The notes: generated from the sequence alone by a model not told the origin. A DNA stretch of 64,000 bases from Phycisphaerae bacterium (GCA_963666835.2 CAXXGO010000006.1:1248001-1312000); one strand, 5' to 3'. Shown: positions 1 through 64,000, numbered from the stretch's first letter. A program made the numbers and translations.

Positions 1-662
1 CTACGTACGAAAGCAGCGATACCGACGTTGCGCTCGTTACGGTTGACGGCGCTGTTGTTTGCATCAGTAACGGGGGTGCTGAGATTACGACGCGGTACTT
101 CAACGCTTCGGAAGTGATCGATGTTGCTGTTGAAGAACCGCCGCCGGAATCGATTGCTTTCGGTTCCTCGACTTTGGAGTGTACTGCCGGTGAATCGCAT
201 GCAGTGCAGGTGCTGGCATACTGGGAAGATGGATCGACGACGGACGTTAGCCTCTCCGCCGCGTACCGCTCGACGGATATGTCGGTTGCAACGGTGTATT
301 TCGGGCAGGTATACTGTCGTTCTGAAGGAACCGCGAACATCATTGCATCCGTTTCGGGCGTGACGAGTGTGTTGAGCGTAGGAGTGGATACCGCCGCCTC
401 GAGCGAAGCCGTTGGTCTGTACATCAGCCCTTCGTCTATTGCCTGCAGTGTGTCCGAAACCGCGGAGTTTTCGGTGATCGCAGAGTTCGGAGATGGAAGT
501 CTGGTGGATGTTACGGCCGATAACCGGACACAGTATCAGAGTTCGGACCCCACCGTAGCGCCGGTAGTCCTCGGCCAGGTGTGGTGTGTTCAGCAGGGCC
601 AGGCAATCGTGCAGGCATCGTACGGCGACTTGACGGCTGCGGCCACGGTCACCGTTCCGTAA
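1..662 (+). CDS. C-terminal part of a protein with tandem bacterial Ig-like (Big_2-like) domains; 5' end outside window
   Basis: Frame is open from base 3 (TYESSDTDVALV...). Repeated 'DGS..DV....Y.SSD..VA.V..G.V.C...G.A.I.A' units. Confidence 0.75.
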   Translation, partial: TYESSDTDVALVTVDGAVVCISNGGAEITTRYFNASEVIDVAVEEPPPESIAFGSSTLECTAGESHAVQVLAYWEDGSTTDVSLSAAYRSTDMSVATVYFGQVYCRSEGTANIIASVSGVTSVLSVGVDTAASSEAVGLYISPSSIACSVSETAEFSVIAEFGDGSLVDVTADNRTQYQSSDPTVAPVVLGQVWCVQQGQAIVQASYGDLTAAATVTVP

Positions 663-832
663 CCGAATGATGAAAGAACCCATGGCCGCCAGGTTGTTCG
701 ACTTACAGGAGTTCTATGACGCATTGAATGGTCTGCTCACGCACGTAGCCCAACGTTGCGATATGGTACTGGAGTTTCCGGGCACCGCACCGTAGTGGGC
801 TTGTCGGGGAATGAGTCTCATGAGTTTGCAAG

Positions 833-1597
833 ATGGTAGACGATCGTGACAAAACGCTGAAATGGCATCGCTGCGAGGCCAAGTACCTCGTCAGCGAGGC
901 CCAGGCGGCTGAGATCGGCCGCTACTGCCGGGACTACTTGCCGCCGGACCCGCATGCGCCGGCGGACGCCGGGTTTGCGTACCCGATTCTCTCGGTCTAC
1001 CTCGATTCACCGTCGCGGCTACTCCTTCAGCATACGGTCGATAAACACCCCGAACGCTACAAGCTTCGCGTGCGCACGTATCGCGATCGCCATGCGCCGA
1101 CGAACGGTCTTCCAGAGTACTTCGAAATCAAACGCAAGACCGGAGGGGTCGTGCATAAAACGCGAGCCAGGCTGCGCGCAAGAGACGGCGAGGAGATCCT
1201 CTGGGGCGACCGGAGCCTCCTGACCGGCGAGTGCGACTACGATAGCGCAACCGAGGCCAGTGTACAGGAGTTTGTGGAGCTGCGCAGACGGATCCGCGCG
1301 GAGCCGGTGGTCGGCGTATACTATATGCGCGAGGCCTACGAGGGCGCTTCGGCGGAACGGATTCGGATTACTTTGGACCGCGAACTACACTATGGGCTCC
1401 TCGGTAGACCCGAAGATGGTGGCCGCGATATGTGGTGGCCGGTCAACCCCGGCGGTGTGATTCTCGAGATCAAGTTCACCAATGTGTATCCGTTCTGGGT
1501 TCTGGATATGCTTCGTCGTGTTGAGGTAGATCGGCGCGGCGTTTGCAAGTACCTGATCTGTGCGAGCGGTGCGGGCATCACCATACCGCGAGTATAA
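833..1597 (+). CDS. VTC-domain (polyphosphate polymerase-like, CYTH/TTM fold) protein
   Basis: Motifs R.E.KY, SVYLDSP, RYKLRVRTY, FEIKRK, Y.REAY, RITLD, ILEIKF, CKY. Confidence 0.9.
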   Translation: MVDDRDKTLKWHRCEAKYLVSEAQAAEIGRYCRDYLPPDPHAPADAGFAYPILSVYLDSPSRLLLQHTVDKHPERYKLRVRTYRDRHAPTNGLPEYFEIKRKTGGVVHKTRARLRARDGEEILWGDRSLLTGECDYDSATEASVQEFVELRRRIRAEPVVGVYYMREAYEGASAERIRITLDRELHYGLLGRPEDGGRDMWWPVNPGGVILEIKFTNVYPFWVLDMLRRVEVDRRGVCKYLICASGAGITIPRV

Positions 1598-1624
1598 TAT
1601 GAACTGGAGGTCTTTGTCCGCATC

Positions 1625-2335
1625 ATGGATATGCTTGACGGCTTATTCCAGACAACGCCGGTCTCGGCTACGCGAGCAGGCGAGCATTTGATTCTGGCCC
1701 TTCTGGTCAGCTTTATTGTTGGCCAGGCGAATGCCTGGTGCTACAAGTGGACTCACCGGGGTGTCTCGTACTCGCGAACGTTCACGCAGGCGCTGGTGCT
1801 TATCTCAATAGTTGCGGCGCTTAGTATGTCGCTTGTGGCGTCGAAAGTCCTGGTGGCCGTCGGCCTCATGGGCGGGTTGGCGATTATTCGGTTCCGAACG
1901 GTCGTTCGCGATGCGCGGGATACCGCCTACGTGTTCCTATGTTTGATCTGCGGCATGGCGGCGGGTTTCGGATTTTACGGCACGGCAGTCGTCGGGGCCC
2001 TTGCGGCGAATCTGGTGGCGATCTACCTGCAGTTCACCGGGTTTGGAGCTTGGCACTCCCGAGATAACCTCCTGCGGTTTCAGTGCGACGTATCGTCTGT
2101 CAGGGGAGGTGCCGTCGATCTTCTTCTGGGTGAGTTTTGCCGACGGCGAACGGTGATTTCGGTGGACGAGTCGCCGCCGGCGACCCCCGGCGGTGAGGCA
2201 ACCTGCCAATGTACGTACAAGATTCGGCTGCACGATGCCGAGGAAGGCCCCGAACTCGTGGCGGCCTTGAAAGACAGGTTTCGGATTCACGCAATACACC
2301 TGCTTGTTGAGCAGGAGCACGAGGAAGTGGCTTGA
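1625..2335 (+). CDS. DUF4956 family membrane protein
   Basis: 'GLMGGLAIIRFRTVVRDARDTAYVF...GMAAG' signature, several TM segments, adjacent to the VTC gene. Confidence 0.88.
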   Translation: MDMLDGLFQTTPVSATRAGEHLILALLVSFIVGQANAWCYKWTHRGVSYSRTFTQALVLISIVAALSMSLVASKVLVAVGLMGGLAIIRFRTVVRDARDTAYVFLCLICGMAAGFGFYGTAVVGALAANLVAIYLQFTGFGAWHSRDNLLRFQCDVSSVRGGAVDLLLGEFCRRRTVISVDESPPATPGGEATCQCTYKIRLHDAEEGPELVAALKDRFRIHAIHLLVEQEHEEVA

Positions 2336-3528
2336 GACAAGCAACAAGAACACCTTCTGGCTCGAATGGCAACACGCCCAGGCGACGGAAAAGGCGTCGA
2401 ATCCGCCGATATATGCTGGGTATAATGCCGGTTGCCGTATGGATCGCGGCGATTGTAGCGGCCGTGCATCTGCACCAACGAATCCGCACAGGTACGCTTC
2501 TGACCGCTTTTGCCGAGGATCGGCCTGTGACGATTGCGCACCTGGAGCCCGGTGTCATTCAAAACGTACACGTAGCATTGCACGAACAGGTCCACTGCGG
2601 ACAGGTTCTTATCTCCATTGACGACCGAGAGGAACGTATCCGGCTAGCCGCTATCGAGAAGGACATTGAGCGCCTCGGTGCCGATGTAGTGGCAGCGCAG
2701 GTCAGTATGGCCGCCGGTAACGCCCGGGCAGTTGCTGACGTTGAGGACCTCGCCCGGCGCTTTGCCATAGACCGGGAGGCTGCCCACATCGACTATCTAT
2801 CTCAGTTAGCGATCAACGCCCAAAACCGTATTCTGCTGCATTGGGCCGACGTAGAGCTGCAAATCACTCAGGGCTTGCGCGATCAAGACAGTGCCACATA
2901 CCGTGAATTCAACAAGGCTGAGACCGAGGCCAAGTCACTGCGGGCAGAGCTTGAAAGAGGGATGGATGTTCTGAACCGGAAAAAAACCGCATTCGACGAA
3001 GCGGATCAGCGTTGGTTCCGGTTTACCCAGAGAGAGGACGTGGCCACCACGTTTGAACCGGTACTTACGCCTTTACGGCTGTCGATCGAGGTGCGAAGAC
3101 GAGACTTAGAGGAAGTTGTGCGCACAATCGATGCTCATGTCCTGCGAGCGCCGATAGACGGACAGGTGACGGGGCTTCTCGCCCGTGCCGGCGATACAAT
3201 CCGGGCAGGTGATCCGCTGGCCATGGTCTCGCCAAACAGCAGCAACCGCGTAGTAGCCTATCTCCCCGAGCATATGGTCCTCTCCACGCGGGTGGGAGCG
3301 CCGGTTACCGTTGAATGCACTGCCGGGGCCGACGGAGTACGCCGGGCGTATCCCGGAACCATTGTCAGTCAGTCGGCTACCGTCGCTGAGGCTCCGCCGC
3401 GCTATCGGCTAGCGCCGACGTATCCCGTATGGGGGCGCGCCGTGGTTGCGGCTCTCGACGGCGATGTTCGTCTGATCCCCGGGGAGGCCGTGACGATTAG
3501 CCTCGATTCGGGCGGAAACACGGAGTGA
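2332..3528 (+). CDS. HlyD-family periplasmic adaptor (membrane fusion protein)
   Basis: N-terminal TM segment, lipoyl half-motifs (GVIQNVHV...GQVL; LRAPIDGQV...G), long coiled coil. Confidence 0.8.
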   Translation: MRQATRTPSGSNGNTPRRRKRRRIRRYMLGIMPVAVWIAAIVAAVHLHQRIRTGTLLTAFAEDRPVTIAHLEPGVIQNVHVALHEQVHCGQVLISIDDREERIRLAAIEKDIERLGADVVAAQVSMAAGNARAVADVEDLARRFAIDREAAHIDYLSQLAINAQNRILLHWADVELQITQGLRDQDSATYREFNKAETEAKSLRAELERGMDVLNRKKTAFDEADQRWFRFTQREDVATTFEPVLTPLRLSIEVRRRDLEEVVRTIDAHVLRAPIDGQVTGLLARAGDTIRAGDPLAMVSPNSSNRVVAYLPEHMVLSTRVGAPVTVECTAGADGVRRAYPGTIVSQSATVAEAPPRYRLAPTYPVWGRAVVAALDGDVRLIPGEAVTISLDSGGNTE

Positions 3529-3606
3529 GAGCTGGCATCGTTATGAGGACAAGCGACTATCGTTACCTGAGACACCACCGCCTGCCGGATTCGCGACCCT
3601 GATAAC

Positions 3607-3622
3607 TGACAAGAATCTGACA
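3607..3622. promoter_or_regulatory. TGACA-N6-TGACA direct repeat, candidate OmpR/PhoB-family operator
   Basis: ctgacaagaatctgaca has an 11-bp period; the reverse strand reads TGTCA-N6-TGTCA, like a Pho box core. Confidence 0.3.
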
Positions 3623-3678
3623 TTAAAGCAACATGCTGCCGGCGCGTTTGCCCGAGCTTCTCAAACTGGAGAATAACT

Positions 3679-5568
3679 GTGCTTCGTGAAAACCTACCGC
3701 CGACCAGGAAGATTGCCTACCGTTCCCCGTGGAATGCTGTGACCTGCAGACGCATACTCTCTTTGCTGGTTTGCGTGTGCCTGGCGTCGTTCCTTGGAGC
3801 ATGCGGTAGCGGTCTTTCGCAACTACCGTTCAACGACGAACCGATTGACGGTGGTGCGGATAACAACATGGTCGACGACGATGCCAACGGCGACGTTTAT
3901 GACGATTCAATAGACGATACATCTGCGGACAACGCGGAACAGCACGATGACGCGGACGATTATGTATATGACGACGATGCTGTTACCGAAGTTACGTTGA
4001 ACGGCAATCCCATATCCGTATCCGGAAACGGCGCAAGCGTTGACGGTAGCACCGTGACTATAACCGCCCCGGGCACATACAACATCGCCGGTTCTCTCGA
4101 CGATGGACAGATTATCGTCGATACCGGTGATGCCGACAGCGAAGACGCGGTTCAGCTCGTTTTAGATGGCGTCGATATTAACAGTTCCACGACGGCGCCT
4201 ATTTATGTAGTCGAGGCAGCCAAAGCAATCATCATTCTGGCGGAAGACAGCGATAACTATATTACAGACGGCGCATCGTATCTTCTCGATGATCCGGAAA
4301 GCGACGAACCCAACGCGGCGGTATTCAGTAAGGGCGCCCTCAGTATCTCCGGCGAGGGGTCTCTCACGGTTGATGCCAACTACAACGACGGAATCGCCAG
4401 CAAGGACGGCCTTATTATCGAGAGTGGGGTGATCACCGTTTGCTCGGCAGATGATGGGATACGGGGTAAGGACTATGTAATCGTCAAAGGCGGCACGATC
4501 ACGATTGATGCCGAGGGCGATGGTATCAAGTCGGATAACGATGGAGATAATACCAAGGGCTACATTTCGATTGAGGCCGGCATGATCGACGTTACCGCCG
4601 GAGCCGACGCTCTTGATGCCGCGACGGATGTTCTGGTCGCTGGTGGAGATATGGTCTTGGTCGCGGGCGGCGGCAGTAACGGTTACAACTTTGCCGGAAG
4701 TGAGTCGCTAAAAGGGATCAAGGGCAGTGTTAGTGTGATTATCGATGGCGGTACGATCGATATTGACTCTGCCGATGACGCGGTACATTCGAATGGTAGC
4801 GTGACGATTAATGGAGGGTCATTCGTGATCTCCACCGGCGATGACGGCGTTCACGGCGACGCGAGTGTCGAAGTCAACGGCGGGGAGATTACCATTCTGG
4901 AATCGTATGAGGGAATCGAAAGTCGCTCGGTCGTCTCGATTAACGACGGGACCATCGATATTGTCGCGAGTGATGACGGCCTGAACGTGGCCGGGGGTGT
5001 TGATGGCTCCGGGTTCCGTCCGGGTAGACCGGACGACTTCATGACGTCGGGGGATTGTCATCTGTACATCAACGGCGGCAGCATTGTGGTCGATGCCGAC
5101 GGGGATGGTATCGATGTGAACGGCACCGTGACGATGAAAGGTGGCACCGTGGTCGTCAGCGGCCCCACGTCGGATGCGAACGGGGCTCTGGATCACGGGT
5201 CGTTTACGATCGACGGAGGTGTGCTGGTGGCCGCGGGCAGCGCCGGCATGGCCCAGGGACCCGGGTCGGGATCGAGCCAGTACTCGGTGCAGTTGACGCT
5301 GGGATCTTCACTCCGGGGCGGGACGGTGTTCTACGTGGAAACGAGCAGTGGTGAAGGGCTGTTCTGCGTTGCGCCCGAGAAGCAATACCGGTCAGTAGCG
5401 TTCTCGTCGCCGGAGCTGGAAATGGGTGCGACGTATAATGTGTATTATGGGGGAAGCGTAACCGGGGAGCCAACGGACGGGTTCTATCAAGATGGAACGT
5501 ACACGCCGGGGACGACTGGTTTCAGCTTGCAGATCTCCGGCACGGTTACGAGAATCAATACCCGGTAG
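3679..5568 (+). CDS. Cthe_2159/DUF4353-type carbohydrate-binding beta-helix lipoprotein
   Basis: LGAC lipobox, acidic linker, 'ITAPGTYNIAGSLDDGQI', repeated DDGI/GDGI coils, 'GDGIDVNG...GALD'. Confidence 0.88.
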   Translation: MLRENLPPTRKIAYRSPWNAVTCRRILSLLVCVCLASFLGACGSGLSQLPFNDEPIDGGADNNMVDDDANGDVYDDSIDDTSADNAEQHDDADDYVYDDDAVTEVTLNGNPISVSGNGASVDGSTVTITAPGTYNIAGSLDDGQIIVDTGDADSEDAVQLVLDGVDINSSTTAPIYVVEAAKAIIILAEDSDNYITDGASYLLDDPESDEPNAAVFSKGALSISGEGSLTVDANYNDGIASKDGLIIESGVITVCSADDGIRGKDYVIVKGGTITIDAEGDGIKSDNDGDNTKGYISIEAGMIDVTAGADALDAATDVLVAGGDMVLVAGGGSNGYNFAGSESLKGIKGSVSVIIDGGTIDIDSADDAVHSNGSVTINGGSFVISTGDDGVHGDASVEVNGGEITILESYEGIESRSVVSINDGTIDIVASDDGLNVAGGVDGSGFRPGRPDDFMTSGDCHLYINGGSIVVDADGDGIDVNGTVTMKGGTVVVSGPTSDANGALDHGSFTIDGGVLVAAGSAGMAQGPGSGSSQYSVQLTLGSSLRGGTVFYVETSSGEGLFCVAPEKQYRSVAFSSPELEMGATYNVYYGGSVTGEPTDGFYQDGTYTPGTTGFSLQISGTVTRINTR

Positions 5569-5743
5569 GGCAGGATACGGTTTCAGACGGGTGCGCTCGG
5601 TCAAGAGTACAAACCACAAACCAACTTAGTGCCAGGGCTTAGCCCCGGCGCGGAAGCGCGTTGTATTACTGTGACGTCGCCCAGAAAAGGGCGGTGTGAC
5701 AGTGGTTTACGCTCGTTTATGCGAAGGTCATGAACAACCCGGG

Positions 5744-6421
5744 CTAGGCGGCGACGCGCCGACGCTGCAGCCGGGCGATACCGGCGAGTGTCAGGGCAAA
5801 CAGAACCACCGAGGTTGGTTCCGGAACCATGTAGGTTCGAAAGGTCATGTCGCAGGCCACGCCCATACCCGCATACGTTGCTCCGCCGTCGAGACTCAAA
5901 AACGCCCCGCCGGTTGCGTAGGCGTCGGAGTCTGCAGAGCCCCAAGAGAACATCTCACAAACAGTCGCGTCGGGCGAACGGAGCACGAGCGCGTACTCGG
6001 TCCCAAGGGTCAGTTCCGGCATAGAGCCTGAGAAGTCGAAAGAGACCTGCACTGCGAAGTCCGGATCAGGGCCGGGATTCGGCACCTGTTCCGCGAGTAT
6101 CATTACCGAACCGAGCGACGATGCCGGCGCATTCGGAACACCGTCAGTTGTCGGGACGATATCCAACATTACATCGTGCTTGGTATCCAGATTACCGGTG
6201 ATCCGCGGGCCCTCCGGATAGCCGAGGATATCCACCCGAGCAAGAGAGCCGGTTACTTGCGGTACGAAAGTCTGCGCGACGGCGTATTGTTCGCTCAGAC
6301 CCACTCCGCTGTTGTGGGTCCACTGCTCCTGATCCAGAATGAGGCCGGCGTATGAACCGCTCGCGCCCGCGGTTAGCGCGGCAATACCCATTAGAACAAC
6401 GAGTGAATGAAATCGTTTCAT
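5744..6421 (-). CDS. PEP-CTERM sorting-domain protein
   Basis: Signal peptide MKRFHSLVVL..., beta-sandwich 'AVAQTF...YALVL...DMTFRTY', C-terminal VPEPT + TM + RRR. Confidence 0.88.
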   Translation of the reverse strand: MKRFHSLVVLMGIAALTAGASGSYAGLILDQEQWTHNSGVGLSEQYAVAQTFVPQVTGSLARVDILGYPEGPRITGNLDTKHDVMLDIVPTTDGVPNAPASSLGSVMILAEQVPNPGPDPDFAVQVSFDFSGSMPELTLGTEYALVLRSPDATVCEMFSWGSADSDAYATGGAFLSLDGGATYAGMGVACDMTFRTYMVPEPTSVVLFALTLAGIARLQRRRVAA

Positions 6422-6794
6422 AGACGCCCCTCCTGCGCACTTAGCTAGCCCCAACAGCGATCATCGCACGGCACCACCGCGCCGACCGGTCCCTCACCGA
6501 ACGCAGTCGTTCAAGCCCTGACCCCCGGCGGGATTGAACTGATGCCACCCGAACACGCCGGTAAGTCTAGCGACGTAGACCGCGGCCGCAAGCGGTCCTG
6601 ACCGCCGCGGCCATGAGGAGTCGTCCCCCTCGCGGCACCCCGATGACCTACTGCGCCGGAACGCACTCAGACAGCATGAATGACGGGCTCGGTGCTATCC
6701 CACGTGGTGCGGTGTTGCATCGTGCGGCGCGTTAACGCCGTGCGCGTACCACCGTGTGGCGCCCGCGTACCGGCGGCCTAGCTTGGCCGGGGTG

Positions 6795-7100
6795 GGTCGC
6801 CATCGTCCACGCTTGCGTGGCCATGGTGCGCATGCCGTAGGGCAGATGAGCAGATGAACGTGTTCGCGTATGACGACGCAGGCCCACAAATGGAAACCGC
6901 GCTTGCCCCGAAGGGGCACAGGTGTGTAGCCAGGCGGCGCAAGCCCCTGGTGAGGGTGCGGTCAATATCGATCAGGCCCGAAGGGGCGGCAGAAGCGAAC
7001 GAGCGCGCAGGAAGAGCCTATCGCGTCCCCCCACTGCCACGAGATAGCGTGTCACGAGCGGTACATCTGGGAATGATGGCGCGATCCGATTGCGGAGTCT
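6795..7100. repeat. Small cluster of REP-like palindromes
   Basis: ccacgcttgcgtggccatg (same family as at 26.4-26.8 kb) and gccccgaaggggc...tagccagg...aagcccctgg. Confidence 0.6.
6838..6900 (-). pseudogene. Remnant of a RAYT/IS200-like HUH transposase
   Basis: Translates to GFHLWACVVIREHVHLLICP, resembling the (Y/W)VIMPEHVHLLI HUH motif; flanked by REP palindromes. Confidence 0.55.
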
Positions 7101-7239
7101 GCCGCCCGTTGGGCTTGCCGACCGCGCGATGATCCCGTTCTATAAGGCGGGGACTCCGGCAAACGCGCGCGTTGTTCTACACATTATCGCCCCGGTTGGT
7201 CCGGATGCTGCACGATAGGAAGTTGGTATACTGGCTCTC

Positions 7240-7650
7240 ATGCGGCGGCGCGCGTGGGTCAGACGGTTGCTGAAATGGACGGGGCTGGCGGTCTGCCTGC
7301 TCATCGGGACGGTGTGGGCGGTCTCCTGTACGCCCCTCATCATTGCGCATCTCCATTCGAGTGGCGGGACCGTGTTTATCGACGGCTGCATCCGCCCAAC
7401 ATACAGTGGTGCTGCGCCCGTGGGCTGGAATGGCCGGGACGGGTGGCGGGTGCTATGCGCAGGCATGAGCCCTGCTATCGGCGATATCTTCATTCCACTG
7501 TGGTTGCCGTTTCTTCTTGTCGGCGTACCGACTGGTTGGCTGTGGTGGCGAGATCGATACCGCCCGCCGCCGGGCCACTGCCGAAGCTGCGGCTACAATC
7601 TGACCGGCAACGTCAGCGGGCAGTGTTCGGAATGTGGGGAGCAGGTATGA
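7240..7650 (+). CDS. Small membrane protein with C-terminal zinc ribbon
   Basis: Two TM segments then PPGHCRSCGYNLTGNVSGQCSECG. Confidence 0.8.
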   Translation: MRRRAWVRRLLKWTGLAVCLLIGTVWAVSCTPLIIAHLHSSGGTVFIDGCIRPTYSGAAPVGWNGRDGWRVLCAGMSPAIGDIFIPLWLPFLLVGVPTGWLWWRDRYRPPPGHCRSCGYNLTGNVSGQCSECGEQV

Positions 7651-8303
7651 CAGAGGTATCCCGCGCGCGGAATCCACGGGACATCTTGCTCGGAGCCAAG
7701 ATAGTCGGGGGATCGCTGGTCGCTGGGGGCGTGGTGCTCATCAGCGAGTATCTCACTGTCAGTTCCATCGGGTTCAGGCATGTCTGGACAGTGCAGTTCA
7801 TTGCCATGATGCTGGCAGGACTTGTGATGCTGGCCATGCCCGTCATCGTATCTTGGTGCCTGGTGACGAGGCGGAGGCGCACGGCCCTCGTGGCGTTTGT
7901 CTCCTGCCTTCTCGGAATGGGTATATTGGTTACCTCGATGCGGCTGAAAGAACGGGTCCGCATGAGCGCGTTCGCCAAACTGGCGGAACGAAGCGCTGAA
8001 CTCGTAGAAGCGATCAAAGCGTACGAGCGGATTCATGGGGAGCCCCCTGCATCGCTAAGTGCGCTGGTGCCCAAGTTCATCGCCGCGATTCCCAAGACGG
8101 GGATCGGCGCCTACCCGACGTATCGGTATCACGTCGGCAAAACACAGCGGTGGGACGGCAATCCGTGGGTGCTGTCTGTTTTTGCATCCAAGGGTGTGCT
8201 GAACTTCGACGAATTCCTGTGCTACCCTCTGCAGAACTATCCAGCGACTCGGTGCGGCAATCGTCTGGAGCGGGTCGGTGATTGGGCGTACCTGCACGAG
8301 TAG
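7647..8303 (+). CDS. Hypothetical membrane protein
   Basis: ATGA overlap with the upstream stop; three TM segments then 'AIKAYERIHGEPPASLSALVPKFI', a pilin-like helix motif. Confidence 0.65.
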   Translation: MTEVSRARNPRDILLGAKIVGGSLVAGGVVLISEYLTVSSIGFRHVWTVQFIAMMLAGLVMLAMPVIVSWCLVTRRRRTALVAFVSCLLGMGILVTSMRLKERVRMSAFAKLAERSAELVEAIKAYERIHGEPPASLSALVPKFIAAIPKTGIGAYPTYRYHVGKTQRWDGNPWVLSVFASKGVLNFDEFLCYPLQNYPATRCGNRLERVGDWAYLHE

Positions 8304-8418
8304 TCGGTCATTTCGCTGAAGATCCAACGCCTCGGCCGGAGGCAACGACGGGCGCGCCGAAAGATGACCGAATCTGCTCGCCGACGCAGATGCGAGTATT
8401 TCGGCAAAGGAGTGAGCA

Positions 8419-9111
8419 ATGAAGGAAGTCGAGGACTGGAGACGGCGATTCGCCAGGAAAGCGAGCCGTATGACCGTGGGTGGCTCCCGCCCACCGGACA
8501 ATCCGGCGACTTCGTGGTTCGGGCGAGTGTCTTTGGCTGAGCCTGCGGAGATGTGGCCCGTCTGCCAGGGTCGCTTGATGTGGCCTCTGCTTCAGATCGT
8601 AGTGCGGGAGCTTCCGTTCTGCCCCGCGTCATTGAGCGACATTGCCGTCATCCGTGTGTTCATCGATCCCAGGTTCTACGAATTGAACACGGACGCAGGG
8701 GAAGGTTGGGCGGTCCGTACCTCAGCGACGCTTGAGGGGCTCGACGTCATCACCGAGCCGGCCCACGAGAGTAAGATCAGGCCGTTTCCGGGACGATGGG
8801 AGTTAGTCGAGGCCGACTACCCAACGCACGATGATCTACCCTGGGATTCTCCAAGCGCGCTCCGCGATTCCTACTACGAACTCGGCTTCGAGAACGTGGG
8901 GGGGACGAAGGTCGGAGGGTGGCCATCTAATGTCCAGTCGGAGATCTTCTGGGCGCCAATGAACAAGCACCCCCACAATCCACAGTATGCGTTCCAGATT
9001 GATACGGAGCCGAAGGCTCATTGGATGTGGGGTGACAGTGGTGTCGGTTACTTCGGTCGTGGAACAGGAGTGCACCAAGATGAGTGGGCCATGTCGTGGC
9101 AGTGCTGCTGA
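8419..9111 (+). CDS. YwqG/DUF1963 family protein
   Basis: SD aaggag; 'TKVGGWP..VQ...FQID...WMWGDSGVGYF...WQCC'. Confidence 0.8.
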   Translation: MKEVEDWRRRFARKASRMTVGGSRPPDNPATSWFGRVSLAEPAEMWPVCQGRLMWPLLQIVVRELPFCPASLSDIAVIRVFIDPRFYELNTDAGEGWAVRTSATLEGLDVITEPAHESKIRPFPGRWELVEADYPTHDDLPWDSPSALRDSYYELGFENVGGTKVGGWPSNVQSEIFWAPMNKHPHNPQYAFQIDTEPKAHWMWGDSGVGYFGRGTGVHQDEWAMSWQCC

Positions 9112-9191
9112 TCCGGAGTCGTTCAACACGACTGCGATAGTCCTGGAAGCTGAATCCTCGCGAGGTGGCCGTTGACCGGGAGCAATGTCGA

Positions 9192-9728
9192 ATGAGCAGA
9201 GTCCCTTGGGCAGCAATCGTCCTAGCGCTGGTGACAACAACCGTTGGCCTCTGGCTGCGGATCGGGGAGTTCTATTACTTGCAGCAACGGCTCCTGGACC
9301 TCCTCATTGTCGGCACTGTGTCATTAACCGTCCTTCTCTTAGTTCGTGCGCTCGGGCGTCATTCTCGGCGTCGTCCTCATGCCTCGTTCGCTTCTGTGGG
9401 CGTGTGGGCGATCACGGCTTTGCTTCTCATGGCGTGCTCGTTCGAAACGGAGCAGGCGAACGTCTGTAAGAACAATGCCTATCTGGCCAGACTGGCCGGG
9501 ATCGTGATTGAATACGAGCTGGTCAATGGTCAGATTCCGGAGTCCTTTGACGTGGCGTTACGCGCCTCCGGGCAACGGCTCCCCAATCGTGGCGACGCGG
9601 ACGGACGGAGCATCGTCTACGAGCGAACCGGCGATCGCTCATTCGCAATCCGCTCGGCCTCGCGAGAGAACATCCTGGCCGAGTACCGTGACGGCGTGTT
9701 GGTGCCCGGGGATTATGAGGCGCGGTAA
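9192..9728 (+). CDS. Hypothetical membrane protein
   Basis: Three hydrophobic segments and a soluble C-terminus; co-oriented with upstream genes. Confidence 0.55.
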   Translation: MSRVPWAAIVLALVTTTVGLWLRIGEFYYLQQRLLDLLIVGTVSLTVLLLVRALGRHSRRRPHASFASVGVWAITALLLMACSFETEQANVCKNNAYLARLAGIVIEYELVNGQIPESFDVALRASGQRLPNRGDADGRSIVYERTGDRSFAIRSASRENILAEYRDGVLVPGDYEAR

Positions 9729-11260
9729 TCCGTCCCGAAGGCGTGTAGACGGGTGGAGCGAAGCGGAACCCGTGGGTGAGATTCGCTCCCACCTGCTCCC
9801 GTCCCGAAGGCTAGGTGGCCCACGTCCTTTTGGCTTTCGTGCATTCTCCAGTCTGTCGAGAATCACGCGAAGTCATGTTGCCTGGACGTGGGGGAGCCGA
9901 TGATCTTCACGTGCGGCCGTGAGTGACACCCGCGTGGCTCATAGGACCAGCCCGGCAGGGCGGCAGCTCTGCCTAGCCCGCGGCGTGAGCCGCGGGATCG
10001 AGTTGCCCACCGGCCTTAGCCCCGTCAGGGGCGGCACTTCGATATTCGAAGGAGCCCCGGTCGTCGCCAGCGTGCTTTCCGTATGATGTTGAATCACCGG
10101 TTTCCGATCCAGGCCTCGATGCGCTCTGCCGCCCGCAACGGGGCTTGGCGCGAAACGACCGATCCCCCAGGCTTACGCCGTGGGGCTAGAGGACCTGTTG
10201 CCCCAAGGGGCTGCCCGCCGGCGTGTGTGTCACTGCTTTTGAGCAGTGCAAGACTGGCGTTGCCATGCAGGTGGCATCTCCCGTAGGGCAGGGTCGAGGA
10301 ACGAGCTCGTCTACAGCCGCTGCGCCGGAATACAGCAGTGCGCGGGAATGGGGCATTACCCGGAAAGGCGGCACTACACGGGAATGCGGCACTACACGGG
10401 AAACACCGAAGGCGTTACGTCCTGTGCCCAGGGTTGCCGCGCAGCGGCTACCCTGGGATCACGGTCGCATAGAAAATCAACCCCAACGGGGTTCCGCCGT
10501 TGTTCAACCCACTTCGGGGGTAATGCGCCAGGGAGCTCTGTGACCCAGGGTGGCACGAACGCGGCTGCGCCGCTTCGTTTACCCTGGCTTTGCTGTTTAA
10601 CGCCTTCGGCATGTGTTGAGGAGAGGCGCGCCGTCCTGAAGGGACGTGGGCACGTAGCCACGGGTGAAGCGCAGCGGAACCCGTGGGTCAGTTTTGTCCC
10701 GGTGTATTCCCGTCCCGAAGGGCCGGCGGACGGTTTCAATAATCGCGCGAAGGTCTGTAGGGTGCCTCGACCGTGTCTTAACCGAAGTCCCTTGGGGCGG
10801 CAGGTCCTTTAGCCCCACGGCGTAAGCCTGGGGAAACCGTGCGGTCGCTTTGCGCCAAGCCCCTTGTGTGCGGCAGAGGGCATTGGGATGCGAATCGGAC
10901 ACCGGTGATTCAACATCATACGCGAAGCACGTTGGCGACCGCCGGGAGCTTTTCGATCATCGAAGTGCCGCCCCTCGGGGCTTGGGTTGACGTGCGATGC
11001 GATCCCGCGGCTGACGCCGCGGGCTAGGCAGAGCTGCCGCCCTGACGGGCTGGTTTCGCGAGCCACACGTGTGGCACATATTCGTACGACTCAAACCATC
11101 GCGGCCTTGATGGCAGGTCTCGTGCCTCGACCATGCCCTACGAGGTCGTCGCGCGACGCACGCTGTTGTGGCAGGTCTCGTACCTCGACCGTGCGCTACG
11201 TATGTCTTCGCGCGACGCGCGCTGTTGCGGCAGGTCTCGTGCCTCGACTGTGCCCTAACC
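9729..11260. repeat. Mosaic array of REP/REPIN-like palindromic elements
   Basis: Two inverted copies of a ~260-bp element (about 9948-10212 and 10789-11050), a ~205-bp element with accgaaggcgtta/taacgccttcggc ends, an 18-bp minisatellite (about 10344-10403) and three GTAG REPs (11112-11258). Confidence 0.85.
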
Positions 11261-11399
11261 CTGGCACCGCTGCTCCACCGATGTCGAAGGCCTATTGGGA
11301 CGGAACGCAGCCCGCATACCAAACAGGGCTCTCTCGTCTCGTCTGCCAAGGTTAGTACCATTGGGCTCTGCCCAACACCTCCCTATTCCCGCCCCGCGC

Positions 11400-11438
11400 A
11401 AAAAACGGGGGCGGCAACCCTTCATACGGTCGCCGCCC
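11400..11438 (-). terminator. Rho-independent terminator
   Basis: ggggcggc...gccgcccc stem followed by a T-run on the minus strand, just downstream of 11479. Confidence 0.7.
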
Positions 11439-11478
11439 TCTATGGAATAACATCGCCGATATGAACGACCAGCGATGG

Positions 11479-11973
11479 CTAGCGAGTCTTGTGGTGCGGA
11501 CCGGCGTACGCGAGCTGATAGGCCTGGAAGTCGGCCAAATCTACGTCGCCGTCCGCATCAAAATCATGTGATTCGCAAACGCCCTCCTGCCCCGCGGCAG
11601 ATCTGGGACCAGAGAAACACAAAAGAAAATCACCCCGAGCCATCGCATCGCCACCGGCCGGGGCACTGACACTCGCTATCTGATTCGGTCCGAGGGGTAG
11701 ACCCGTCCCGCCGTTCGGCGTAAGCTGCCAGAGCCCCACGGCCAGCCCAATCACCGCGGCCGCTGATACCCACCGCAACAAACCGGGCCTAACCAGCCGC
11801 GGCGCTTCGCAAACGCTGCCGCGAAGCAGCGCCGCCGGGTCCACCGGAGTCCGCGCGAACAGGTTCGCCTGCTCCGCATCCTTCAGCTCCAGAAGGACGC
11901 TTTCGAGTGGATCAAGCTGCTTTCGGTTCGCGTTCATAGAAGACCATCCCATGCGGCGGACTCCCGCCTGCAC
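11479..11973 (-). CDS. Putative anti-sigma factor with extracytoplasmic dockerin-like motif (start may be 11937)
   Basis: Directly follows the ECF sigma gene; single TM (RWVSAAAVIGLAVGLW); C-terminal C..HDFDADGDVDLADFQAYQLAY. Confidence 0.6.
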   Translation of the reverse strand: MQAGVRRMGWSSMNANRKQLDPLESVLLELKDAEQANLFARTPVDPAALLRGSVCEAPRLVRPGLLRWVSAAAVIGLAVGLWQLTPNGGTGLPLGPNQIASVSAPAGGDAMARGDFLLCFSGPRSAAGQEGVCESHDFDADGDVDLADFQAYQLAYAGPHHKTR

Positions 11974-11974
11974 C

Positions 11975-12640
11975 TCATAAGTCGCTCCGATCGTCGCCAG
12001 GCGCGAACTGTTTTCCGGTTTTTCGCTCCAAACACCGGCTGAGCCGTTCCACGACCGACTTCCACCGAGATCGGAGCGTGGATTCCTTCAAGCCCAGCGC
12101 CTCCGCGGCCTCTCGCCACCTTCTGTCCGTTATGGCTTCAAGTTGCCCGGTCAACGCTCGGCTTCGGTCGTCCAACTCGCTCAGGCAACTCTGCAGGGTG
12201 TCCAGATCCTCTATGCGGGTCAGTTCTGAGAGGGGGTCGTCCAGCGATACTGACATTGACTCGAGGTCGTCGCCGGCTTCCACTACGGCAGGGTCCGATT
12301 CGGCGGGGAGCTGACGCATGGCGCTGATAGTCCGGTTTCGGGCGAGCCGGGCCAGGTAGGCCGCGGCCGACTTGGGCGGCTGCTCCCCGGCGCGCTGCAT
12401 GGAACGAACGAACCCCGACCAGCTCTCGGAGGCGATGGAGTCCAGCCATTGCGGATCCCGGGTGCAGCGGTCCCGCGCCTGTCGGAAGATCGTGTACCTG
12501 ACCAAACGATCGTAGCGGTTCATCAGCTCCCGCAAGGCCGCGGAGTCCCCGCCCAGCATGCCGGCGATGAGAAAGCCATCGTCCGGTTTGTGGGACGGGT
12601 CCGGGTCAAATGGTCTTTCCCCGTTGGGCTGGAGAGGCAT
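11975..12640 (-). CDS. ECF-type sigma-70 factor
   Basis: Region 2 (ALRELMNRYDRLV...YLARLARNRTISAMR) and region 4 (AAEALGLKESTLRSRW...LSRCL). Confidence 0.8.
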   Translation of the reverse strand: MPLQPNGERPFDPDPSHKPDDGFLIAGMLGGDSAALRELMNRYDRLVRYTIFRQARDRCTRDPQWLDSIASESWSGFVRSMQRAGEQPPKSAAAYLARLARNRTISAMRQLPAESDPAVVEAGDDLESMSVSLDDPLSELTRIEDLDTLQSCLSELDDRSRALTGQLEAITDRRWREAAEALGLKESTLRSRWKSVVERLSRCLERKTGKQFAPGDDRSDL

Positions 12641-12647
12641 GCCGGCA

Positions 12648-12675
12648 ATTATGATGGTCCCGGCGGGGGGGTCAA
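12648..12675 (-). promoter_or_regulatory. Sigma70-like promoter, probably leaderless
   Basis: TTGACC-N16-CATAAT-N7-ATG with no SD. Confidence 0.55.
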
Positions 12676-12706
12676 CGAGGAAGTCCGCCGGTCAACGCAC
12701 GTAAGC

Positions 12707-13423
12707 TCAGCGGATGAACCGGTATTTCATGACGGCCCACAACGCCGGGAAGCCGTCCAACCAGCTTATCTTCTTGCCCTCGTCGTGGGACCGGCCCGCG
12801 TAGCTGATTCCGACCTCGTAGACGCGCCAATACTTGCCTTGCCGGTTCGGACGGGCGACCTTGGCCGTGAACTCGGGTTCGAAGTCGAACCGATTGCACC
12901 GAAGCGTCATGCCCTTCAGAACCTCGGCTCGGAACACCTTGTAGCAGGTCTCCATGTCCGTGAGATTCAGATCCGTGAACATGTTGGAAATGAGAGTGAC
13001 GAACCGATTGCCCACCATGTGCCAGAACCGGTCTACCCGGTGCGCCGCACCTCCGCGAAAACGCGAGCCGTAGACAACATCGGCGATGTCATCCAGGATA
13101 GGCCTAAGCAGCCGCCCGTAATCCTCCGGGTTGTACTCGAGGTCGGCATCCTGAATCAGAATGATGTCGCCGTCAGCCAGCGCGAACCCCTCGCGCAAGG
13201 CGGCCCCTTTGCCCTTGTTGGTTGGCTGGAGCTTCACGACGATGTCCTGATCGGCCCAGCGGTCTTTGATCCTCGGGTAGAGGTCGCGAGATCCGTCGGT
13301 TGACCCGTCGTCCACGATGACCACTTGGCGAGCCATCCCAACATCTACGGCCAAGACTCGGGCAAGCAGTTCCTCGAGGGTCCTTGCTTCGTTGTGGACC
13401 GGAATGATGATGGAAAGGCGCAT
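12707..13423 (-). CDS. Glycosyltransferase family 2 (DPM synthase-like)
   Basis: [46 protein letters not shown]. Confidence 0.95.
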
Positions 13424-13448
13424 GGGGTCCCTTGTTCACTTCCAGGCG

Positions 13449-14486
13449 TTAGCCGAACACCGAGAAACCGCGGGCGATCAGATCCTGGATGTCGATCAGC
13501 CCGGCCAGCCGGTCGTTCTCTTCAACCACCGGAAGCTCGTCGATTGAGTACTTGCGCATCAACTCCAACGCGTCCATGACCGAAGCGTCTACGGAGACGC
13601 GCTTCGGCGCCCGGGTCATCACTTCGGATACGCGGCGGTCCGCCAGCACGTCCCGGCTCTTGAACAATCGAAAGAAATCTCCGTGCGTGATAATGCCGAC
13701 GAGGATGCCCTCGGAATCTACCACGGCCGCGGCGCCGGCGCGCTGCGGGGCGCTCAGGATGGCCTCATAACACGCCCCCAGCGAGGCATCCGCGGCCGTC
13801 GTGGGGCAGTTCGGTCCGGTACGCATTATCTCCCGGGCTTTCATCAGGTATCGCCCCAGAGCGCCTCCGGGGTGATAACTGGCGTATTGATCCGGCTGGA
13901 CCGCGCGGAGTTCCATCACCGTAAGCGCGAGGGCATCGCCCAGAGCGAGCATGGCGGCCGTAGAGGAACTGGGTGCCAGCCCCAGAGGGCAGGCTTCTGC
14001 AGTCGAACCGATGTCGAGCACGAAGTCGGCGTGCTGGGCGGCCACCGAGTCCGTGCAAGCGGTGAGCAGGATCACGACACATCCCAGGGCCTTCAGTCGC
14101 GGCAGGATCTCGACCAGCTCGGAACCGCCGCTCTTGCTCAGCGACAGCACCACATCGTCGGAATGGACCATGCCGAGATCGCCGTGAAGGGCCTCGACGG
14201 GATGCAGCCCGTAGGATAGGGTACCCGTGCTGGCCAGGGTCGCTTGGATCTTGTTGCCGACCAGTCCGGCCTTTCCGACCCCGGTAACACAGACCCGCCC
14301 ACGGCAATTGTGAATGGCTCGGACGGCCTGCACGAAGCTGTCGCCGAGACGGATCTGGGCATCGCGGATCGCGGCGGATTCGAGTTCCAGCACGGCGCGA
14401 CCGCGGGCCAGGATTGCCTCCGGGCTCCTCGTCGTTCGTACGCTGTCGGACGGCCTGGTTCCCGCGTTTGTTCTGGTGGTCTCCAT
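13449..14486 (-). CDS. kdsD: KpsF/GutQ family arabinose-5-phosphate isomerase (SIS + CBS domains)
   Basis: GVGKAG, LASTGT, EALHGDLG, EACPLGLAP, HPGGALG, C-terminal CBS pair. Confidence 0.92.
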   Translation of the reverse strand: METTRTNAGTRPSDSVRTTRSPEAILARGRAVLELESAAIRDAQIRLGDSFVQAVRAIHNCRGRVCVTGVGKAGLVGNKIQATLASTGTLSYGLHPVEALHGDLGMVHSDDVVLSLSKSGGSELVEILPRLKALGCVVILLTACTDSVAAQHADFVLDIGSTAEACPLGLAPSSSTAAMLALGDALALTVMELRAVQPDQYASYHPGGALGRYLMKAREIMRTGPNCPTTAADASLGACYEAILSAPQRAGAAAVVDSEGILVGIITHGDFFRLFKSRDVLADRRVSEVMTRAPKRVSVDASVMDALELMRKYSIDELPVVEENDRLAGLIDIQDLIARGFSVFG

Positions 14487-14496
14487 ACGTCAGCGC

Positions 14497-14525
14497 ATTA
14501 TCATCGAGCCGGGGGGTTTACTCAA
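14497..14525 (-). promoter_or_regulatory. Sigma70-like promoter with very short leader
   Basis: TTGAGT-N17-GATAAT-N10-ATG. Confidence 0.5.
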
Positions 14526-15517
14526 CCGGGCCCGACCTTGTCGCTGGAGGGTGCCGGTGCGGCGACCTCGGAAACTGCGATTGACCGCCGGTCCAAGCCG
14601 ATGTGAACCAGGGTTTCGATAGCATCCGCCACCGTTTTGTCCGGCACGTCAGCGGCTCGACGCAGCCTGACGGTCGGTGACGTGTGCTTAGCCCGCAGTT
14701 CTCGGACGGTTTCGGAAAGTGCCTTTGCAGAAAGTGGAGCCCCTGCCAGACGGAAGCTGCCGGCCTTGGTGATCGTAAGCTCAATCGACGGTTCGCCCGG
14801 GTTTCGGCCTATCGTTAAGACGACCTTGGTTCCCATCGGGGGGATCGCTTCGGTGTTGGCTTCGAGCCAGAGTAGCTCGTTGTCCGCGCTGTGCAGATCG
14901 GCGATCGCAATAAGGGCGGTCTCGAAATCGACAACGCACGCAATCGTTCCCTCAAGATCGGCCCCGAATCGGCCGTCCGCGAGGGTCTTGGACCCGGCGA
15001 ATACCCACTTGGCGGACTCGACCGGGCGGTTCCGGTTACGATCCAACAGCCACCGCTCGGCAGGGACGGTAGTCTCCTTGCCAATGGAGCTGTAACGGAC
15101 AGTCAGACTCAACGGCTCGCCGATGGGGGGGAGGATCCGCTCCGTAGCTTCGTCGTAGCGAATCGGCTTGCCCGGCTCCAATCCGATCAGGCCCATCGCA
15201 TGGTGGATGTCTCGAGGACGTCCGGGGATAGCCAGGATGCTCTCGTGTTCCCGCGTGTGCGGACTGCAGGCCAGCAGCTCGAGCGGCCCGCGGCGAAGCA
15301 CCACGGTGGCATCCAGCTCCACGATCCTGCGTGACCAGTCAATGCGTATTCCGGGAGAGTATTCCTGTGGGGTCGGTTTGTCCGCCACTGGATCACCGCG
15401 CGATTCCGGCGGCGACGGCAGACCCAAGACACCTGCAACGGCGACGCCGAGAGCGATGATCGTCGCGACGCATCGTGCTCGACCTTTATTCAACGTGGAT
15501 ATGCTCTTCTGTTTCAT
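14522..15517 (-). CDS. YdjY-like domain protein with ExbD/TolR-like C-terminal domain
   Basis: 'LELLAC...EHESIL...HHAMGLIGLEPG...WVFAGS...IPPMGT'; tail 'LTITKAGSFRLAG...VRLRRAADVP..TVADAI..L...G'. Confidence 0.65.
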   Translation of the reverse strand: MKQKSISTLNKGRARCVATIIALGVAVAGVLGLPSPPESRGDPVADKPTPQEYSPGIRIDWSRRIVELDATVVLRRGPLELLACSPHTREHESILAIPGRPRDIHHAMGLIGLEPGKPIRYDEATERILPPIGEPLSLTVRYSSIGKETTVPAERWLLDRNRNRPVESAKWVFAGSKTLADGRFGADLEGTIACVVDFETALIAIADLHSADNELLWLEANTEAIPPMGTKVVLTIGRNPGEPSIELTITKAGSFRLAGAPLSAKALSETVRELRAKHTSPTVRLRRAADVPDKTVADAIETLVHIGLDRRSIAVSEVAAPAPSSDKVGPG

Positions 15518-15644
15518 GGGTATCTCGGCATGTTCAGATATCGACTGGAAGACCTTCCAGCCCGGATTCTCCACGCAAGCGGGGCACAGGCCGTAAACCA
15601 ACGGAGCGCCAGTGCTTGTTCCAGGCGTGGAAGCCGAGCAGCGC

Positions 15645-15680
15645 AAAAGAAAACCGCTACGGAAGCCGTAGCGGTTTTCG
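15645..15680 (-). terminator. Rho-independent terminator
   Basis: gaaaaccgctacgg-aag-ccgtagcggttttc hairpin plus T-run. Confidence 0.75.
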
Positions 15681-15747
15681 GAATACTACCGTCTCTCCGA
15701 TCGAAGCACCCGGTACCTTTTGCCGACCGGGGCCGATCCATCAGCGG

Positions 15748-18700
15748 TTAACGCTGCGAGAACGACGGGAAAGCCTGCTCCTCCTGCTCAGACTGAATCA
15801 GGATCTTCGGCTTAATCAGGATCAGCAGGACCTGCTCATCCTTGACCGTCGATCGCGACGAATACAGCCGCTTGAGGATCGGGATCTTGGAGAGAATCGG
15901 AACACCGGCTTCGACTTCGGTTTCGCTGGCCAGCTTCTGCCCGCCGATTAGCAACGTCCCACCATCCGGCACGGAGACCATAGTCTGGATCCGCTGAGCC
16001 GACAGGGTGGGAAGCTGCACGAACGCATCACCCGCTCCTGTTCCACCGCTGAACCGGAACGTCTGCAGATCGAGCAAGCGGGTCACACCGGGAGCGAGCA
16101 GCATCATCACGTAGCGCCGATCCGCAGTCACCGTGGCCCGCACGAACAGACTCGCACCGGCATCAACCGTCTGGGTCTCAGGTTCCTGAGCGACCGCCTG
16201 TTGCGCGACCACCGGCTGCAGCGTGCTGACGAAGTTCTGCTGAATGGTCACGGCGATCCAGGCCGACGCGCCGTTGAACACAACCAGCCGCGGGGCCGTA
16301 ACCACCGAGGTTCGCGAGTCAGCTTGAGTAGCCCGGATGAGGAAATCCAGTTGGATGTTGTCCAGGAAGCTCCCGAAGATACTCAGCGCGGCCGGGAGAG
16401 CCTGACCACCGAAGCTACCGGGGATGTCACTGGGGAAGTTGGCCGGGTTCGTGAAGTCCAGAACACTGGAGGTAACCGGAACCGGCGTCAGCAGGCTGCC
16501 ACCGCCGCCGGTGCTACCGGGGACCAGGTACGGTTGCTCATACGGCTGCTGGATCGCGGAACCACCCACTTGCAGCACTTCCCCTTGCCCCAGCGGGGTG
16601 GGCGTGATTCCCAATTGGGAGAATGTCCGCGGAAGCAGCAAGCGGTTGCCGTATACGGGGTCCGTCAGCGGGCCGGATCCGCCGTTGATCATATCAAACC
16701 CGGCATTTCCGGAGTTGAGCGTGATATTCAGGTTCATACCCAGCTCTTCGAGATAGTGGCTGGACACCGTGATGAACAACGCCTCGACGGCTACCTGAAT
16801 CGCCCGCTCGGCCCGCAGCTTATCCAGTAGCCCGCTCAGCTTGGCGTGCGAAGCCGAGTTCTGCGTAACCACGAGCTGTCCGTTGATCTCGCTAATGCGG
16901 CCAATAGACCCACCGTTGTCGTACCAACTTTCCGGGGCGATCGTATCCTGGATCAACGAAATCAGCTTGCGGACCCGACTTTCCCGGGCGGGGTTGCTCT
17001 CCGGCTCGTCATCGTCATCGTCCCCGACTTGCCAAGGGAGATCCGCCTCCTCAGAAACCCGCGGACGCTTCCGATTCGTCATGGCGTGAAGGTCCATGGC
17101 CGGCGCGTCGGTGAAATCCGGAATCTCCATCAACAGGTCCGTAATGTCGTACACCGCGTTGTAGGTTCTCTGATCCAAGAAGTCCTGGGTGGCGATCGAG
17201 ATCACGCCCTCCGCAACTTCAAACCCCACATCGACAGTGCCTTGCCCGGCCTGCTGGAGTACTTCCGTAAGGACCTTCTTCAGGGTAATCTCGCTCGGCA
17301 GAACCAGTTCAATCGGCGTATCCCGCTCGACGCCCGCCTGCTGGAGATCATGCCAGTTGACGCTTATGTTCAACCGGTGTGCGTCGGCCAGCCGCTCGAT
17401 GACTTGCCCGAACGGCTGCCGCTGGAAATCTGCGGTAGTCGGGCGGTTCAAAGCGCTGATGAGCAGGCTGTCCTGCCGGGTCTCACCCGGTCGGCTTCGT
17501 TCCGGGCGGGAGATGATCTTGATCCAATCATCCGGGTACTGAATCTGCTGATGCCAAGGGATCTTGGCCTCCTCGACCCCAATCAGCGTGTTGCGAGACT
17601 CCCGGTAGAAATCATCGTGGATCTCGCGTTCCCGCCTGAGCAACCGCTGGTCCTCGAGGACATCCATCATGAATCGAGCCGGCTTGTTTTTCGGGTCGAT
17701 CACGGTGATCTGCCTGAGGGCGTTGATGGCTGCGGGAAGATCGCCGTCTTTGCGGTGCTGTTGGGCCTGCTGCATCAGGGCGTCTACCTGACGCGTACGG
17801 TTCGCCTCCACTTCGCGAAGGTGTTGTTGCCGGGCGTCTTCAATCTCCCTGCGGGTCTCCGCCACCTTCTCTTCGTGGTATCTCCGCTCTTGAGCCCGAA
17901 CCTGGTCTTCCAGGGCGTCGTACTCACTGCGCAGACTCTCGTACTTGACTACCGGCTCAGCGAACTGCCTGCCGGATTCGACGATCTGACGAGCTCGGAT
18001 GAGAATCTGGTTGGCTTCGTCGAACTGCTCATTCGCAACACAATCCCTAATTGCGTTCTCCGCTTCGCGATACCGCGCGACCGCACGCTGCCAGTTGATA
18101 GCATCTTCGTGCCGGATTCGGTCAATGAGCGACTGCCCGCCCGGACCGGCGGCATTCGCCGCGTGCTGCCGGGCAACGTTAAGGCCATCGACGGCTTCGG
18201 GGTATCCCGGAACCGCAACCAGGGCTTCGCGATAGGCTTCTTCGGCGTCCGCGTATCGGCCGGCCTCTACGAGGCTGTTACCTTTGGCCGTCAAATCAGC
18301 CGCCCGCTGGACCGCGGATTGATCTGAACTCGCCGCCGCGTCATCCCCAACCAAGTGTGCGGGATGGTTATCGGTCGGTGTGGTGGACTTGGCTGCTGCA
18401 GTGGACTCTTCAATCAGAGAGTCACGCTCGCGGAGGTCACGAAGTTTCGCAGTCGCCGCCCGACGCACGGACTCGGCGGAATACTCGTTGGCCAGCACCC
18501 CGTTCAGGAGTTTCTCCGCCCGGTCGTATTCGCGCTCGGCAATTGCCGTCTCAGCATCCTCGAGGTCGCCGAGCGACTTCTCGTACATCGTGATCGCGAC
18601 CTGCACGCGACTGACGTAGTCGTCGCGTCGCGCCTGATCGTCTTGAGACAGGGCATCGCGATCAATGCCCAGGAGCGTTTCCTGAGCGGCGAGATAGTCA

Positions 18701-18960
18701 CCGTCGTTGAAGAGCTTGATAGCCTGCTTCAACGCCTCTGTCGAATCGCTGGCTGTGGCGGGAACGGCGAAAAAGCACAGCGCAATAAGCGCCATCGACA
18801 CCGCGGCACCTGCCGGAAACCTTACTCTTGGCAACGGAAGATCCTCCTTGTGGCGTCCAGTCTGGAGTTTCCCTCGGCCGGACTGTCGGGTGGGTTTACC
18901 ACGCCGGACATAAATGCCGAACCCGACAGCCTCAGCGCCGGAGAGCAGACAACTCACCAC
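15748..18960 (-). CDS. Type II/IV secretin (GspD/PilQ-like) with TPR N-terminus; true start probably downstream of 18960
   Basis: C-terminal APRLVVFNG, TMVSVPDGGTLLIGG, GVPILSKIPILKRLY, LLILIKPKI. Confidence 0.92.
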   Translation of the reverse strand: MVSCLLSGAEAVGFGIYVRRGKPTRQSGRGKLQTGRHKEDLPLPRVRFPAGAAVSMALIALCFFAVPATASDSTEALKQAIKLFNDGDYLAAQETLLGIDRDALSQDDQARRDDYVSRVQVAITMYEKSLGDLEDAETAIAEREYDRAEKLLNGVLANEYSAESVRRAATAKLRDLRERDSLIEESTAAAKSTTPTDNHPAHLVGDDAAASSDQSAVQRAADLTAKGNSLVEAGRYADAEEAYREALVAVPGYPEAVDGLNVARQHAANAAGPGGQSLIDRIRHEDAINWQRAVARYREAENAIRDCVANEQFDEANQILIRARQIVESGRQFAEPVVKYESLRSEYDALEDQVRAQERRYHEEKVAETRREIEDARQQHLREVEANRTRQVDALMQQAQQHRKDGDLPAAINALRQITVIDPKNKPARFMMDVLEDQRLLRREREIHDDFYRESRNTLIGVEEAKIPWHQQIQYPDDWIKIISRPERSRPGETRQDSLLISALNRPTTADFQRQPFGQVIERLADAHRLNISVNWHDLQQAGVERDTPIELVLPSEITLKKVLTEVLQQAGQGTVDVGFEVAEGVISIATQDFLDQRTYNAVYDITDLLMEIPDFTDAPAMDLHAMTNRKRPRVSEEADLPWQVGDDDDDEPESNPARESRVRKLISLIQDTIAPESWYDNGGSIGRISEINGQLVVTQNSASHAKLSGLLDKLRAERAIQVAVEALFITVSSHYLEELGMNLNITLNSGNAGFDMINGGSGPLTDPVYGNRLLLPRTFSQLGITPTPLGQGEVLQVGGSAIQQPYEQPYLVPGSTGGGGSLLTPVPVTSSVLDFTNPANFPSDIPGSFGGQALPAALSIFGSFLDNIQLDFLIRATQADSRTSVVTAPRLVVFNGASAWIAVTIQQNFVSTLQPVVAQQAVAQEPETQTVDAGASLFVRATVTADRRYVMMLLAPGVTRLLDLQTFRFSGGTGAGDAFVQLPTLSAQRIQTMVSVPDGGTLLIGGQKLASETEVEAGVPILSKIPILKRLYSSRSTVKDEQVLLILIKPKILIQSEQEEQAFPSFSQR

Positions 18961-19250
18961 CTGTGGAATACACCGTACTCTCAGTGCTGTCGGCGCGCCT
19001 TCTAGGCACTGAAAAGCCGGATTCTAGGTGGTCGACTCGCAGCTCGCAAGCCTCCCGACCCCACCCCATGAACAAAACTGCTCCACTTTTCTACGGGCCG
19101 GATTTCTCCGACCCACGGTAACCGCCCGCCATGAGCCTGAGCGGCCTGTTTTGCCGTTGGACCACCCAGTCCAACATCGCCCTGAGACCCCGTGGCGAAC
19201 GCCGACGATGCGCCACTCGATCTTTGGGCTCCGCCGGCGAATCCGGCGGA

Positions 19251-21136
19251 CTAATTACCCCCCCTGGGGACCTTGAAGACCCGGTCCGCCAGCGCTTTCT
19301 TGCCGTTGTGGGCCTTATCCGTAGGCGCGAACCGCTCCGTCAGCCTTCCCTCCGAGTCCACCAGGACCACAGCGCATTCTCTGGAGAGGGTCGGCTGGAA
19401 CCGGATCCCGCCGCCTCGTGCCTTCCGCTCGCGATACGGGTGTTCGAACTCGATGCTGACCACCGTAGCGCCGGGATCGAACGTCACTTCAGGTCGGTCA
19501 ACCTCGTTCGGAGCCCCAGGGACCCCGATTGGCACGCGTTTGGACAACGCGATTCGGTCGCCGAGACCAAAGGTCGCCCGAGTTGTGACCCAATAGCCGT
19601 CGAACCACTGATAGAACTCGACTTTGGCTCCATCACGCCGCGGATCTGCGCCGGTGATGAAGTAACAGCTCGTCGTTTCGAATACAATCGGCTCGGACGG
19701 TTCCGACCAGTCTCCGGCCACATACAATACCCGCGCATCCTCGATGTTCGCGAACTTGTCGGGCTCGGCAACCAGGCGGTTATACAGGGTGGCCCGGATC
19801 CGGAGCTGGTAAGTCCTTCCGCTCTGCAAAACCCCGGGGGCGGCGCAATGCGCCCAAACCTGCTGTTTGGGCAGCAGGACCCGCTCATCGTAGCTTTCAT
19901 CGGGGGTCTCTTCCCGGACCCCGCCCCGTCGCTCATTTCTCTTTCGCGAATGATGTCCTTTCTGAGCTGGTCAACCTCGTCTGCCAGCCTTTCCGCCTGC
20001 ATCTTCTGCGACGCGGAGGCATTTACGTGGCGATAGATGTCAATGTAAGTGTTGTAGGCCAGCATCGCGTCGGTTGCGGAGCGGTCTGTGCGGGCCTTGT
20101 CCGCGAGCTTGCGAGCGGTATCGAACAGGGCTTCGATTTCGTCGGCATTGCTCGATGCTCCGGCCGAGGTCCCGGCGTCTGCCGCTACAGGGGTCTCCAT
20201 CAGACCATACCGGTCTTCAAGCTCCGCATCCGGGATCGGTTCGAGCAAATTGGGGTGGATGTACTCATCATCCATCCTAAGTAGCTCGATGTACGGTACT
20301 ACGGGGGGGATTTCCCATTCCGTGCCGTTAAACACGGTGACCATTTGCGGCCTGATGATCTCGAGTTGTGTCAGCGGTTCTACGATAGCGCCCTGATACC
20401 GGTCGACCGCGCCCCGCTCATCCGATGGAACGAAGATCACCCCGTCCTCTTCCTCGAATGGGATAGCGGGCTCTTGCGGCATGGGAAATGCGGGCCAGGC
20501 CCGTACCGTCTCCCAATCGTCATCGGACCAGGTGCCGTCCGGCCGTTGGGCTCGCTTCTGAACCTCCGCCGGTCCGAAAATAACCTCGCTTCGCTGGCTA
20601 CCATAGGCATCCGCCTGCAGTCTTACCTGCTCGGCCCGGTTGAATAGCGACGAGATCGTCACCCAGTTCGAAACAACGTATGAATTCTCGTACTCGCCCG
20701 TGATTTCGAAGGTGCTGCGCCCGTGGGTAATCAGCGGCTTGTCGAACGGGACAACGTCGGTGAGCTTGGCCTGGCCGGCGATCCTGCCCGGGGGGTCAAT
20801 GATCGGCACGTCCGGCCCGATTCGGACCACGGCGGCCAGCTCGTCAGACAGCCGGTCGCCGTCAAACGGGTTAAGAGCGGCGGCGAAGGTTCCTTCGAGT
20901 GGCTCGAACCCGGGATCATCCGGCTCTAAGTTCCGGATGCGCATGCGCACGTCGGTCGCCTTCCGGGCCAGCTTCTCGTCAATCGTGCTCGGCGTGACCA
21001 TCTCGCCGGCCAGTTCGATCTGGTTCGGCGAGGTCACGAGGTACATTGCGATGACCGCTATCAGACCGATTCCCATGAGCCCCAGCACGACTTTCTCGAC
21101 GTGCCGTTCGATCGGGCTGACCACCTGTTTTGCCAT
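19251..21136 (-). CDS. Pilus/T2SS operon membrane-anchored protein, one frameshift near 19900-19925
   Basis: N-terminal 'HVEKVVLG' + TM; the second frame continues ...QVWAH....G....GRTYQLRIR; the shift lies at G/C homopolymers. Confidence 0.65.
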
Positions 21137-21276
21137 CGTCTAATTCTCCTGCTCTTCTCGTCAGCGTCGTCGCGGACGGCTGGTCGGGCTATGCTGCCGG
21201 CGAGGGTCGGCGGCACCCCGGCGTCTTGCCGAAGCGCCTTTTCAGTACGCGGCTTTCGCCGGGGAGGGTCGGGCAA

Positions 21277-22602
21277 TCAACCCTCTTCGTCGGTCTCCTC
21301 CTCCTCTTCTTCTTCCAGCTCCGTGAACACTGCGCCGTATCCGGCGCTTTCAAGAACCTCACGGACTGCCGGCGGCATGAGCGGTCGGAAGACCTCGCCG
21401 AGCAGCACCGTTTCGAAATCCATCACTACCAATACCGTCGGTTCGGATCCGTAGACCTTCCCGGTCATGTTGAGGTTCGGGGGGACCGCCGAGTAGGACA
21501 CCCGCAGCAGGGTATGGAACGTGCCGGTGGTTAGCTTCTCGACGAGCTTGAGTATATCCCGCTGATCCATCACCAACTTGACGGTGAACTGCATGACTTC
21601 GAAGGTGCGTGTCGAACTCGTCTTGGTGAATACGCTGTCCCCGGTGGTCGGCGGAAACGCGTCGCCGAAGCCGGATGCCGGCGCTCCGCCGGCTTCTCCG
21701 GCGTCCGGAAGGATGAAACCCTCCGAGGTACGGATCGAGACGACTTCCTTGACGGGCATCATCCCGATCCAGATGGTCTCACCGCGGGCTCGGGCGGCCG
21801 AAGCGGCCTCGTTGTTGACCGCGACGATCGCATCGACCACGTCCTTCTGTAGCCAGTAGTCCATCTGGGCTCCCCAGACGTCCTCAGGGTACGGAGCATC
21901 TACGAGTCCCGTATCAACCATTTCCACATGGAAGCTCAGGCTTGAGGCCATGTTGGGCTTCAACGCGTCTTTGTCCGTGTGATGAATGGCGTAGCAGTAG
22001 TAGCTCTGGGCCAGGGCCATAGCCGCGCGCGCTTCCGCATTCTTGCGCGCCCCGGCCTTGGTGAGGACGCCCGCCGGAGACCGCGGAGGGCCGGTTTGCT
22101 CCGGGGGTGTTGCCGCCGCGCCGGCGTCGGCACCGAGGTTCTGGGCCCGGTACTCTTCGTCGGCGATCTTGTCCTTCATCGCGTCCAGGTCGGCTTGCGT
22201 AGGTACCCGAGTGGAGTTCAGCGACGCGAACAACTGCTCCATTGCTTCGGTGTACACCACGCGGAACCTCCGCAACGAGTTGTCACTTCCCGTGGGGAAG
22301 ACCCCTTCCATCAGCGGCTTATAGTGGTAGAGCCCCTTCGCTTGAGCAAAGACCGCGTCGCGGTCTGCGACGGTCCGATCGATCCTCTCTTCTTGGATTG
22401 CGATGCTGTCCTGGTTGGCCGCCCCGACTTGGAGCCGGTCCAGTTCCTCGATTAGCCCCTTGCCCGACTCCATCTCGCGCACCACCTTCGGCATGGAATT
22501 GAGGCCGGTGGCAGCCAGGGCGATGCCGCCGACCGCGGCCAACCCGCAGATGATGTAGAACGCGTGTCGTCGCAGAAACTCCATGGGCTTAGACTCCCTC
22601 AA
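21277..22602 (-). CDS. PilO-like pilus assembly protein
   Basis: N-terminal TM and coiled coil; positioned directly after pilM. Confidence 0.55.
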   Translation of the reverse strand: MRESKPMEFLRRHAFYIICGLAAVGGIALAATGLNSMPKVVREMESGKGLIEELDRLQVGAANQDSIAIQEERIDRTVADRDAVFAQAKGLYHYKPLMEGVFPTGSDNSLRRFRVVYTEAMEQLFASLNSTRVPTQADLDAMKDKIADEEYRAQNLGADAGAAATPPEQTGPPRSPAGVLTKAGARKNAEARAAMALAQSYYCYAIHHTDKDALKPNMASSLSFHVEMVDTGLVDAPYPEDVWGAQMDYWLQKDVVDAIVAVNNEAASAARARGETIWIGMMPVKEVVSIRTSEGFILPDAGEAGGAPASGFGDAFPPTTGDSVFTKTSSTRTFEVMQFTVKLVMDQRDILKLVEKLTTGTFHTLLRVSYSAVPPNLNMTGKVYGSEPTVLVVMDFETVLLGEVFRPLMPPAVREVLESAGYGAVFTELEEEEEEETDEEG

Positions 22603-22671
22603 TACCGCGGTTTGCGGCTTGTTTGTCTCGGCCGAACGCCGCTTGCTTCTCTTCGAGATCGCCCGAGGTCA

Positions 22672-24669
22672 CTAGTCCTCTTCCTCCTCCTCGGCGGATT
22701 CCTCCTCGAGCTCCGATTCCGGGAGGTCCTCGAGAATCGCGTCCACCCAGATCTCAAACTCCCAATCATCATTCGTCGGCTCGTTGGTGACCGGGTCACG
22801 GTTCTCTTCGCTTTTCGATTCCGTGCCTCCCCACCCGGCACCACCGGCCGGTGAACCGCTGCCGGATACCTTACCGCCGGCAAGCAGCCACACTCTGTCG
22901 AAGTAGAACCCCGCGTTCGGGCGGCGGCCATTCTCGCGCAACGTAGTCATGAACGTATCGCCCACGTACTTGGGCCCGCCATCGTTGGGTAGCCGGCAGA
23001 TGATTCGAATGCCGAAGCCCGGGAGAGGGTCTCCCGAGTCGTTGATCCGATACCCGGCTTCAATGAGGCTCTCGCCGAGTTCCAGTTCATTCAGGTCCGC
23101 AAAGTACTCCATGTTCACGGACCGGATCGACACGCGCTGTCGCTTGGCGCGAGGAGGAGCGCCCGCGGCGATGGCCGCCAGCAACTCTGTTTGCGTCTGC
23201 GCCTGACCGAGCGCTCCAGGATCCGTTGGGACGGATTCGTGGATGGCCTGGAGGATTTGCGGCACGATGCCCTTGTTTCGCTGTGCTGCGATCAGTGACT
23301 CGGTGTCCTCACGCTCATCCTGCCCTTCGTTCGTTAGTTGTTGCAGGCGAGATTTGAGTACCTTGGCGGCCTCTTTGACCATCGCGGCTTGTCCCCACGG
23401 AGACAGCGATGACGACGGTCCATTGTCGATTATGCCCGGCGCTTGATCGATGTTCACCTGGACTCGGTCCATCTCCTCTGCCCCGGCGGCAAGAGCCCCC
23501 ATGTCCGTAATCTGCCTGAACCAAATAGCTCCGCCGGCCAGAACCAGGCAAGCCGCGGCGGCAGCGAAAGCCGGACGCTTCTTCCGCCAGACCACCTGCT
23601 TGGCGATTTCGACCGGAAGCAGGTTGCTCGTTATGGCCGTAAGTTCCAGACCCTGCAGGGCCAATCCGTATGCCACTGCGAAGCTGAGGAAGTCGTCGGT
23701 AAGAGCCCCGGCGGATGCCGCCGGAGACGGAACGATGTTCTGAAACGCTTTGGGAACCTCGACGGTGATTCCGAGGTTCTGCTCCAGGTATTTCTGCAGC
23801 CCGGGCAGTTTGAAGGCGTTGCCCACGCCGACGACTTTGTCGATCTGGGCATCGCGATGGGTGGACGAGTAGAACCCCATCGACCTTTGCAGCTCCTGAA
23901 CGATGTCCGCAAATATCGGACGCATCGCCTGGAAGACCTGTCGGCGATACTTGCTCGACTCGGCCGTGCGCTTGAGGCTCTCTGCCTTAGCGAACGACAG
24001 CTTGAAGGACTTCATCAGGGCTTCGGTGAACCGATTGCCCCCGAGCTGGATCGTGCGAGTCCAAAGGCTGCCGGCCGTGGCGATGATCAGGTCTGCGTTA
24101 TCCGCCCCGATGTCCAGCAAGACGGTCGTTTCCGGACCCAACAGCCCATCGTATTGCGCGGCATTGTACACCGCGAGCGGCGCACATTGGACCGCGATGG
24201 GTTCGATTGCGGCTTGCTCGAAGTGGAGCAAGTGCTCGCGAAGCAACTCGCGTTTCATTGCGAAGATGCCAACCTCGACGTCCGGCAGATCCTCCTGCTC
24301 AAAAGTCTGATAGTCCCAGATGACCTCGTCCATATCGAACGGAATCTGCTGATCCGCTTCGTACCGAACGATGTCGGGTATCCGTTTGGCGGAGACCGGC
24401 GGCAGCTTCGTGAACCGGGCGAGGGTGTGCTGGCCGGGAACGCTGATGACCACTCGATCCTTGGACAGGTCATTGCGCGAAAGGAACTTCTCCAATGCGT
24501 TGGCGATCAACTCCTGTCGATCGGCGTCCGGTTGGGACAGAATCGTAGCGTGTTCGACGAAGTCATGTGCCAGAACTTCGACCTTACCCTCCGCCCCGAT
24601 CCGCACCTTGATGGCTTTGAGGGCGCAACGGCCCACATCTATCCCCCAAGCCGCCTGTGTGATCGCCAT
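22672..24669 (-). CDS. pilM: Type IV pilus assembly protein PilM fused to a PilN-like region
   Basis: WGIDVGRCALKA, YEADQQIPF..DEVIWDYQ, GGNRFTEAL, ELQRSMGFY, LALQGL, then NLLP + TM + periplasmic region. Confidence 0.9.
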   Translation of the reverse strand: MAITQAAWGIDVGRCALKAIKVRIGAEGKVEVLAHDFVEHATILSQPDADRQELIANALEKFLSRNDLSKDRVVISVPGQHTLARFTKLPPVSAKRIPDIVRYEADQQIPFDMDEVIWDYQTFEQEDLPDVEVGIFAMKRELLREHLLHFEQAAIEPIAVQCAPLAVYNAAQYDGLLGPETTVLLDIGADNADLIIATAGSLWTRTIQLGGNRFTEALMKSFKLSFAKAESLKRTAESSKYRRQVFQAMRPIFADIVQELQRSMGFYSSTHRDAQIDKVVGVGNAFKLPGLQKYLEQNLGITVEVPKAFQNIVPSPAASAGALTDDFLSFAVAYGLALQGLELTAITSNLLPVEIAKQVVWRKKRPAFAAAAACLVLAGGAIWFRQITDMGALAAGAEEMDRVQVNIDQAPGIIDNGPSSSLSPWGQAAMVKEAAKVLKSRLQQLTNEGQDEREDTESLIAAQRNKGIVPQILQAIHESVPTDPGALGQAQTQTELLAAIAAGAPPRAKRQRVSIRSVNMEYFADLNELELGESLIEAGYRINDSGDPLPGFGIRIICRLPNDGGPKYVGDTFMTTLRENGRRPNAGFYFDRVWLLAGGKVSGSGSPAGGAGWGGTESKSEENRDPVTNEPTNDDWEFEIWVDAILEDLPESELEEESAEEEEED

Positions 24670-24786
24670 CGGCCTATTCTCCGTGATGTCCCGGCACGCT
24701 CCACGACAACGGCGGCCATGCTCCAGGCCGGCCGGCTGTCGAGGGTTGCCTTTTCTATGTCCCTGCTCGCGGGTAGATTCCCGAGC

Positions 24787-26316
24787 ATGGCCGCAAAGTA
24801 TCTGCTGAGGACGCTCGGCTGTAAAGTCAATCAATACGAGACGCAACGGATTCGTGAGCTGATCGAGTCGCTCGGATTCCAACCCGCCGACTCCGATCAG
24901 GCTGCCGACCTTGCCGTCATCAACAGTTGCGCGGTCACCGCCGGTGCCGCGCGCAAAAGCCGCCAGATGATCCGCCGCGCAGCACGCGGCGGAGCTGTCA
25001 CATTCGTTGTCGGATGCATTGATTCCGCGGATGCTGAACACCTGCGCAGCCTCAAAGGCGTGACCGCCGTGGTCAGACGCGACTGTGATGTCTGCGCAAC
25101 GCTGCGGACCCTCATCGCCGCTCACATACCGGAAACCCCGCCTCCGCCAAGTGCGGAGGTCGTCGACAGAGGGAAGGCACCGCGTCAGCATCCGGGCGCC
25201 AACGGGAATGACGTATGGATGAAACCGTGTTCTTCGGGCCCAAAAGACCCGATACGGGCACCCCGGTGCACGAGCTCGCCAACCGATAACATTGTTCACC
25301 GTTTAGGTTCCGTTGTCAAGGATGCTGGAGCGCTGACGGAGCGGATCACGCGCTTCGCAGGACACCAACGCGCATTCCTGAAGGTCCAAGACGGCTGCGA
25401 TGCGTTCTGCACCTACTGCATCGTCCCGCGGCTCCGTACCATCATGGCCTTCAAGCCGAGAGACCTCGCCGTCGCCGAAGCCCGCGATCTGGTCCGCGCC
25501 GGACACCGCGAGATTGTCGTCACCGGGATTTATCTCGGGGCGTACGGCCGGGCTACCCGCGGTTCGCCGTCGGTTCGCGCGAGGGCCTTCGCCGCTTGCG
25601 GGGCTGGTCGAGGCGCTGGCGGCGGTAAGCGGTCTTGAGCGGCTCCGCCTTTCCAGTCTCGAGCCCGGTGACGTTGACGAGTCACTCTTAGACGTGCTTA
25701 GCCGGCACGCCAACTGTGTGCCACACCTGCACTTGCCCCTACAGTCCGGTAGTCCCGGCGTTTTGCAGCGGATGAACCGCCAATACACCCGCGAGGGACT
25801 ACGTCGAAGTGATCCAACGGGTCCGCTCCGCTTTGGACCGCCCCGCGATTACCACGGATATCATCGGTCGGTTTTCCGGACGAAACCGAGGAGGATTTCG
25901 AGTTATCGGTCGACATTGCCCGGCAAGCGCGGTTCGTCAAGATCCATGCGTTCCCCTTCAGTCCCCGAGCCGGTACCGCCGCCGCCCGCCGGCCGGATCG
26001 GTTCGTTTCGCCCGAAGTGGTCCGCCGCCGAATGTTGCGGTTGGGCGAAGTCGAGCGGGATTGCTCCCTGGCATTCCGCCGGGATGCCGTCGGAACCGCA
26101 GAGAGCGTCCTCGTGGAGGCTGTTGCGGACCGAGGCGACGCCAGCGGGAAGAACGCCCGTTGGCACTGCCGAGGACGGGCCGCCCGCTATTTCGAGGTTT
26201 CGTTCGAGAGCCCGACCGCGATCCCGGCAGGCGAGATCGTCCCCGTACGCCTGACCCGGGCAACGCCGGAATCAACCGAGGGAGAACCCGTAATCCCTGG
26301 CGGGGGGGTTGACTGA
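24787..26316 (+). CDS. mtaB: tRNA t6A37 methylthiotransferase MtaB; about 3 frameshifts (near 25570, 25795, 25865), probably sequencing errors
   Basis: [61 protein letters not shown](A)GT spread over three frames. Confidence 0.88.
25291..25319 (-). promoter_or_regulatory. Candidate promoter for the pilM operon embedded antisense in mtaB
   Basis: Perfect TTGACA-N17-AACAAT inside the low-complexity MtaB linker. Confidence 0.45.
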
Positions 26317-26372
26317 AGTGAACCCTTGACATCGCTCCCTTTTCGGCTGGCGTGAGTTCGAAGGAGAAGGTG

Positions 26373-27600
26373 CCGGGTGCCATGGCCCACGCTTGCGTGG
26401 CCATGGAGGATAGGATCGACCGCGAGTTTCGTAGGGCACGGTCGAGGTACGAGACCTTGCCGTCCTGGCTGGCCGGGTGCCATGGCCCACGCTGCCGGGT
26501 GCCATGGCCCACGCTTGCGTGGCCCATGGAGGATAGGATCGACTACGAGTTCCGTAGGGCACGGTCGAGGTACGAGACCTGCCGCAAAAACGCCTATCGC
26601 GCGAAGATGTGCCGGGTGCCATGGTCCACGCTTGCGTGGCCATGGCGGATAGGATCGACTGCGAGTTCCGTAGGGCACGGTCGAGGTACGAGACCTGCCG
26701 CAAAAACGCCTGTCGCGCGAAGATGTGCCGGGTGCCATGACCCACGCTTGCCGGGTGCCATGGAGGATAGGATCGACCGCGAGTTTCGTAGGGCACGGTC
26801 GAGGTACGAGACCTGCCGCAAAAACGCCTGTCGCGCAAAGATGTGCCGCCCACAAGATCTTCACACGGGCTGGTGTGCACTGCTCTTGAGCAGTGCAGAA
26901 TCGTCGTTGACACCCGGTTTGTCATCTCTCGTAGGGCACGGTCGAGGAACGAGACCTGCCATCGAGACCGCAATGGCCCGAGTCGCACGAATATGTGCCA
27001 CGCGCATGCCTCGCGGAACCAGCCCGCCAGGGCGGCAGCTCTGCCTAGCCCGCGGGCGTCAGCCGTGGGATCGAGTCGCAAGTCAACCCAAGCCCCGCCA
27101 GGGGCGGCACTTCGATGATCGAAGAGGTCCCGGCCAGCGCCAACGTATTCCCCTTATGATGTTGAATCACCGGCATCCGATCCAAACCTCGATGTCTTGT
27201 GCCGCCCCCGAGGGGGCTTGGCGCGAGGCGGCCGCACGGTTCCCCCAGGCTTACGCCATGGGGCTACAGGACCTGTCGCCCCAAGGGGCTTGGCTTGCGA
27301 CAGGGCCGAGGCACGAGACCTGCCGCAACGGCGCGCGAGGACCTCGTAGGGCACGGTCGAGGAACGAGACCTGCCACAATGGCGAGCGTCGCGCGAGGAC
27401 CACGTAGGGCATGGTCGAGGCACGAGACCTGCCACAAAGGCGAGCGTCGCGCAAGGACCACGTAGGGCACGGTCGAGGAACGAGACCTGCCACGATAGCG
27501 CGCGTCGCGCGAGGACCGCGGCAGGTCTCGTTCCTCGACCATGCCCTACACGCGCCTGCGCCGCCCTATCAGACGGCGGAGCGTGAGCGACCCGCCTCAT
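26373..27600. repeat. Mosaic REP array
   Basis: About 10 copies of GTAGGGCAyGGTCGAGGnACGAGACCTGCC, tandem ~117-120-bp units with catggcccacgcttgcgtggccatg, and a third copy of the ~260-bp element (about 27020-27290). Confidence 0.92.
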
Positions 27601-27759
27601 GAGCGATACGTAGCGACCTGGCCACGCATCGTGCCCGCTCTCTCACCAGTCGCGGGTACCGATAGGCCGGCGACCTGGGCGCGCACCACGGCCGCTCCCG
27701 CACCGGTCGCGGGTACCGACCGAACGATAATCCGCTCACTGACATATTGTTAATTCACC

Positions 27760-27788
27760 TTGACATGGGCGTCGAGATTGGATATCGT
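27760..27788 (+). promoter_or_regulatory. Sigma70-like promoter
   Basis: TTGACA-N17-TATCGT, followed by a GGAGG SD and ATG at 27822. Confidence 0.6.
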
Positions 27789-27821
27789 AGTACGCGGTCT
27801 TCTATGGAGGGAGGGTAGGTC

Positions 27822-29261
27822 ATGCCCAGGCGACTGTCGTTATTGGTTGTTCTTCTTGCGGTTTTCGCCCGCGTCCGTTTTCGCTGATGAGGTCCTTTAT
27901 CGGTACGAGGGCGACGTCCTGCCCTACGATCCCTCGGAGGGCTGGGACGTCTTCAAGGAATGCGTGGACCCGTGCAGCGAGAGCTTGGCGGACGGCCATT
28001 TCATTCTCCACTGGTCGGACTGTTGCGGACAGGCCCATTACAACCGCGACATCACCGAGATAGGCGAGGAACAGCCGCCCACCCTGTGGTAGAATGGCGT
28101 TTTCGCTCCAACCTTCCGGTCGGGCCCATCTTCACCCAATGTGACGCCAGCCTCACCGTGGTCTTCCGCGAGATTGTGGATTGGATAGAAATCTACGGAG
28201 ATTCGGCGTTCTCGGCAGGCGGAACCGGTTCGATAACAGGACTCGATGTTGACGAGTTCCACACCTATAGGTTCGAGAGCCTCGACGGCACCAACTACCG
28301 GTACTCGGTCGACGGTATCGTGTTTCTCGTACATGCCCGAGCACGGAGGTTACACATATGAGCTACGTACAGCTCTCCAGCCGGAACGCGTGCGGCGACT
28401 GGACCACCAACAAGATTCACGAGTGGGACGCATTGCGGTACGGGACCGTCTCGCTTGGGGAGCAGATCATCGCCACCGATCCGCCCGCCGGCGAGATCGA
28501 CACAGCTTCATACCCCGGCCTCGATCGGTTCAGCGTAACGTTCGATTCGGCCAACAACGTGTACACTGATGAGATCACCGTAGAGGTCACCGGCGGGCCC
28601 GTGCCCGTGGTCACCCCAGGTACTACGCCTTGAGGAATACGACGTCGATACCGTGCAGGTCGTCCTGGACCGTACCCTGACGACGGGCGAGACCACTACG
28701 TTCACCTTCGACGACGGCGCCGCCGTCAATGTGGTCCAATACGTCTACGGCGCCGTGGAGGCCTGCTGCCAGGCGGACGGTAGCTGCACAAACCTCCCGG
28801 CCGAAGACCTGCACCACCGCCGGCGGCACCCCGCAGGGCGAGCTGACCGCGTGTGAAGGCGATGCCGACGGCGACGGCGTGGACGGCAACTGCGGCGATG
28901 CCTGCCCGAACAACGTCGGCAAGACCGATCCCGGCGTATGTGGATGCGGCAGCCCCGACATCGATTCCGACAACGATGGCACCACTGGACTGCCTCGACG
29001 CCTGCAGGAACGACCCGGACAAGATCGAACCGGGTATCTGCGGCTGCGGAGTAAGCGATTACCTCGATGCGGATGATGACACCGTCCCGGACTGCATCGA
29101 CCAATGCGAAGGCTTGGACGACCGCTACGACCACGACGGCAACGGAATCCCGGACTGCACCCAGTACCATCCCCACCGTCTCAACCTGGGGCCTGGTCGT
29201 ACTGACGCTGCTGCTAATGACCCTGAGCAAACTGGCTTTCTCGACCCGCCGGAATTCGTAG
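27822..29261 (+). CDS. Secreted protein with thrombospondin type-3-like Ca-binding repeats and IPTL-CTERM sorting signal; several frameshifts
   Basis: Signal peptide; DxDxDG..D..D.CP and PG.CGCG repeats; C-terminal IPTVSTWGLVVLTLLL...RR, pieced from multiple frames. Confidence 0.75.
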
Positions 29262-30090
29262 GGCACGGTCGAGGCACGAGACCTGCCACGATAGCGCGCG
29301 TCGCGCGAGGACCTCGTAGGGCAGGTCGAGGCACGAGACCTGCCGCAATAGCGCGCGTCGCGCTGAGGACCTCGTAGGGCACGGTCGAGGCACGAGACCT
29401 GCCGTCCTGGGTGGCCATGGGCAAGCGTCGCCGATTTGCGCAGCGACAGTACCGGTCGTCACTCGATCTCGCGTTAGGGTCATGGACCGTTCCGGCTTGC
29501 CCGTGATGCCTGCGGCTCGCCAAGCTCCACGGGTCAACAAGTTGACCCATGCCACCCGGTTGGCACCCCCTGTAGGGCACGGTCGAGGAACGAGACCTGC
29601 CACGATGGCGCGCGTCGCGCGCGGACCTCGTAGGGCACGGGTCGAGGCACGAGACCTGCCGTCCTGGGTGGCATGGGCAAGCGTCGCCGATTTGCGCAGC
29701 GAAGTACCGGTCGTCACTCGATCTCGCGTTAGGGTCATGGACCGTTCCAGCCTTGCCCGTGATGCCTGCGGCTCGCCAAGCTCCACGGGTCAACAAGTTG
29801 ACCCATGCCACCCGGTTGTCACCCCCCTGTAGGGCACGGTCGAGGAACGAGACCTGCCACGATGGCACGCGTCGCGCAAGGACCGGCGGCAGGTCTCGTT
29901 CCTCGACCATGCCCTACACCGGCCTGCGCTGCCCTATCAGCGCAGCGGGCGTAAGCGACCCGCCCCAATCGGTACGGCAAGCGTGAGCGACCCGCCGGTC
30001 CTGCCGGGTCAGCAGGTAGGATCCGTTCCCCGGACCGGCATCTGCTCCACGGGTCAACAGGTTGACCCATGACACCCGGTTGGCACCCCG
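29258..30090. repeat. Mosaic REP array with ~255-bp tandem duplication
   Basis: Seven GTAG REPs; units starting near 29374 and 29629 are near-identical; cacgggtcaac(a)agttgacccatg palindromes. Confidence 0.92.
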
Positions 30091-30114
30091 CGCACGTTTT
30101 TGCGCGGCGTAGCG

Positions 30115-30897
30115 CTAAAGGACTTCGTTGGCCATGTTGATGGCGAGTAATACGTCGGCCGCGTTGTGCTTGCCGTTGCGGTCGAGATCGACCTTTGTGC
30201 TCGGGGACCGACCTCCGCCCCGTTGAGCCCGGCCATCAGTGCGGCAAGATCCGGAAGGACGACTATTTCGGAGCGGCTCGTACGCGACGGGCTCGATCGC
30301 CATTCCGCTTGCGATCCGCATTCGCGCTGGACTCGACATCGTTGATAAGCCCAATGGTGAACGTCCCGCGGGCATTGTCCGACACCAGGAGTTTCAACGT
30401 CGCCAGATACGCCTTCGTGCCGTCCTGTTTGCTTACCGGCCCGGTGGAGCTTACCAGGATACTGGCCCCGCGGTATCCCTCTGATCTGGTGTCGGTAAGC
30501 ACGAGGGCGTCGTCGCGACGCCGGCGTGGATGAAATCAGCGCCGCGACGGGTTCGATCAGGAAGTTCTCGCGGTTCTCCTCCCCGGACTCCTGAGTGGAC
30601 GCATACGCGATCGGCTCGATGAAACCGACCGCTCCGCTGGTATAGCCCGACGGCTCGATCTGGACCTGGTAGGCGGCCAACTTCTCCTCTGTGGGCGACC
30701 AGTCGCGCACAAAGATGTCCACGGTAAGGGAGCTGCCCGGTGCCGCCGCTACAATCGCCGTCGGGCCATTCGGCATGGACTCGGAATCGACGGCCACCGC
30801 CTCCACTGAGAACGTGGTGAGTACTTGCTGATGCTACCGCCGTCAACGCCCCAACAACGCAACCGATTCGCAAGAAGACCTTGTCATTCTTGAACAT
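30115..30897 (-). CDS. Small secreted protein with cohesin-like domain and dockerin-like tail; several frameshifts
   Basis: Signal peptide; LTVDIFVRDW...LAAYQVQI...YLATLKLLVSDNARGTFTIGL; C-terminal VDLDRNGKHNAADVLLAI. Confidence 0.6.
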
Positions 30898-31077
30898 CCG
30901 ATGATTCTCCGAAGATTGGCTCTATTGATGACCGACCCGGCTGCTTCCGCCGGATCGCCGTACCGTAGCCGCGCGACTCAGCTCGCTGCGGTCCGGATCC
31001 GCCTCAGACGGTATCGTATACGAATCCGGGCGGGCTGAAAACTTGCCGGACAAACCCGCCTTTACGCCCCGTGCAGG

Positions 31078-31118
31078 AAAAGAAGCCGGCCCGCCCCCTA
31101 CAAGAGAGGGCGGCCGGC
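31078..31118 (-). terminator. Rho-independent terminator
   Basis: gccggc(c)cgccc...gggcggccggc stem plus T-run on the minus strand. Confidence 0.65.
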
Positions 31119-31170
31119 GTCGTAACGAGTCACTGGACGGCCCCACGGCCGTCAGCTTGGTCCGGCGAGC

Positions 31171-34073
31171 CTACGGGCACGGGATCGGGCAGCCGGTCTC
31201 CGCGTAGGTCTGGCCTTGGAACGCGAGCACGTCGCGCTGGATATCCGTGAAGTTGATTACCGCGTTCGGTACACACGGATCGATATCCATCGCGGCGAAA
31301 GTGATGCCCGGGCTGAAATCACCCTTGAAGGCCATGACGATCAACTGGATGTCCGTGAAGTTCATCGTGTCGTTGCAGTCGACATCGCCCATAGGCAGGT
31401 CGTCCCGGAAGCGGCGGGTGAAGCATACGCCCCGCATTCTGCTACGACCTCGTAAGTGCTGCTCGGGACGATGTTCACATCGCGGAGGATGGTATTACCC
31501 CACTCACTCGGCAGGCGGATTACCGGCGTATCGACCAGTGAACCGTCCACGTCGATGAACTTGTCGAGGCAGCCCCAAGTCGGAGAGGTTACGTGCAGAG
31601 CCACCGGCGCCACCGAGCCCATCGGCTGCGGAGTAACAGTGAACGCCTTCGGTCCCTCAGTTACCATTAGCGGCTCGACCGGGATAGCCGTTCCCACGCA
31701 TTCGCCGTCAAGGCACGCATCATCGCCGGTGCAAATGTCCTCGTCGTCGCATTCCGTACCGTTGATCTCGTAGTTCACGTCGCACAGGCCCGCCCCGTCG
31801 CAGATGTCGTGCAGATCGCACTGATCCTCGTAAGGGTCGCCGCAGGCCGTCCCGTACGCCTCGAATCTGCTCTGGCAGACCCCGACGGCATCACAAGTAT
31901 CCGGGTGGTCGCATTCCGAGTCCGAAGGATCACCGCACGGGGTCAGTTCCGGGCGCGGCGGGTGGGCACAAAGCCCGGAATCACACTCGTCAAACGTGCA
32001 TTCGTTCCCTTCGTCCGTACAGGCGATTCCATCCGGCTTATAGTTGGTCTCGCAGGATCCGGCCCCGTCGCAGGCGTCCGGGGCGTCGCAATCCGGGTCA
32101 TCAGGCACCGGGTTTCCACACGATGTACCCTCCGGGGCGTCCGACCAGGTGAAGGTGGACAGTTCCGGGATACACATCTCGCAATCATTACCGGGATTGC
32201 GATCGCCGTCCGCGTAGCAAACCGTGCCGATCACACAATCGTTGACCGTATCCACGTTGAGCACCACATCGCCCACGTTCTCTTCGAAACCGGCGACCCG
32301 GATGAAGTAGTCTTCCCCGGCGACGGTGGTCAGAGTCAACGCCGCCTGGAGATCGATTCCGCTGTCATCGTCGCAAGCGATCTCCGCACCGTAGCACTCG
32401 TCGTATACACTCAGGACCGGGTCGTTCGACGGGGCCATGGATGTGCCCGTCGTGCTGATGAACACGTCACCGCTGCAACTTGCGATGTACACGAACCAGA
32501 TGTCATGGTTCGAGTCCGGCTGACACGAAGCTTCCACCGAGTCCTCCCCCGCGCTGGCGTTCTGGCTGGTCATGGACCCTTCCACGGCCGGGATGGCATT
32601 CTCGCAGTTGTCGTTGCACTCGGGGTTATAGATTCCGACGCAGACACCGTATTCGTCGCACGCATCATCATCGGTACAAGGGTCACCGTCGTTGCAGAGG
32701 CTGCCTGTAGGCCTCTGAGACCAATCCTCGGTCGAGAGCCCCGGATTACACTCCTGGCAGTCGTCACTGGGGTTGAGGTCGTTAGTGGCGCGGCAGGTGT
32801 CGTCGATCAGGCAGTACCCGGCATCGAGCGTGCTCTCACAGATGTCGTCTACTTCGTTGCACGTGTCCGTCGTACACGGCAATCCGTCGGTGCAATCGCG
32901 ATCGACGCCTCCACTGCAAACACCGTCGAGACAAGCCTCGTCGACATTGCAATATTCCCCGTCGTCGCACTCGGTTCCGTTGATCTCGAAGTTATCCTGG
33001 CACGATCCGGCCCCATCGCAGGTGTCGGGGTTGTCGCAGTCCGTGTCTTCCGAACTGCCACATGGTTCGCCCGCCGCGATCAGGTTGTCCATGCACAAGC
33101 CCGCCCCGTCGCAGATGTCCGCACCGTTGCACTCGTTCACGGTCGGATCGCCGCACGGCTCGCCGTAGTCCTCCAGGTTCTCGTCGCAGTTGCCCGCTCC
33201 GTCGCACGTATCGGCGTGGTCGCACTCGCTCTCCGTTGAGTCGCCGCAAGCCGTTCCCGAAGGAAGCGCCGGGTGGGTGACCGCCCCGGTATCCGGGTCA
33301 CAGACGTCCTCGGTGCATTCTTCCCCATCGTCTATCGTCGTTAGCATTCCGGTGTCCGGGTTGCAGCAATAGACCTCGTCGTCGTAGTTAATCGTGTTTT
33401 CGCAGGTCTGACTGGGCAGGCATACGTCGTCCGTACAAGCGTTTCCATCATCGCAATCCTCGTTCGAGGCGCAGGCGATTGCGATGGTCGCCGACGTTTT
33501 GATCAGAGGCTCGATCAAATATCCGATCTCGTCGCGGATGAACGTGAAGCTGTCGCTTTCCACAAAGTCGACCGTATAAACCCCCGCCGCTCCGGCCGGC
33601 ACGTAGATGACCAGCGTGCCGCTGTAATACTCAAGACCACCGTCGGCTTTCCCGCTGCCCATTACCACCGCTCCGTACTCATAATCCAGAGTAACGGTGG
33701 CGACTACCGGAATGCTGGTTACCCCATTGAACGTGTAGTCGGTACGCCCCGAGTCGATGTACGCTCCGTCACCGGGCGAGCTGGGCCAACCATCCGGAAC
33801 CAGCGGGTCCCCGTTCCCATTGTCGTATCCCGATGCGTTGATCGTGCCCTGGTACGCACCCAGGTTCGGTCCGTCCATCTCCGGGTCCCAACCGGATAGC
33901 CTGATTTCCAGAGTCACCAACTGGTCACCACCGACCAGAGTGATCGTGTTGCCGTCAATGGTGTAGTCCCCGGTCGCGCTCACCGGTACCCATTGTATAT
34001 CCGCGCCTTGCGCGAATACCGTCAACACCGCCGTTAGACCACATCCCAATAACCATCCTCTCGCGGTCATCAT
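31171..34073 (-). CDS. Large secreted Cys-rich protein: cohesin-like N-domain, CDDG..CT.D.C repeats, PPC-like domain, X-module + dockerin-like tail; frameshift near 31389
   Basis: SD GGAGG; restoring one G gives ...TTCLWGDVDCNDTMNFTDIQ...DIDPCVPNAVINFTDIQ. Confidence 0.82.
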
Positions 34074-34537
34074 CGTTCCATCCTCCAAATTGCCCACGGA
34101 CTACCATATCGGCGCCGCGAAGTCTCGGTCTATTTCCGAACCACCTTCACGTCTAATGCGGTCACACTTCCCCTCAACAGACGTTACCGCGAGGCACCAA
34201 AAGCCCTCGCAGCGGGCGGACGCGGCCTCAGTCATCGGGCCGCAAAGTGCAGGCACAAGCGAGATAGGTGGACACTCGGGGAGAGATGAAGCGTACACGC
34301 CATCGCGATGCACCCTACCGCAGTTGCCACCCATGCCCGGCCTCCCGGCTGGGTGGTCGAACTCAGCGAACACAACCCGTCCTATATAGTCTCGCGTAGT
34401 CCGCCGAAAAATGCAAGGGGTAACCCGTTTTTAGCTCCGGGACGAAAAAAGCCAAGCCCCGGCGCAAGACACAGGGGAGGAGCGAATGTGTCCGCTCCTC
34501 CCCCGTGATAACCGTGCCTCTTAAGGTGGTGTCCCTA

Positions 34538-37261
34538 TTACGGACAGCTAATCGGGTCAGAGAATGGATAAGGCTGTCCCTCGAACCCTTGCACGCACCG
34601 CATGATATCCGTCATGTTGAGAATCAGATTGGGTATTTCCGGGTCCAAATCGGCTCTCTTGATGTCCGGGGCGGTGGGGCTGGCTTGGAATTTCTGGACC
34701 ATGGCCATTATGTCGTCCATGCTGACCAAGCCGTTTGGGGGTCCCCAGCCCGACCCGTCGAATGGGCCCACGATGTCCGCCCAGAACTTAGGCACAGGCT
34801 GGTCGGCAGTGGCAACCGGGATCGGATCGCCGAAGACCACGCCATCGGTGGTGCCGGATATCTCATAGTTTGTTGCTGGGGCGATCTCGCAATCGGCAAC
34901 GTGGATCATCGCCTCACTCCACACCCGGAAGAGCGGCACGCTGGAGACCCGCGAGATACTGTCACCGTTGGGTTCATCGATCCAGCCCACGACCCCCGAT
35001 GAGCCCGGGAAGAGCGTGCTGGAAATCATCTCCAACTGAAGAGCGACCGCTCCGGGCTCTTCGGGAATGAAGGACACGTACCGGCTCTTCAAGGCGCCTG
35101 TGGTCACAGACAGCGTGACACTGGGGGAGATTCGGAACGGGATCAGGTACGAACCGGAGTCACGGAGGAACGTGCTCGCGGGGTCGTCCACGAGCGCGAC
35201 TTCGAACGTGCTGCCCGGGGTTGCGTCCGGTGAGACCGTCAACGTGTAATCCCCGAGGTACTTGCGATCGGCCCCGACGTCGACGCTGTCGCTCATACTG
35301 ATCGCCACGATCTCTAAGAACTCGCAGCCTGCGACGGGGAGCGACGAGACCGACTGAAACACATAATCCGCCCTGGTTTCATCGACCTGGACTCCCTCAG
35401 GGCAATCGACGTACAGCGTGCCGGAACCGCTCGTTCGCGTGATGACGAGCGTCGCCTGATAGGCCATCAGGTCGTCAATCTCCTCAAGGTATACCGTGAA
35501 TTTCGTACTGCCGGCGGGGGCGACCCCCGTGGCGGCAGCTTCCAGCGTCATCACGCCATCCACCGGTTCGCATGCCGGATCCGGCGGGCAAACCGTGCCG
35601 GCCGGCCTGGCGATTCCCGGGTACAGCAGGCACTCGTCGGACGTTACCTCCACGCAGGAACCATCGGCGAGGCAGCAGGCTCCGGTGGCCAGTTCCGAGA
35701 GGGCCGCATACGCGTTGACAAGCCCCCAACCGTATTCCGTGTCGTAGCCGGTGTCGCCCAGATCCGTACACGTCTCCTCCATAAGGTCTTCGACCTCGTC
35801 CGGAGTCAGGGAATCATCTACGGAGAGAATCAGCGCCGCTACGCCCGCTGCGTACGGAGAGGCAAACGAGGTCCCATCGACCCAATCGTAATCTGACGCG
35901 ACCTCGCCGTCCGTGCCGGTGCGATCGGTTGTGCCGACGGATACGCCCGGAGCTGAGAACGCCAGTCCCGGACCCCAGTTGCTGAACGACGCCCGGTTAC
36001 CGTGCCGGTTCACCGCTCCAACAGCGACGACGGTCGGCAGGTTGGCCGGGTACGAGGGCGAGTTGTCGCTTTCGTTTCCCGACGCCGCGAAGTGGACTAC
36101 CCCGGCGTCCCGCGTCGTTTCGTACTTCGTCGTCACCGTACTCGACGAATCGAAGCCGTTACTGTTGTTAGTGACTCGCGCCCCGCTGGTTTGCGACCAG
36201 TTGATTGCGCTGACCAGCCAACTGATCAAGAACGAGCCGGCCCCGTCACATGGCGTGTTGGCTACGGAGTACTTGGCGGCCTTAACCTTGCAGCCGGGGG
36301 CCGAACCGACCACTCCGATGCTGTTGTTGATCACGGCCGATACGCAGCCGGCCACCGCCGTGCCATGGTTGTCGCACTCGTTGTGCGGTCCGCCGTCGGT
36401 GCCGTGCCCGGTGAAATCCCAGCCGGTGACTTGGTTGAGGTCGGGGTGGTCTTGCTGGATGCCGTCGTCCAGAATGAGCACCTCTATTGACGGGTCGCCC
36501 GTTGTGACGTCCCATGCCTCGACGGCATCCATGTCCATGTCCGCAGTGCCGCCGCTTTGTCCGGTGTTGTGCAGCCCCCACAGCGTGTTGAAGTAGTTGT
36601 CGTTGGGGATCAACATCCGTCGGGCGGTCATCATCATGTCGGATTCGGCGAACTTAATCTCGGGCTGCGTCGCCAGAGTATTGGCGAGCGACAGGACCTC
36701 GAAACCATTGCGAGAATTCACCGTCATACGATAGACGCCCGGCATGTTGCTGAAGTCGCGGTCTTTGATCACCCCGTCGACCCAGCTTTCCAGAAATGCC
36801 TCGGCTTGCTTCGGAGGAACGTCCTCAACGAAACCGATGAGCAAGTCCGGAGTAATAATGAGGGGGTCGCCGTGGCTGTCCTCAAAAACCGGAGATACGA
36901 AGTCGATAGCCGGATTACCCGCCAAGGTCGCCACCGCCGCTTCGATGCCTGATGCGGTCCGGTGTCCGTTCGGGACCGTCGCCCGCGACCAATTGTTCAC
37001 GGCCATCCGTCGCGTGTCCTCGAGCGCGATTCCTGCAGTTCGTAACGCAGCTTCCGGACCGGCGTCCTCTAACGGACTGTCGTTACGGATAGCCACCTCC
37101 GAGGTGTTCAGGCCCAGGTGGACCTGTTGCTTGAAGTAAGAATAGTAGTAGTCCGGCGGCGCGTCGCCTTGGGCGGGCACAACGGATGCCATTACGGCTA
37201 CGATAAGTACCGAAGCGCCCAGCGCTCCGACGATGCGGCACTCAACAGAACGATGCTTCAT
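34538..37261 (-). CDS. S8 (subtilisin-like) serine protease with cohesin-like domain and X-module + dockerin-like tail
   Basis: Catalytic ILDDG, HGTAVAG, GTSFASP and oxyanion ASGN; prodomain; C-terminal extension homologous to neighbours. Confidence 0.93.
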   Translation of the reverse strand: MKHRSVECRIVGALGASVLIVAVMASVVPAQGDAPPDYYYSYFKQQVHLGLNTSEVAIRNDSPLEDAGPEAALRTAGIALEDTRRMAVNNWSRATVPNGHRTASGIEAAVATLAGNPAIDFVSPVFEDSHGDPLIITPDLLIGFVEDVPPKQAEAFLESWVDGVIKDRDFSNMPGVYRMTVNSRNGFEVLSLANTLATQPEIKFAESDMMMTARRMLIPNDNYFNTLWGLHNTGQSGGTADMDMDAVEAWDVTTGDPSIEVLILDDGIQQDHPDLNQVTGWDFTGHGTDGGPHNECDNHGTAVAGCVSAVINNSIGVVGSAPGCKVKAAKYSVANTPCDGAGSFLISWLVSAINWSQTSGARVTNNSNGFDSSSTVTTKYETTRDAGVVHFAASGNESDNSPSYPANLPTVVAVGAVNRHGNRASFSNWGPGLAFSAPGVSVGTTDRTGTDGEVASDYDWVDGTSFASPYAAGVAALILSVDDSLTPDEVEDLMEETCTDLGDTGYDTEYGWGLVNAYAALSELATGACCLADGSCVEVTSDECLLYPGIARPAGTVCPPDPACEPVDGVMTLEAAATGVAPAGSTKFTVYLEEIDDLMAYQATLVITRTSGSGTLYVDCPEGVQVDETRADYVFQSVSSLPVAGCEFLEIVAISMSDSVDVGADRKYLGDYTLTVSPDATPGSTFEVALVDDPASTFLRDSGSYLIPFRISPSVTLSVTTGALKSRYVSFIPEEPGAVALQLEMISSTLFPGSSGVVGWIDEPNGDSISRVSSVPLFRVWSEAMIHVADCEIAPATNYEISGTTDGVVFGDPIPVATADQPVPKFWADIVGPFDGSGWGPPNGLVSMDDIMAMVQKFQASPTAPDIKRADLDPEIPNLILNMTDIMRCVQGFEGQPYPFSDPISCP

Positions 37262-37741
37262 TGGTCTCCTCCCTAACTCCCTCGACACCAATAAGGTAGT
37301 ATACAGGCATTTTCGTCCTTATGTGTCGTTTTTTGAAAGTTCTCCTCGGACTCTGCCGTCCGGCGAATCCTCGTGCCGGTACCGACCGGGCGGGGGCGTT
37401 ACGATCAACTGCAGCCTTCGGCGGTCGTTCTCGGCCTGAGCTGCTTGGATTACGCCATCCTTTCCACTTAGTTGTGAAGCCATACTCTGTAAAGTAGTCT
37501 GACGACGGGCTAAGGTGGGACGGACCCAAGCTCGCTGAAACAGGGCATAAGTAGCGAGCTGCGGAGTGATTCCACCAGGGCGAACCCTGCCTGGGCTCCT
37601 TAGGGGCCTTTCATTGCCGATAACCTCCCGCCACCGTCTGTTATAGCGCACTTATCCCTCTCAACATGCGTTCCACCTGAAGTCCACTCCGCGTATTAGG
37701 AGAAAACGGGCACTCTGGCGCCCTAATGTCAAAGGAGGGAT

Positions 37742-37802
37742 CATAGCGCAGGCTTCCAGCCTGCCCGAGGCGCTGCAGGCGTAACGCAGGCTTCCAGCCT
37801 GC
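37742..37802. repeat. Two copies of a REP-like palindrome (gtagcgcaggcttccagcctgc family)
   Basis: gcaggcttccagcctgc occurs twice here and again at about 46632. Confidence 0.65.
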
Positions 37803-38334
37803 TTCCGCCACTGCGCCGGCTGTAAGGAGGGAATCCCGGCATAGACGTTCGGCTTGGGCTACCAGTACTGCTTCGGTGTCCAACCCGGGGATACCAGTAG
37901 TGAGGAGTCTCCGCGCGGCCTGGGCGAAGCCGAGACCGCGCGGGTCTGCCGGTGTTCAGGCTCGACCGGACGGGGTTCTCCCGCGAAAAACCGGCGGTGA
38001 AATGCTCAGCGACGGGCGTGAGCCTGAATCTGAGCTGCCAGCCTTGTGAACGGCCCCGGGGTAAAGTCCGGGTGTCGTTTGGGGGGCGATCTCCTGGGGG
38101 TCTGGGAGTCGTTTTCGCCCTCTGGAGCGGTTGTTGGTTGCAGTGTAAATGGACGATTGGCCGAATATCGTGTAGTTTTGGCCCGTTTTCGAGGGTTATT
38201 GTGGTGTTGCTGGCGTCCGTTGGTTTTCCCGGCCGTTCTCAGCATGAAACATAGAGGGTGGCGTGAGGTGGCAGCTTCGGGGAGGTAACGTGGAGAATCT
38301 CGATTATCGGCGTGGATCTCAACATAGAAAACTC

Positions 38335-38364
38335 TTGACATCGCTGGGTCGGATTGTGTACTAT
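38335..38364 (+). promoter_or_regulatory. Sigma70-like promoter
   Basis: TTGACA-N18-TACTAT about 310 nt upstream of the ATG at 38675. Confidence 0.6.
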
Positions 38365-38674
38365 CGGCCTTCGAGCGGAAAATCGGCTGCGGGACAAGTG
38401 CCGACGCCGGTTCGTGTTTCGCCGTCGTGATGATTGTTGCTACGCCGTTGTGGGGCCATTTCGAAACCACAGGAGGGTGAAACTGGCTATCTCGAAAACA
38501 GAACGATGAGAGGCGTTGTTGTGCTGTTGGGCTCAGGCGCTTGTGCCTGCGCGCGGCGGCGTGGGTTGTGTTAATTTACAGGAAGGGGCATGTTCGTGGC
38601 ACCCTTGGCGGGAGTTCATAGGGTGTTTCATCGAGCACGGTCGTTGTTTTCAGAGTCTATGGAGGTGCGGGTCT

Positions 38675-41600
38675 ATGAAGGGTAAGGGTTATCTCAAATG
38701 GCGTCCCGTTTTGGCGGCTCTCGCCGTAGGCATGATCGCCTATGGTTTGAGCTTGCATGGAGCGCCGGCAGGCCAGGAGCCGAGTGGCGACCTGGGGGGA
38801 AACGACGTGGTGGTCAACGTTGGGGGAGTACCTGACGCCGGTTCCGCGATGTCTCGGTCTGAAACGATGATGGCCGCTCCGCGCGAGGAATTCCGCGTGC
38901 GCGAGGCGATCATGATCTCGGCCGAGCCCGCGGGTGGCGCGAGTGCGTTGGCACGGGGCACTACTCCGGTAGGCGGTGCCTGCGATTGCGATGCCGAGTG
39001 CGTCGAGCCTGGTGCGGACGAGTGCCTTGTGGCCGCCTGCATCAACGGCGTTTGTGCGCATAGGCCTCAGCTCGTTGGTAACCCCTGCGATCTGGACGGC
39101 CTCTATTGCACCCGCGATGAGTGCATGCTCAGCGGCGAAGACGTCGTCTGCGTTGCCAAGAGCGACGGTGCGGGTGGCGCGTTGAGCCCCTGCGCGAAGA
39201 CGTGCGTCGGTGGCGACAATGCCGGCAACTGGTGCTACGAAGCCGAAGATTGCCCGGCGGGTTCGTGTATGCCGCGTTCGTCCGGTGGGGCAACGGCGGT
39301 CTGCAACGAGACCGAGGATTGGTGCGAGCTTTCGACCGGTATGGGTCGTTGCTGCAACGGCCTGACGTGTTCGCTCGCGACCGAGGCTTCTTGTACCGGT
39401 GGTGGCGGCAAGTGGTTGCGGATCGGCAACCCGGACGATCTGGGCCATTGCTGGTGCCCGGAGTACGGCAGTGGTATTGCTCCCCGCGGTGACGAGACCG
39501 ATGAAGTTGCTGAGGTCATCGGCACGTACAAGATTTGCACGTACACCGAGGACGCTTGCTACGTCGATAACGATTGCCGCAAAGTGTGCGACGACGGCAA
39601 CTACGCGATTTGCGACGACAACGACGATTGCGATGCGGGTATTTCTTGCATCGCGAACCCCTGCGTCGCGGATGTTGACCAGTGCCAGGACGGTTATCTC
39701 ACCATCGGTGACGATTACTCGTTGGAGAGTGGCAAGGCCATGCGTCTGAACGAGTTCCGCTTCCGTGGCGGTGCTCAGGACATTGGCGAGGCGATGTTGT
39801 TCATGTTCTTCGATGCGAACGGGCTCTTCGTGGATTCGTTCTCGGCTACGATGGGGCTTCCGGGCATCCACTACTACGGCTACGGAATTGACTGCTATCC
39901 GGACTGCGACATCAATCCGGACAATGGGGATTCGCCCGAGAATCCGCCGTTCGTCATTCCGGCCGAAGGTTTTGTGGTAATGCGTGGATACGTCGATTCC
40001 ACCGACCACGAGACCACGACTTCCGCCACCTGGGCGTCGACGGATGCCGTCGACATCGGTCTGAACGACGCTGCCGAGATGTGGTGGGACATCGGGGCCG
40101 GCGAGGTCATCGGTGACTTCCCCGACTTGGCAACCGACATTCTGGCGTTCGAGCTGGTCGGCCAGGTGATCGATTCCGGGATTCAGCCGGAAGGTGCTTG
40201 CTGTACGGTCGAAGGCGCTGTGGGTGTCTGCAACAACACCTACATGTGGGAGTGTGGTATCTGCGCAGAGCACCCCGACGCGGCGTGTAGCTGGTACCGC
40301 GATTGCCCGCCGGGCGACTATTGCACGTTTAAGAACTGGTTCGGTCCGACCTCGCACGACGATCTCGTCGGTGGCGTGACCGAAGACTGCGCGACCTTCA
40401 CCGGTTGCACCGTTGGCGCTTGCTGTGCCGCGGATGGCAGTTGCACGCCGGACACCACGCCGGGCGATTGCGACACTGCCGGTGGTACGTTCCTCGGCTT
40501 TGCTACGAGTTGTGAGCCGAACTGCTGCCCGCCGCCGGATACCGAGACGGGTGCGGACGCGGCCTGCGACGTCTGGCAGTGCCACGACGGAACCGATTGG
40601 GTCGATCCGTACGACATGTGCGGTGCGAGCGATCCGGATGATCCGGACTGCGATACCGGTGCGGGCGAGACCTGCATGCTTCGCGCAAGCGGTCCGACGG
40701 AGTACACGATCAACATCCCGGCGTTCGGCGCTGCCCCCAACACATTCACCTTCATGGGTGATGCCAGTGGGCACGATCCGTACTTCACGGAAGTTGACGG
40801 CGACGACTGTAACCTCGGTGGTGAGGTCGACGACGGCTGGTACGAGGCCTTCGTGGTTGTCAACAATGACGCCGACGAGTTCGACTGTGCCATCGTTACG
40901 ATCGACTTCTGCTGCACCGATCCGATTCAGACCCCGGTCTACATCGTTATGAAGGACTGCTGCCCGTGTCCGGGTGGCATCTGCTGGGTCACTCTGGATC
41001 AGAATCCGGACGGCACGACGAAGTCCGGTTGGGGTCCTGACTGCGACGTAGAGGTCGACGGCGTCGACCACTGCTGCCAGGATGACAACTTCACCGGCCA
41101 GTTCATGGTTCCCTCCGGTCGGTACAGTTGGCAGATCCCGTCGGGTATGGTTTGCGACGATACGACCTACGATTGCCAGGACGACGATGATTGTCAGCCG
41201 GGCGTTCCGTGCGTGAGCACGGCCGGCCCGTACACCGGTCACGTCACGGTCGAGGAATGCCCGCGGGCGGCTTGCTGCCTGAACCTGTGCGTCGGTGGTA
41301 CGAACGATGGTGAGTATTGTGAGGACGATGCGGGTTGCCCGGGCGGCGCCTGCAACAATGTTTGCGAGATCCGCACGAAGCTGACCTGTGAGGATCATGG
41401 CGGCGACTTCCTGAGCTTCGACACCGGCACGGTTGTAACGTGTGCGGCGAGCCCGTGTGCTACGGGTGCGTGCTGCACCGGTGCGGGTACCTGCGAAGAT
41501 GGTGCGGCCTACGATACCGAGGTCGAGTGCGAGGCTGCCGGCGGTGTGTACCATGGTTACGTGCAGTGCGACGAGCACGAGCCGTGCGATGTCTGCCCGT

Positions 41601-43462
41601 TCCTGACGGCCACGAACTGCAAGGAAGATGATGACGATGGCTTCATCGTGATTAGTGACCGGGCCAACGAGGTCCGGCTCGCGGACGACTTCCGCCCGGC
41701 CGGCACGCAGATCGGCGAGCTTTGCTGGACTGCGGGTTACTACGGTGGAGGCGACGGTGTTGGTAACTTCGAGTGTGCCGATGCCCCGCCGCCGGACAAC
41801 TGGGTTGTGCGCTTCTATCAGGATGCTGCCGGTGTTCCCGGTGCTGAGGTTGGTACGCCTGGTGGTCAGACGCTGACGATTCTGGCGTCGAACCAGCACG
41901 GTGGCGGAAGCCGCCTCTGGGACTATGCCGCCAGTATTCCGACCGCGGTGTTCGTAACGCCGGGTGAGTGCTACTGGATGGAACTCACCGGTATGGGTGA
42001 AGGTCCGACAGGTTGCCACACGTACTGGTCGACTGCTCTCGAGGGCAACGACTACAGCATGCGGGACAATCTGGATTACGGTAACTACGGTCCGGAGGAC
42101 GTTGACAATCTGGACATGATCTTCTGTGTCGATACGGGTCTCTCGGGCACCAGCGACTGCGGTGATATTCTCGCGGCCTGCTGCACCTGCCCGGGTTGCA
42201 CGCCTGATCTGACTCAGGAAGAGTGCGTTGACGATCTGGAAGGTGTCTGGCGTTTGGGTAACACCTGTGCGACAGCCGCATGTCCGGACGTTGCCCCGTA
42301 CAACGAAGAGTGCGACGATGCCGAGACGGATACGGCGGCGGATACCTGGGTATGCCGCGGCGGTACCAACGACGGCAACCCGTGCGACATCGCCAACGTC
42401 CACGGCGACTGCCCGGATGACGGCGACGACATCGGGTACTGCGTTGCTTATCGCATTGTCGGGTTCGAGAACGTCTGTGCGGCTCGCGAGAATACCGCCA
42501 ATCCGCCGACCGAATGCGGAGGCACCGGTAATCTGCGTTACGACATCTGGTACCAGTACACCGCGCCGGGAACCGGTGAGTTCAAGGTGTCGATGTGCCC
42601 GTCGGATGTCTGTGATGGAGCGCTGTGGGATACCATGGTCGCCATCTATGATTCCGACACGTGCCCGATGGTAGCGGATGACGAGATGCTCTGCGGCGAC
42701 GACGAGTGCGACTCGGCCGGTCCGTCGGAGATCACGGTTTCCGTCACTTCCGGTCAGACGTACACGGTTCGGATCGGTGGTTGGTCAGCTCCGCTCACCT
42801 ACGGTAACCCGCGTGGTTGGGGTGAGGTTGAGTTCAGCTTCATCGATGGCGATGCCGCCTACGAGCCGCCGGTTGCGGCGCCTGCCCCCGAGAATGGCCC
42901 GAAGAACCGGTACATCTCGATCAGGTCGGCGAACGTCGGTAGCCCGGTTGCGCTGCAGGTGATCGTAGCGTCCAGCCAGTACTTCCCGGATTCGGTCGGC
43001 GAGACCAAGTATGTCGGTGCGCAGACGCCTAGCGGTTACTATCCGCTGATTGAGACTCCGCTGCTACAGGTCTGGCCGGAAGAGGATCTGCACATCTTCG
43101 ATTGCATGATCCACCCGGTCGCTACCTTCGAGGTGCGGGCCGGTGACGGAGCAGGTACTTGGTCCGATCCGCTGGTTATCGCTACGATTACCAAGCCTGG
43201 TGGGAAGAATCACGGCGACATCGTCGGGTCCTTCACTGGTACGTGGCAGCCGCCGGAAGGCAACATGAGTATGAACGACCTGATGGCCGCGCTGCAGGCG
43301 TTCGGTAATGCCGCGACGGCTCCGCCGAAGCACTGGGCGGACGTACATGATGACGGCCCGAACCAGTTGGTGAATATGTCGGACGTTCTGTTGTTGGTGA
43401 ACGCGTTCGGTGGTTCTGCGTATCCGTACAATCCGGGTACCGCGGCCGTACCGTGTAGCTGA
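38675..43462 (+). CDS. Very large secreted Cys/Asp-rich protein with GACC and C.GG.N.G..C repeats, PPC-like domain, X-module + dockerin-like tail
   Basis: SD GGAGGT and signal peptide; the C-terminal KNRYISI...GDIVG...ADV...NQLVNMSDV..LVNAFGG.AYP aligns by eye with the S8 tail. Confidence 0.88.
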   Translation: MKGKGYLKWRPVLAALAVGMIAYGLSLHGAPAGQEPSGDLGGNDVVVNVGGVPDAGSAMSRSETMMAAPREEFRVREAIMISAEPAGGASALARGTTPVGGACDCDAECVEPGADECLVAACINGVCAHRPQLVGNPCDLDGLYCTRDECMLSGEDVVCVAKSDGAGGALSPCAKTCVGGDNAGNWCYEAEDCPAGSCMPRSSGGATAVCNETEDWCELSTGMGRCCNGLTCSLATEASCTGGGGKWLRIGNPDDLGHCWCPEYGSGIAPRGDETDEVAEVIGTYKICTYTEDACYVDNDCRKVCDDGNYAICDDNDDCDAGISCIANPCVADVDQCQDGYLTIGDDYSLESGKAMRLNEFRFRGGAQDIGEAMLFMFFDANGLFVDSFSATMGLPGIHYYGYGIDCYPDCDINPDNGDSPENPPFVIPAEGFVVMRGYVDSTDHETTTSATWASTDAVDIGLNDAAEMWWDIGAGEVIGDFPDLATDILAFELVGQVIDSGIQPEGACCTVEGAVGVCNNTYMWECGICAEHPDAACSWYRDCPPGDYCTFKNWFGPTSHDDLVGGVTEDCATFTGCTVGACCAADGSCTPDTTPGDCDTAGGTFLGFATSCEPNCCPPPDTETGADAACDVWQCHDGTDWVDPYDMCGASDPDDPDCDTGAGETCMLRASGPTEYTINIPAFGAAPNTFTFMGDASGHDPYFTEVDGDDCNLGGEVDDGWYEAFVVVNNDADEFDCAIVTIDFCCTDPIQTPVYIVMKDCCPCPGGICWVTLDQNPDGTTKSGWGPDCDVEVDGVDHCCQDDNFTGQFMVPSGRYSWQIPSGMVCDDTTYDCQDDDDCQPGVPCVSTAGPYTGHVTVEECPRAACCLNLCVGGTNDGEYCEDDAGCPGGACNNVCEIRTKLTCEDHGGDFLSFDTGTVVTCAASPCATGACCTGAGTCEDGAAYDTEVECEAAGGVYHGYVQCDEHEPCDVCPFLTATNCKEDDDDGFIVISDRANEVRLADDFRPAGTQIGELCWTAGYYGGGDGVGNFECADAPPPDNWVVRFYQDAAGVPGAEVGTPGGQTLTILASNQHGGGSRLWDYAASIPTAVFVTPGECYWMELTGMGEGPTGCHTYWSTALEGNDYSMRDNLDYGNYGPEDVDNLDMIFCVDTGLSGTSDCGDILAACCTCPGCTPDLTQEECVDDLEGVWRLGNTCATAACPDVAPYNEECDDAETDTAADTWVCRGGTNDGNPCDIANVHGDCPDDGDDIGYCVAYRIVGFENVCAARENTANPPTECGGTGNLRYDIWYQYTAPGTGEFKVSMCPSDVCDGALWDTMVAIYDSDTCPMVADDEMLCGDDECDSAGPSEITVSVTSGQTYTVRIGGWSAPLTYGNPRGWGEVEFSFIDGDAAYEPPVAAPAPENGPKNRYISIRSANVGSPVALQVIVASSQYFPDSVGETKYVGAQTPSGYYPLIETPLLQVWPEEDLHIFDCMIHPVATFEVRAGDGAGTWSDPLVIATITKPGGKNHGDIVGSFTGTWQPPEGNMSMNDLMAALQAFGNAATAPPKHWADVHDDGPNQLVNMSDVLLLVNAFGGSAYPYNPGTAAVPCS

Positions 43463-43750
43463 TTAGGTTGATTGACTGAGACCCTTCGGGGTGGGTGGGC
43501 ATCGGCCCGCCCACCCCGCCGGGGTCATCGGAATTTGAAATAGAGGTGTGCGAGACCCGCTAGAAGGAAGAAAGGAGTTGTGGAGGAGGTGGGCCCGCCA
43601 AGCCCGCATAGGTGGTTGTTGGGTGTCATCTTGTCGGTGCGAGCGAGTTTCTTCCGGCCGCGCCCTGGGATGATGGAATGATTGGATTACAATTTTGTGG
43701 TACAGGTAGGTTTGGGGAACGGTTTCCCTATTTCTTTGGAGGTATGGAAA

Positions 43751-46396
43751 ATGAAAGCAGGTAGGTTGTGTTGTGTTTTGGTTGTTGGGCTGCTTGCGGT
43801 AAGCGCCTACGGCCAGGAGCTCAGGTGGCAGCCGGTCTCGTCGTCGGGGACATTCTCGGTCGACGACAACATGGGCACGCCGGGTACGCCGTCTGAGATC
43901 TTGATTCCGGCCGGTGGCGTCACCGTCACGCTCGAGTTGAAGGTTAGCGGTTGGGGTGAGGCTCCCGGGGCGCCGCTGCTGGGTGCCTATCAGGGTACGT
44001 TGGATAGCGCGGCTTCGTACAGCAACGGCGTTGGCGCGGACATTGGTCCGCTCAACCCGCTGACCGAAGACGGCTTGTTCATTGACACCGCCCGGGCGGA
44101 CTTCGTGTACTTCGGCCGCACGCCGTTGGCCGCGGTGTTTGTCGGCACGTTGGACTACGAGATGGGTTCGACCTGCATGGGTGGTTTCCCGCCCGACCCG
44201 GGTATTATCCAGTACGGTGCTACGCTGATTCTGGACATCCCGGCTGCCGCGAAGGGCACGTACGAGATCACGTTGAACCCGGACTCGTCGAAGACGTTCT
44301 TGAACAACGATATCGCCGAGTTGATTCCGGGTCTGGTTCGCACGACCGGTCTCGTGACGATCGTCACGGGCCAGTGCTGCTATGACCTCGGACCGGCTGT
44401 CCAGTGTGCTGATGGCATCACGGAAGCTGAGTGCGATGCTCTTACCAGTCCGGGTAAGGCGTATCTCTTCTACGGCGGCGATAATTGCTCGACGCGCGTG
44501 TGCCCGAGCTGTCAGACGAACGCCGACTGCAATGACAATGACGATTGCACGGATGACACGTGCAACACTGCGACGTATCTTTGCACGAACGCGCCGATCT
44601 ACAACGTGCTGACCGAGTGCTGCGATCCGGATGGCGCTGGCATCACGTTGATCGACGACGGCCTCATCTGCACCGAGGATGTCTGCGATCCGGATACCGG
44701 TGACGTTGCCCACAACCCGTTGGCGGCCGGCACGACTTGCGATGACGGCAATCCGTGCTCGATCGACGACGAGTGTGACGGTACGGGCGATGCTGGTGCA
44801 TGTGCGGGTACCTTCCCGGGCGATGCGATGATCGCTTGCACCGTGCTGGCTGATTGCCCGACCGGTTGGTTCTGCGAGAATGAGGATATGTCCTCGCCGA
44901 TGTACGGCTTCTGCGATTGCAGTCTGCAGACCCCGCTGTGCATCGAGTTCGACGGTGTCTGCTACGAAGAGGGTGATCCGGTCATCGCGACCGTCGCCAT
45001 TGGTGCAGGTTCCGCGATCGTAACGAGTGGTCAGTTCCTGATGACGTATGATCCGACCTGTCTCGAGTTCGTAGACATCGGACCGTGCGAAGGTGACGAT
45101 CAGTTCCTGCTGGAGGTTGACTCCTGGGTCGACGAAGTTGCCGGTAAGATCTGGTACGCCGTTCTGGCGGCTGACGATGCGATGACCCCGAACGAGGGCA
45201 CGGTCGGTCCGTACGACATGGCCTGCATCGAGTTCACCAAGTTGGGCGAGTGCGACCCGTGTGGCATGTGCTTCATCAGCGAGAACCCGTACAACACCCT
45301 GCTGGGTGACTATCACGGTGCGAATGTTCCGCTGGATAACTGTGGCTGCAGCGACGAGATCGTTCTCGACGGCGAAGTCACGATCGTCTGCCCCGAGGGT
45401 GCCGACGTGAATGTGGACTGCGGCGTTGTCGATGCCGAGGTTCTGTGGGATCCGCCTTACGCCGAGGACGAGTGCCTGGGCGCTTTGGACGTTGTCTGCA
45501 TTGCCGAGCACGATGGTGGCCTGCCGATTTCGCAGGACATGATCATGAACGGTGGCAACTTCCCGCAGGGTAAGACGTACTTCCACTGCATCGCGGAGAA
45601 TGAGTGCGAGAGCACTGCCGAGTGTGTCTGGACCGTCAATGTTTCGGACAAGCAGACCCTGGACGTTGAGGTTGACCTCTCGCCGGCGGTCGTTCCGGGC
45701 GCTCTGACGCGTTGCATCATGTTCGACCTGATCTACAACTGCGCCGCCCCGCAGACGGTTTGCGCGGAAGTCACGTTCGGTCCGCCGTACAACTTCCCGA
45801 ACCACGGTGTGGCGACGCTGGATGTGGATAAGGGCAACTTCGAGTGCATCGAGGCGCGTGATCCGCTCCATACGCTGCGTTCGTTCAGCGACATCGAGTG
45901 CGACGAGGTTACGGGCAATTGGAAGGTCGTCTTCAAGGGCGATCCGCTAATTGGCGGCAACTGGTTGGTCCCGGGTAACCTGGACTTCTATCAGGTTGGC
46001 GACAATGGCCCGAACCACGTTGACGTTCTGGACTTCGGTGTCTACATGTGGCAGATCGGTGCGGATTACGGCACCGGTAACACCGAGTGTGGCGAAGACT
46101 GTGCGTACGGTTCGTTCCCGAATGCCGACCTGAACGGTGACGGCATCGTGGACGTGGACGACTTCGATCTCATCGACGCCAACTTCATGGCTGAGAGCAA
46201 GCTCGGGTGCTGCGGTTACGCGACCGCCGGCGCTTCGGAGCCGGTGCTCGACATCAGCGTGAAGGAACTCATCCGCGACGGTCGCGGTGAGCTGGCCGCT
46301 GGTGATATCAACAACGACGGACGTCTGAACCTCGAGGACATGGCTCTGTACGCACAGGGTGCTGTCCAGATCCAGAAGGGGAAGCGCGTTCGCTAG
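43751..46396 (+). CDS. Secreted scaffoldin-like protein: cohesin-like N-domain, Cys repeats, second cohesin-like domain, HYR-like domain, dockerin/EF-hand tail
   Basis: SD GGAGGT; 'GQFLMTYDPTCLEFV' cohesin-like motif; ADLNGDGIVDVDDF and GDINNDGRLNLEDM loops. Confidence 0.85.
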   Translation: MKAGRLCCVLVVGLLAVSAYGQELRWQPVSSSGTFSVDDNMGTPGTPSEILIPAGGVTVTLELKVSGWGEAPGAPLLGAYQGTLDSAASYSNGVGADIGPLNPLTEDGLFIDTARADFVYFGRTPLAAVFVGTLDYEMGSTCMGGFPPDPGIIQYGATLILDIPAAAKGTYEITLNPDSSKTFLNNDIAELIPGLVRTTGLVTIVTGQCCYDLGPAVQCADGITEAECDALTSPGKAYLFYGGDNCSTRVCPSCQTNADCNDNDDCTDDTCNTATYLCTNAPIYNVLTECCDPDGAGITLIDDGLICTEDVCDPDTGDVAHNPLAAGTTCDDGNPCSIDDECDGTGDAGACAGTFPGDAMIACTVLADCPTGWFCENEDMSSPMYGFCDCSLQTPLCIEFDGVCYEEGDPVIATVAIGAGSAIVTSGQFLMTYDPTCLEFVDIGPCEGDDQFLLEVDSWVDEVAGKIWYAVLAADDAMTPNEGTVGPYDMACIEFTKLGECDPCGMCFISENPYNTLLGDYHGANVPLDNCGCSDEIVLDGEVTIVCPEGADVNVDCGVVDAEVLWDPPYAEDECLGALDVVCIAEHDGGLPISQDMIMNGGNFPQGKTYFHCIAENECESTAECVWTVNVSDKQTLDVEVDLSPAVVPGALTRCIMFDLIYNCAAPQTVCAEVTFGPPYNFPNHGVATLDVDKGNFECIEARDPLHTLRSFSDIECDEVTGNWKVVFKGDPLIGGNWLVPGNLDFYQVGDNGPNHVDVLDFGVYMWQIGADYGTGNTECGEDCAYGSFPNADLNGDGIVDVDDFDLIDANFMAESKLGCCGYATAGASEPVLDISVKELIRDGRGELAAGDINNDGRLNLEDMALYAQGAVQIQKGKRVR

Positions 46397-46449
46397 TTGA
46401 ACGTAAGTCGGACTAGGAAGGGTTTCGGCTCTTTCTAGGCTCGAACCTT

Positions 46450-46498
46450 GAGGAGGCAGCGTGTGGCGGCAACGTCATACGCTGCCTTCCTCTTTTTT
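46450..46498 (+). terminator. Rho-independent terminator
   Basis: gaggaggcagcgt...acgctgccttcctc followed by a T-run. Confidence 0.8.
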
Positions 46499-46520
46499 AC
46501 CGACCGAGAAAGAAGCTCAC

Positions 46521-47362
46521 GGCAGGTCTCGTTCCTCGACCGTGCCCTACGGAGGACGACCGAACTCGCGGGTGGCATGGGTCAACTTGTTGACCCGTGG
46601 GGATTCTGGCGCGTGCCGCCGTCTTCGTAGCGCAGGCTTCCAGCCTGCAGCAGTCGATGGCAGGTCTCGTACCTCGACCGTGCCCTACGGGGTGGCGTAG
46701 CGGTTGTAGGGCAGGTCGAGGTACGAGACCTGCCACGAAGGCGGACACGTTGGCCGGGTGGCTCACCTCTTTGGAGGTGGGGGACTCGAATCGCGACGCG
46801 AGTCTCGTGGGACGCGCGTTATTGCGGCAGGTCTCGTTCCTCGACCATGCCCTACGGGGTGGCGTAGCGGTTGTAGGGCAGGTCGAGGTACGAGACCTGC
46901 CACGAAGGCGAACACGTTGGCCGGGTGGCCCACCTCTTTGGAGGTGGGGGACTCGAATCGCGACGCGAGTCTCGTGGGGCGCGCGTTATTGCGGCAGGTC
47001 TCGTTCCTCGACCGTGCCCTACGAAGGGCGTAGCGCAGGCTTGCAGCAGTCGATGGCAGGTCTCGTTCCTCGACCGTGCCCTACGGGGTGGCGTAGCGGT
47101 TGTAGGGCAGGTCGAGGTACGAGACCTGCCACGAAGGCGAACACGTTGGCCGGGTGGCCCACCTCTTTGGAGGTGGAGGACTCGAATCGCGACGCGAGTC
47201 TCGTGGGGCGCGGGTGTTTGCGGCAGGTCTCGTTCCTCGACCATGCCCTACGAAGGGCGTAGCGCAGGCTTGCAGCAGTCGATGGCAGGTCTCGTTCCTC
47301 GACCATGCCCTACGGGGTGGCGTAGCGGTTGTAGGGCAGGTCGAGGTACGAGACCTGCCACG
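46521..47362. repeat. REP array (left flank of RAYT)
   Basis: Eleven GTAG REP copies in both orientations, with repeated linkers. Confidence 0.95.
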
Positions 47363-47421
47363 AAGGCGGACGCATGGACGTTGTTCTTGTGCGTCCATTG
47401 TGGGAGAGGTACGATCGCCCC

Positions 47422-47967
47422 ATGCCCAGCTATGTACGTTGGCGAGAGGTGGGCGCGACGTACTTCTTTACCGTGGTTACGTATAAGCGCCGTCACATCT
47501 TCTCGGATGAGGGTGCCCGGCGGATCCTGCGAGAGGCATTTGCGTTCGTGGGTCGCCGATTGCCTTTTGAGATGCCGGCTTGCGTTCTTCTTCCTGACCA
47601 TCTGCATTGTGTTTGGGTTCTTGCTGATGGTGACGACGACTTCCCGCGCCGATGGCGGCAGATCAAAGAGCGGTTCACGCGAGGCTTCGTGGAAACGGGT
47701 GGGGTGGCGTTGGGGGTAACCGATCAACAACGCGCGCAAGGGCGCGTGGGAATCTGGCAGCCCCGATATTATGAGCATCGTATCCGCGGTGAACGCGACT
47801 ACCTGCAGCATCGTGATTACATACACCTCAATCCGGTGAAGCATGGGTATGTGAACGCTCCGGAAGATTGGCAGTGGTCGAGCTTCCATCGGCACGTAGC
47901 GCTCGGGTGGCTCGATCCCCATTGGCCAGGGTCGTCCGCGGTTGCGCTTCCGGATGTGCGTGAGTAG
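47422..47967 (+). mobile_element. rayT: REP-associated tyrosine transposase (RAYT/TnpA-REP, HUH Y1 family)
   Basis: YFFTVVT, VLLPDHLH, IWQPRYYEHRIR, DYIHLNPVKHG, WQWSSF; REP arrays on both sides. Confidence 0.95.
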
Positions 47968-48005
47968 TGAGGTTGCGGCAGTTTTCGTGGGCTGCGGGTG
48001 TTTGC

Positions 48006-48335
48006 GGCAGGTCTCGTTCCTCGACCGTGCCCTACGGGGGGATCGTGTCGTGCGGAGCGTTCGTGGAAGGTCATGTGCGTCGGGGTGGTTTGTGGCAGGT
48101 CTCGTACCTCGACCGTGCCCTACGAAGGGCGTAGCGCAGGCTTGCAGCAGTCGGTGGCAGGTCTCGTACCTCGACCGTGCCCTGCGGGGGGATCGTGTCG
48201 TGCGGAGCGTTCGTGGAAGGTCATGTGCGTCGGGGTGGTTTGCGGCAGGTCTCGTACCTCGACCGTGCCCTACGAAGGGCGTAGCGCAGGCTTGCAGCAG
48301 TCGGTGGCAGGTCTCGTTCCTCGACCGTGCCCTAC
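48006..48335. repeat. REP array (right flank of RAYT), 150-bp tandem unit
   Basis: Five GTAG REPs, all in reverse orientation; units start at 48006, 48156 and 48306. Confidence 0.95.
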
Positions 48336-48376
48336 GGGGCGAAGGTCGATTGCGGCGAACGGGGTTGGAGGAGTCG

Positions 48377-48405
48377 TTGACGTGCGGGGTGTAGGCCGGT
48401 ACACT
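48377..48405 (+). promoter_or_regulatory. Sigma70-like promoter of purF
   Basis: TTGACG-N17-TACACT. Confidence 0.6.
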
Positions 48406-48462
48406 CCCGCCTTGGACACCGGCGCGGACAGTCAACCACGTACAGGATGTTTGAAGCCATCC

Positions 48463-49887
48463 GTGCACACGCCTTCTGTCAGACATTATTGCGGACTGTT
48501 CGGCATCTACGGTCATGACGATGCCGTCCCGCTGACCCACCTTGGGCTCTACGCGCAGCAACACCGCGGGCAGGAATCGGCCGGGATCGTATCGACGAAC
48601 GGCGACGTCCTCCGGCGGTGCGCCGGGCTGGGTTTGGTCAACCAAGTATTCAATAAGCGCAACCTTGCCGAAATACGGGGCCGGGTGGCGATCGGGCATA
48701 CCAGGTACTCGACGACGGGCTCTTCCACGGCGGCCAACAGCCAGCCGCTGCTGTTCTCGTTTGCGGGTGGGCAGGTTGCGATTGCCCACAACGGGAACCT
48801 GATCAACGCGGCTCTGTTGCGGCGCAACTACGAGGCGGTCGGCCACATCTACCAGACGACGAGTGACACGGAGGTGATCATTCACCTTCTGGCCAAGCCG
48901 GCCCACCAGGCGAAGGGTCGCCCGCTGGATCACGTGTTGAATCACCTGCAGGGCGCGTATGCAGTTCTGTTGCTGTTTCCGGACCGGATGGTGGCAGCAC
49001 GCGATCCGCTGGGGTTCAAGCCGCTGTGTCTGGGCAGAATGGACAACGGGGCGACCGTGATCGCGTCGGAGACTAAGGCGTTCGACATGATCGACGCCAG
49101 TTACGTACGCGATGTGGAGCCGGGTGAGGTTGTGACGGTTAGCGATGAAGGCGTGCAAAGTCGGCGCTTCGGCACAGTCGGTGACGATCGCGGTGCGGCC
49201 TGTATCTTCGAGCAGATTTACTTTGCCGACCCGTCCAGTCTGATCTTCGGCGAGAACGTCCACATGGTGCGGCAGGCGATGGGCCGGTGTTTGGCGCGGG
49301 AAGCGCCCGTTGAGGCGGATTTGGTCGTTCCGATCCCCACGTGCGCTCAATGTGCGGCTACCGGATACGCCGACGAGAGCGGGATTCCGTACGGGCGGGC
49401 GTTTACCACCAGCCACTATGCCGGGCGTTCGTTCATCATGCCGACGCAGTCCGGGCGGGACATGGCCGTGAAGATGAAGCTGACCGTGATCAAAGAGGCG
49501 GTGGCCGGCAAACGGTTGGTCGTAGTGGAGGATTCGGTCGTGCGGGGCACGACGACACGGGGGAAGATCGGGGCACTGCGTCGGGCGGGTGCGAAGGAGA
49601 TTCACCTTCGGGTGGCGAGTCCTCCGATCCGGCACCCGTGCTATTTCGGGATAGACTTTCCGAGCCAGACGGAGCTGGTGGCGCACGAGCGATCGGTGAA
49701 GCAGATCGGTGAGTACGTGGGCGTCGACTCGCTTTCGTATATTTCGCACGAGGGGATGCTCTCGTGCGTGAAAATGAAACCGGAGAAGTATTGCACGGCG
49801 TGTTTCTCCGGGAAGTACCCGATGGACGTAGAGGAGCCGGTCGAGAAGTTCGCGATGGAGCGGAACCAGTTGCGTATCTTCACGTAG
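48463..49887 (+). CDS. purF: Amidophosphoribosyltransferase
   Basis: CGLFG, QHRGQESAG, GHTRYST, HNGNL, EDSVVRGTT, CTACF; exact start uncertain. Confidence 0.96.
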   Translation: MHTPSVRHYCGLFGIYGHDDAVPLTHLGLYAQQHRGQESAGIVSTNGDVLRRCAGLGLVNQVFNKRNLAEIRGRVAIGHTRYSTTGSSTAANSQPLLFSFAGGQVAIAHNGNLINAALLRRNYEAVGHIYQTTSDTEVIIHLLAKPAHQAKGRPLDHVLNHLQGAYAVLLLFPDRMVAARDPLGFKPLCLGRMDNGATVIASETKAFDMIDASYVRDVEPGEVVTVSDEGVQSRRFGTVGDDRGAACIFEQIYFADPSSLIFGENVHMVRQAMGRCLAREAPVEADLVVPIPTCAQCAATGYADESGIPYGRAFTTSHYAGRSFIMPTQSGRDMAVKMKLTVIKEAVAGKRLVVVEDSVVRGTTTRGKIGALRRAGAKEIHLRVASPPIRHPCYFGIDFPSQTELVAHERSVKQIGEYVGVDSLSYISHEGMLSCVKMKPEKYCTACFSGKYPMDVEEPVEKFAMERNQLRIFT

Positions 49888-50044
49888 GCGGGTTGCGAAA
49901 ACGGTTTCCCCGGGGCTTTTGTGACAGACCTGCGTCACTGCCGGGGGGCGGCTCGGGGCGACATTGCGACTTATGCGGGGGTTGCTCGAGCGGGCGGCAG
50001 TGACGGGCCGCGGCACGTGATTCGACAGGGAGAGTTCGGCGGAA

Positions 50045-51124
50045 GTGGCGATTACATACCGGCAGAGCGGAGTTGATATTGAAGCCAACGCTCGTTGGGT
50101 AGGGGCGATTCAGGCGGCGATGCGGAGTACGTACGGTCCGCGCGTGCCAAAGATGCGTCACGGTGGTTTCGCCGGGTTGTTTCGCCTGGATTATGACGAG
50201 CAGCTCTTTCGGCGGAACTATCGCCGGCCGGTGCTGGTGGGTTGCGCGGACGGGGTCGGGACGAAGGTACTGATCGCGATCGCACTGAAGCGTCTCTCGA
50301 CGATCGGGATCGATCTGGTCGCGATGAACGTGAACGACCTGATCACTTGCGGGGCGGAGCCGCTGTTCTTTTTGGATTATCTGGCGGTCAACAAGCTGGA
50401 CCCGGCGGGGCTGCAGGAGGTCATCGAGGGCGTGGCCGCCGGCTGCCGGGAGGCGGGTTGTGCGCTGCTGGGCGGGGAGACGGCGGAGATGCCCGATTTG
50501 TACCGCCGGGGCGAGTTCGATCTGGCCGGGTTCTCGGTGGGGGTGGTGGAGTACGGCCGGGTGATTGATGGGACCCGCGTGGCTCCTGGTGACGTCGTAT
50601 TGGCACTGCCGTCCAGCGGAGTTCACTCCAACGGTTATTCGCTGGTTCGCAAGCTCATCTTTGCCGGGCGCTGCCGGCTGGACCGCACCTACGATGATCT
50701 GGGCGAGACCCTCGGCGAGGCGCTGCTTCGTCCGACGCGGATCTATGTGAACGCGGTGCAGGCGGTTTTGCACGCGTACCCGATCAAGCGGGTAATCACC
50801 GGCATGGCGCACATAACCGGGGGCGGGCTAACGGAGAATGTCGCCCGGGCGTTGCCGGTGAACTGTGATGCCGTGCTGCGAAGCTCGGCGTGGCGTCCGC
50901 CGCCGATATTCGACTTCCTGCGCCGGCTCGGTACCAGTCGAGCCGAGATGTTCAAGGTGTTCAATATGGGGGTGGGTTACGTGTTTTTTGTCCGGCCTCG
51001 ATACGTTGCCGGGGTCCTCCGGGCTTTGCGGGAATCTGGGGAGCGCCCGTTTGAGCTCGGTTGCGTGCGGCGGGGTACGCAGCGTGTCCGGTTTGAGCGG
51101 CGCAAGAGGGGTGACGTCCGATAA
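50045..51124 (+). CDS. purM: Phosphoribosylformylglycinamidine cyclo-ligase (AIR synthetase)
   Basis: Y..SGVD, DGVGTK, GIDLVAMNVND, GGETAEMP, SSGVHSNGYSL, AHITGGG, FNMGVG. Confidence 0.97.
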   Translation: MAITYRQSGVDIEANARWVGAIQAAMRSTYGPRVPKMRHGGFAGLFRLDYDEQLFRRNYRRPVLVGCADGVGTKVLIAIALKRLSTIGIDLVAMNVNDLITCGAEPLFFLDYLAVNKLDPAGLQEVIEGVAAGCREAGCALLGGETAEMPDLYRRGEFDLAGFSVGVVEYGRVIDGTRVAPGDVVLALPSSGVHSNGYSLVRKLIFAGRCRLDRTYDDLGETLGEALLRPTRIYVNAVQAVLHAYPIKRVITGMAHITGGGLTENVARALPVNCDAVLRSSAWRPPPIFDFLRRLGTSRAEMFKVFNMGVGYVFFVRPRYVAGVLRALRESGERPFELGCVRRGTQRVRFERRKRGDVR

Positions 51125-51234
51125 CCTTGGCGGCTTTCGGGGCGGTAGTCGTGGGCGGGGTGCGAATAACCGGCGGGTTGGGGCGAATATCCCATCACAG
51201 ACGTTACTCAACCGGGTGGTGGTGAGGCCGAGAC

Positions 51235-51753
51235 ATGGTACAGATCACGATATTCGCTGGGCACGACGGGCAGTTGCGCTCCGACAAGCTGTTTTACTTC
51301 ACGTTGTTTGCCGGGTGCGATCTGGTTCGGCCTACTGCGGCTCGGCAGGCTCAGGATTACAGCGAGCGGCGTCGAGCGAACCGACCTCCTCCTCCGCGGC
51401 CGTTCTTTTTGACCATTTTCGCCGGGGTTGACATCAAATCTCCGACCATGGCGGAGGAGTACCTGGATCTTCGGGAGATGCTCAGCGCGGGGGCGCTGAC
51501 GTTGGACGACTGGGAGCGGGCGATTGGGCGGGTGAGTTCGTCGGAGGGTTCGATCGGCTCTTTGACCCTCTTCGGCGGGATGGGTGAGAACGAGATCCCG
51601 TCGGAGAGTGAGGAGATCGAGGCCCTGGCGCTGCACCGCCATTTGGGTAACATTTCGGATGAGGCGGGGCGGGTCCTTCAGTACGGTATCGGTCAGCACA
51701 ATGCCGAGCGGTACTCGATCGTCCGGCAGGCGGTGCTGGCGGGTACGGCCTGA
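51235..51753 (+). CDS. Hypothetical protein (repeated T-I/L-F-A/G-G motifs, weakly LiaF-like)
   Basis: Intact ORF between purM and the transporter operon. Confidence 0.6.
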   Translation: MVQITIFAGHDGQLRSDKLFYFTLFAGCDLVRPTAARQAQDYSERRRANRPPPPRPFFLTIFAGVDIKSPTMAEEYLDLREMLSAGALTLDDWERAIGRVSSSEGSIGSLTLFGGMGENEIPSESEEIEALALHRHLGNISDEAGRVLQYGIGQHNAERYSIVRQAVLAGTA

Positions 51754-51910
51754 CTGCGGGGCGGGCATTCGCGGTTTACTTCCGGTTTCTATTGCCGTCA
51801 TAATCTCAGGAAGGCAGTGGTCTGCGCGTTGCTTGCCGGGCGAGTTGTCGCTATGGCTTGGGGTGGCTAGAATTATACTGTTAGTGGATGTGAGAGCATC
51901 TCGGGTGTGA

Positions 51911-54412
51911 TTGGGTCCAATCGCTCCGGGTATCGTGTCGGCGGTCGTTTCCTTCGCAGGGAGTCTAATGGCCTTGGTAAGGCCTGTAGAGCCGGGTCCG
52001 TGGTTGTCCTGGGCGGGGTTGCTGAGCGTGGTCCTGGTCTTGCTGCCGGCTCCGCGCCCGGCGCGGGCGACGGTGGAAGTGACGGTAACTCGGGTCGGTT
52101 TTCCTACATTGAACAGCGGCTCGGTCATCCGAAACGGGGCGTGGATGCCGATCGTGGTGGATCTCGATTTGATCGACCAGAGCAGCTTCGACGGATGGTT
52201 GCGTACGGCGCAGTTTGACGACGACGGAGATGCCTGTATTGACGCTGTCGAGGTGCATCTGCGAGTTGAGACCGGCGGTACCGCAACGCGCACCCTGTAC
52301 GTTCCAGCGAGCCCCGGGCGTAACTCGGGGAAATGTGAGGTAGAGCTCCTGACGGACCGGGGAGAGGCGGTCGAGGTGTTGTCGCAGGGTGAGCTGACGT
52401 ATCGAGCGTCGCCGGGGCAGGTTCCGCAGCACGTCGATGATGACGCCGTTGTGGTGTTGTCTCTTTCCGCGGGGACGGTGGGGCGAGTGCAGGATCTGGT
52501 GGCGCCGGGGGACGAGAGGCCTTACATCCGACCGGTATCAGTGGCGCATCTTAGCCCGGGAGATCTTCCGGAGCAGTGGATGGGTCTGGAGGCGATTGAT
52601 TACATCGTTTGGGATGACGCAGACCCGGAGCTATTGACGGAGCGGCAGGTTGGGGCCTTGTTGGAGTGGGTCCGGCAGGGTGGGACGTTGTTGATTGCGG
52701 CGTCGCGCTCGGCGGATGCGCTGACGCTTTCCGGTCCGTTGGCGGAGGCGCTGCCGGTAACGATCGGCGAGACCATGGCGGTTCGCAACCTCAGGGAGGT
52801 CCGGCGCGAGCTTCTGGAGGCGCCAAAAGACGAGGACGGTCGGCGGGTCGCGGATTCCATCTGGTTGGCGGCGGAGTTTCCGGGTCCGGTGCCGGTGGCC
52901 AAGTGTACTTTGCGAGACGGTAGTGTTGTGGAGGCGGAGGAGGATTCGCTGGGTCTTCCGGTGGTTACTCGGGGCCGGTTAAGCGGCGGGTATGTGATCT
53001 ACTCCGCGGTGACGTTGAAGGACTTATTCAGTGCCTCGGGTGAGACATCTGTTTTTTTTGATCGCCTTTTCTATCTGAACCGGTTTGACAATCCGGATAC
53101 AGAGCGTCCGCGTGGCATATCTTTGTTTTATGCGGCGGTTACTCCGGTTTCATTTGCCACCAGCGGAGGCGTGTATTTGCTGGTGGCGGCGCTGGCCTCG
53201 GTGGCCTATGTGTTATTGGCGACGTTCGGCGTTTGGGGTTTTCTGTCCAAGCGTGGTTGGCGGCATCATAGCTGGAACGCGTTTGCCCTGGCGGCGATTG
53301 CCGCGAGTGTCCTGAGCGTGGTGGTGGTGCAGTCGCGGCGAGGCTTCGGGGCGACTCTGCGCCAGCTTTCCGTGATCGATGCAGAAGCCGGTGATACGGT
53401 CGGTTGGGGCACGGCGTATTTCGGGCTCAAGACCAGTATCGACCGGAAGATGGACTTGTGGCTGCCGGCCGATCGGGAAGCCGCTTCAGAACCTCACGAG
53501 ACGTCGTGTTTTCTTCGGCCACTGCCGGGGACGATGGATGCAAGCGGCGAGCGGACGAGCTTCGCGGACCCGGAGGAGTATCGGTTGATCCCGGCAAGTG
53601 CGGTCATTGAAGATGTCCGGATGAGGGCGACGCTGAAGCGTTTCGAGGGGCGTTGGATGGGTCCGCTGGCCGGCCGGCTGACCGGCGAGATCTTCGTCCG
53701 GGGGCGCGAGATGTCGGAAGACAGTTATGTAATGAACGAACTGGGGGTCGACTTGGTGAGTTGCTGGCTGTTGCACCCGGTTATTAACGCCGACGACCAG
53801 CAGGGCTTTCGCAGCAATGCGGTATACGCGTACGAGTTGGGGAATCTGCCGGCTGATGGGGAGCGCGTGCTGCTGCACCCGTTGTGTTATACGCCGAAGT
53901 TGAAGCAGACGCTGCCGCAGTTTATGGCGTCGGTGACCCTGGCCAAGCGGCAGACGGAGTGGGGAACGCCGTTTCGTAGTCTGGTAGGAGACCTGAGTTT
54001 CGGCGGAGATCGTCCGAAGGGTCCGCCGCTGGGTGAGGAGCAGCGGGCGTTGATGTTGCTCTCGACCGTGGGGGAATACGACCCGAGTCAAGACGCGAAC
54101 ATGAGCAGGCATATATTCGGTTTGCCGACCTGGTCGCGAGATCGAGCGAGGGCGCTTGACTTGCGTGATCAACTGCAGAAGGACTGTGTGTATTTGATAG
54201 GTTTCACGGATGATCCCGGTCCGATTGGGTTGTTTCGCAGAACAGGAAACCGGGGGTATCGTCTGTTGGAGCCGGCCGACGGTGAGGCTCGGACGATGTA
54301 TCGTTTCCGGATTCCCGTGGTGAGGCGGGGTTCGGTGACGGGCAGCGCCGTCTCGGCAGAACCTGACACCCCGGTTGCGGAAAAAGAGGCCGTCCCGGTA
54401 GAAGAGGATTAA
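51911..54412 (+). CDS. ABC-transporter-associated membrane protein with glutamine-amidotransferase-like domain (start uncertain)
   Basis: 'LPEQWMGLEAIDYIVW...ALLEWVRQGGTLLI' plus two internal TM helices. Confidence 0.7.
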   Translation: MGPIAPGIVSAVVSFAGSLMALVRPVEPGPWLSWAGLLSVVLVLLPAPRPARATVEVTVTRVGFPTLNSGSVIRNGAWMPIVVDLDLIDQSSFDGWLRTAQFDDDGDACIDAVEVHLRVETGGTATRTLYVPASPGRNSGKCEVELLTDRGEAVEVLSQGELTYRASPGQVPQHVDDDAVVVLSLSAGTVGRVQDLVAPGDERPYIRPVSVAHLSPGDLPEQWMGLEAIDYIVWDDADPELLTERQVGALLEWVRQGGTLLIAASRSADALTLSGPLAEALPVTIGETMAVRNLREVRRELLEAPKDEDGRRVADSIWLAAEFPGPVPVAKCTLRDGSVVEAEEDSLGLPVVTRGRLSGGYVIYSAVTLKDLFSASGETSVFFDRLFYLNRFDNPDTERPRGISLFYAAVTPVSFATSGGVYLLVAALASVAYVLLATFGVWGFLSKRGWRHHSWNAFALAAIAASVLSVVVVQSRRGFGATLRQLSVIDAEAGDTVGWGTAYFGLKTSIDRKMDLWLPADREAASEPHETSCFLRPLPGTMDASGERTSFADPEEYRLIPASAVIEDVRMRATLKRFEGRWMGPLAGRLTGEIFVRGREMSEDSYVMNELGVDLVSCWLLHPVINADDQQGFRSNAVYAYELGNLPADGERVLLHPLCYTPKLKQTLPQFMASVTLAKRQTEWGTPFRSLVGDLSFGGDRPKGPPLGEEQRALMLLSTVGEYDPSQDANMSRHIFGLPTWSRDRARALDLRDQLQKDCVYLIGFTDDPGPIGLFRRTGNRGYRLLEPADGEARTMYRFRIPVVRRGSVTGSAVSAEPDTPVAEKEAVPVEED

Positions 54413-54424
54413 AGACACTACCTC

Positions 54425-55354
54425 GTGATTGTCAAAACCATCAATCTGACGAAGCGGTATGGGAAGCTGGTGGCGCTCGACAACCTCCATTTGAATATCG
54501 AGGAGGGAGAGTGTTTCGGGTACATCGGTCCGAATGGCGCGGGAAAAACGACGACGATCAAGATTCTCGCGACGCTTTTGCAGCCGACTTGGGGTGAGGC
54601 GCGGGTTTGCGACTACGTTGTGGGTTACGAGTCGCGTAAGATTCGGCCGTTGATCGGGTATGTTCCGGATTTCTTCGGGGCGTACGAAGACATGGTCGTG
54701 CAGGAGTACTTGGAGTTTTTCGCCAGCGCGTACAATATTACCGGGAAGCAGCGTATGCGGGTGGTGGGCGATGTGCTCGAGCTGACGGACTTGGTCTATA
54801 AGCGCGAAGCTCTGGTGGACTCGCTTTCGCGCGGGATGCAGCAGCGTCTGAGCGTGGCGCGGGTTTTGTTGCACGACCCGAAGGTGCTGTTGCTGGATGA
54901 GCCGGCCAGCGGGCTCGACCCCAGAGCGCGGATTGAGATTCGGGAGCTGCTCAAAGAACTGCATCGGATGGGCAAGACGATTATCATAAGCTCGCACATT
55001 CTCCATGAGTTGGCGGAATTGTGTACGACGGTGGGGATTATCGAGCAGGGCGAGCTGTTGTTCCACGGGCCGCTTCGGGAGATTCTCGACCGGGCGCGGA
55101 CGGGTACCAAGCTGGTAATCAAGGTTACGGAACAGCAGGACCTAGCGGCGTTGACCCTGCAGCGGGCGAAGGGAGTGAAGGGCGTGGAATTGCGCAACGG
55201 ACAACTGGTAGTCGAGTTGACTAAGGCGACCCATGACTTCAGCGCCGTGGCGTATCTTCTCTTGAAGAACAAGTTCAGAATCAGGGAGATTAAGGAGGAA
55301 GAGGTCGACCTGGAGACGGCGTTTATGAGGCTGACGAAGGGAATGGTGCAGTAG
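54425..55354 (+). CDS. ABC transporter ATP-binding protein
   Basis: GPNGAGKTT, LSRGMQQR, LLLDEP, SSH. Confidence 0.96.
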   Translation: MIVKTINLTKRYGKLVALDNLHLNIEEGECFGYIGPNGAGKTTTIKILATLLQPTWGEARVCDYVVGYESRKIRPLIGYVPDFFGAYEDMVVQEYLEFFASAYNITGKQRMRVVGDVLELTDLVYKREALVDSLSRGMQQRLSVARVLLHDPKVLLLDEPASGLDPRARIEIRELLKELHRMGKTIIISSHILHELAELCTTVGIIEQGELLFHGPLREILDRARTGTKLVIKVTEQQDLAALTLQRAKGVKGVELRNGQLVVELTKATHDFSAVAYLLLKNKFRIREIKEEEVDLETAFMRLTKGMVQ

Positions 55355-55412
55355 AGGTCCGTTGGAGAGCGCGGCTGTCGGTTTTGTGCCGTTCTCGAAG
55401 TTGCGTGTGTGA

Positions 55413-57230
55413 ATGAATGCAGTATTCGCTAAGTTGTGGTTGTGGGTCTGGCATTTACTGCCGGCCAACCCGATTCTGATTCGGGTGGTCACCGGGGCAT
55501 CACGCCGATCGCGGCATTTATGGCTGCGGGCGGGGTACCTGAGTGCGCTGCTGTTGGTAGTTCTCTTTCTGCTCATCACGGCGATGACCGGCGAGAGCGG
55601 GTCGCTGACGGACCTGGCGAAGGGGGCGTCGCAGACGTTTATGTGGGCGTCGGTCGCGCAACTGGCGATGATGTGCTTCTTGGCGCCGGTGTTTACGGCC
55701 GCGGCCATTACGCAGGAGCGGGACGCCCAGACATTCAATATTCTCCTCTCGACGCCGCTTAGCAACGGTCAGATTGTGTTCGGGTCTTTGATGAGCCGGC
55801 TCTACTTCGTGGTGTTGCTGCTGCTGGCCGGGCTGCCGATCTTCTTGGTGACGACGGCGTATGGTGGGGTCGGAACCGCCCAGATCTTCGAGAGTTTTGC
55901 GCTTTCCGGGGCGACTGCCGTCTTGACCGGGTCCTTGGCGATCTTCGTAGCGATGGTGCGGGTGGGGACGCGCGGGACGATCTTCTCGTTCTACTTGCTG
56001 ATTGGGCTATACCTGCTGTGTCTCTACTTGCTGGGTTTGTGGGATCAGACCTGGCTGGACACGTCGCCGGCCAATCTGGCCGGGCGCAGGATGAGCTGGC
56101 TGACCCCGTTTCACCCGTTTCTGGCTTTGGAGGTGGCTCTGAACCAAGTCTATGCGCCGTCTCGGGCTCACTTGGGAGACTGTTCGGCGCTGACGCGATT
56201 CGCGTGGGCGTCCCCGGCCAGCTTCTATGTGGTTTGGACCCTGACGCTGGCGCTGGTATTGACGACCGTGAGTGTTATTTTTGTGCGGCGCGGGGCCAAG
56301 GTGGGAGAGCCGACCGTGTTGAATGTGATAGCGGGGTGGTTCAAGCGGGCTCCGCGAGGCGAGCGAATGCGCAAGCCGCGTAACGTGTGGGCGAACCCGG
56401 TGGCGTGGCGCGAGGCTCGAACCAGAGTGGCCAGCGGGGCATGGCTGCGATGGGCGCTGATCATCGGTGGTCTGGCGGGAGCGGTAACGCTGTTCATAGC
56501 GCACGCCGGTGGTGGTCTATCCGGCGGCGAGGTGCGCAGATGGCTGGCGGCCTTGATTGTGATCCAGTTCGCCATTGCCATTATCATTGCCACCAACACC
56601 GCGGCCACGTCGATGACCAAGGAGAAGGAATCCAAGACGATGGACCTTATGCTCACTACTCCGCTCACCAGCAAGTACATTCTGTGGGGTAAGTTGCGGG
56701 GGCTGGTGAGTTTCGCCGCTCCGCTGCTGGCCGGTCCGGTTCTGATGCTGGTGGCGTTTGGTCTTCTAGGTTTGGGAAGCACGGGTGCTCCTCCGGCGAT
56801 CTGGATAGAGACCGGGGCGGAACTGGCGTTGCTGATGGTGGTTTACACGGCCTTTGCCTGCGTGATTAGCCTGCGGGTGTCGCTGGTCACCAAGAAGAAC
56901 GTAACGGCGGTGATGTACAGCGTCGGATTGATGATTCTCCTCTATGGAGCGGCGACCTTACTGGGGATGGCCGTGGTCTCGGGAAGCGGGAACGAGATCG
57001 GGGGGTTCATGGCCCCGTTTACGCCGTTTACTTCCATCTGGTATTTGGTTGACTCTGAGCAGTTGTTCGAGTCGACGGCCGCGTTCACCCGAGGGCAGAT
57101 AGCGCTGCGCACTGCGGCCGCCTTCGGGACGGCCATTGCCGCCGTGCTCTACACGTTCATCATCTGGAGCGTGTACACCGGGTTGGTCCGCAACTTCGAC
57201 ATGATCGTCCGCAAGCAATCGGGGACGTAA
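55413..57230 (+). CDS. ABC-2 type permease with duplicated permease domains
   Basis: Two 'NP(I/V)...E(R/K)...T..L.L.TPL..I..G' modules and many TMs. Confidence 0.88.
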   Translation: MNAVFAKLWLWVWHLLPANPILIRVVTGASRRSRHLWLRAGYLSALLLVVLFLLITAMTGESGSLTDLAKGASQTFMWASVAQLAMMCFLAPVFTAAAITQERDAQTFNILLSTPLSNGQIVFGSLMSRLYFVVLLLLAGLPIFLVTTAYGGVGTAQIFESFALSGATAVLTGSLAIFVAMVRVGTRGTIFSFYLLIGLYLLCLYLLGLWDQTWLDTSPANLAGRRMSWLTPFHPFLALEVALNQVYAPSRAHLGDCSALTRFAWASPASFYVVWTLTLALVLTTVSVIFVRRGAKVGEPTVLNVIAGWFKRAPRGERMRKPRNVWANPVAWREARTRVASGAWLRWALIIGGLAGAVTLFIAHAGGGLSGGEVRRWLAALIVIQFAIAIIIATNTAATSMTKEKESKTMDLMLTTPLTSKYILWGKLRGLVSFAAPLLAGPVLMLVAFGLLGLGSTGAPPAIWIETGAELALLMVVYTAFACVISLRVSLVTKKNVTAVMYSVGLMILLYGAATLLGMAVVSGSGNEIGGFMAPFTPFTSIWYLVDSEQLFESTAAFTRGQIALRTAAAFGTAIAAVLYTFIIWSVYTGLVRNFDMIVRKQSGT

Positions 57231-57433
57231 CCGGCGGCTTCTGTTCAGGTAGAGGCATCCGCTTCGCTATGGTATGCTTGTTGACGAACGACTCCACGTG
57301 GGCCAAGTCACCCGGACTCATTCCGGGTTCCCGGAACACCGCGCTTATGTCCGGCGTTACGTTCGCCTCGCCGTTCTCATAACGTTCTCTCCTGCTTAAA
57401 AAGCTAGTTGCGACTAACCCTGCCCGGCATGAT

Positions 57434-58339
57434 CTAAGGCCCGGGAGGCAAGTCCTGTTTCGGAAAAGTCACCCCCGGGGCGTCATCCGTCTGATAGGTG
57501 AACTTCCACGTTCGTACTCTGCCGTACCCGTACAGGTCGTGGCCAAAGTCTCTGTCCCAACGGACGATCAGCCCACTCTTTGGATCCACTTTCCATGTAT
57601 CTCTTACTGTTAGGTCATTCCCCTTGACGGTCATCCGCCGCAGGACAATCCATGTGTGGTTCTTCATGCAGAGGGTGACCATGTCCGTCCCCGGATTGCC
57701 CGCGCGAGCCCGGCCCGCGGGCCTCTTCCAGATGTGAAGAATCTCATCAGTCGGAAAGTCCGGGCCGATGTACTGCCCCTCCCGGAGAAAGGGCACGTAT
57801 TCGGAGGTCTCCATATACTCCCGGTCGGGGAGGAGATCCGCCCTCGTTCCAAGAAGGTGATCTATCACCCGCACCAGCTTGCTCCGCGGGCCCACGATAG
57901 GTCGATTCGTTGTATGAGTGAAACAGCGGATCATATTCGCATCGTTCTCGGAATGCCACCCGGCATGATACTCCTCATTCTCAAGCGAAAAGACGCTCAT
58001 CGCCCCGTCAAGAGTGTAGTTCTTGTCAATCAGTATCCAGGTTCCCACAGACTTCTCCGGCGGGAGCGTCGCGTCGACGCTTACTGCCGATGCCTGATAG
58101 ATCTGTTTGCCTTTGTTCTCCACCGCGAACCAGACAAAATCTCTTGTATGAATACAGTGGATGCGATGGGCTCCCGTGGGTTCCTGTTCAACATCCAGGA
58201 CGAACGACATGTGCGAGGCCTCAAGATACACCTCGGTGATTCGAGCCAGGGCTGCCTCAGCCTGTTCCCGGGTCAGCTCCGCAGACGCAGGCAGCAGCAC
58301 GGAGGCCTGCAAGATCAACAACCCTGCCATTGCGTTCAT
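57434..58339 (-). CDS. Hypothetical secreted protein
   Basis: Signal-like N-terminus; no recognised family. Confidence 0.55.
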   Translation of the reverse strand: MNAMAGLLILQASVLLPASAELTREQAEAALARITEVYLEASHMSFVLDVEQEPTGAHRIHCIHTRDFVWFAVENKGKQIYQASAVSVDATLPPEKSVGTWILIDKNYTLDGAMSVFSLENEEYHAGWHSENDANMIRCFTHTTNRPIVGPRSKLVRVIDHLLGTRADLLPDREYMETSEYVPFLREGQYIGPDFPTDEILHIWKRPAGRARAGNPGTDMVTLCMKNHTWIVLRRMTVKGNDLTVRDTWKVDPKSGLIVRWDRDFGHDLYGYGRVRTWKFTYQTDDAPGVTFPKQDLPPGP

Positions 58340-58643
58340 AGAATATTCGCCTTCCTTCCGTGCCGCCACGAGACGATAGGCATGATTCCGAGAAGCCACT
58401 CTGCTGCGCTCACCGACGTGGACTACATCCTCTGAAGGTCGAGCCGTCGGCGCCGATTCGGTTTCTCACTGCCAATCCACTTTACTGGTTGCCGCCCGCG
58501 AACGCGAGGAGTTTCTTGCACCTAGAGTGACGTAATCCCATGAGAGGGTGTCACCGTTGCATGAAGCGGCCCCGACCTCGAATCCGCGAAGTCCGGACTA
58601 CGCGCCATTGCGGGGCCGGCGGCAACGTCAACGGTGGGGCCGA

Positions 58644-59270
58644 TTAGCCGCCGTGATCGTGATTGTCATGATCGTGATTGTCATGATCGTGATCGTGTTC
58701 GACGGCCGGGGCGAGGTCGTGGAGTTTCCCGAGAAGTGTGAGCATTTCCGCGTGCATCGCCCGTATCTCGTCCACGTTGCCATCCTCGGAGGCCGCGTGG
58801 GCTTTATTGGCCTTGGCCGCCAAGAGCTTCTGTGTTTGATTGACGGTCTTCACGTCTTCTTTCGCCACGCCGCTATCCGTGGCCATAGCCAGCTTGGGCA
58901 GCTCGGCGCTGATTCCGACAATGGCGTCACAGGGACCGTGAGCGCCGGCAATGTTGCCCTCGGCGAGTAACCTCTCGATCTCGGCGAGTTCCGTCGCGAC
59001 GGCCTCTATTGCGACCATGTACGTCGTGGGGGTCTCTTCATGACCGTGGCTGTGCCCGTGATTGTGTGCGGCCTCTTCCGTCCGGGCCGGGGCCGGCACT
59101 TTCGCATGGGCATGAGCGTGCTCCGTTTCCTTGGGAGTGGCAGAGTCTGCCGACTTCGGGACGGTCGTTTCGTGGGGTTCGGGGGATTCGTCACGACGGC
59201 AGCCGCTTGCGGTTGCCAGCACCATACCGAGGGACGCGACGCCAACGAGAATTAGCCTGGTTCCGTTCAT
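58644..59270 (-). CDS. His-rich lipoprotein, putative metal-binding partner of the RND pump
   Basis: ASGC lipobox; HAHAH, HNHGHSHGH and C-terminal HDHDHDNHDHDNHDH. Confidence 0.75.
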   Translation of the reverse strand: MNGTRLILVGVASLGMVLATASGCRRDESPEPHETTVPKSADSATPKETEHAHAHAKVPAPARTEEAAHNHGHSHGHEETPTTYMVAIEAVATELAEIERLLAEGNIAGAHGPCDAIVGISAELPKLAMATDSGVAKEDVKTVNQTQKLLAAKANKAHAASEDGNVDEIRAMHAEMLTLLGKLHDLAPAVEHDHDHDNHDHDNHDHGG

Positions 59271-59299
59271 AGTCAAGCTCCTTGAGATTTCTGAACGGT

Positions 59300-62200
59300 C
59301 TATGCTTCGATAGTCTCAGCGCTGATGCGCTTAGCGGCCTTGTGGCCGAAACGAAGGAAGACCGTAGGGGTAACGAAGAAGTCCAATAGAGTACTGGTAA
59401 TCAGCCCGCCGATCATCGTGATTGCGACGGGATACAGGATCTCTTTTCCCGGCTGGCCGGCTTGCATGGCGAGCGGGACCAGGGCGAGGGCGGCGGTCAG
59501 GGCGGTCATGAGCACGGGGGCCACGCGTTCCTGGCTGCCTTTGATGACAAGTTCCTCTCCAAAGGGGAGCCCCTCCTCGCGGATCAGATGGAGGTAGTGG
59601 CTGATCATGAGCACGCCGTTGCGCGAGGCGATTCCACATAGCCCGATGAAGCCTACGAGGCTGGCGAGGTTGAACGTCTCCCCGGCGAGGCGGAGGGCGA
59701 CCACGGCTCCGATGAAGGCGAACGGGATATTGAGGAGAACCTGCATCACGACGCGGACGGACCGCAGTTGGTTATACAACAGCGCGAACATGCCCACGAT
59801 GCTGAGGCCGAACAGGGTCAGTATGGTCTGAGTGCCGCGCCGCTGGCTCTCATAGGTCCCCTCGAGACGGACGTAGTATCCTTGGGGGGTATCGACCTGG
59901 GCGGCGACGGTCTGCTGAATCTGCTGAACCGTGCTGCCCAGGTCGCGCCCGCGGATGTTGCACGATACGATAATCCGTCGCTGCGTACCCTCCCGACCGA
60001 TTTGGTTCGGGCCGGTCGTTTCGGCGATCTCGGCAACGTCCCGCAGCAGTACTACCGCTCCACTGGGGGAGATAAGACGCATCCGAGCCAGGCGGTCGGG
60101 AGAATTGCGGTATTGTTCGTTGAGCATCACGACCAGGTCGAACGTGCGTTGGCCTTCGAACACCTCGCTGATCACTTTGCCGTTGGTAGCCATCTCGAAG
60201 GCCGTGATCACTTCGGCCACGGTGAACCCATAAAGGGCGGCGGCGTCGCGGTTGACCTTCAGATGGAGTTGCGGGATTACGGTCTGCTGCTCGACGGCCA
60301 GGTCGACCACGCCGGGAATAGTCTCCAGGGCATCGCGAACGTCCTCGGCGATGACCTGCAGCTCGTCAAGATCCTCTCCGAAGATCTTGAGGGCCACGTC
60401 GGTGCGTACTCCCGACAACATCTGGGCGATTCGGTGCCCTAGGGGGGCGCTGATCTCCACGAATACGCCGGGCAGAGGGGCAAGTACGCGTTCGATCTCC
60501 GCGGCGATCTCCGACTGCGAGCGCAGAAGGGACGGAGGCTTACGCCTACCGGGGTCGTTCGAGTCGTCACCGGAACTGAGCAAGTCATCCTCCGTCCAGA
60601 ATTGGAGGTCCATTTCGGTAATGTGGACGCCGTGGATGTGTTCGTCCTGCTCTGCGCGGCCGGTGCGTCGACTTATTCTCTTGATCTCCGGAATGCCGAG
60701 CAGGAGCCGCTCGGACAGTGACCCAATCCGGTTGGATTCCTCCAGCGACGTTCCGGGAGATGCGTTGACGAACACGGTCAGGGTCCCCTCGTTGAACGGG
60801 GGGAGGAACCCCGTTCCCAGGCGGGTCATCAGTATGGCGGCGCCAACCAGGAGAGTCAGGCAGATGGCCAGAACGGTCAGGGGACGCGGCAGAGTCACCC
60901 GGTAAACCGCTCGCGCGGCGGCCTTGCAGGCGCGCAGGGCGGGGCTGTCCTCCTTGACTCTCGCGGCTTTTAGATGCGGCAAAAGGTAGTAGCACAATAC
61001 CGGCGAGACGGTCATGGCAACCAGGAGCGAGGCCAAAACGGAAGTGATGTAGCCGACAGCCAGCGGAGCGAAGAGCCGCCCCTCGAGCCCTTGAAGGAAG
61101 AACAGCGGCAGAAAGACCAACAACACGAGCACCGTGCCGTAGAGGATAGGGGCGCGGACTTCAAGCGAGGCCTCGTAGACGACTTGCAGCGGTCGCCGCG
61201 GTTTGGCGGCTTGGCGGTTTTCGTTGAGTCGCCGGTACACGTTCTCCACGTTTACGATGGCGTCGTCGACGAGGGCGCCGACGGCGACGGCGATGCCGCC
61301 GAGAGTCATGGTGTTGAGAGTCAGGCCGAACCAGTCAAACACCAGTGCCGTGATGAGCAGGCTCAACGGTAGAGCGCTCAGGGTGATCAGGGTGGTGCGG
61401 GCGTTCATGAGGAACAACGCCAGGATGATGATGACCAGGATGGAACCGTCGCGCAGGGCTTCGAACACGTTGTGAATGGCCCGGTTGATGAAATGGGCCT
61501 GCCGGAACAGGTCGCGATTGATCATGAGGCCATCGGGCAGACTCGGGCGCAGAGCGTCTAAAGCGTCGTCAATCCGCGCCGTCAATGCCCGCGTATCGAC
61601 ATTGGGGGATTTCTGAATGGAGAGCAGGACGGCCGGCGAACCGTTGATGCTCCCGTCGCCGCGTTTAACCAAGCGACCGGCTTCAACGACCTCGGCTACG
61701 TCTTGGACCCGTATGGGTCGGGCGGTGCCGTGATCGCCGCTACGGCGCATGGCGATGAGCGAGTCTTCGATGTCTTCTCGCGTATGGACTCGACCGATAT
61801 TGCGAACGGCGGTCTCCTGGGTCGGGCCGACGATGAAGCCGCCGCCGCTGTTGAGGTTTGACTCGCCGAGGGCGGTTTCGAGATCACCCAAGGTCAACTC
61901 AAACTGCCGGAGCCGCTCCGGATCGGCGCGAACCTGAAACTCGCGGAGGTCGCCGCCGATGACCGAGACCTGGCTGACCCCTTTGACGCTCAGCAAAGCC
62001 GGACGCACTACCCAATCGGCAAGGGTACGCAACGCCATTGGATCGGTGTCCGGTGCCTGAAGACCCATCAGCATGATGTCGCCCATCAGACTGCCGACGG
62101 GTCCCATCTGCGGAATGACGTGCTCCGGCATCTTTTCACTGATGGTCGTGAGTCTCTCTTGGACGATCTGCCGGTCGCGCCAGAGGTCGGTGTCCCAACC

Positions 62201-62491
62201 GAATTCGACGAAGACCATGCTGATGCCCAGGCCGCTGAAGCTGCGGACCCGCTCCACCCCGGTAGCGCCGTTGACCGAGTTCTCGATGTGAAACGTAACC
62301 TGCCGTTCCACCTCCTCCGGAGCCAGGCCGTGAGCCTCGGTGAGCACCGTTACCGTGGGGCGGGTCAAATCGGGCAGCACGTCGATCGGAAGGGTAAGGG
62401 CCGTGTGGAGCCCTAGCGCGCTCAGCAAGACCGCGGCGGCGAGCGTGAGCAACCGGTTGTTCAACGCTGTGCGGATGATTGCACTTAACAT
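59300..62491 (-). CDS. CzcA/CusA family heavy-metal RND permease
   Basis: LPIDVLPD, EVERQVT, GALVDDAIVNVEN, LFAPLA, TGRAE, ERVAPVLMTAL. Confidence 0.95.
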   Translation of the reverse strand: MLSAIIRTALNNRLLTLAAAVLLSALGLHTALTLPIDVLPDLTRPTVTVLTEAHGLAPEEVERQVTFHIENSVNGATGVERVRSFSGLGISMVFVEFGWDTDLWRDRQIVQERLTTISEKMPEHVIPQMGPVGSLMGDIMLMGLQAPDTDPMALRTLADWVVRPALLSVKGVSQVSVIGGDLREFQVRADPERLRQFELTLGDLETALGESNLNSGGGFIVGPTQETAVRNIGRVHTREDIEDSLIAMRRSGDHGTARPIRVQDVAEVVEAGRLVKRGDGSINGSPAVLLSIQKSPNVDTRALTARIDDALDALRPSLPDGLMINRDLFRQAHFINRAIHNVFEALRDGSILVIIILALFLMNARTTLITLSALPLSLLITALVFDWFGLTLNTMTLGGIAVAVGALVDDAIVNVENVYRRLNENRQAAKPRRPLQVVYEASLEVRAPILYGTVLVLLVFLPLFFLQGLEGRLFAPLAVGYITSVLASLLVAMTVSPVLCYYLLPHLKAARVKEDSPALRACKAAARAVYRVTLPRPLTVLAICLTLLVGAAILMTRLGTGFLPPFNEGTLTVFVNASPGTSLEESNRIGSLSERLLLGIPEIKRISRRTGRAEQDEHIHGVHITEMDLQFWTEDDLLSSGDDSNDPGRRKPPSLLRSQSEIAAEIERVLAPLPGVFVEISAPLGHRIAQMLSGVRTDVALKIFGEDLDELQVIAEDVRDALETIPGVVDLAVEQQTVIPQLHLKVNRDAAALYGFTVAEVITAFEMATNGKVISEVFEGQRTFDLVVMLNEQYRNSPDRLARMRLISPSGAVVLLRDVAEIAETTGPNQIGREGTQRRIIVSCNIRGRDLGSTVQQIQQTVAAQVDTPQGYYVRLEGTYESQRRGTQTILTLFGLSIVGMFALLYNQLRSVRVVMQVLLNIPFAFIGAVVALRLAGETFNLASLVGFIGLCGIASRNGVLMISHYLHLIREEGLPFGEELVIKGSQERVAPVLMTALTAALALVPLAMQAGQPGKEILYPVAITMIGGLITSTLLDFFVTPTVFLRFGHKAAKRISAETIEA

Positions 62492-62511
62492 AAACGTACC
62501 TCCGTCCGCGA

Positions 62512-63945
62512 CTAGTGGTTGTGGCCGGCGTGCGGATCAACGGGCTCGCTATCGCCCGTGCGAATTTGTGACAGGTTGTAGACACCCTGGCTCGCTACGA
62601 CGTCGCCCGGGAACAGGCCCTCGCGCACTTCGACGAACTCGTCGTTGCCGGCTCCGGGGGTGATCTCCTGTCGGGCGAACGTCAGCTCTTCGAGGCCGGC
62701 CTGTTTGAACACGAAGTGTGCCGGTCCGTCCTGTAGCACGGCAGAGGTGGGCACGACGACGGGCCAGTCCTTGGGGTCGATCATGTCGCGCACGACCACC
62801 GAGAGGCTGACGAAGGCGCCGTCCCGAAGAACGCCGTCGGGGTTCTGCGCGTCGACTATTAGATGGGCGGTCCGCTTAACCGAGTCGATGACGGGGCTGA
62901 TGAACCGCACCTGCCCGTCGATCACTCGATCGGGATCGGATCGAGGGCGGATTCGGGCCTGGGACGGATTCCGGCGGCTGAGCCGGCTGACGATCGATTC
63001 GGGAAGCTCGCCGTGGATCTGGACCTTGCTGTAATCCGCCACGACGAGCAGAGGCCGGCCGGCCGCCACACTCTCGCCGCGTGAGACGTTACGCTCGACC
63101 ACCACCCCGTCGATGGGCGCGCGCAGACGGATCAGACTCATACGCTGGGCGGCGTCCCGGCAGTGCGCCCGGTCGCACAGATCGGTTGGGGCGACGAGTT
63201 GGGCCGGATCGATGTTGCTCACGGCCAGCAGCGTTTCTCGGCTGAGCTGCAACGCCTCGGCTTGCTCTACGAGAGCCTTGACTTCCTCCCGGGCAACCTG
63301 CAGTTCCACGGCCTTCCGGCGGACCATCGCTCGCGCCGACAGGGCCGCGGCCCGCCGGTCATATAGCTCGTTGAGAGCGACCACCTGCTCGGCTGATTCC
63401 AGCCTCTTGACCTGGGCCTCGGCCAGCTCGGCGGCTTCGGCAACAGTTTCGTGTTCGACCTCCAACTCTCGAACGCGTCCTCGAGCGCGAGTAAGCTCAA
63501 CCTGCAACTCGCGGTAGGAGGTCTCCAATCGGCGGGCTTCGTACTTGTTGCGGGCTAGCTCCGGGGAGTCGATGTCCAGGAGCACATCGCCCTGGCGGAC
63601 GACGTCGCCGATTTGCACGTCAACGTGCAACACTTGTCCGGCAGTGCGCGGGGCTACCACGTGCCTGCGATCCGGGGCGGCTTCGACGGTGCCCAATAGG
63701 TCTACCACCTCCTCCACCGGACCGAAGTCCACGTCGTGCACGCGCAGTCCGATGGTGCCGGCGGTTTCAGGTGTGATTACGCACAGGCCCGCGCCGGAGC
63801 CTCCGCTTTCAGAATGGTCTTCGGCGGCTGGAGCCGTGCCGGCGGCCTGGTAGGTCGAATTAATCCATGTGTAAGCTGCTAAGCCACCCGCACTCAGGCC
63901 AAAGGCCAAGGCGAACAACGCTGCGGCGATTGTCTTTCCGTTCAT
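62512..63945 (-). CDS. RND efflux periplasmic adaptor (CzcB/CusB-like)
   Basis: Lipoyl motifs, LRAPIDGVV, VPTSAV, C-terminal DPHAGHNH. Confidence 0.92.
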   Translation of the reverse strand: MNGKTIAAALFALAFGLSAGGLAAYTWINSTYQAAGTAPAAEDHSESGGSGAGLCVITPETAGTIGLRVHDVDFGPVEEVVDLLGTVEAAPDRRHVVAPRTAGQVLHVDVQIGDVVRQGDVLLDIDSPELARNKYEARRLETSYRELQVELTRARGRVRELEVEHETVAEAAELAEAQVKRLESAEQVVALNELYDRRAAALSARAMVRRKAVELQVAREEVKALVEQAEALQLSRETLLAVSNIDPAQLVAPTDLCDRAHCRDAAQRMSLIRLRAPIDGVVVERNVSRGESVAAGRPLLVVADYSKVQIHGELPESIVSRLSRRNPSQARIRPRSDPDRVIDGQVRFISPVIDSVKRTAHLIVDAQNPDGVLRDGAFVSLSVVVRDMIDPKDWPVVVPTSAVLQDGPAHFVFKQAGLEELTFARQEITPGAGNDEFVEVREGLFPGDVVASQGVYNLSQIRTGDSEPVDPHAGHNH

Positions 63946-64000
63946 AGGTCTCGGTCTCCGCACAAGGCGTTGCCATGCTCCCTTGAAGGGGACGTGGTCT

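Follow-up and report, generated by a model that had tools for sequence, protein, structure and literature searches.

Genes for putatively secreted proteins with cohesin-fold and dockerin-fold modules in a Phycisphaerae bacterium: local members of a protease-rich set that is probably assembled at the cell surface

Five adjacent genes of a Phycisphaerae bacterium (GCA_963666835.2), referred to here as A to E, are probably the local members of a genome-wide, protease-rich set of proteins that is assembled at the cell surface by cohesin-dockerin docking, the folds of both modules being predicted. The genes lie at positions 30115-46396 of the window, the 64,000-nucleotide stretch of DNA that was analyzed (CAXXGO010000006.1:1248001-1312000), and form two divergent groups, one made up of the minus-strand genes A to C and the other of the plus-strand genes D and E. 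Their features are collected in Table 1.

Table 1. Features of genes A to E, with positions counted from the first nucleotide of the window.
Feature	Position	Strand	Evidence or remark
Gene A	30115..30897	-	small, putatively secreted; signal peptide, cohesin-fold module, ordinary dockerin
Gene A, cohesin HMM positions 18-78	30582-30761	-	frame 1
Gene A, cohesin HMM positions 94-158	30308-30511	-	frame 2
Gene A, own-genome dockerin HMM positions 11-31	30207-30269	-	frame 1, iE 0.043
Gene A, own-genome dockerin HMM positions 33-56	30139-30210	-	frame 0, iE 9e-4
Gene B	31171..34097	-	signal peptide, cohesin-fold module, dockerin tail in different frame
Gene B, cohesin-fold module	about 33477-33998	-	genome-built cohesin HMM; model pLDDT 94.3
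Gene B, other features			long Cys-rich repeats, jelly-roll-like domain, diverged sandwich
Gene B, dockerin tail	31171-31437	-	tail HMM positions 118-183, iE 1.9e-21; own-genome dockerin HMM, iE 6.5e-6
Gene C	34538..37291	-	putatively secreted subtilase; signal peptide, propeptide region, S8, cohesin-fold module, tail
Gene C, S8 domain	about 35723-36481 (residues 271-523)	-	Pfam Peptidase_S8
Gene C, cohesin-fold module	35105-35569	-	cohesin HMM
Gene C, FN3-like and dockerin tail	34541-35089	-	tail HMM; predicted model and fold matches
Gene D	38675..43462	+	giant Cys-rich putatively secreted protein, about 1595 aa from likely ATG
Gene D, FN3-like and dockerin tail	42899-43441	+	tail HMM; blastp to C tail
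Gene E	43751..46396	+	adaptor-like; signal peptide, cohesin-fold module, Cys-rich linker, ordinary dockerin
Gene E, cohesin-fold module	43817-44362	+	cohesin HMM, E 6e-81
Gene E, possible second cohesin-like domain	about 44864-45391	+	CipA cohesin match only E 0.61
Gene E, ordinary dockerin	about 46013-46345	+	own-genome dockerin HMM, residues 778-835 (iE 4.9e-6) and 873-888

Much of what a preliminary description of this locus had claimed was borne out, including the two divergent groups of consecutive genes with two recurring modules, which were recovered with blastp and HMM searches. As described, the N-termini of all five proteins resemble signal peptides when the translations are judged by eye, with positive charge followed by a hydrophobic stretch. 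Proteins B and E are alike over ~300 N-terminal residues (33% identity, E 7e-44), and the beta-rich domains of B and C also match each other (E 6e-7). A genome-built HMM of this domain matched A, B, C, and E and not D, in keeping with the four carriers originally reported. C and D are 35% identical over their last 190 residues (E 4e-29), the tails of B and C match at E 5e-9, and the dockerin-like ends ascribed to all five proteins were found again, either as a predicted dockerin fold or as dockerin-profile matches.

The only recognizable enzyme among the five is, as first stated, the S8 protease. Peptidase_S8 (PF00082) in gene C (E 2.3e-45, 155.6 bits versus a cut-off of 21.8) was the sole above-cut-off Pfam family in A to E, and the translation contains DDG, HGT, and GTSxA-type motifs, which we take to be the subtilase Asp, His, and Ser motifs. 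In a Pfam scan of the window's genes, no glycoside hydrolase family was reported for A to E. In gene D the Pfam scan yielded no recognized enzyme, only a sub-threshold match to GBD_T9SS_assoc (E 0.002), and D has two paralogues in the same genome (83% and 61% identity). Sub-cut-off matches in gene E were to HYR (E 0.015, a weak HYR-like stretch) and EF-hand_7 (E 0.0049).

Genes A and B have broken reading frames. Gene A is without a single open frame: its signal peptide, two cohesin-like halves, and two dockerin repeats are in frames 0, 1, 2, 1, and 0, and at least 4 frame changes are needed in the gene as assembled. Gene B needs one, as its body (31362-34097) and tail are in different frames, with the break near 31390 adjoining a GGG run. 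These breaks may be assembly errors or strain differences, because many 1-nt indels separate the window from public short-read contigs about 98-99% identical to the locus: an alignment of 990 nt across gene A has 9 one-base gaps, and 16 gaps fall within 29895-31600.

For the beta-rich domain shared by A, B, C, and E, a cohesin fold with the nine-stranded beta jelly-roll topology is predicted with high confidence. The AlphaFold model of the B module, made with a 21-sequence alignment, had a pLDDT of 94.3 and a pTM of 0.89. A Foldseek search of the PDB with this model gave 88 matches at E<=1e-3, the top ones almost all cohesins (best 6kgf_C, E 4.6e-7). In a VIA-align comparison with 48,161 chains, ranks 1-19 were all cohesins (Z 13.9-10.8, 128-147 residues covered), led by 6kgc_A (Z 13.9, rmsd 2.8, 140/144 residues), and pilins and adhesins followed at Z 9.2 or less. 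Structure prediction and fold search thus upheld the cohesin-like character proposed earlier for this domain. By profile, the family is divergent: Pfam Cohesin (PF00963) matched one of 21 modules, at E 0.02, and none over the cut-off, and a PDB profile search with the module returned only the ScaE cohesin 2zf9 (E 0.26). Pfam-grade cohesins in the genome number 5 matches, 1 of them over cut-off, versus 33 Pfam-grade dockerin matches, and the divergent family found here supplies candidates for the partners that the Pfam count missed.

Two kinds of ending were distinguished. Proteins A and E have ordinary dockerin endings, while B, C, and D share a tail module of 184 residues, in which an FN3-like sandwich is predicted to precede a dockerin fold. 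In the tail model (pLDDT 81.5), the FN3-like part is formed by residues 1-106 (best Foldseek E 7.6e-4; VIA Z about 7). Residues 109-189 aligned to solved dockerins with rmsd 2.3-2.6 over 60-66 of 62-70 residues (4dh2_D, Z 6.6, 66/70 residues; 2ccl_B, Z 6.3, 60/62; 5nrk_B, Z 6.3, 63/68, 22% identity; 3ul4_B, Z 6.1, 62/63), and these Z values of 6.1-6.6, which are in the middling range by the alignment tool's own scale, gain weight only because a small domain is near-completely covered and the sequence profiles agree. Six of the seven matches at E<=10 in a PDB profile search with the tail were cellulosomal dockerin or X-dockerin chains (best 2y3n_B, E 0.019, and 4wi0_B, E 0.025). When the C-terminal half was compared by hhalign with 30 Pfam-grade dockerins of the same genome, probabilities were 67-88% (P 3e-6 to 7e-6). 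The second half of the tail is therefore predicted to have the duplicated loop-helix dockerin fold, of about 65 residues. Dockerin_1 (PF00404) matched 0 of 20 tails and was not reported for E in the Pfam search. NCBIfam NF041540 (dockerin_GC) had 11 matches in the genome, all on tails and all below the 29-bit cut-off (18.8-22.8 bits; gene C, 18.8 bits by hmmscan).

Canonical dockerin calcium loops have Asp or Asn at positions 1, 3, 5, 9, and 12. Read from the translations, E has this acidic pattern in each of its two loops and B has it in its first, and calcium dependence is plausible for these. Most tails, including those of C and D, have an invariant Trp at first-loop position 1 and a non-acidic residue at position 3, making calcium binding by this loop doubtful in C and D; the second loop of the tails is longer than canonical. 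Cysteine occurs among the last residues in 54/54 full tails, which close with a conserved near-terminal Cys-Pro, and a mid-domain Cys motif is present in 49/54.

The preliminary description had read the five genes as a candidate self-assembling surface complex. The locus is not self-contained, however: it is one local patch of a genome-wide set. The genome has 64 ORFs with the tail, 29 copies of the cohesin module in 26 ORFs (about 25 genes), and 46 Dockerin_1 matches, of which 33 were over the cut-off. The cargo of the tail set is peptidase-rich. A Pfam peptidase was found in 19 of the 60 tail ORFs outside the window (S8 x7, C25 x4, C10 x2, M1 x2, and M43, trypsin, C1, and M10), a further one is a PAD_porph deiminase, and no glycoside hydrolase family was reported in these ORFs at E<=1e-4 (Pfam). 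Many tail proteins have lectin, FG-GAP, beta-propeller, or beta-helix domains.

Candidate anchors are also present in the genome. The proteins L062 and L063 have a signal peptide, a cohesin module, Asp-rich repeats, and a C-terminal IPTL-CTERM membrane-anchor domain scoring above the Pfam cut-off (PF18203; 24.1 and 26.1 bits, respectively, cut-off 20.8), and L062 also scored 27.4 bits on TIGR04174 (cut-off 20.5). L104 appears by sequence to have the same layout. A broken gene at 27760-29261 in the window has an IPTL-CTERM match of only 17.0 bits, below the cut-off.

Among 60 relatives, 25 have the tail and 25/25 of these also have the cohesin module, 3 have only the cohesin module, and 32 have neither; the relatives are kin, and this co-occurrence overstates independence. 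Outside the family, the tail occurs in a single genome (G055), again together with the cohesin module. One relative (G011) lacks the tail but gave 30 matches to the cohesin module, so the tail is not the sole partner of this cohesin, and perhaps no partner at all. Other families of the same order are rich in NF041540 matches: G017 has 30 and G050 has 32. No conserved five-gene synteny was seen, and homologues of gene D (33-42% identity) occurred in only 6/40 relatives.

We propose the following scheme. The tail and dockerin proteins would be exported by Sec and would then cross the outer membrane. The S8 protease C and other enzymes, along with non-catalytic Cys-rich proteins like B and D, would plug the FN3-dockerin tail into cohesin modules, and A and E would do so with their ordinary dockerins. 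The acceptor cohesins would sit on other members or on the three IPTL-CTERM-anchored cohesin proteins (L062, L063, and L104). A disulfide between the sandwich cysteine and the near-terminal cysteine might staple the dockerin to its FN3-like neighbor, as the X-module supports a type II dockerin. The outcome would be a cell-bound layer of multiple proteases that degrades proteinaceous matter. In C and three peptidases elsewhere in the genome, the cohesin module is directly before the protein's own tail, an order that would allow an intramolecular role instead.

Alternatively, the tail could act chiefly as a tag for secretion or sorting at the C-terminus, recognized for covalent attachment to the surface or for passage through the outer membrane, with a role like that of the type IX CTD. 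It would then be no cohesin ligand, and the cohesin modules would serve otherwise; we consider this unlikely. The position of the tail fits such a role, as nearly all tails in the genome end 0-12 residues before the stop and, of the 154 best among 3,093 representative proteins with the tail in public data (E<=1e-3), 136 have its end <=15 residues from the C-terminus; the closing Cys-Pro fits it as well. The type IX cargo of Porphyromonas includes C25 gingipain-like and C10 proteins and the Porphyromonas-type arginine deiminase, and the cargo here resembles it. The sandwich half also aligns to the type IX substrate CTD 8glk_D (Z 6.1, 72/75 residues), but this chain shares its Z with other generic FN3-type sandwiches, about 45 in all. 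Against a pure tag is the second half of the tail, with its predicted dockerin fold and its matches to dockerin profiles, as is the finding that no relative has the tail without the cohesin module. Further, 24/154 best representatives have at least 2 near-full tails (one has 7), some of them internal, and RHS-type proteins continue for about 450 residues past the tail. The tail is not a strict end tag.

A bolder reading, in which export and docking are combined, is likewise tentative and rather improbable as a whole. The FN3-dockerin tail with its cysteine staple would be a dual export-and-docking tag of one Phycisphaerae family, with which ~60 proteins per genome are kept at the surface, plugged into hidden single-module cohesins, some of them anchored by IPTL-CTERM and exosortase. 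The cargo would be gingipain-, streptopain-, and subtilisin-like proteases and an arginine deiminase, and the system would be a diderm, protease-based counterpart of the cellulosome and of the type IX cargo coat, whose two-module members could chain into an extended layer.

Chaining was central to the preliminary description, in which the two-module proteins A, B, C, and E could polymerize head-to-tail and so present the protease on a mesh that is rich in disulfides and dependent on calcium. The parts for this exist: 10 ORFs in the genome have the cohesin module together with the tail, E, L112, and L113 have it together with an ordinary dockerin, both modules occur in 37 of the 154 best public representatives, and B, D, and E are very Cys-rich. 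To our knowledge, however, proteins with both modules in known systems do not bind their own kind, the order of the hierarchy being maintained by specificity classes. The two dockerin kinds found here fit an anchor-adaptor-enzyme hierarchy at least as well, and dedicated IPTL-CTERM cohesin anchors are present; the mesh is speculative and, in our estimate, improbable. That the modules serve adhesion or substrate binding, with glycans, the surfaces of prey cells, or the cell's own wall as targets instead of each other, is very improbable: the cohesin model does resemble pilin and adhesin domains (Z 8-9), binding-type domains such as lectins are frequent on tail proteins, and Pfam-grade cohesins are few where orphan dockerins are common, but cohesins clearly outrank adhesins structurally, the two modules are present or absent together across relatives, and the divergent cohesin family offers the partners lacking from the Pfam count.

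If docking of the proposed kind occurs, one uncultured planctomycete family keeps a large part of its secreted proteases organized on the surface of its cells, and it does so with cohesin-dockerin parts that are invisible to standard annotation. The purely hypothetical planctosome would gain a testable parts list (cohesin modules, two dockerin kinds, and IPTL-CTERM anchors), and two large unannotated domain families would be added. Such a layer would help to explain the breakdown of protein-rich matter by particle-attached Phycisphaerae, and the pairs could serve as new orthogonal protein-docking parts.

The secreted enzymes are likely clipped to the cell surface, as cellulases are in cellulosomes. 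The tail resembles the X-dockerin of clostridial type II scaffoldins (4wi0_B, 4u3s_B, 2b59_B), in which an Ig/FN3-like sandwich is directly before the C-terminal dockerin; the tail profile spans both parts of 4wi0_B and 4u3s_B, with weak E-values (0.025-0.052). Unlike those, the tail is carried by dozens of enzymes rather than by a scaffoldin; a Cys pair is conserved in it, and its first loop is altered in most copies. The only curated family touching the tail is NF041540, "GC-type dockerin domain-anchored protein", a 67-position model without the FN3-like half, on which all scores here are below cut-off; a search of the literature library used here found no paper with the term "GC-type dockerin".

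A cellulosome-like complex has been inferred from genomic evidence only in Ca. Stygibacter (Cloacimonadota; Williams et al. 2021, PMC8542988). In that system, signal-peptide enzymes with C-terminal dockerins include S8/S53 and C25 gingipain-like peptidases, and there are also GH18, GH57, a giant tandem-cohesin scaffoldin with CBMs, and type IX CTD attachment. The cohesins described here, in contrast, occur as single modules scattered across about 25 genes, and the scanned ORFs yielded no glycoside hydrolase.

The closest comparison is with the "planctosome", which the preliminary description had mentioned and which is indeed a published proposal for the freshwater Nemodlikiaceae, also Phycisphaerae (Andrei et al. 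2019, ISME J, PMC6461901). It has cohesin and dockerin modules with no cellulose link and a proposed peptidase cargo. Its adaptor combines dockerin, HYR, and cohesin, and its anchor joins a cohesin to thrombospondin type 3 repeats; the modules are of Pfam type, the cargo consists of M12B and M14 metallopeptidases, and the anchor has a lamin-tail domain. The class, the pairing of cohesin with dockerin, the peptidase cargo, and the lack of cellulases are shared with the system here, whose modules are fold-level relatives and not Pfam members. Protein E, which joins a cohesin to a dockerin and has a weak HYR-like stretch, resembles that adaptor, and L062, L063, and L104, with a cohesin and then Asp-rich repeats, resemble that anchor. 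The differences from that model are that both main modules here are invisible to Pfam, that the peptidases are of S8, C25, C10, C1, M1, M10, M43, and trypsin type, that the anchors end in IPTL-CTERM, and that most cargo has the composite FN3-dockerin tail, in 64 copies. Lamin-tail-domain/P-domain anchors, M12B, and M14 were absent from the Pfam matches of 71 scanned ORFs (E<=1e-4) and of the window genes (E<=0.1). Overall, the system is a variant of the non-cellulosomal planctosome idea and not a new kind of system.

The five secreted-protein genes at the centre of the preliminary description are real and lie in two divergent groups, with A-C encoded on the minus and D-E on the plus strand. 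The N-termini of all five products were judged by eye to be signal-peptide-like, and pairwise blastp comparisons bore out the existence of shared modules. B and E are alike over their ~300 N-terminal residues (E 7e-44), B and C over the beta-rich domain that is also found in A and E (E 6e-7), and C and D over their final 190 residues (E 4e-29), while the C-terminal modules, or tails, of B and C match at E 5e-9. In the assembly, however, the frames of A and B are interrupted. Across A to E, Peptidase_S8 in C was the sole Pfam family above cut-off, and an Rfam scan of positions 26000-48000 returned no match. Homologues of D were distant only, and were present in 6 of 40 relatives.

Cluster genes and neighbouring features, in window positions
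Feature	Position	Strand	Description
Secretin and PilM-like genes	15748-25299	-	Secretin with TPR repeats (PF00263, E 1.4e-26); PilM-like ATPase-fold protein
Repeat clusters	27404-27550; 29258-29918		~58-66 nt repeat, direct and inverted copies
Sixth secreted-protein gene, beside cluster	27760-29261	+	Split over at least five frames
Five-gene cluster	30115-46396	-/+	A, B, C (-); D, E (+)
B tail	31171-31437	-	In a different frame from the B body
B		-	911 residues plus tail; Cys-rich, without recognised enzyme
C	34538-37291	-	917-residue subtilase; Pfam Peptidase_S8, E 2.3e-45
D	likely start 38675	+	1648-residue ORF; Cys-rich, without recognised enzyme
E	likely start 43751	+	904-residue ORF; Cys-rich, without recognised enzyme

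Gene A has no single open frame in the assembly, as its signal peptide is in frame 0, the halves of its beta-rich domain are in frames 1 and 2, and its dockerin repeats are in frames 1 and 0. The break in B adjoins a GGG run. The sixth gene ends in Asp-rich thrombospondin-like repeats followed by an IPTL-CTERM-like hydrophobic tail (TIGR04174, 17.0 bits, under the cut-off). Contigs from four public runs of two studies are about 98-99% identical to the window. Many one-base indels separate them from it, including 9 gaps in 990 nt over gene A, 16 gaps in 29895-31600 and, in the sixth gene, 1-nt indels at 27813, 27864, 28087, 28614, 28808 and 28984, those at 28614 and 28808 being common to all four runs. 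Because such near-identical contigs carry so many one-base indels, the frame breaks are probably assembly errors or strain differences and need not mark pseudogenes. Two D-like paralogue copies elsewhere in the genome (G000:C1:1709862-1711221 and G000:C6:1473857-1476331) have internal stops, 5 TGA and 1 TAA in one and 1 TGA in the other, which represent either decay or additional assembly errors. The repeat clusters are located between the broken sixth gene and gene A; this repeat is considered multi-copy and REP- or MITE-like, as its summed contig depth in the public runs reached up to ~100 times that of its flanks.

Predicted structures and sequence profiles support the cohesin and dockerin folds that had been suggested for the shared modules. 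The beta-rich module, modelled from a 21-sequence alignment (pLDDT 94.3, pTM 0.89), had cohesins as nearly all of its top Foldseek matches (best E 4.6e-7), and in an exhaustive structural scan cohesins occupied ranks 1-19 with nearly full coverage (Z 13.9-10.8); pilins and adhesins came next, at Z 9.2. The module is therefore predicted to be a cohesin fold with insertions. In E, an internal domain is tentatively a second cohesin; it matched the CipA cohesin at only E 0.61, and its paralogue gave a sub-threshold Pfam Cohesin match.

The tail model (pLDDT 81.5) comprised two parts, of which residues 1-106 structurally matched an FN3-like sandwich and residues 109-189 could be aligned over nearly their whole length to four dockerins of solved structure (Z 6.1-6.6, rmsd 2.3-2.6). 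Sequence profiles are consistent with a dockerin assignment. The tail profile had seven matches in the PDB, six of them to cellulosomal dockerins or X-dockerins (E 0.019-0.5), hhalign against dockerins of the same genome gave 67-88% probability, and sub-threshold matches to the NCBIfam GC-type dockerin model were confined to tails. The C-termini of A and E match an HMM of ordinary dockerins, and the two dockerin kinds are linked by the tail of B, which scores with both that HMM and the tail HMM. All 54 full tails have a cysteine in their last residues and 49 of the 54 have a cysteine motif in mid-sandwich, a pair that likely forms a disulfide staple.

The two module families extend well beyond the cluster, and the proposal of a self-contained five-gene complex does not hold. 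In the 6.0-Mb genome, an HMM of the C and D tails matched 64 ORFs, in almost all of which the tail ends 0-12 residues ahead of the stop, and an HMM of the beta-rich domain matched 26 ORFs with 29 domains in total; two of the ORFs are the pieces of gene A. Ten ORFs have both modules. Neither module was recognised in a Pfam search; Pfam Dockerin_1 gave 46 matches in the genome (33 above cut-off) and Pfam Cohesin only 5 (1 above cut-off). In two RHS/YD-repeat proteins (L049 and L050, G000:C1:1474984-1489136) the tail module is internal and followed by ~450 more residues, so that it is not a terminal tag there.

The protease theme holds: in a Pfam scan of 71 further ORFs of the genome, peptidases accounted for 19 of the 60 tail-bearing ORFs (S8 x7, C25 x4, C10 x2, M1 x2, M43, trypsin-type, C1 and M10). 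A Porphyromonas-type arginine deiminase occurs among the other tail-bearing ORFs, as do FGE-sulfatase-like domains, DUF7901, lectins, propellers and RHS proteins, and at E<=1e-4 none of the 71 yielded a glycoside hydrolase family. In three small proteins, encoded at G000:C1:308573-311085 and G000:C6:522448-523602, a signal peptide and a cohesin module are combined with Asp-rich repeats and an IPTL-CTERM ending, a layout that would be expected of a surface anchor for dockerin-bearing partners. Five consecutive tail-bearing genes (L106-L110, G000:C6:590820-606890) encode an arginine deiminase of the Porphyromonas type, a papain-like C1 peptidase that has a lectin domain, two gingipain-like C25 peptidases and one unknown protein; as a set they recall the type IX cargo of Porphyromonas, yet with the FN3-dockerin tail. 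Lying 5-14 kb upstream of the cluster, the secretin and PilM-like genes might provide the cluster proteins with a route across the outer membrane.

Among 60 relatives, the tail was found in 25 and the cohesin module in 28, including all 25 with the tail, although this co-occurrence is suggestive only because kin genomes are not independent. Neither module was found in 32, and a single genome outside the taxonomic family of the window (G055) carries either; it carries both. The cohesin module without the tail was observed in three relatives, G002 and G041 with one match each and G011 with 30. As G011 (99% completeness) carries the cohesin module alone, this cohesin family can occur without the FN3-dockerin tail. 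In public data, 3,093 representative proteins matched the tail profile at E<=1e-3, and 1,995 did so at the stricter E<=1e-10. Of the best 154 representatives, 136 have a C-terminal tail, 24 have at least two copies (one has seven) and 37 have a cohesin module alongside. Four metagenomic proteins (P0006, P0007 of 2714 aa, P0008 and P0009) have 3-7 tandem tail modules, some with a cohesin module between copies. A homologue, P0004, is listed with Pfam PF27052. The names of ten clusters gave no information, two being "hypothetical protein, Planctomycetota bacterium" and the other eight clusters having no name. A search for related loci with a single tail as query gave no confirmed relative; relatives of one housekeeping gene were titled Phycisphaerae, Phycisphaerales or Planctomycetota.

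The best-supported reading of these data is a non-cellulosomal cohesin-dockerin system, of which the window cluster is one local patch. Such a system would keep secreted peptidases and Cys-rich binding proteins attached to one another and to the IPTL-CTERM cohesin anchors. The data show the predicted folds, the copy numbers, the cargo, the anchors and the co-occurrence. We infer that cohesin modules bind the dockerins, with specificity between the two dockerin kinds, and docking would depend on calcium, with a disulfide in the tail. The main rival, in which the tail acts primarily as a sorting tag, keeps some weight because the tail is terminal and its cargo type IX-like, but the predicted dockerin fold of the tail, the proteins with multiple tail copies and the co-occurrence with the cohesin module argue against it. 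The head-to-tail mesh of the preliminary description would be possible for proteins with both modules but, unlike the folds and the protease theme, found no support.

One published account proposes a peptidase-centred cohesin-dockerin complex in Phycisphaerae, the "planctosome" (PMC6461901), and another makes a similar inference for Cloacimonadota, where S8 and C25 peptidases are involved (PMC8542988). Literature searches, including dockerin, cohesin and Phycisphaerae as terms, found no description of the tail, and a search for "GC-type dockerin" found no paper. What is new in this study is a pair of module families that escape Pfam, a composite FN3-dockerin tail that carries a cysteine pair and occurs in high copy number, the particular peptidase families taking part, and cohesin anchors with an IPTL-CTERM ending.
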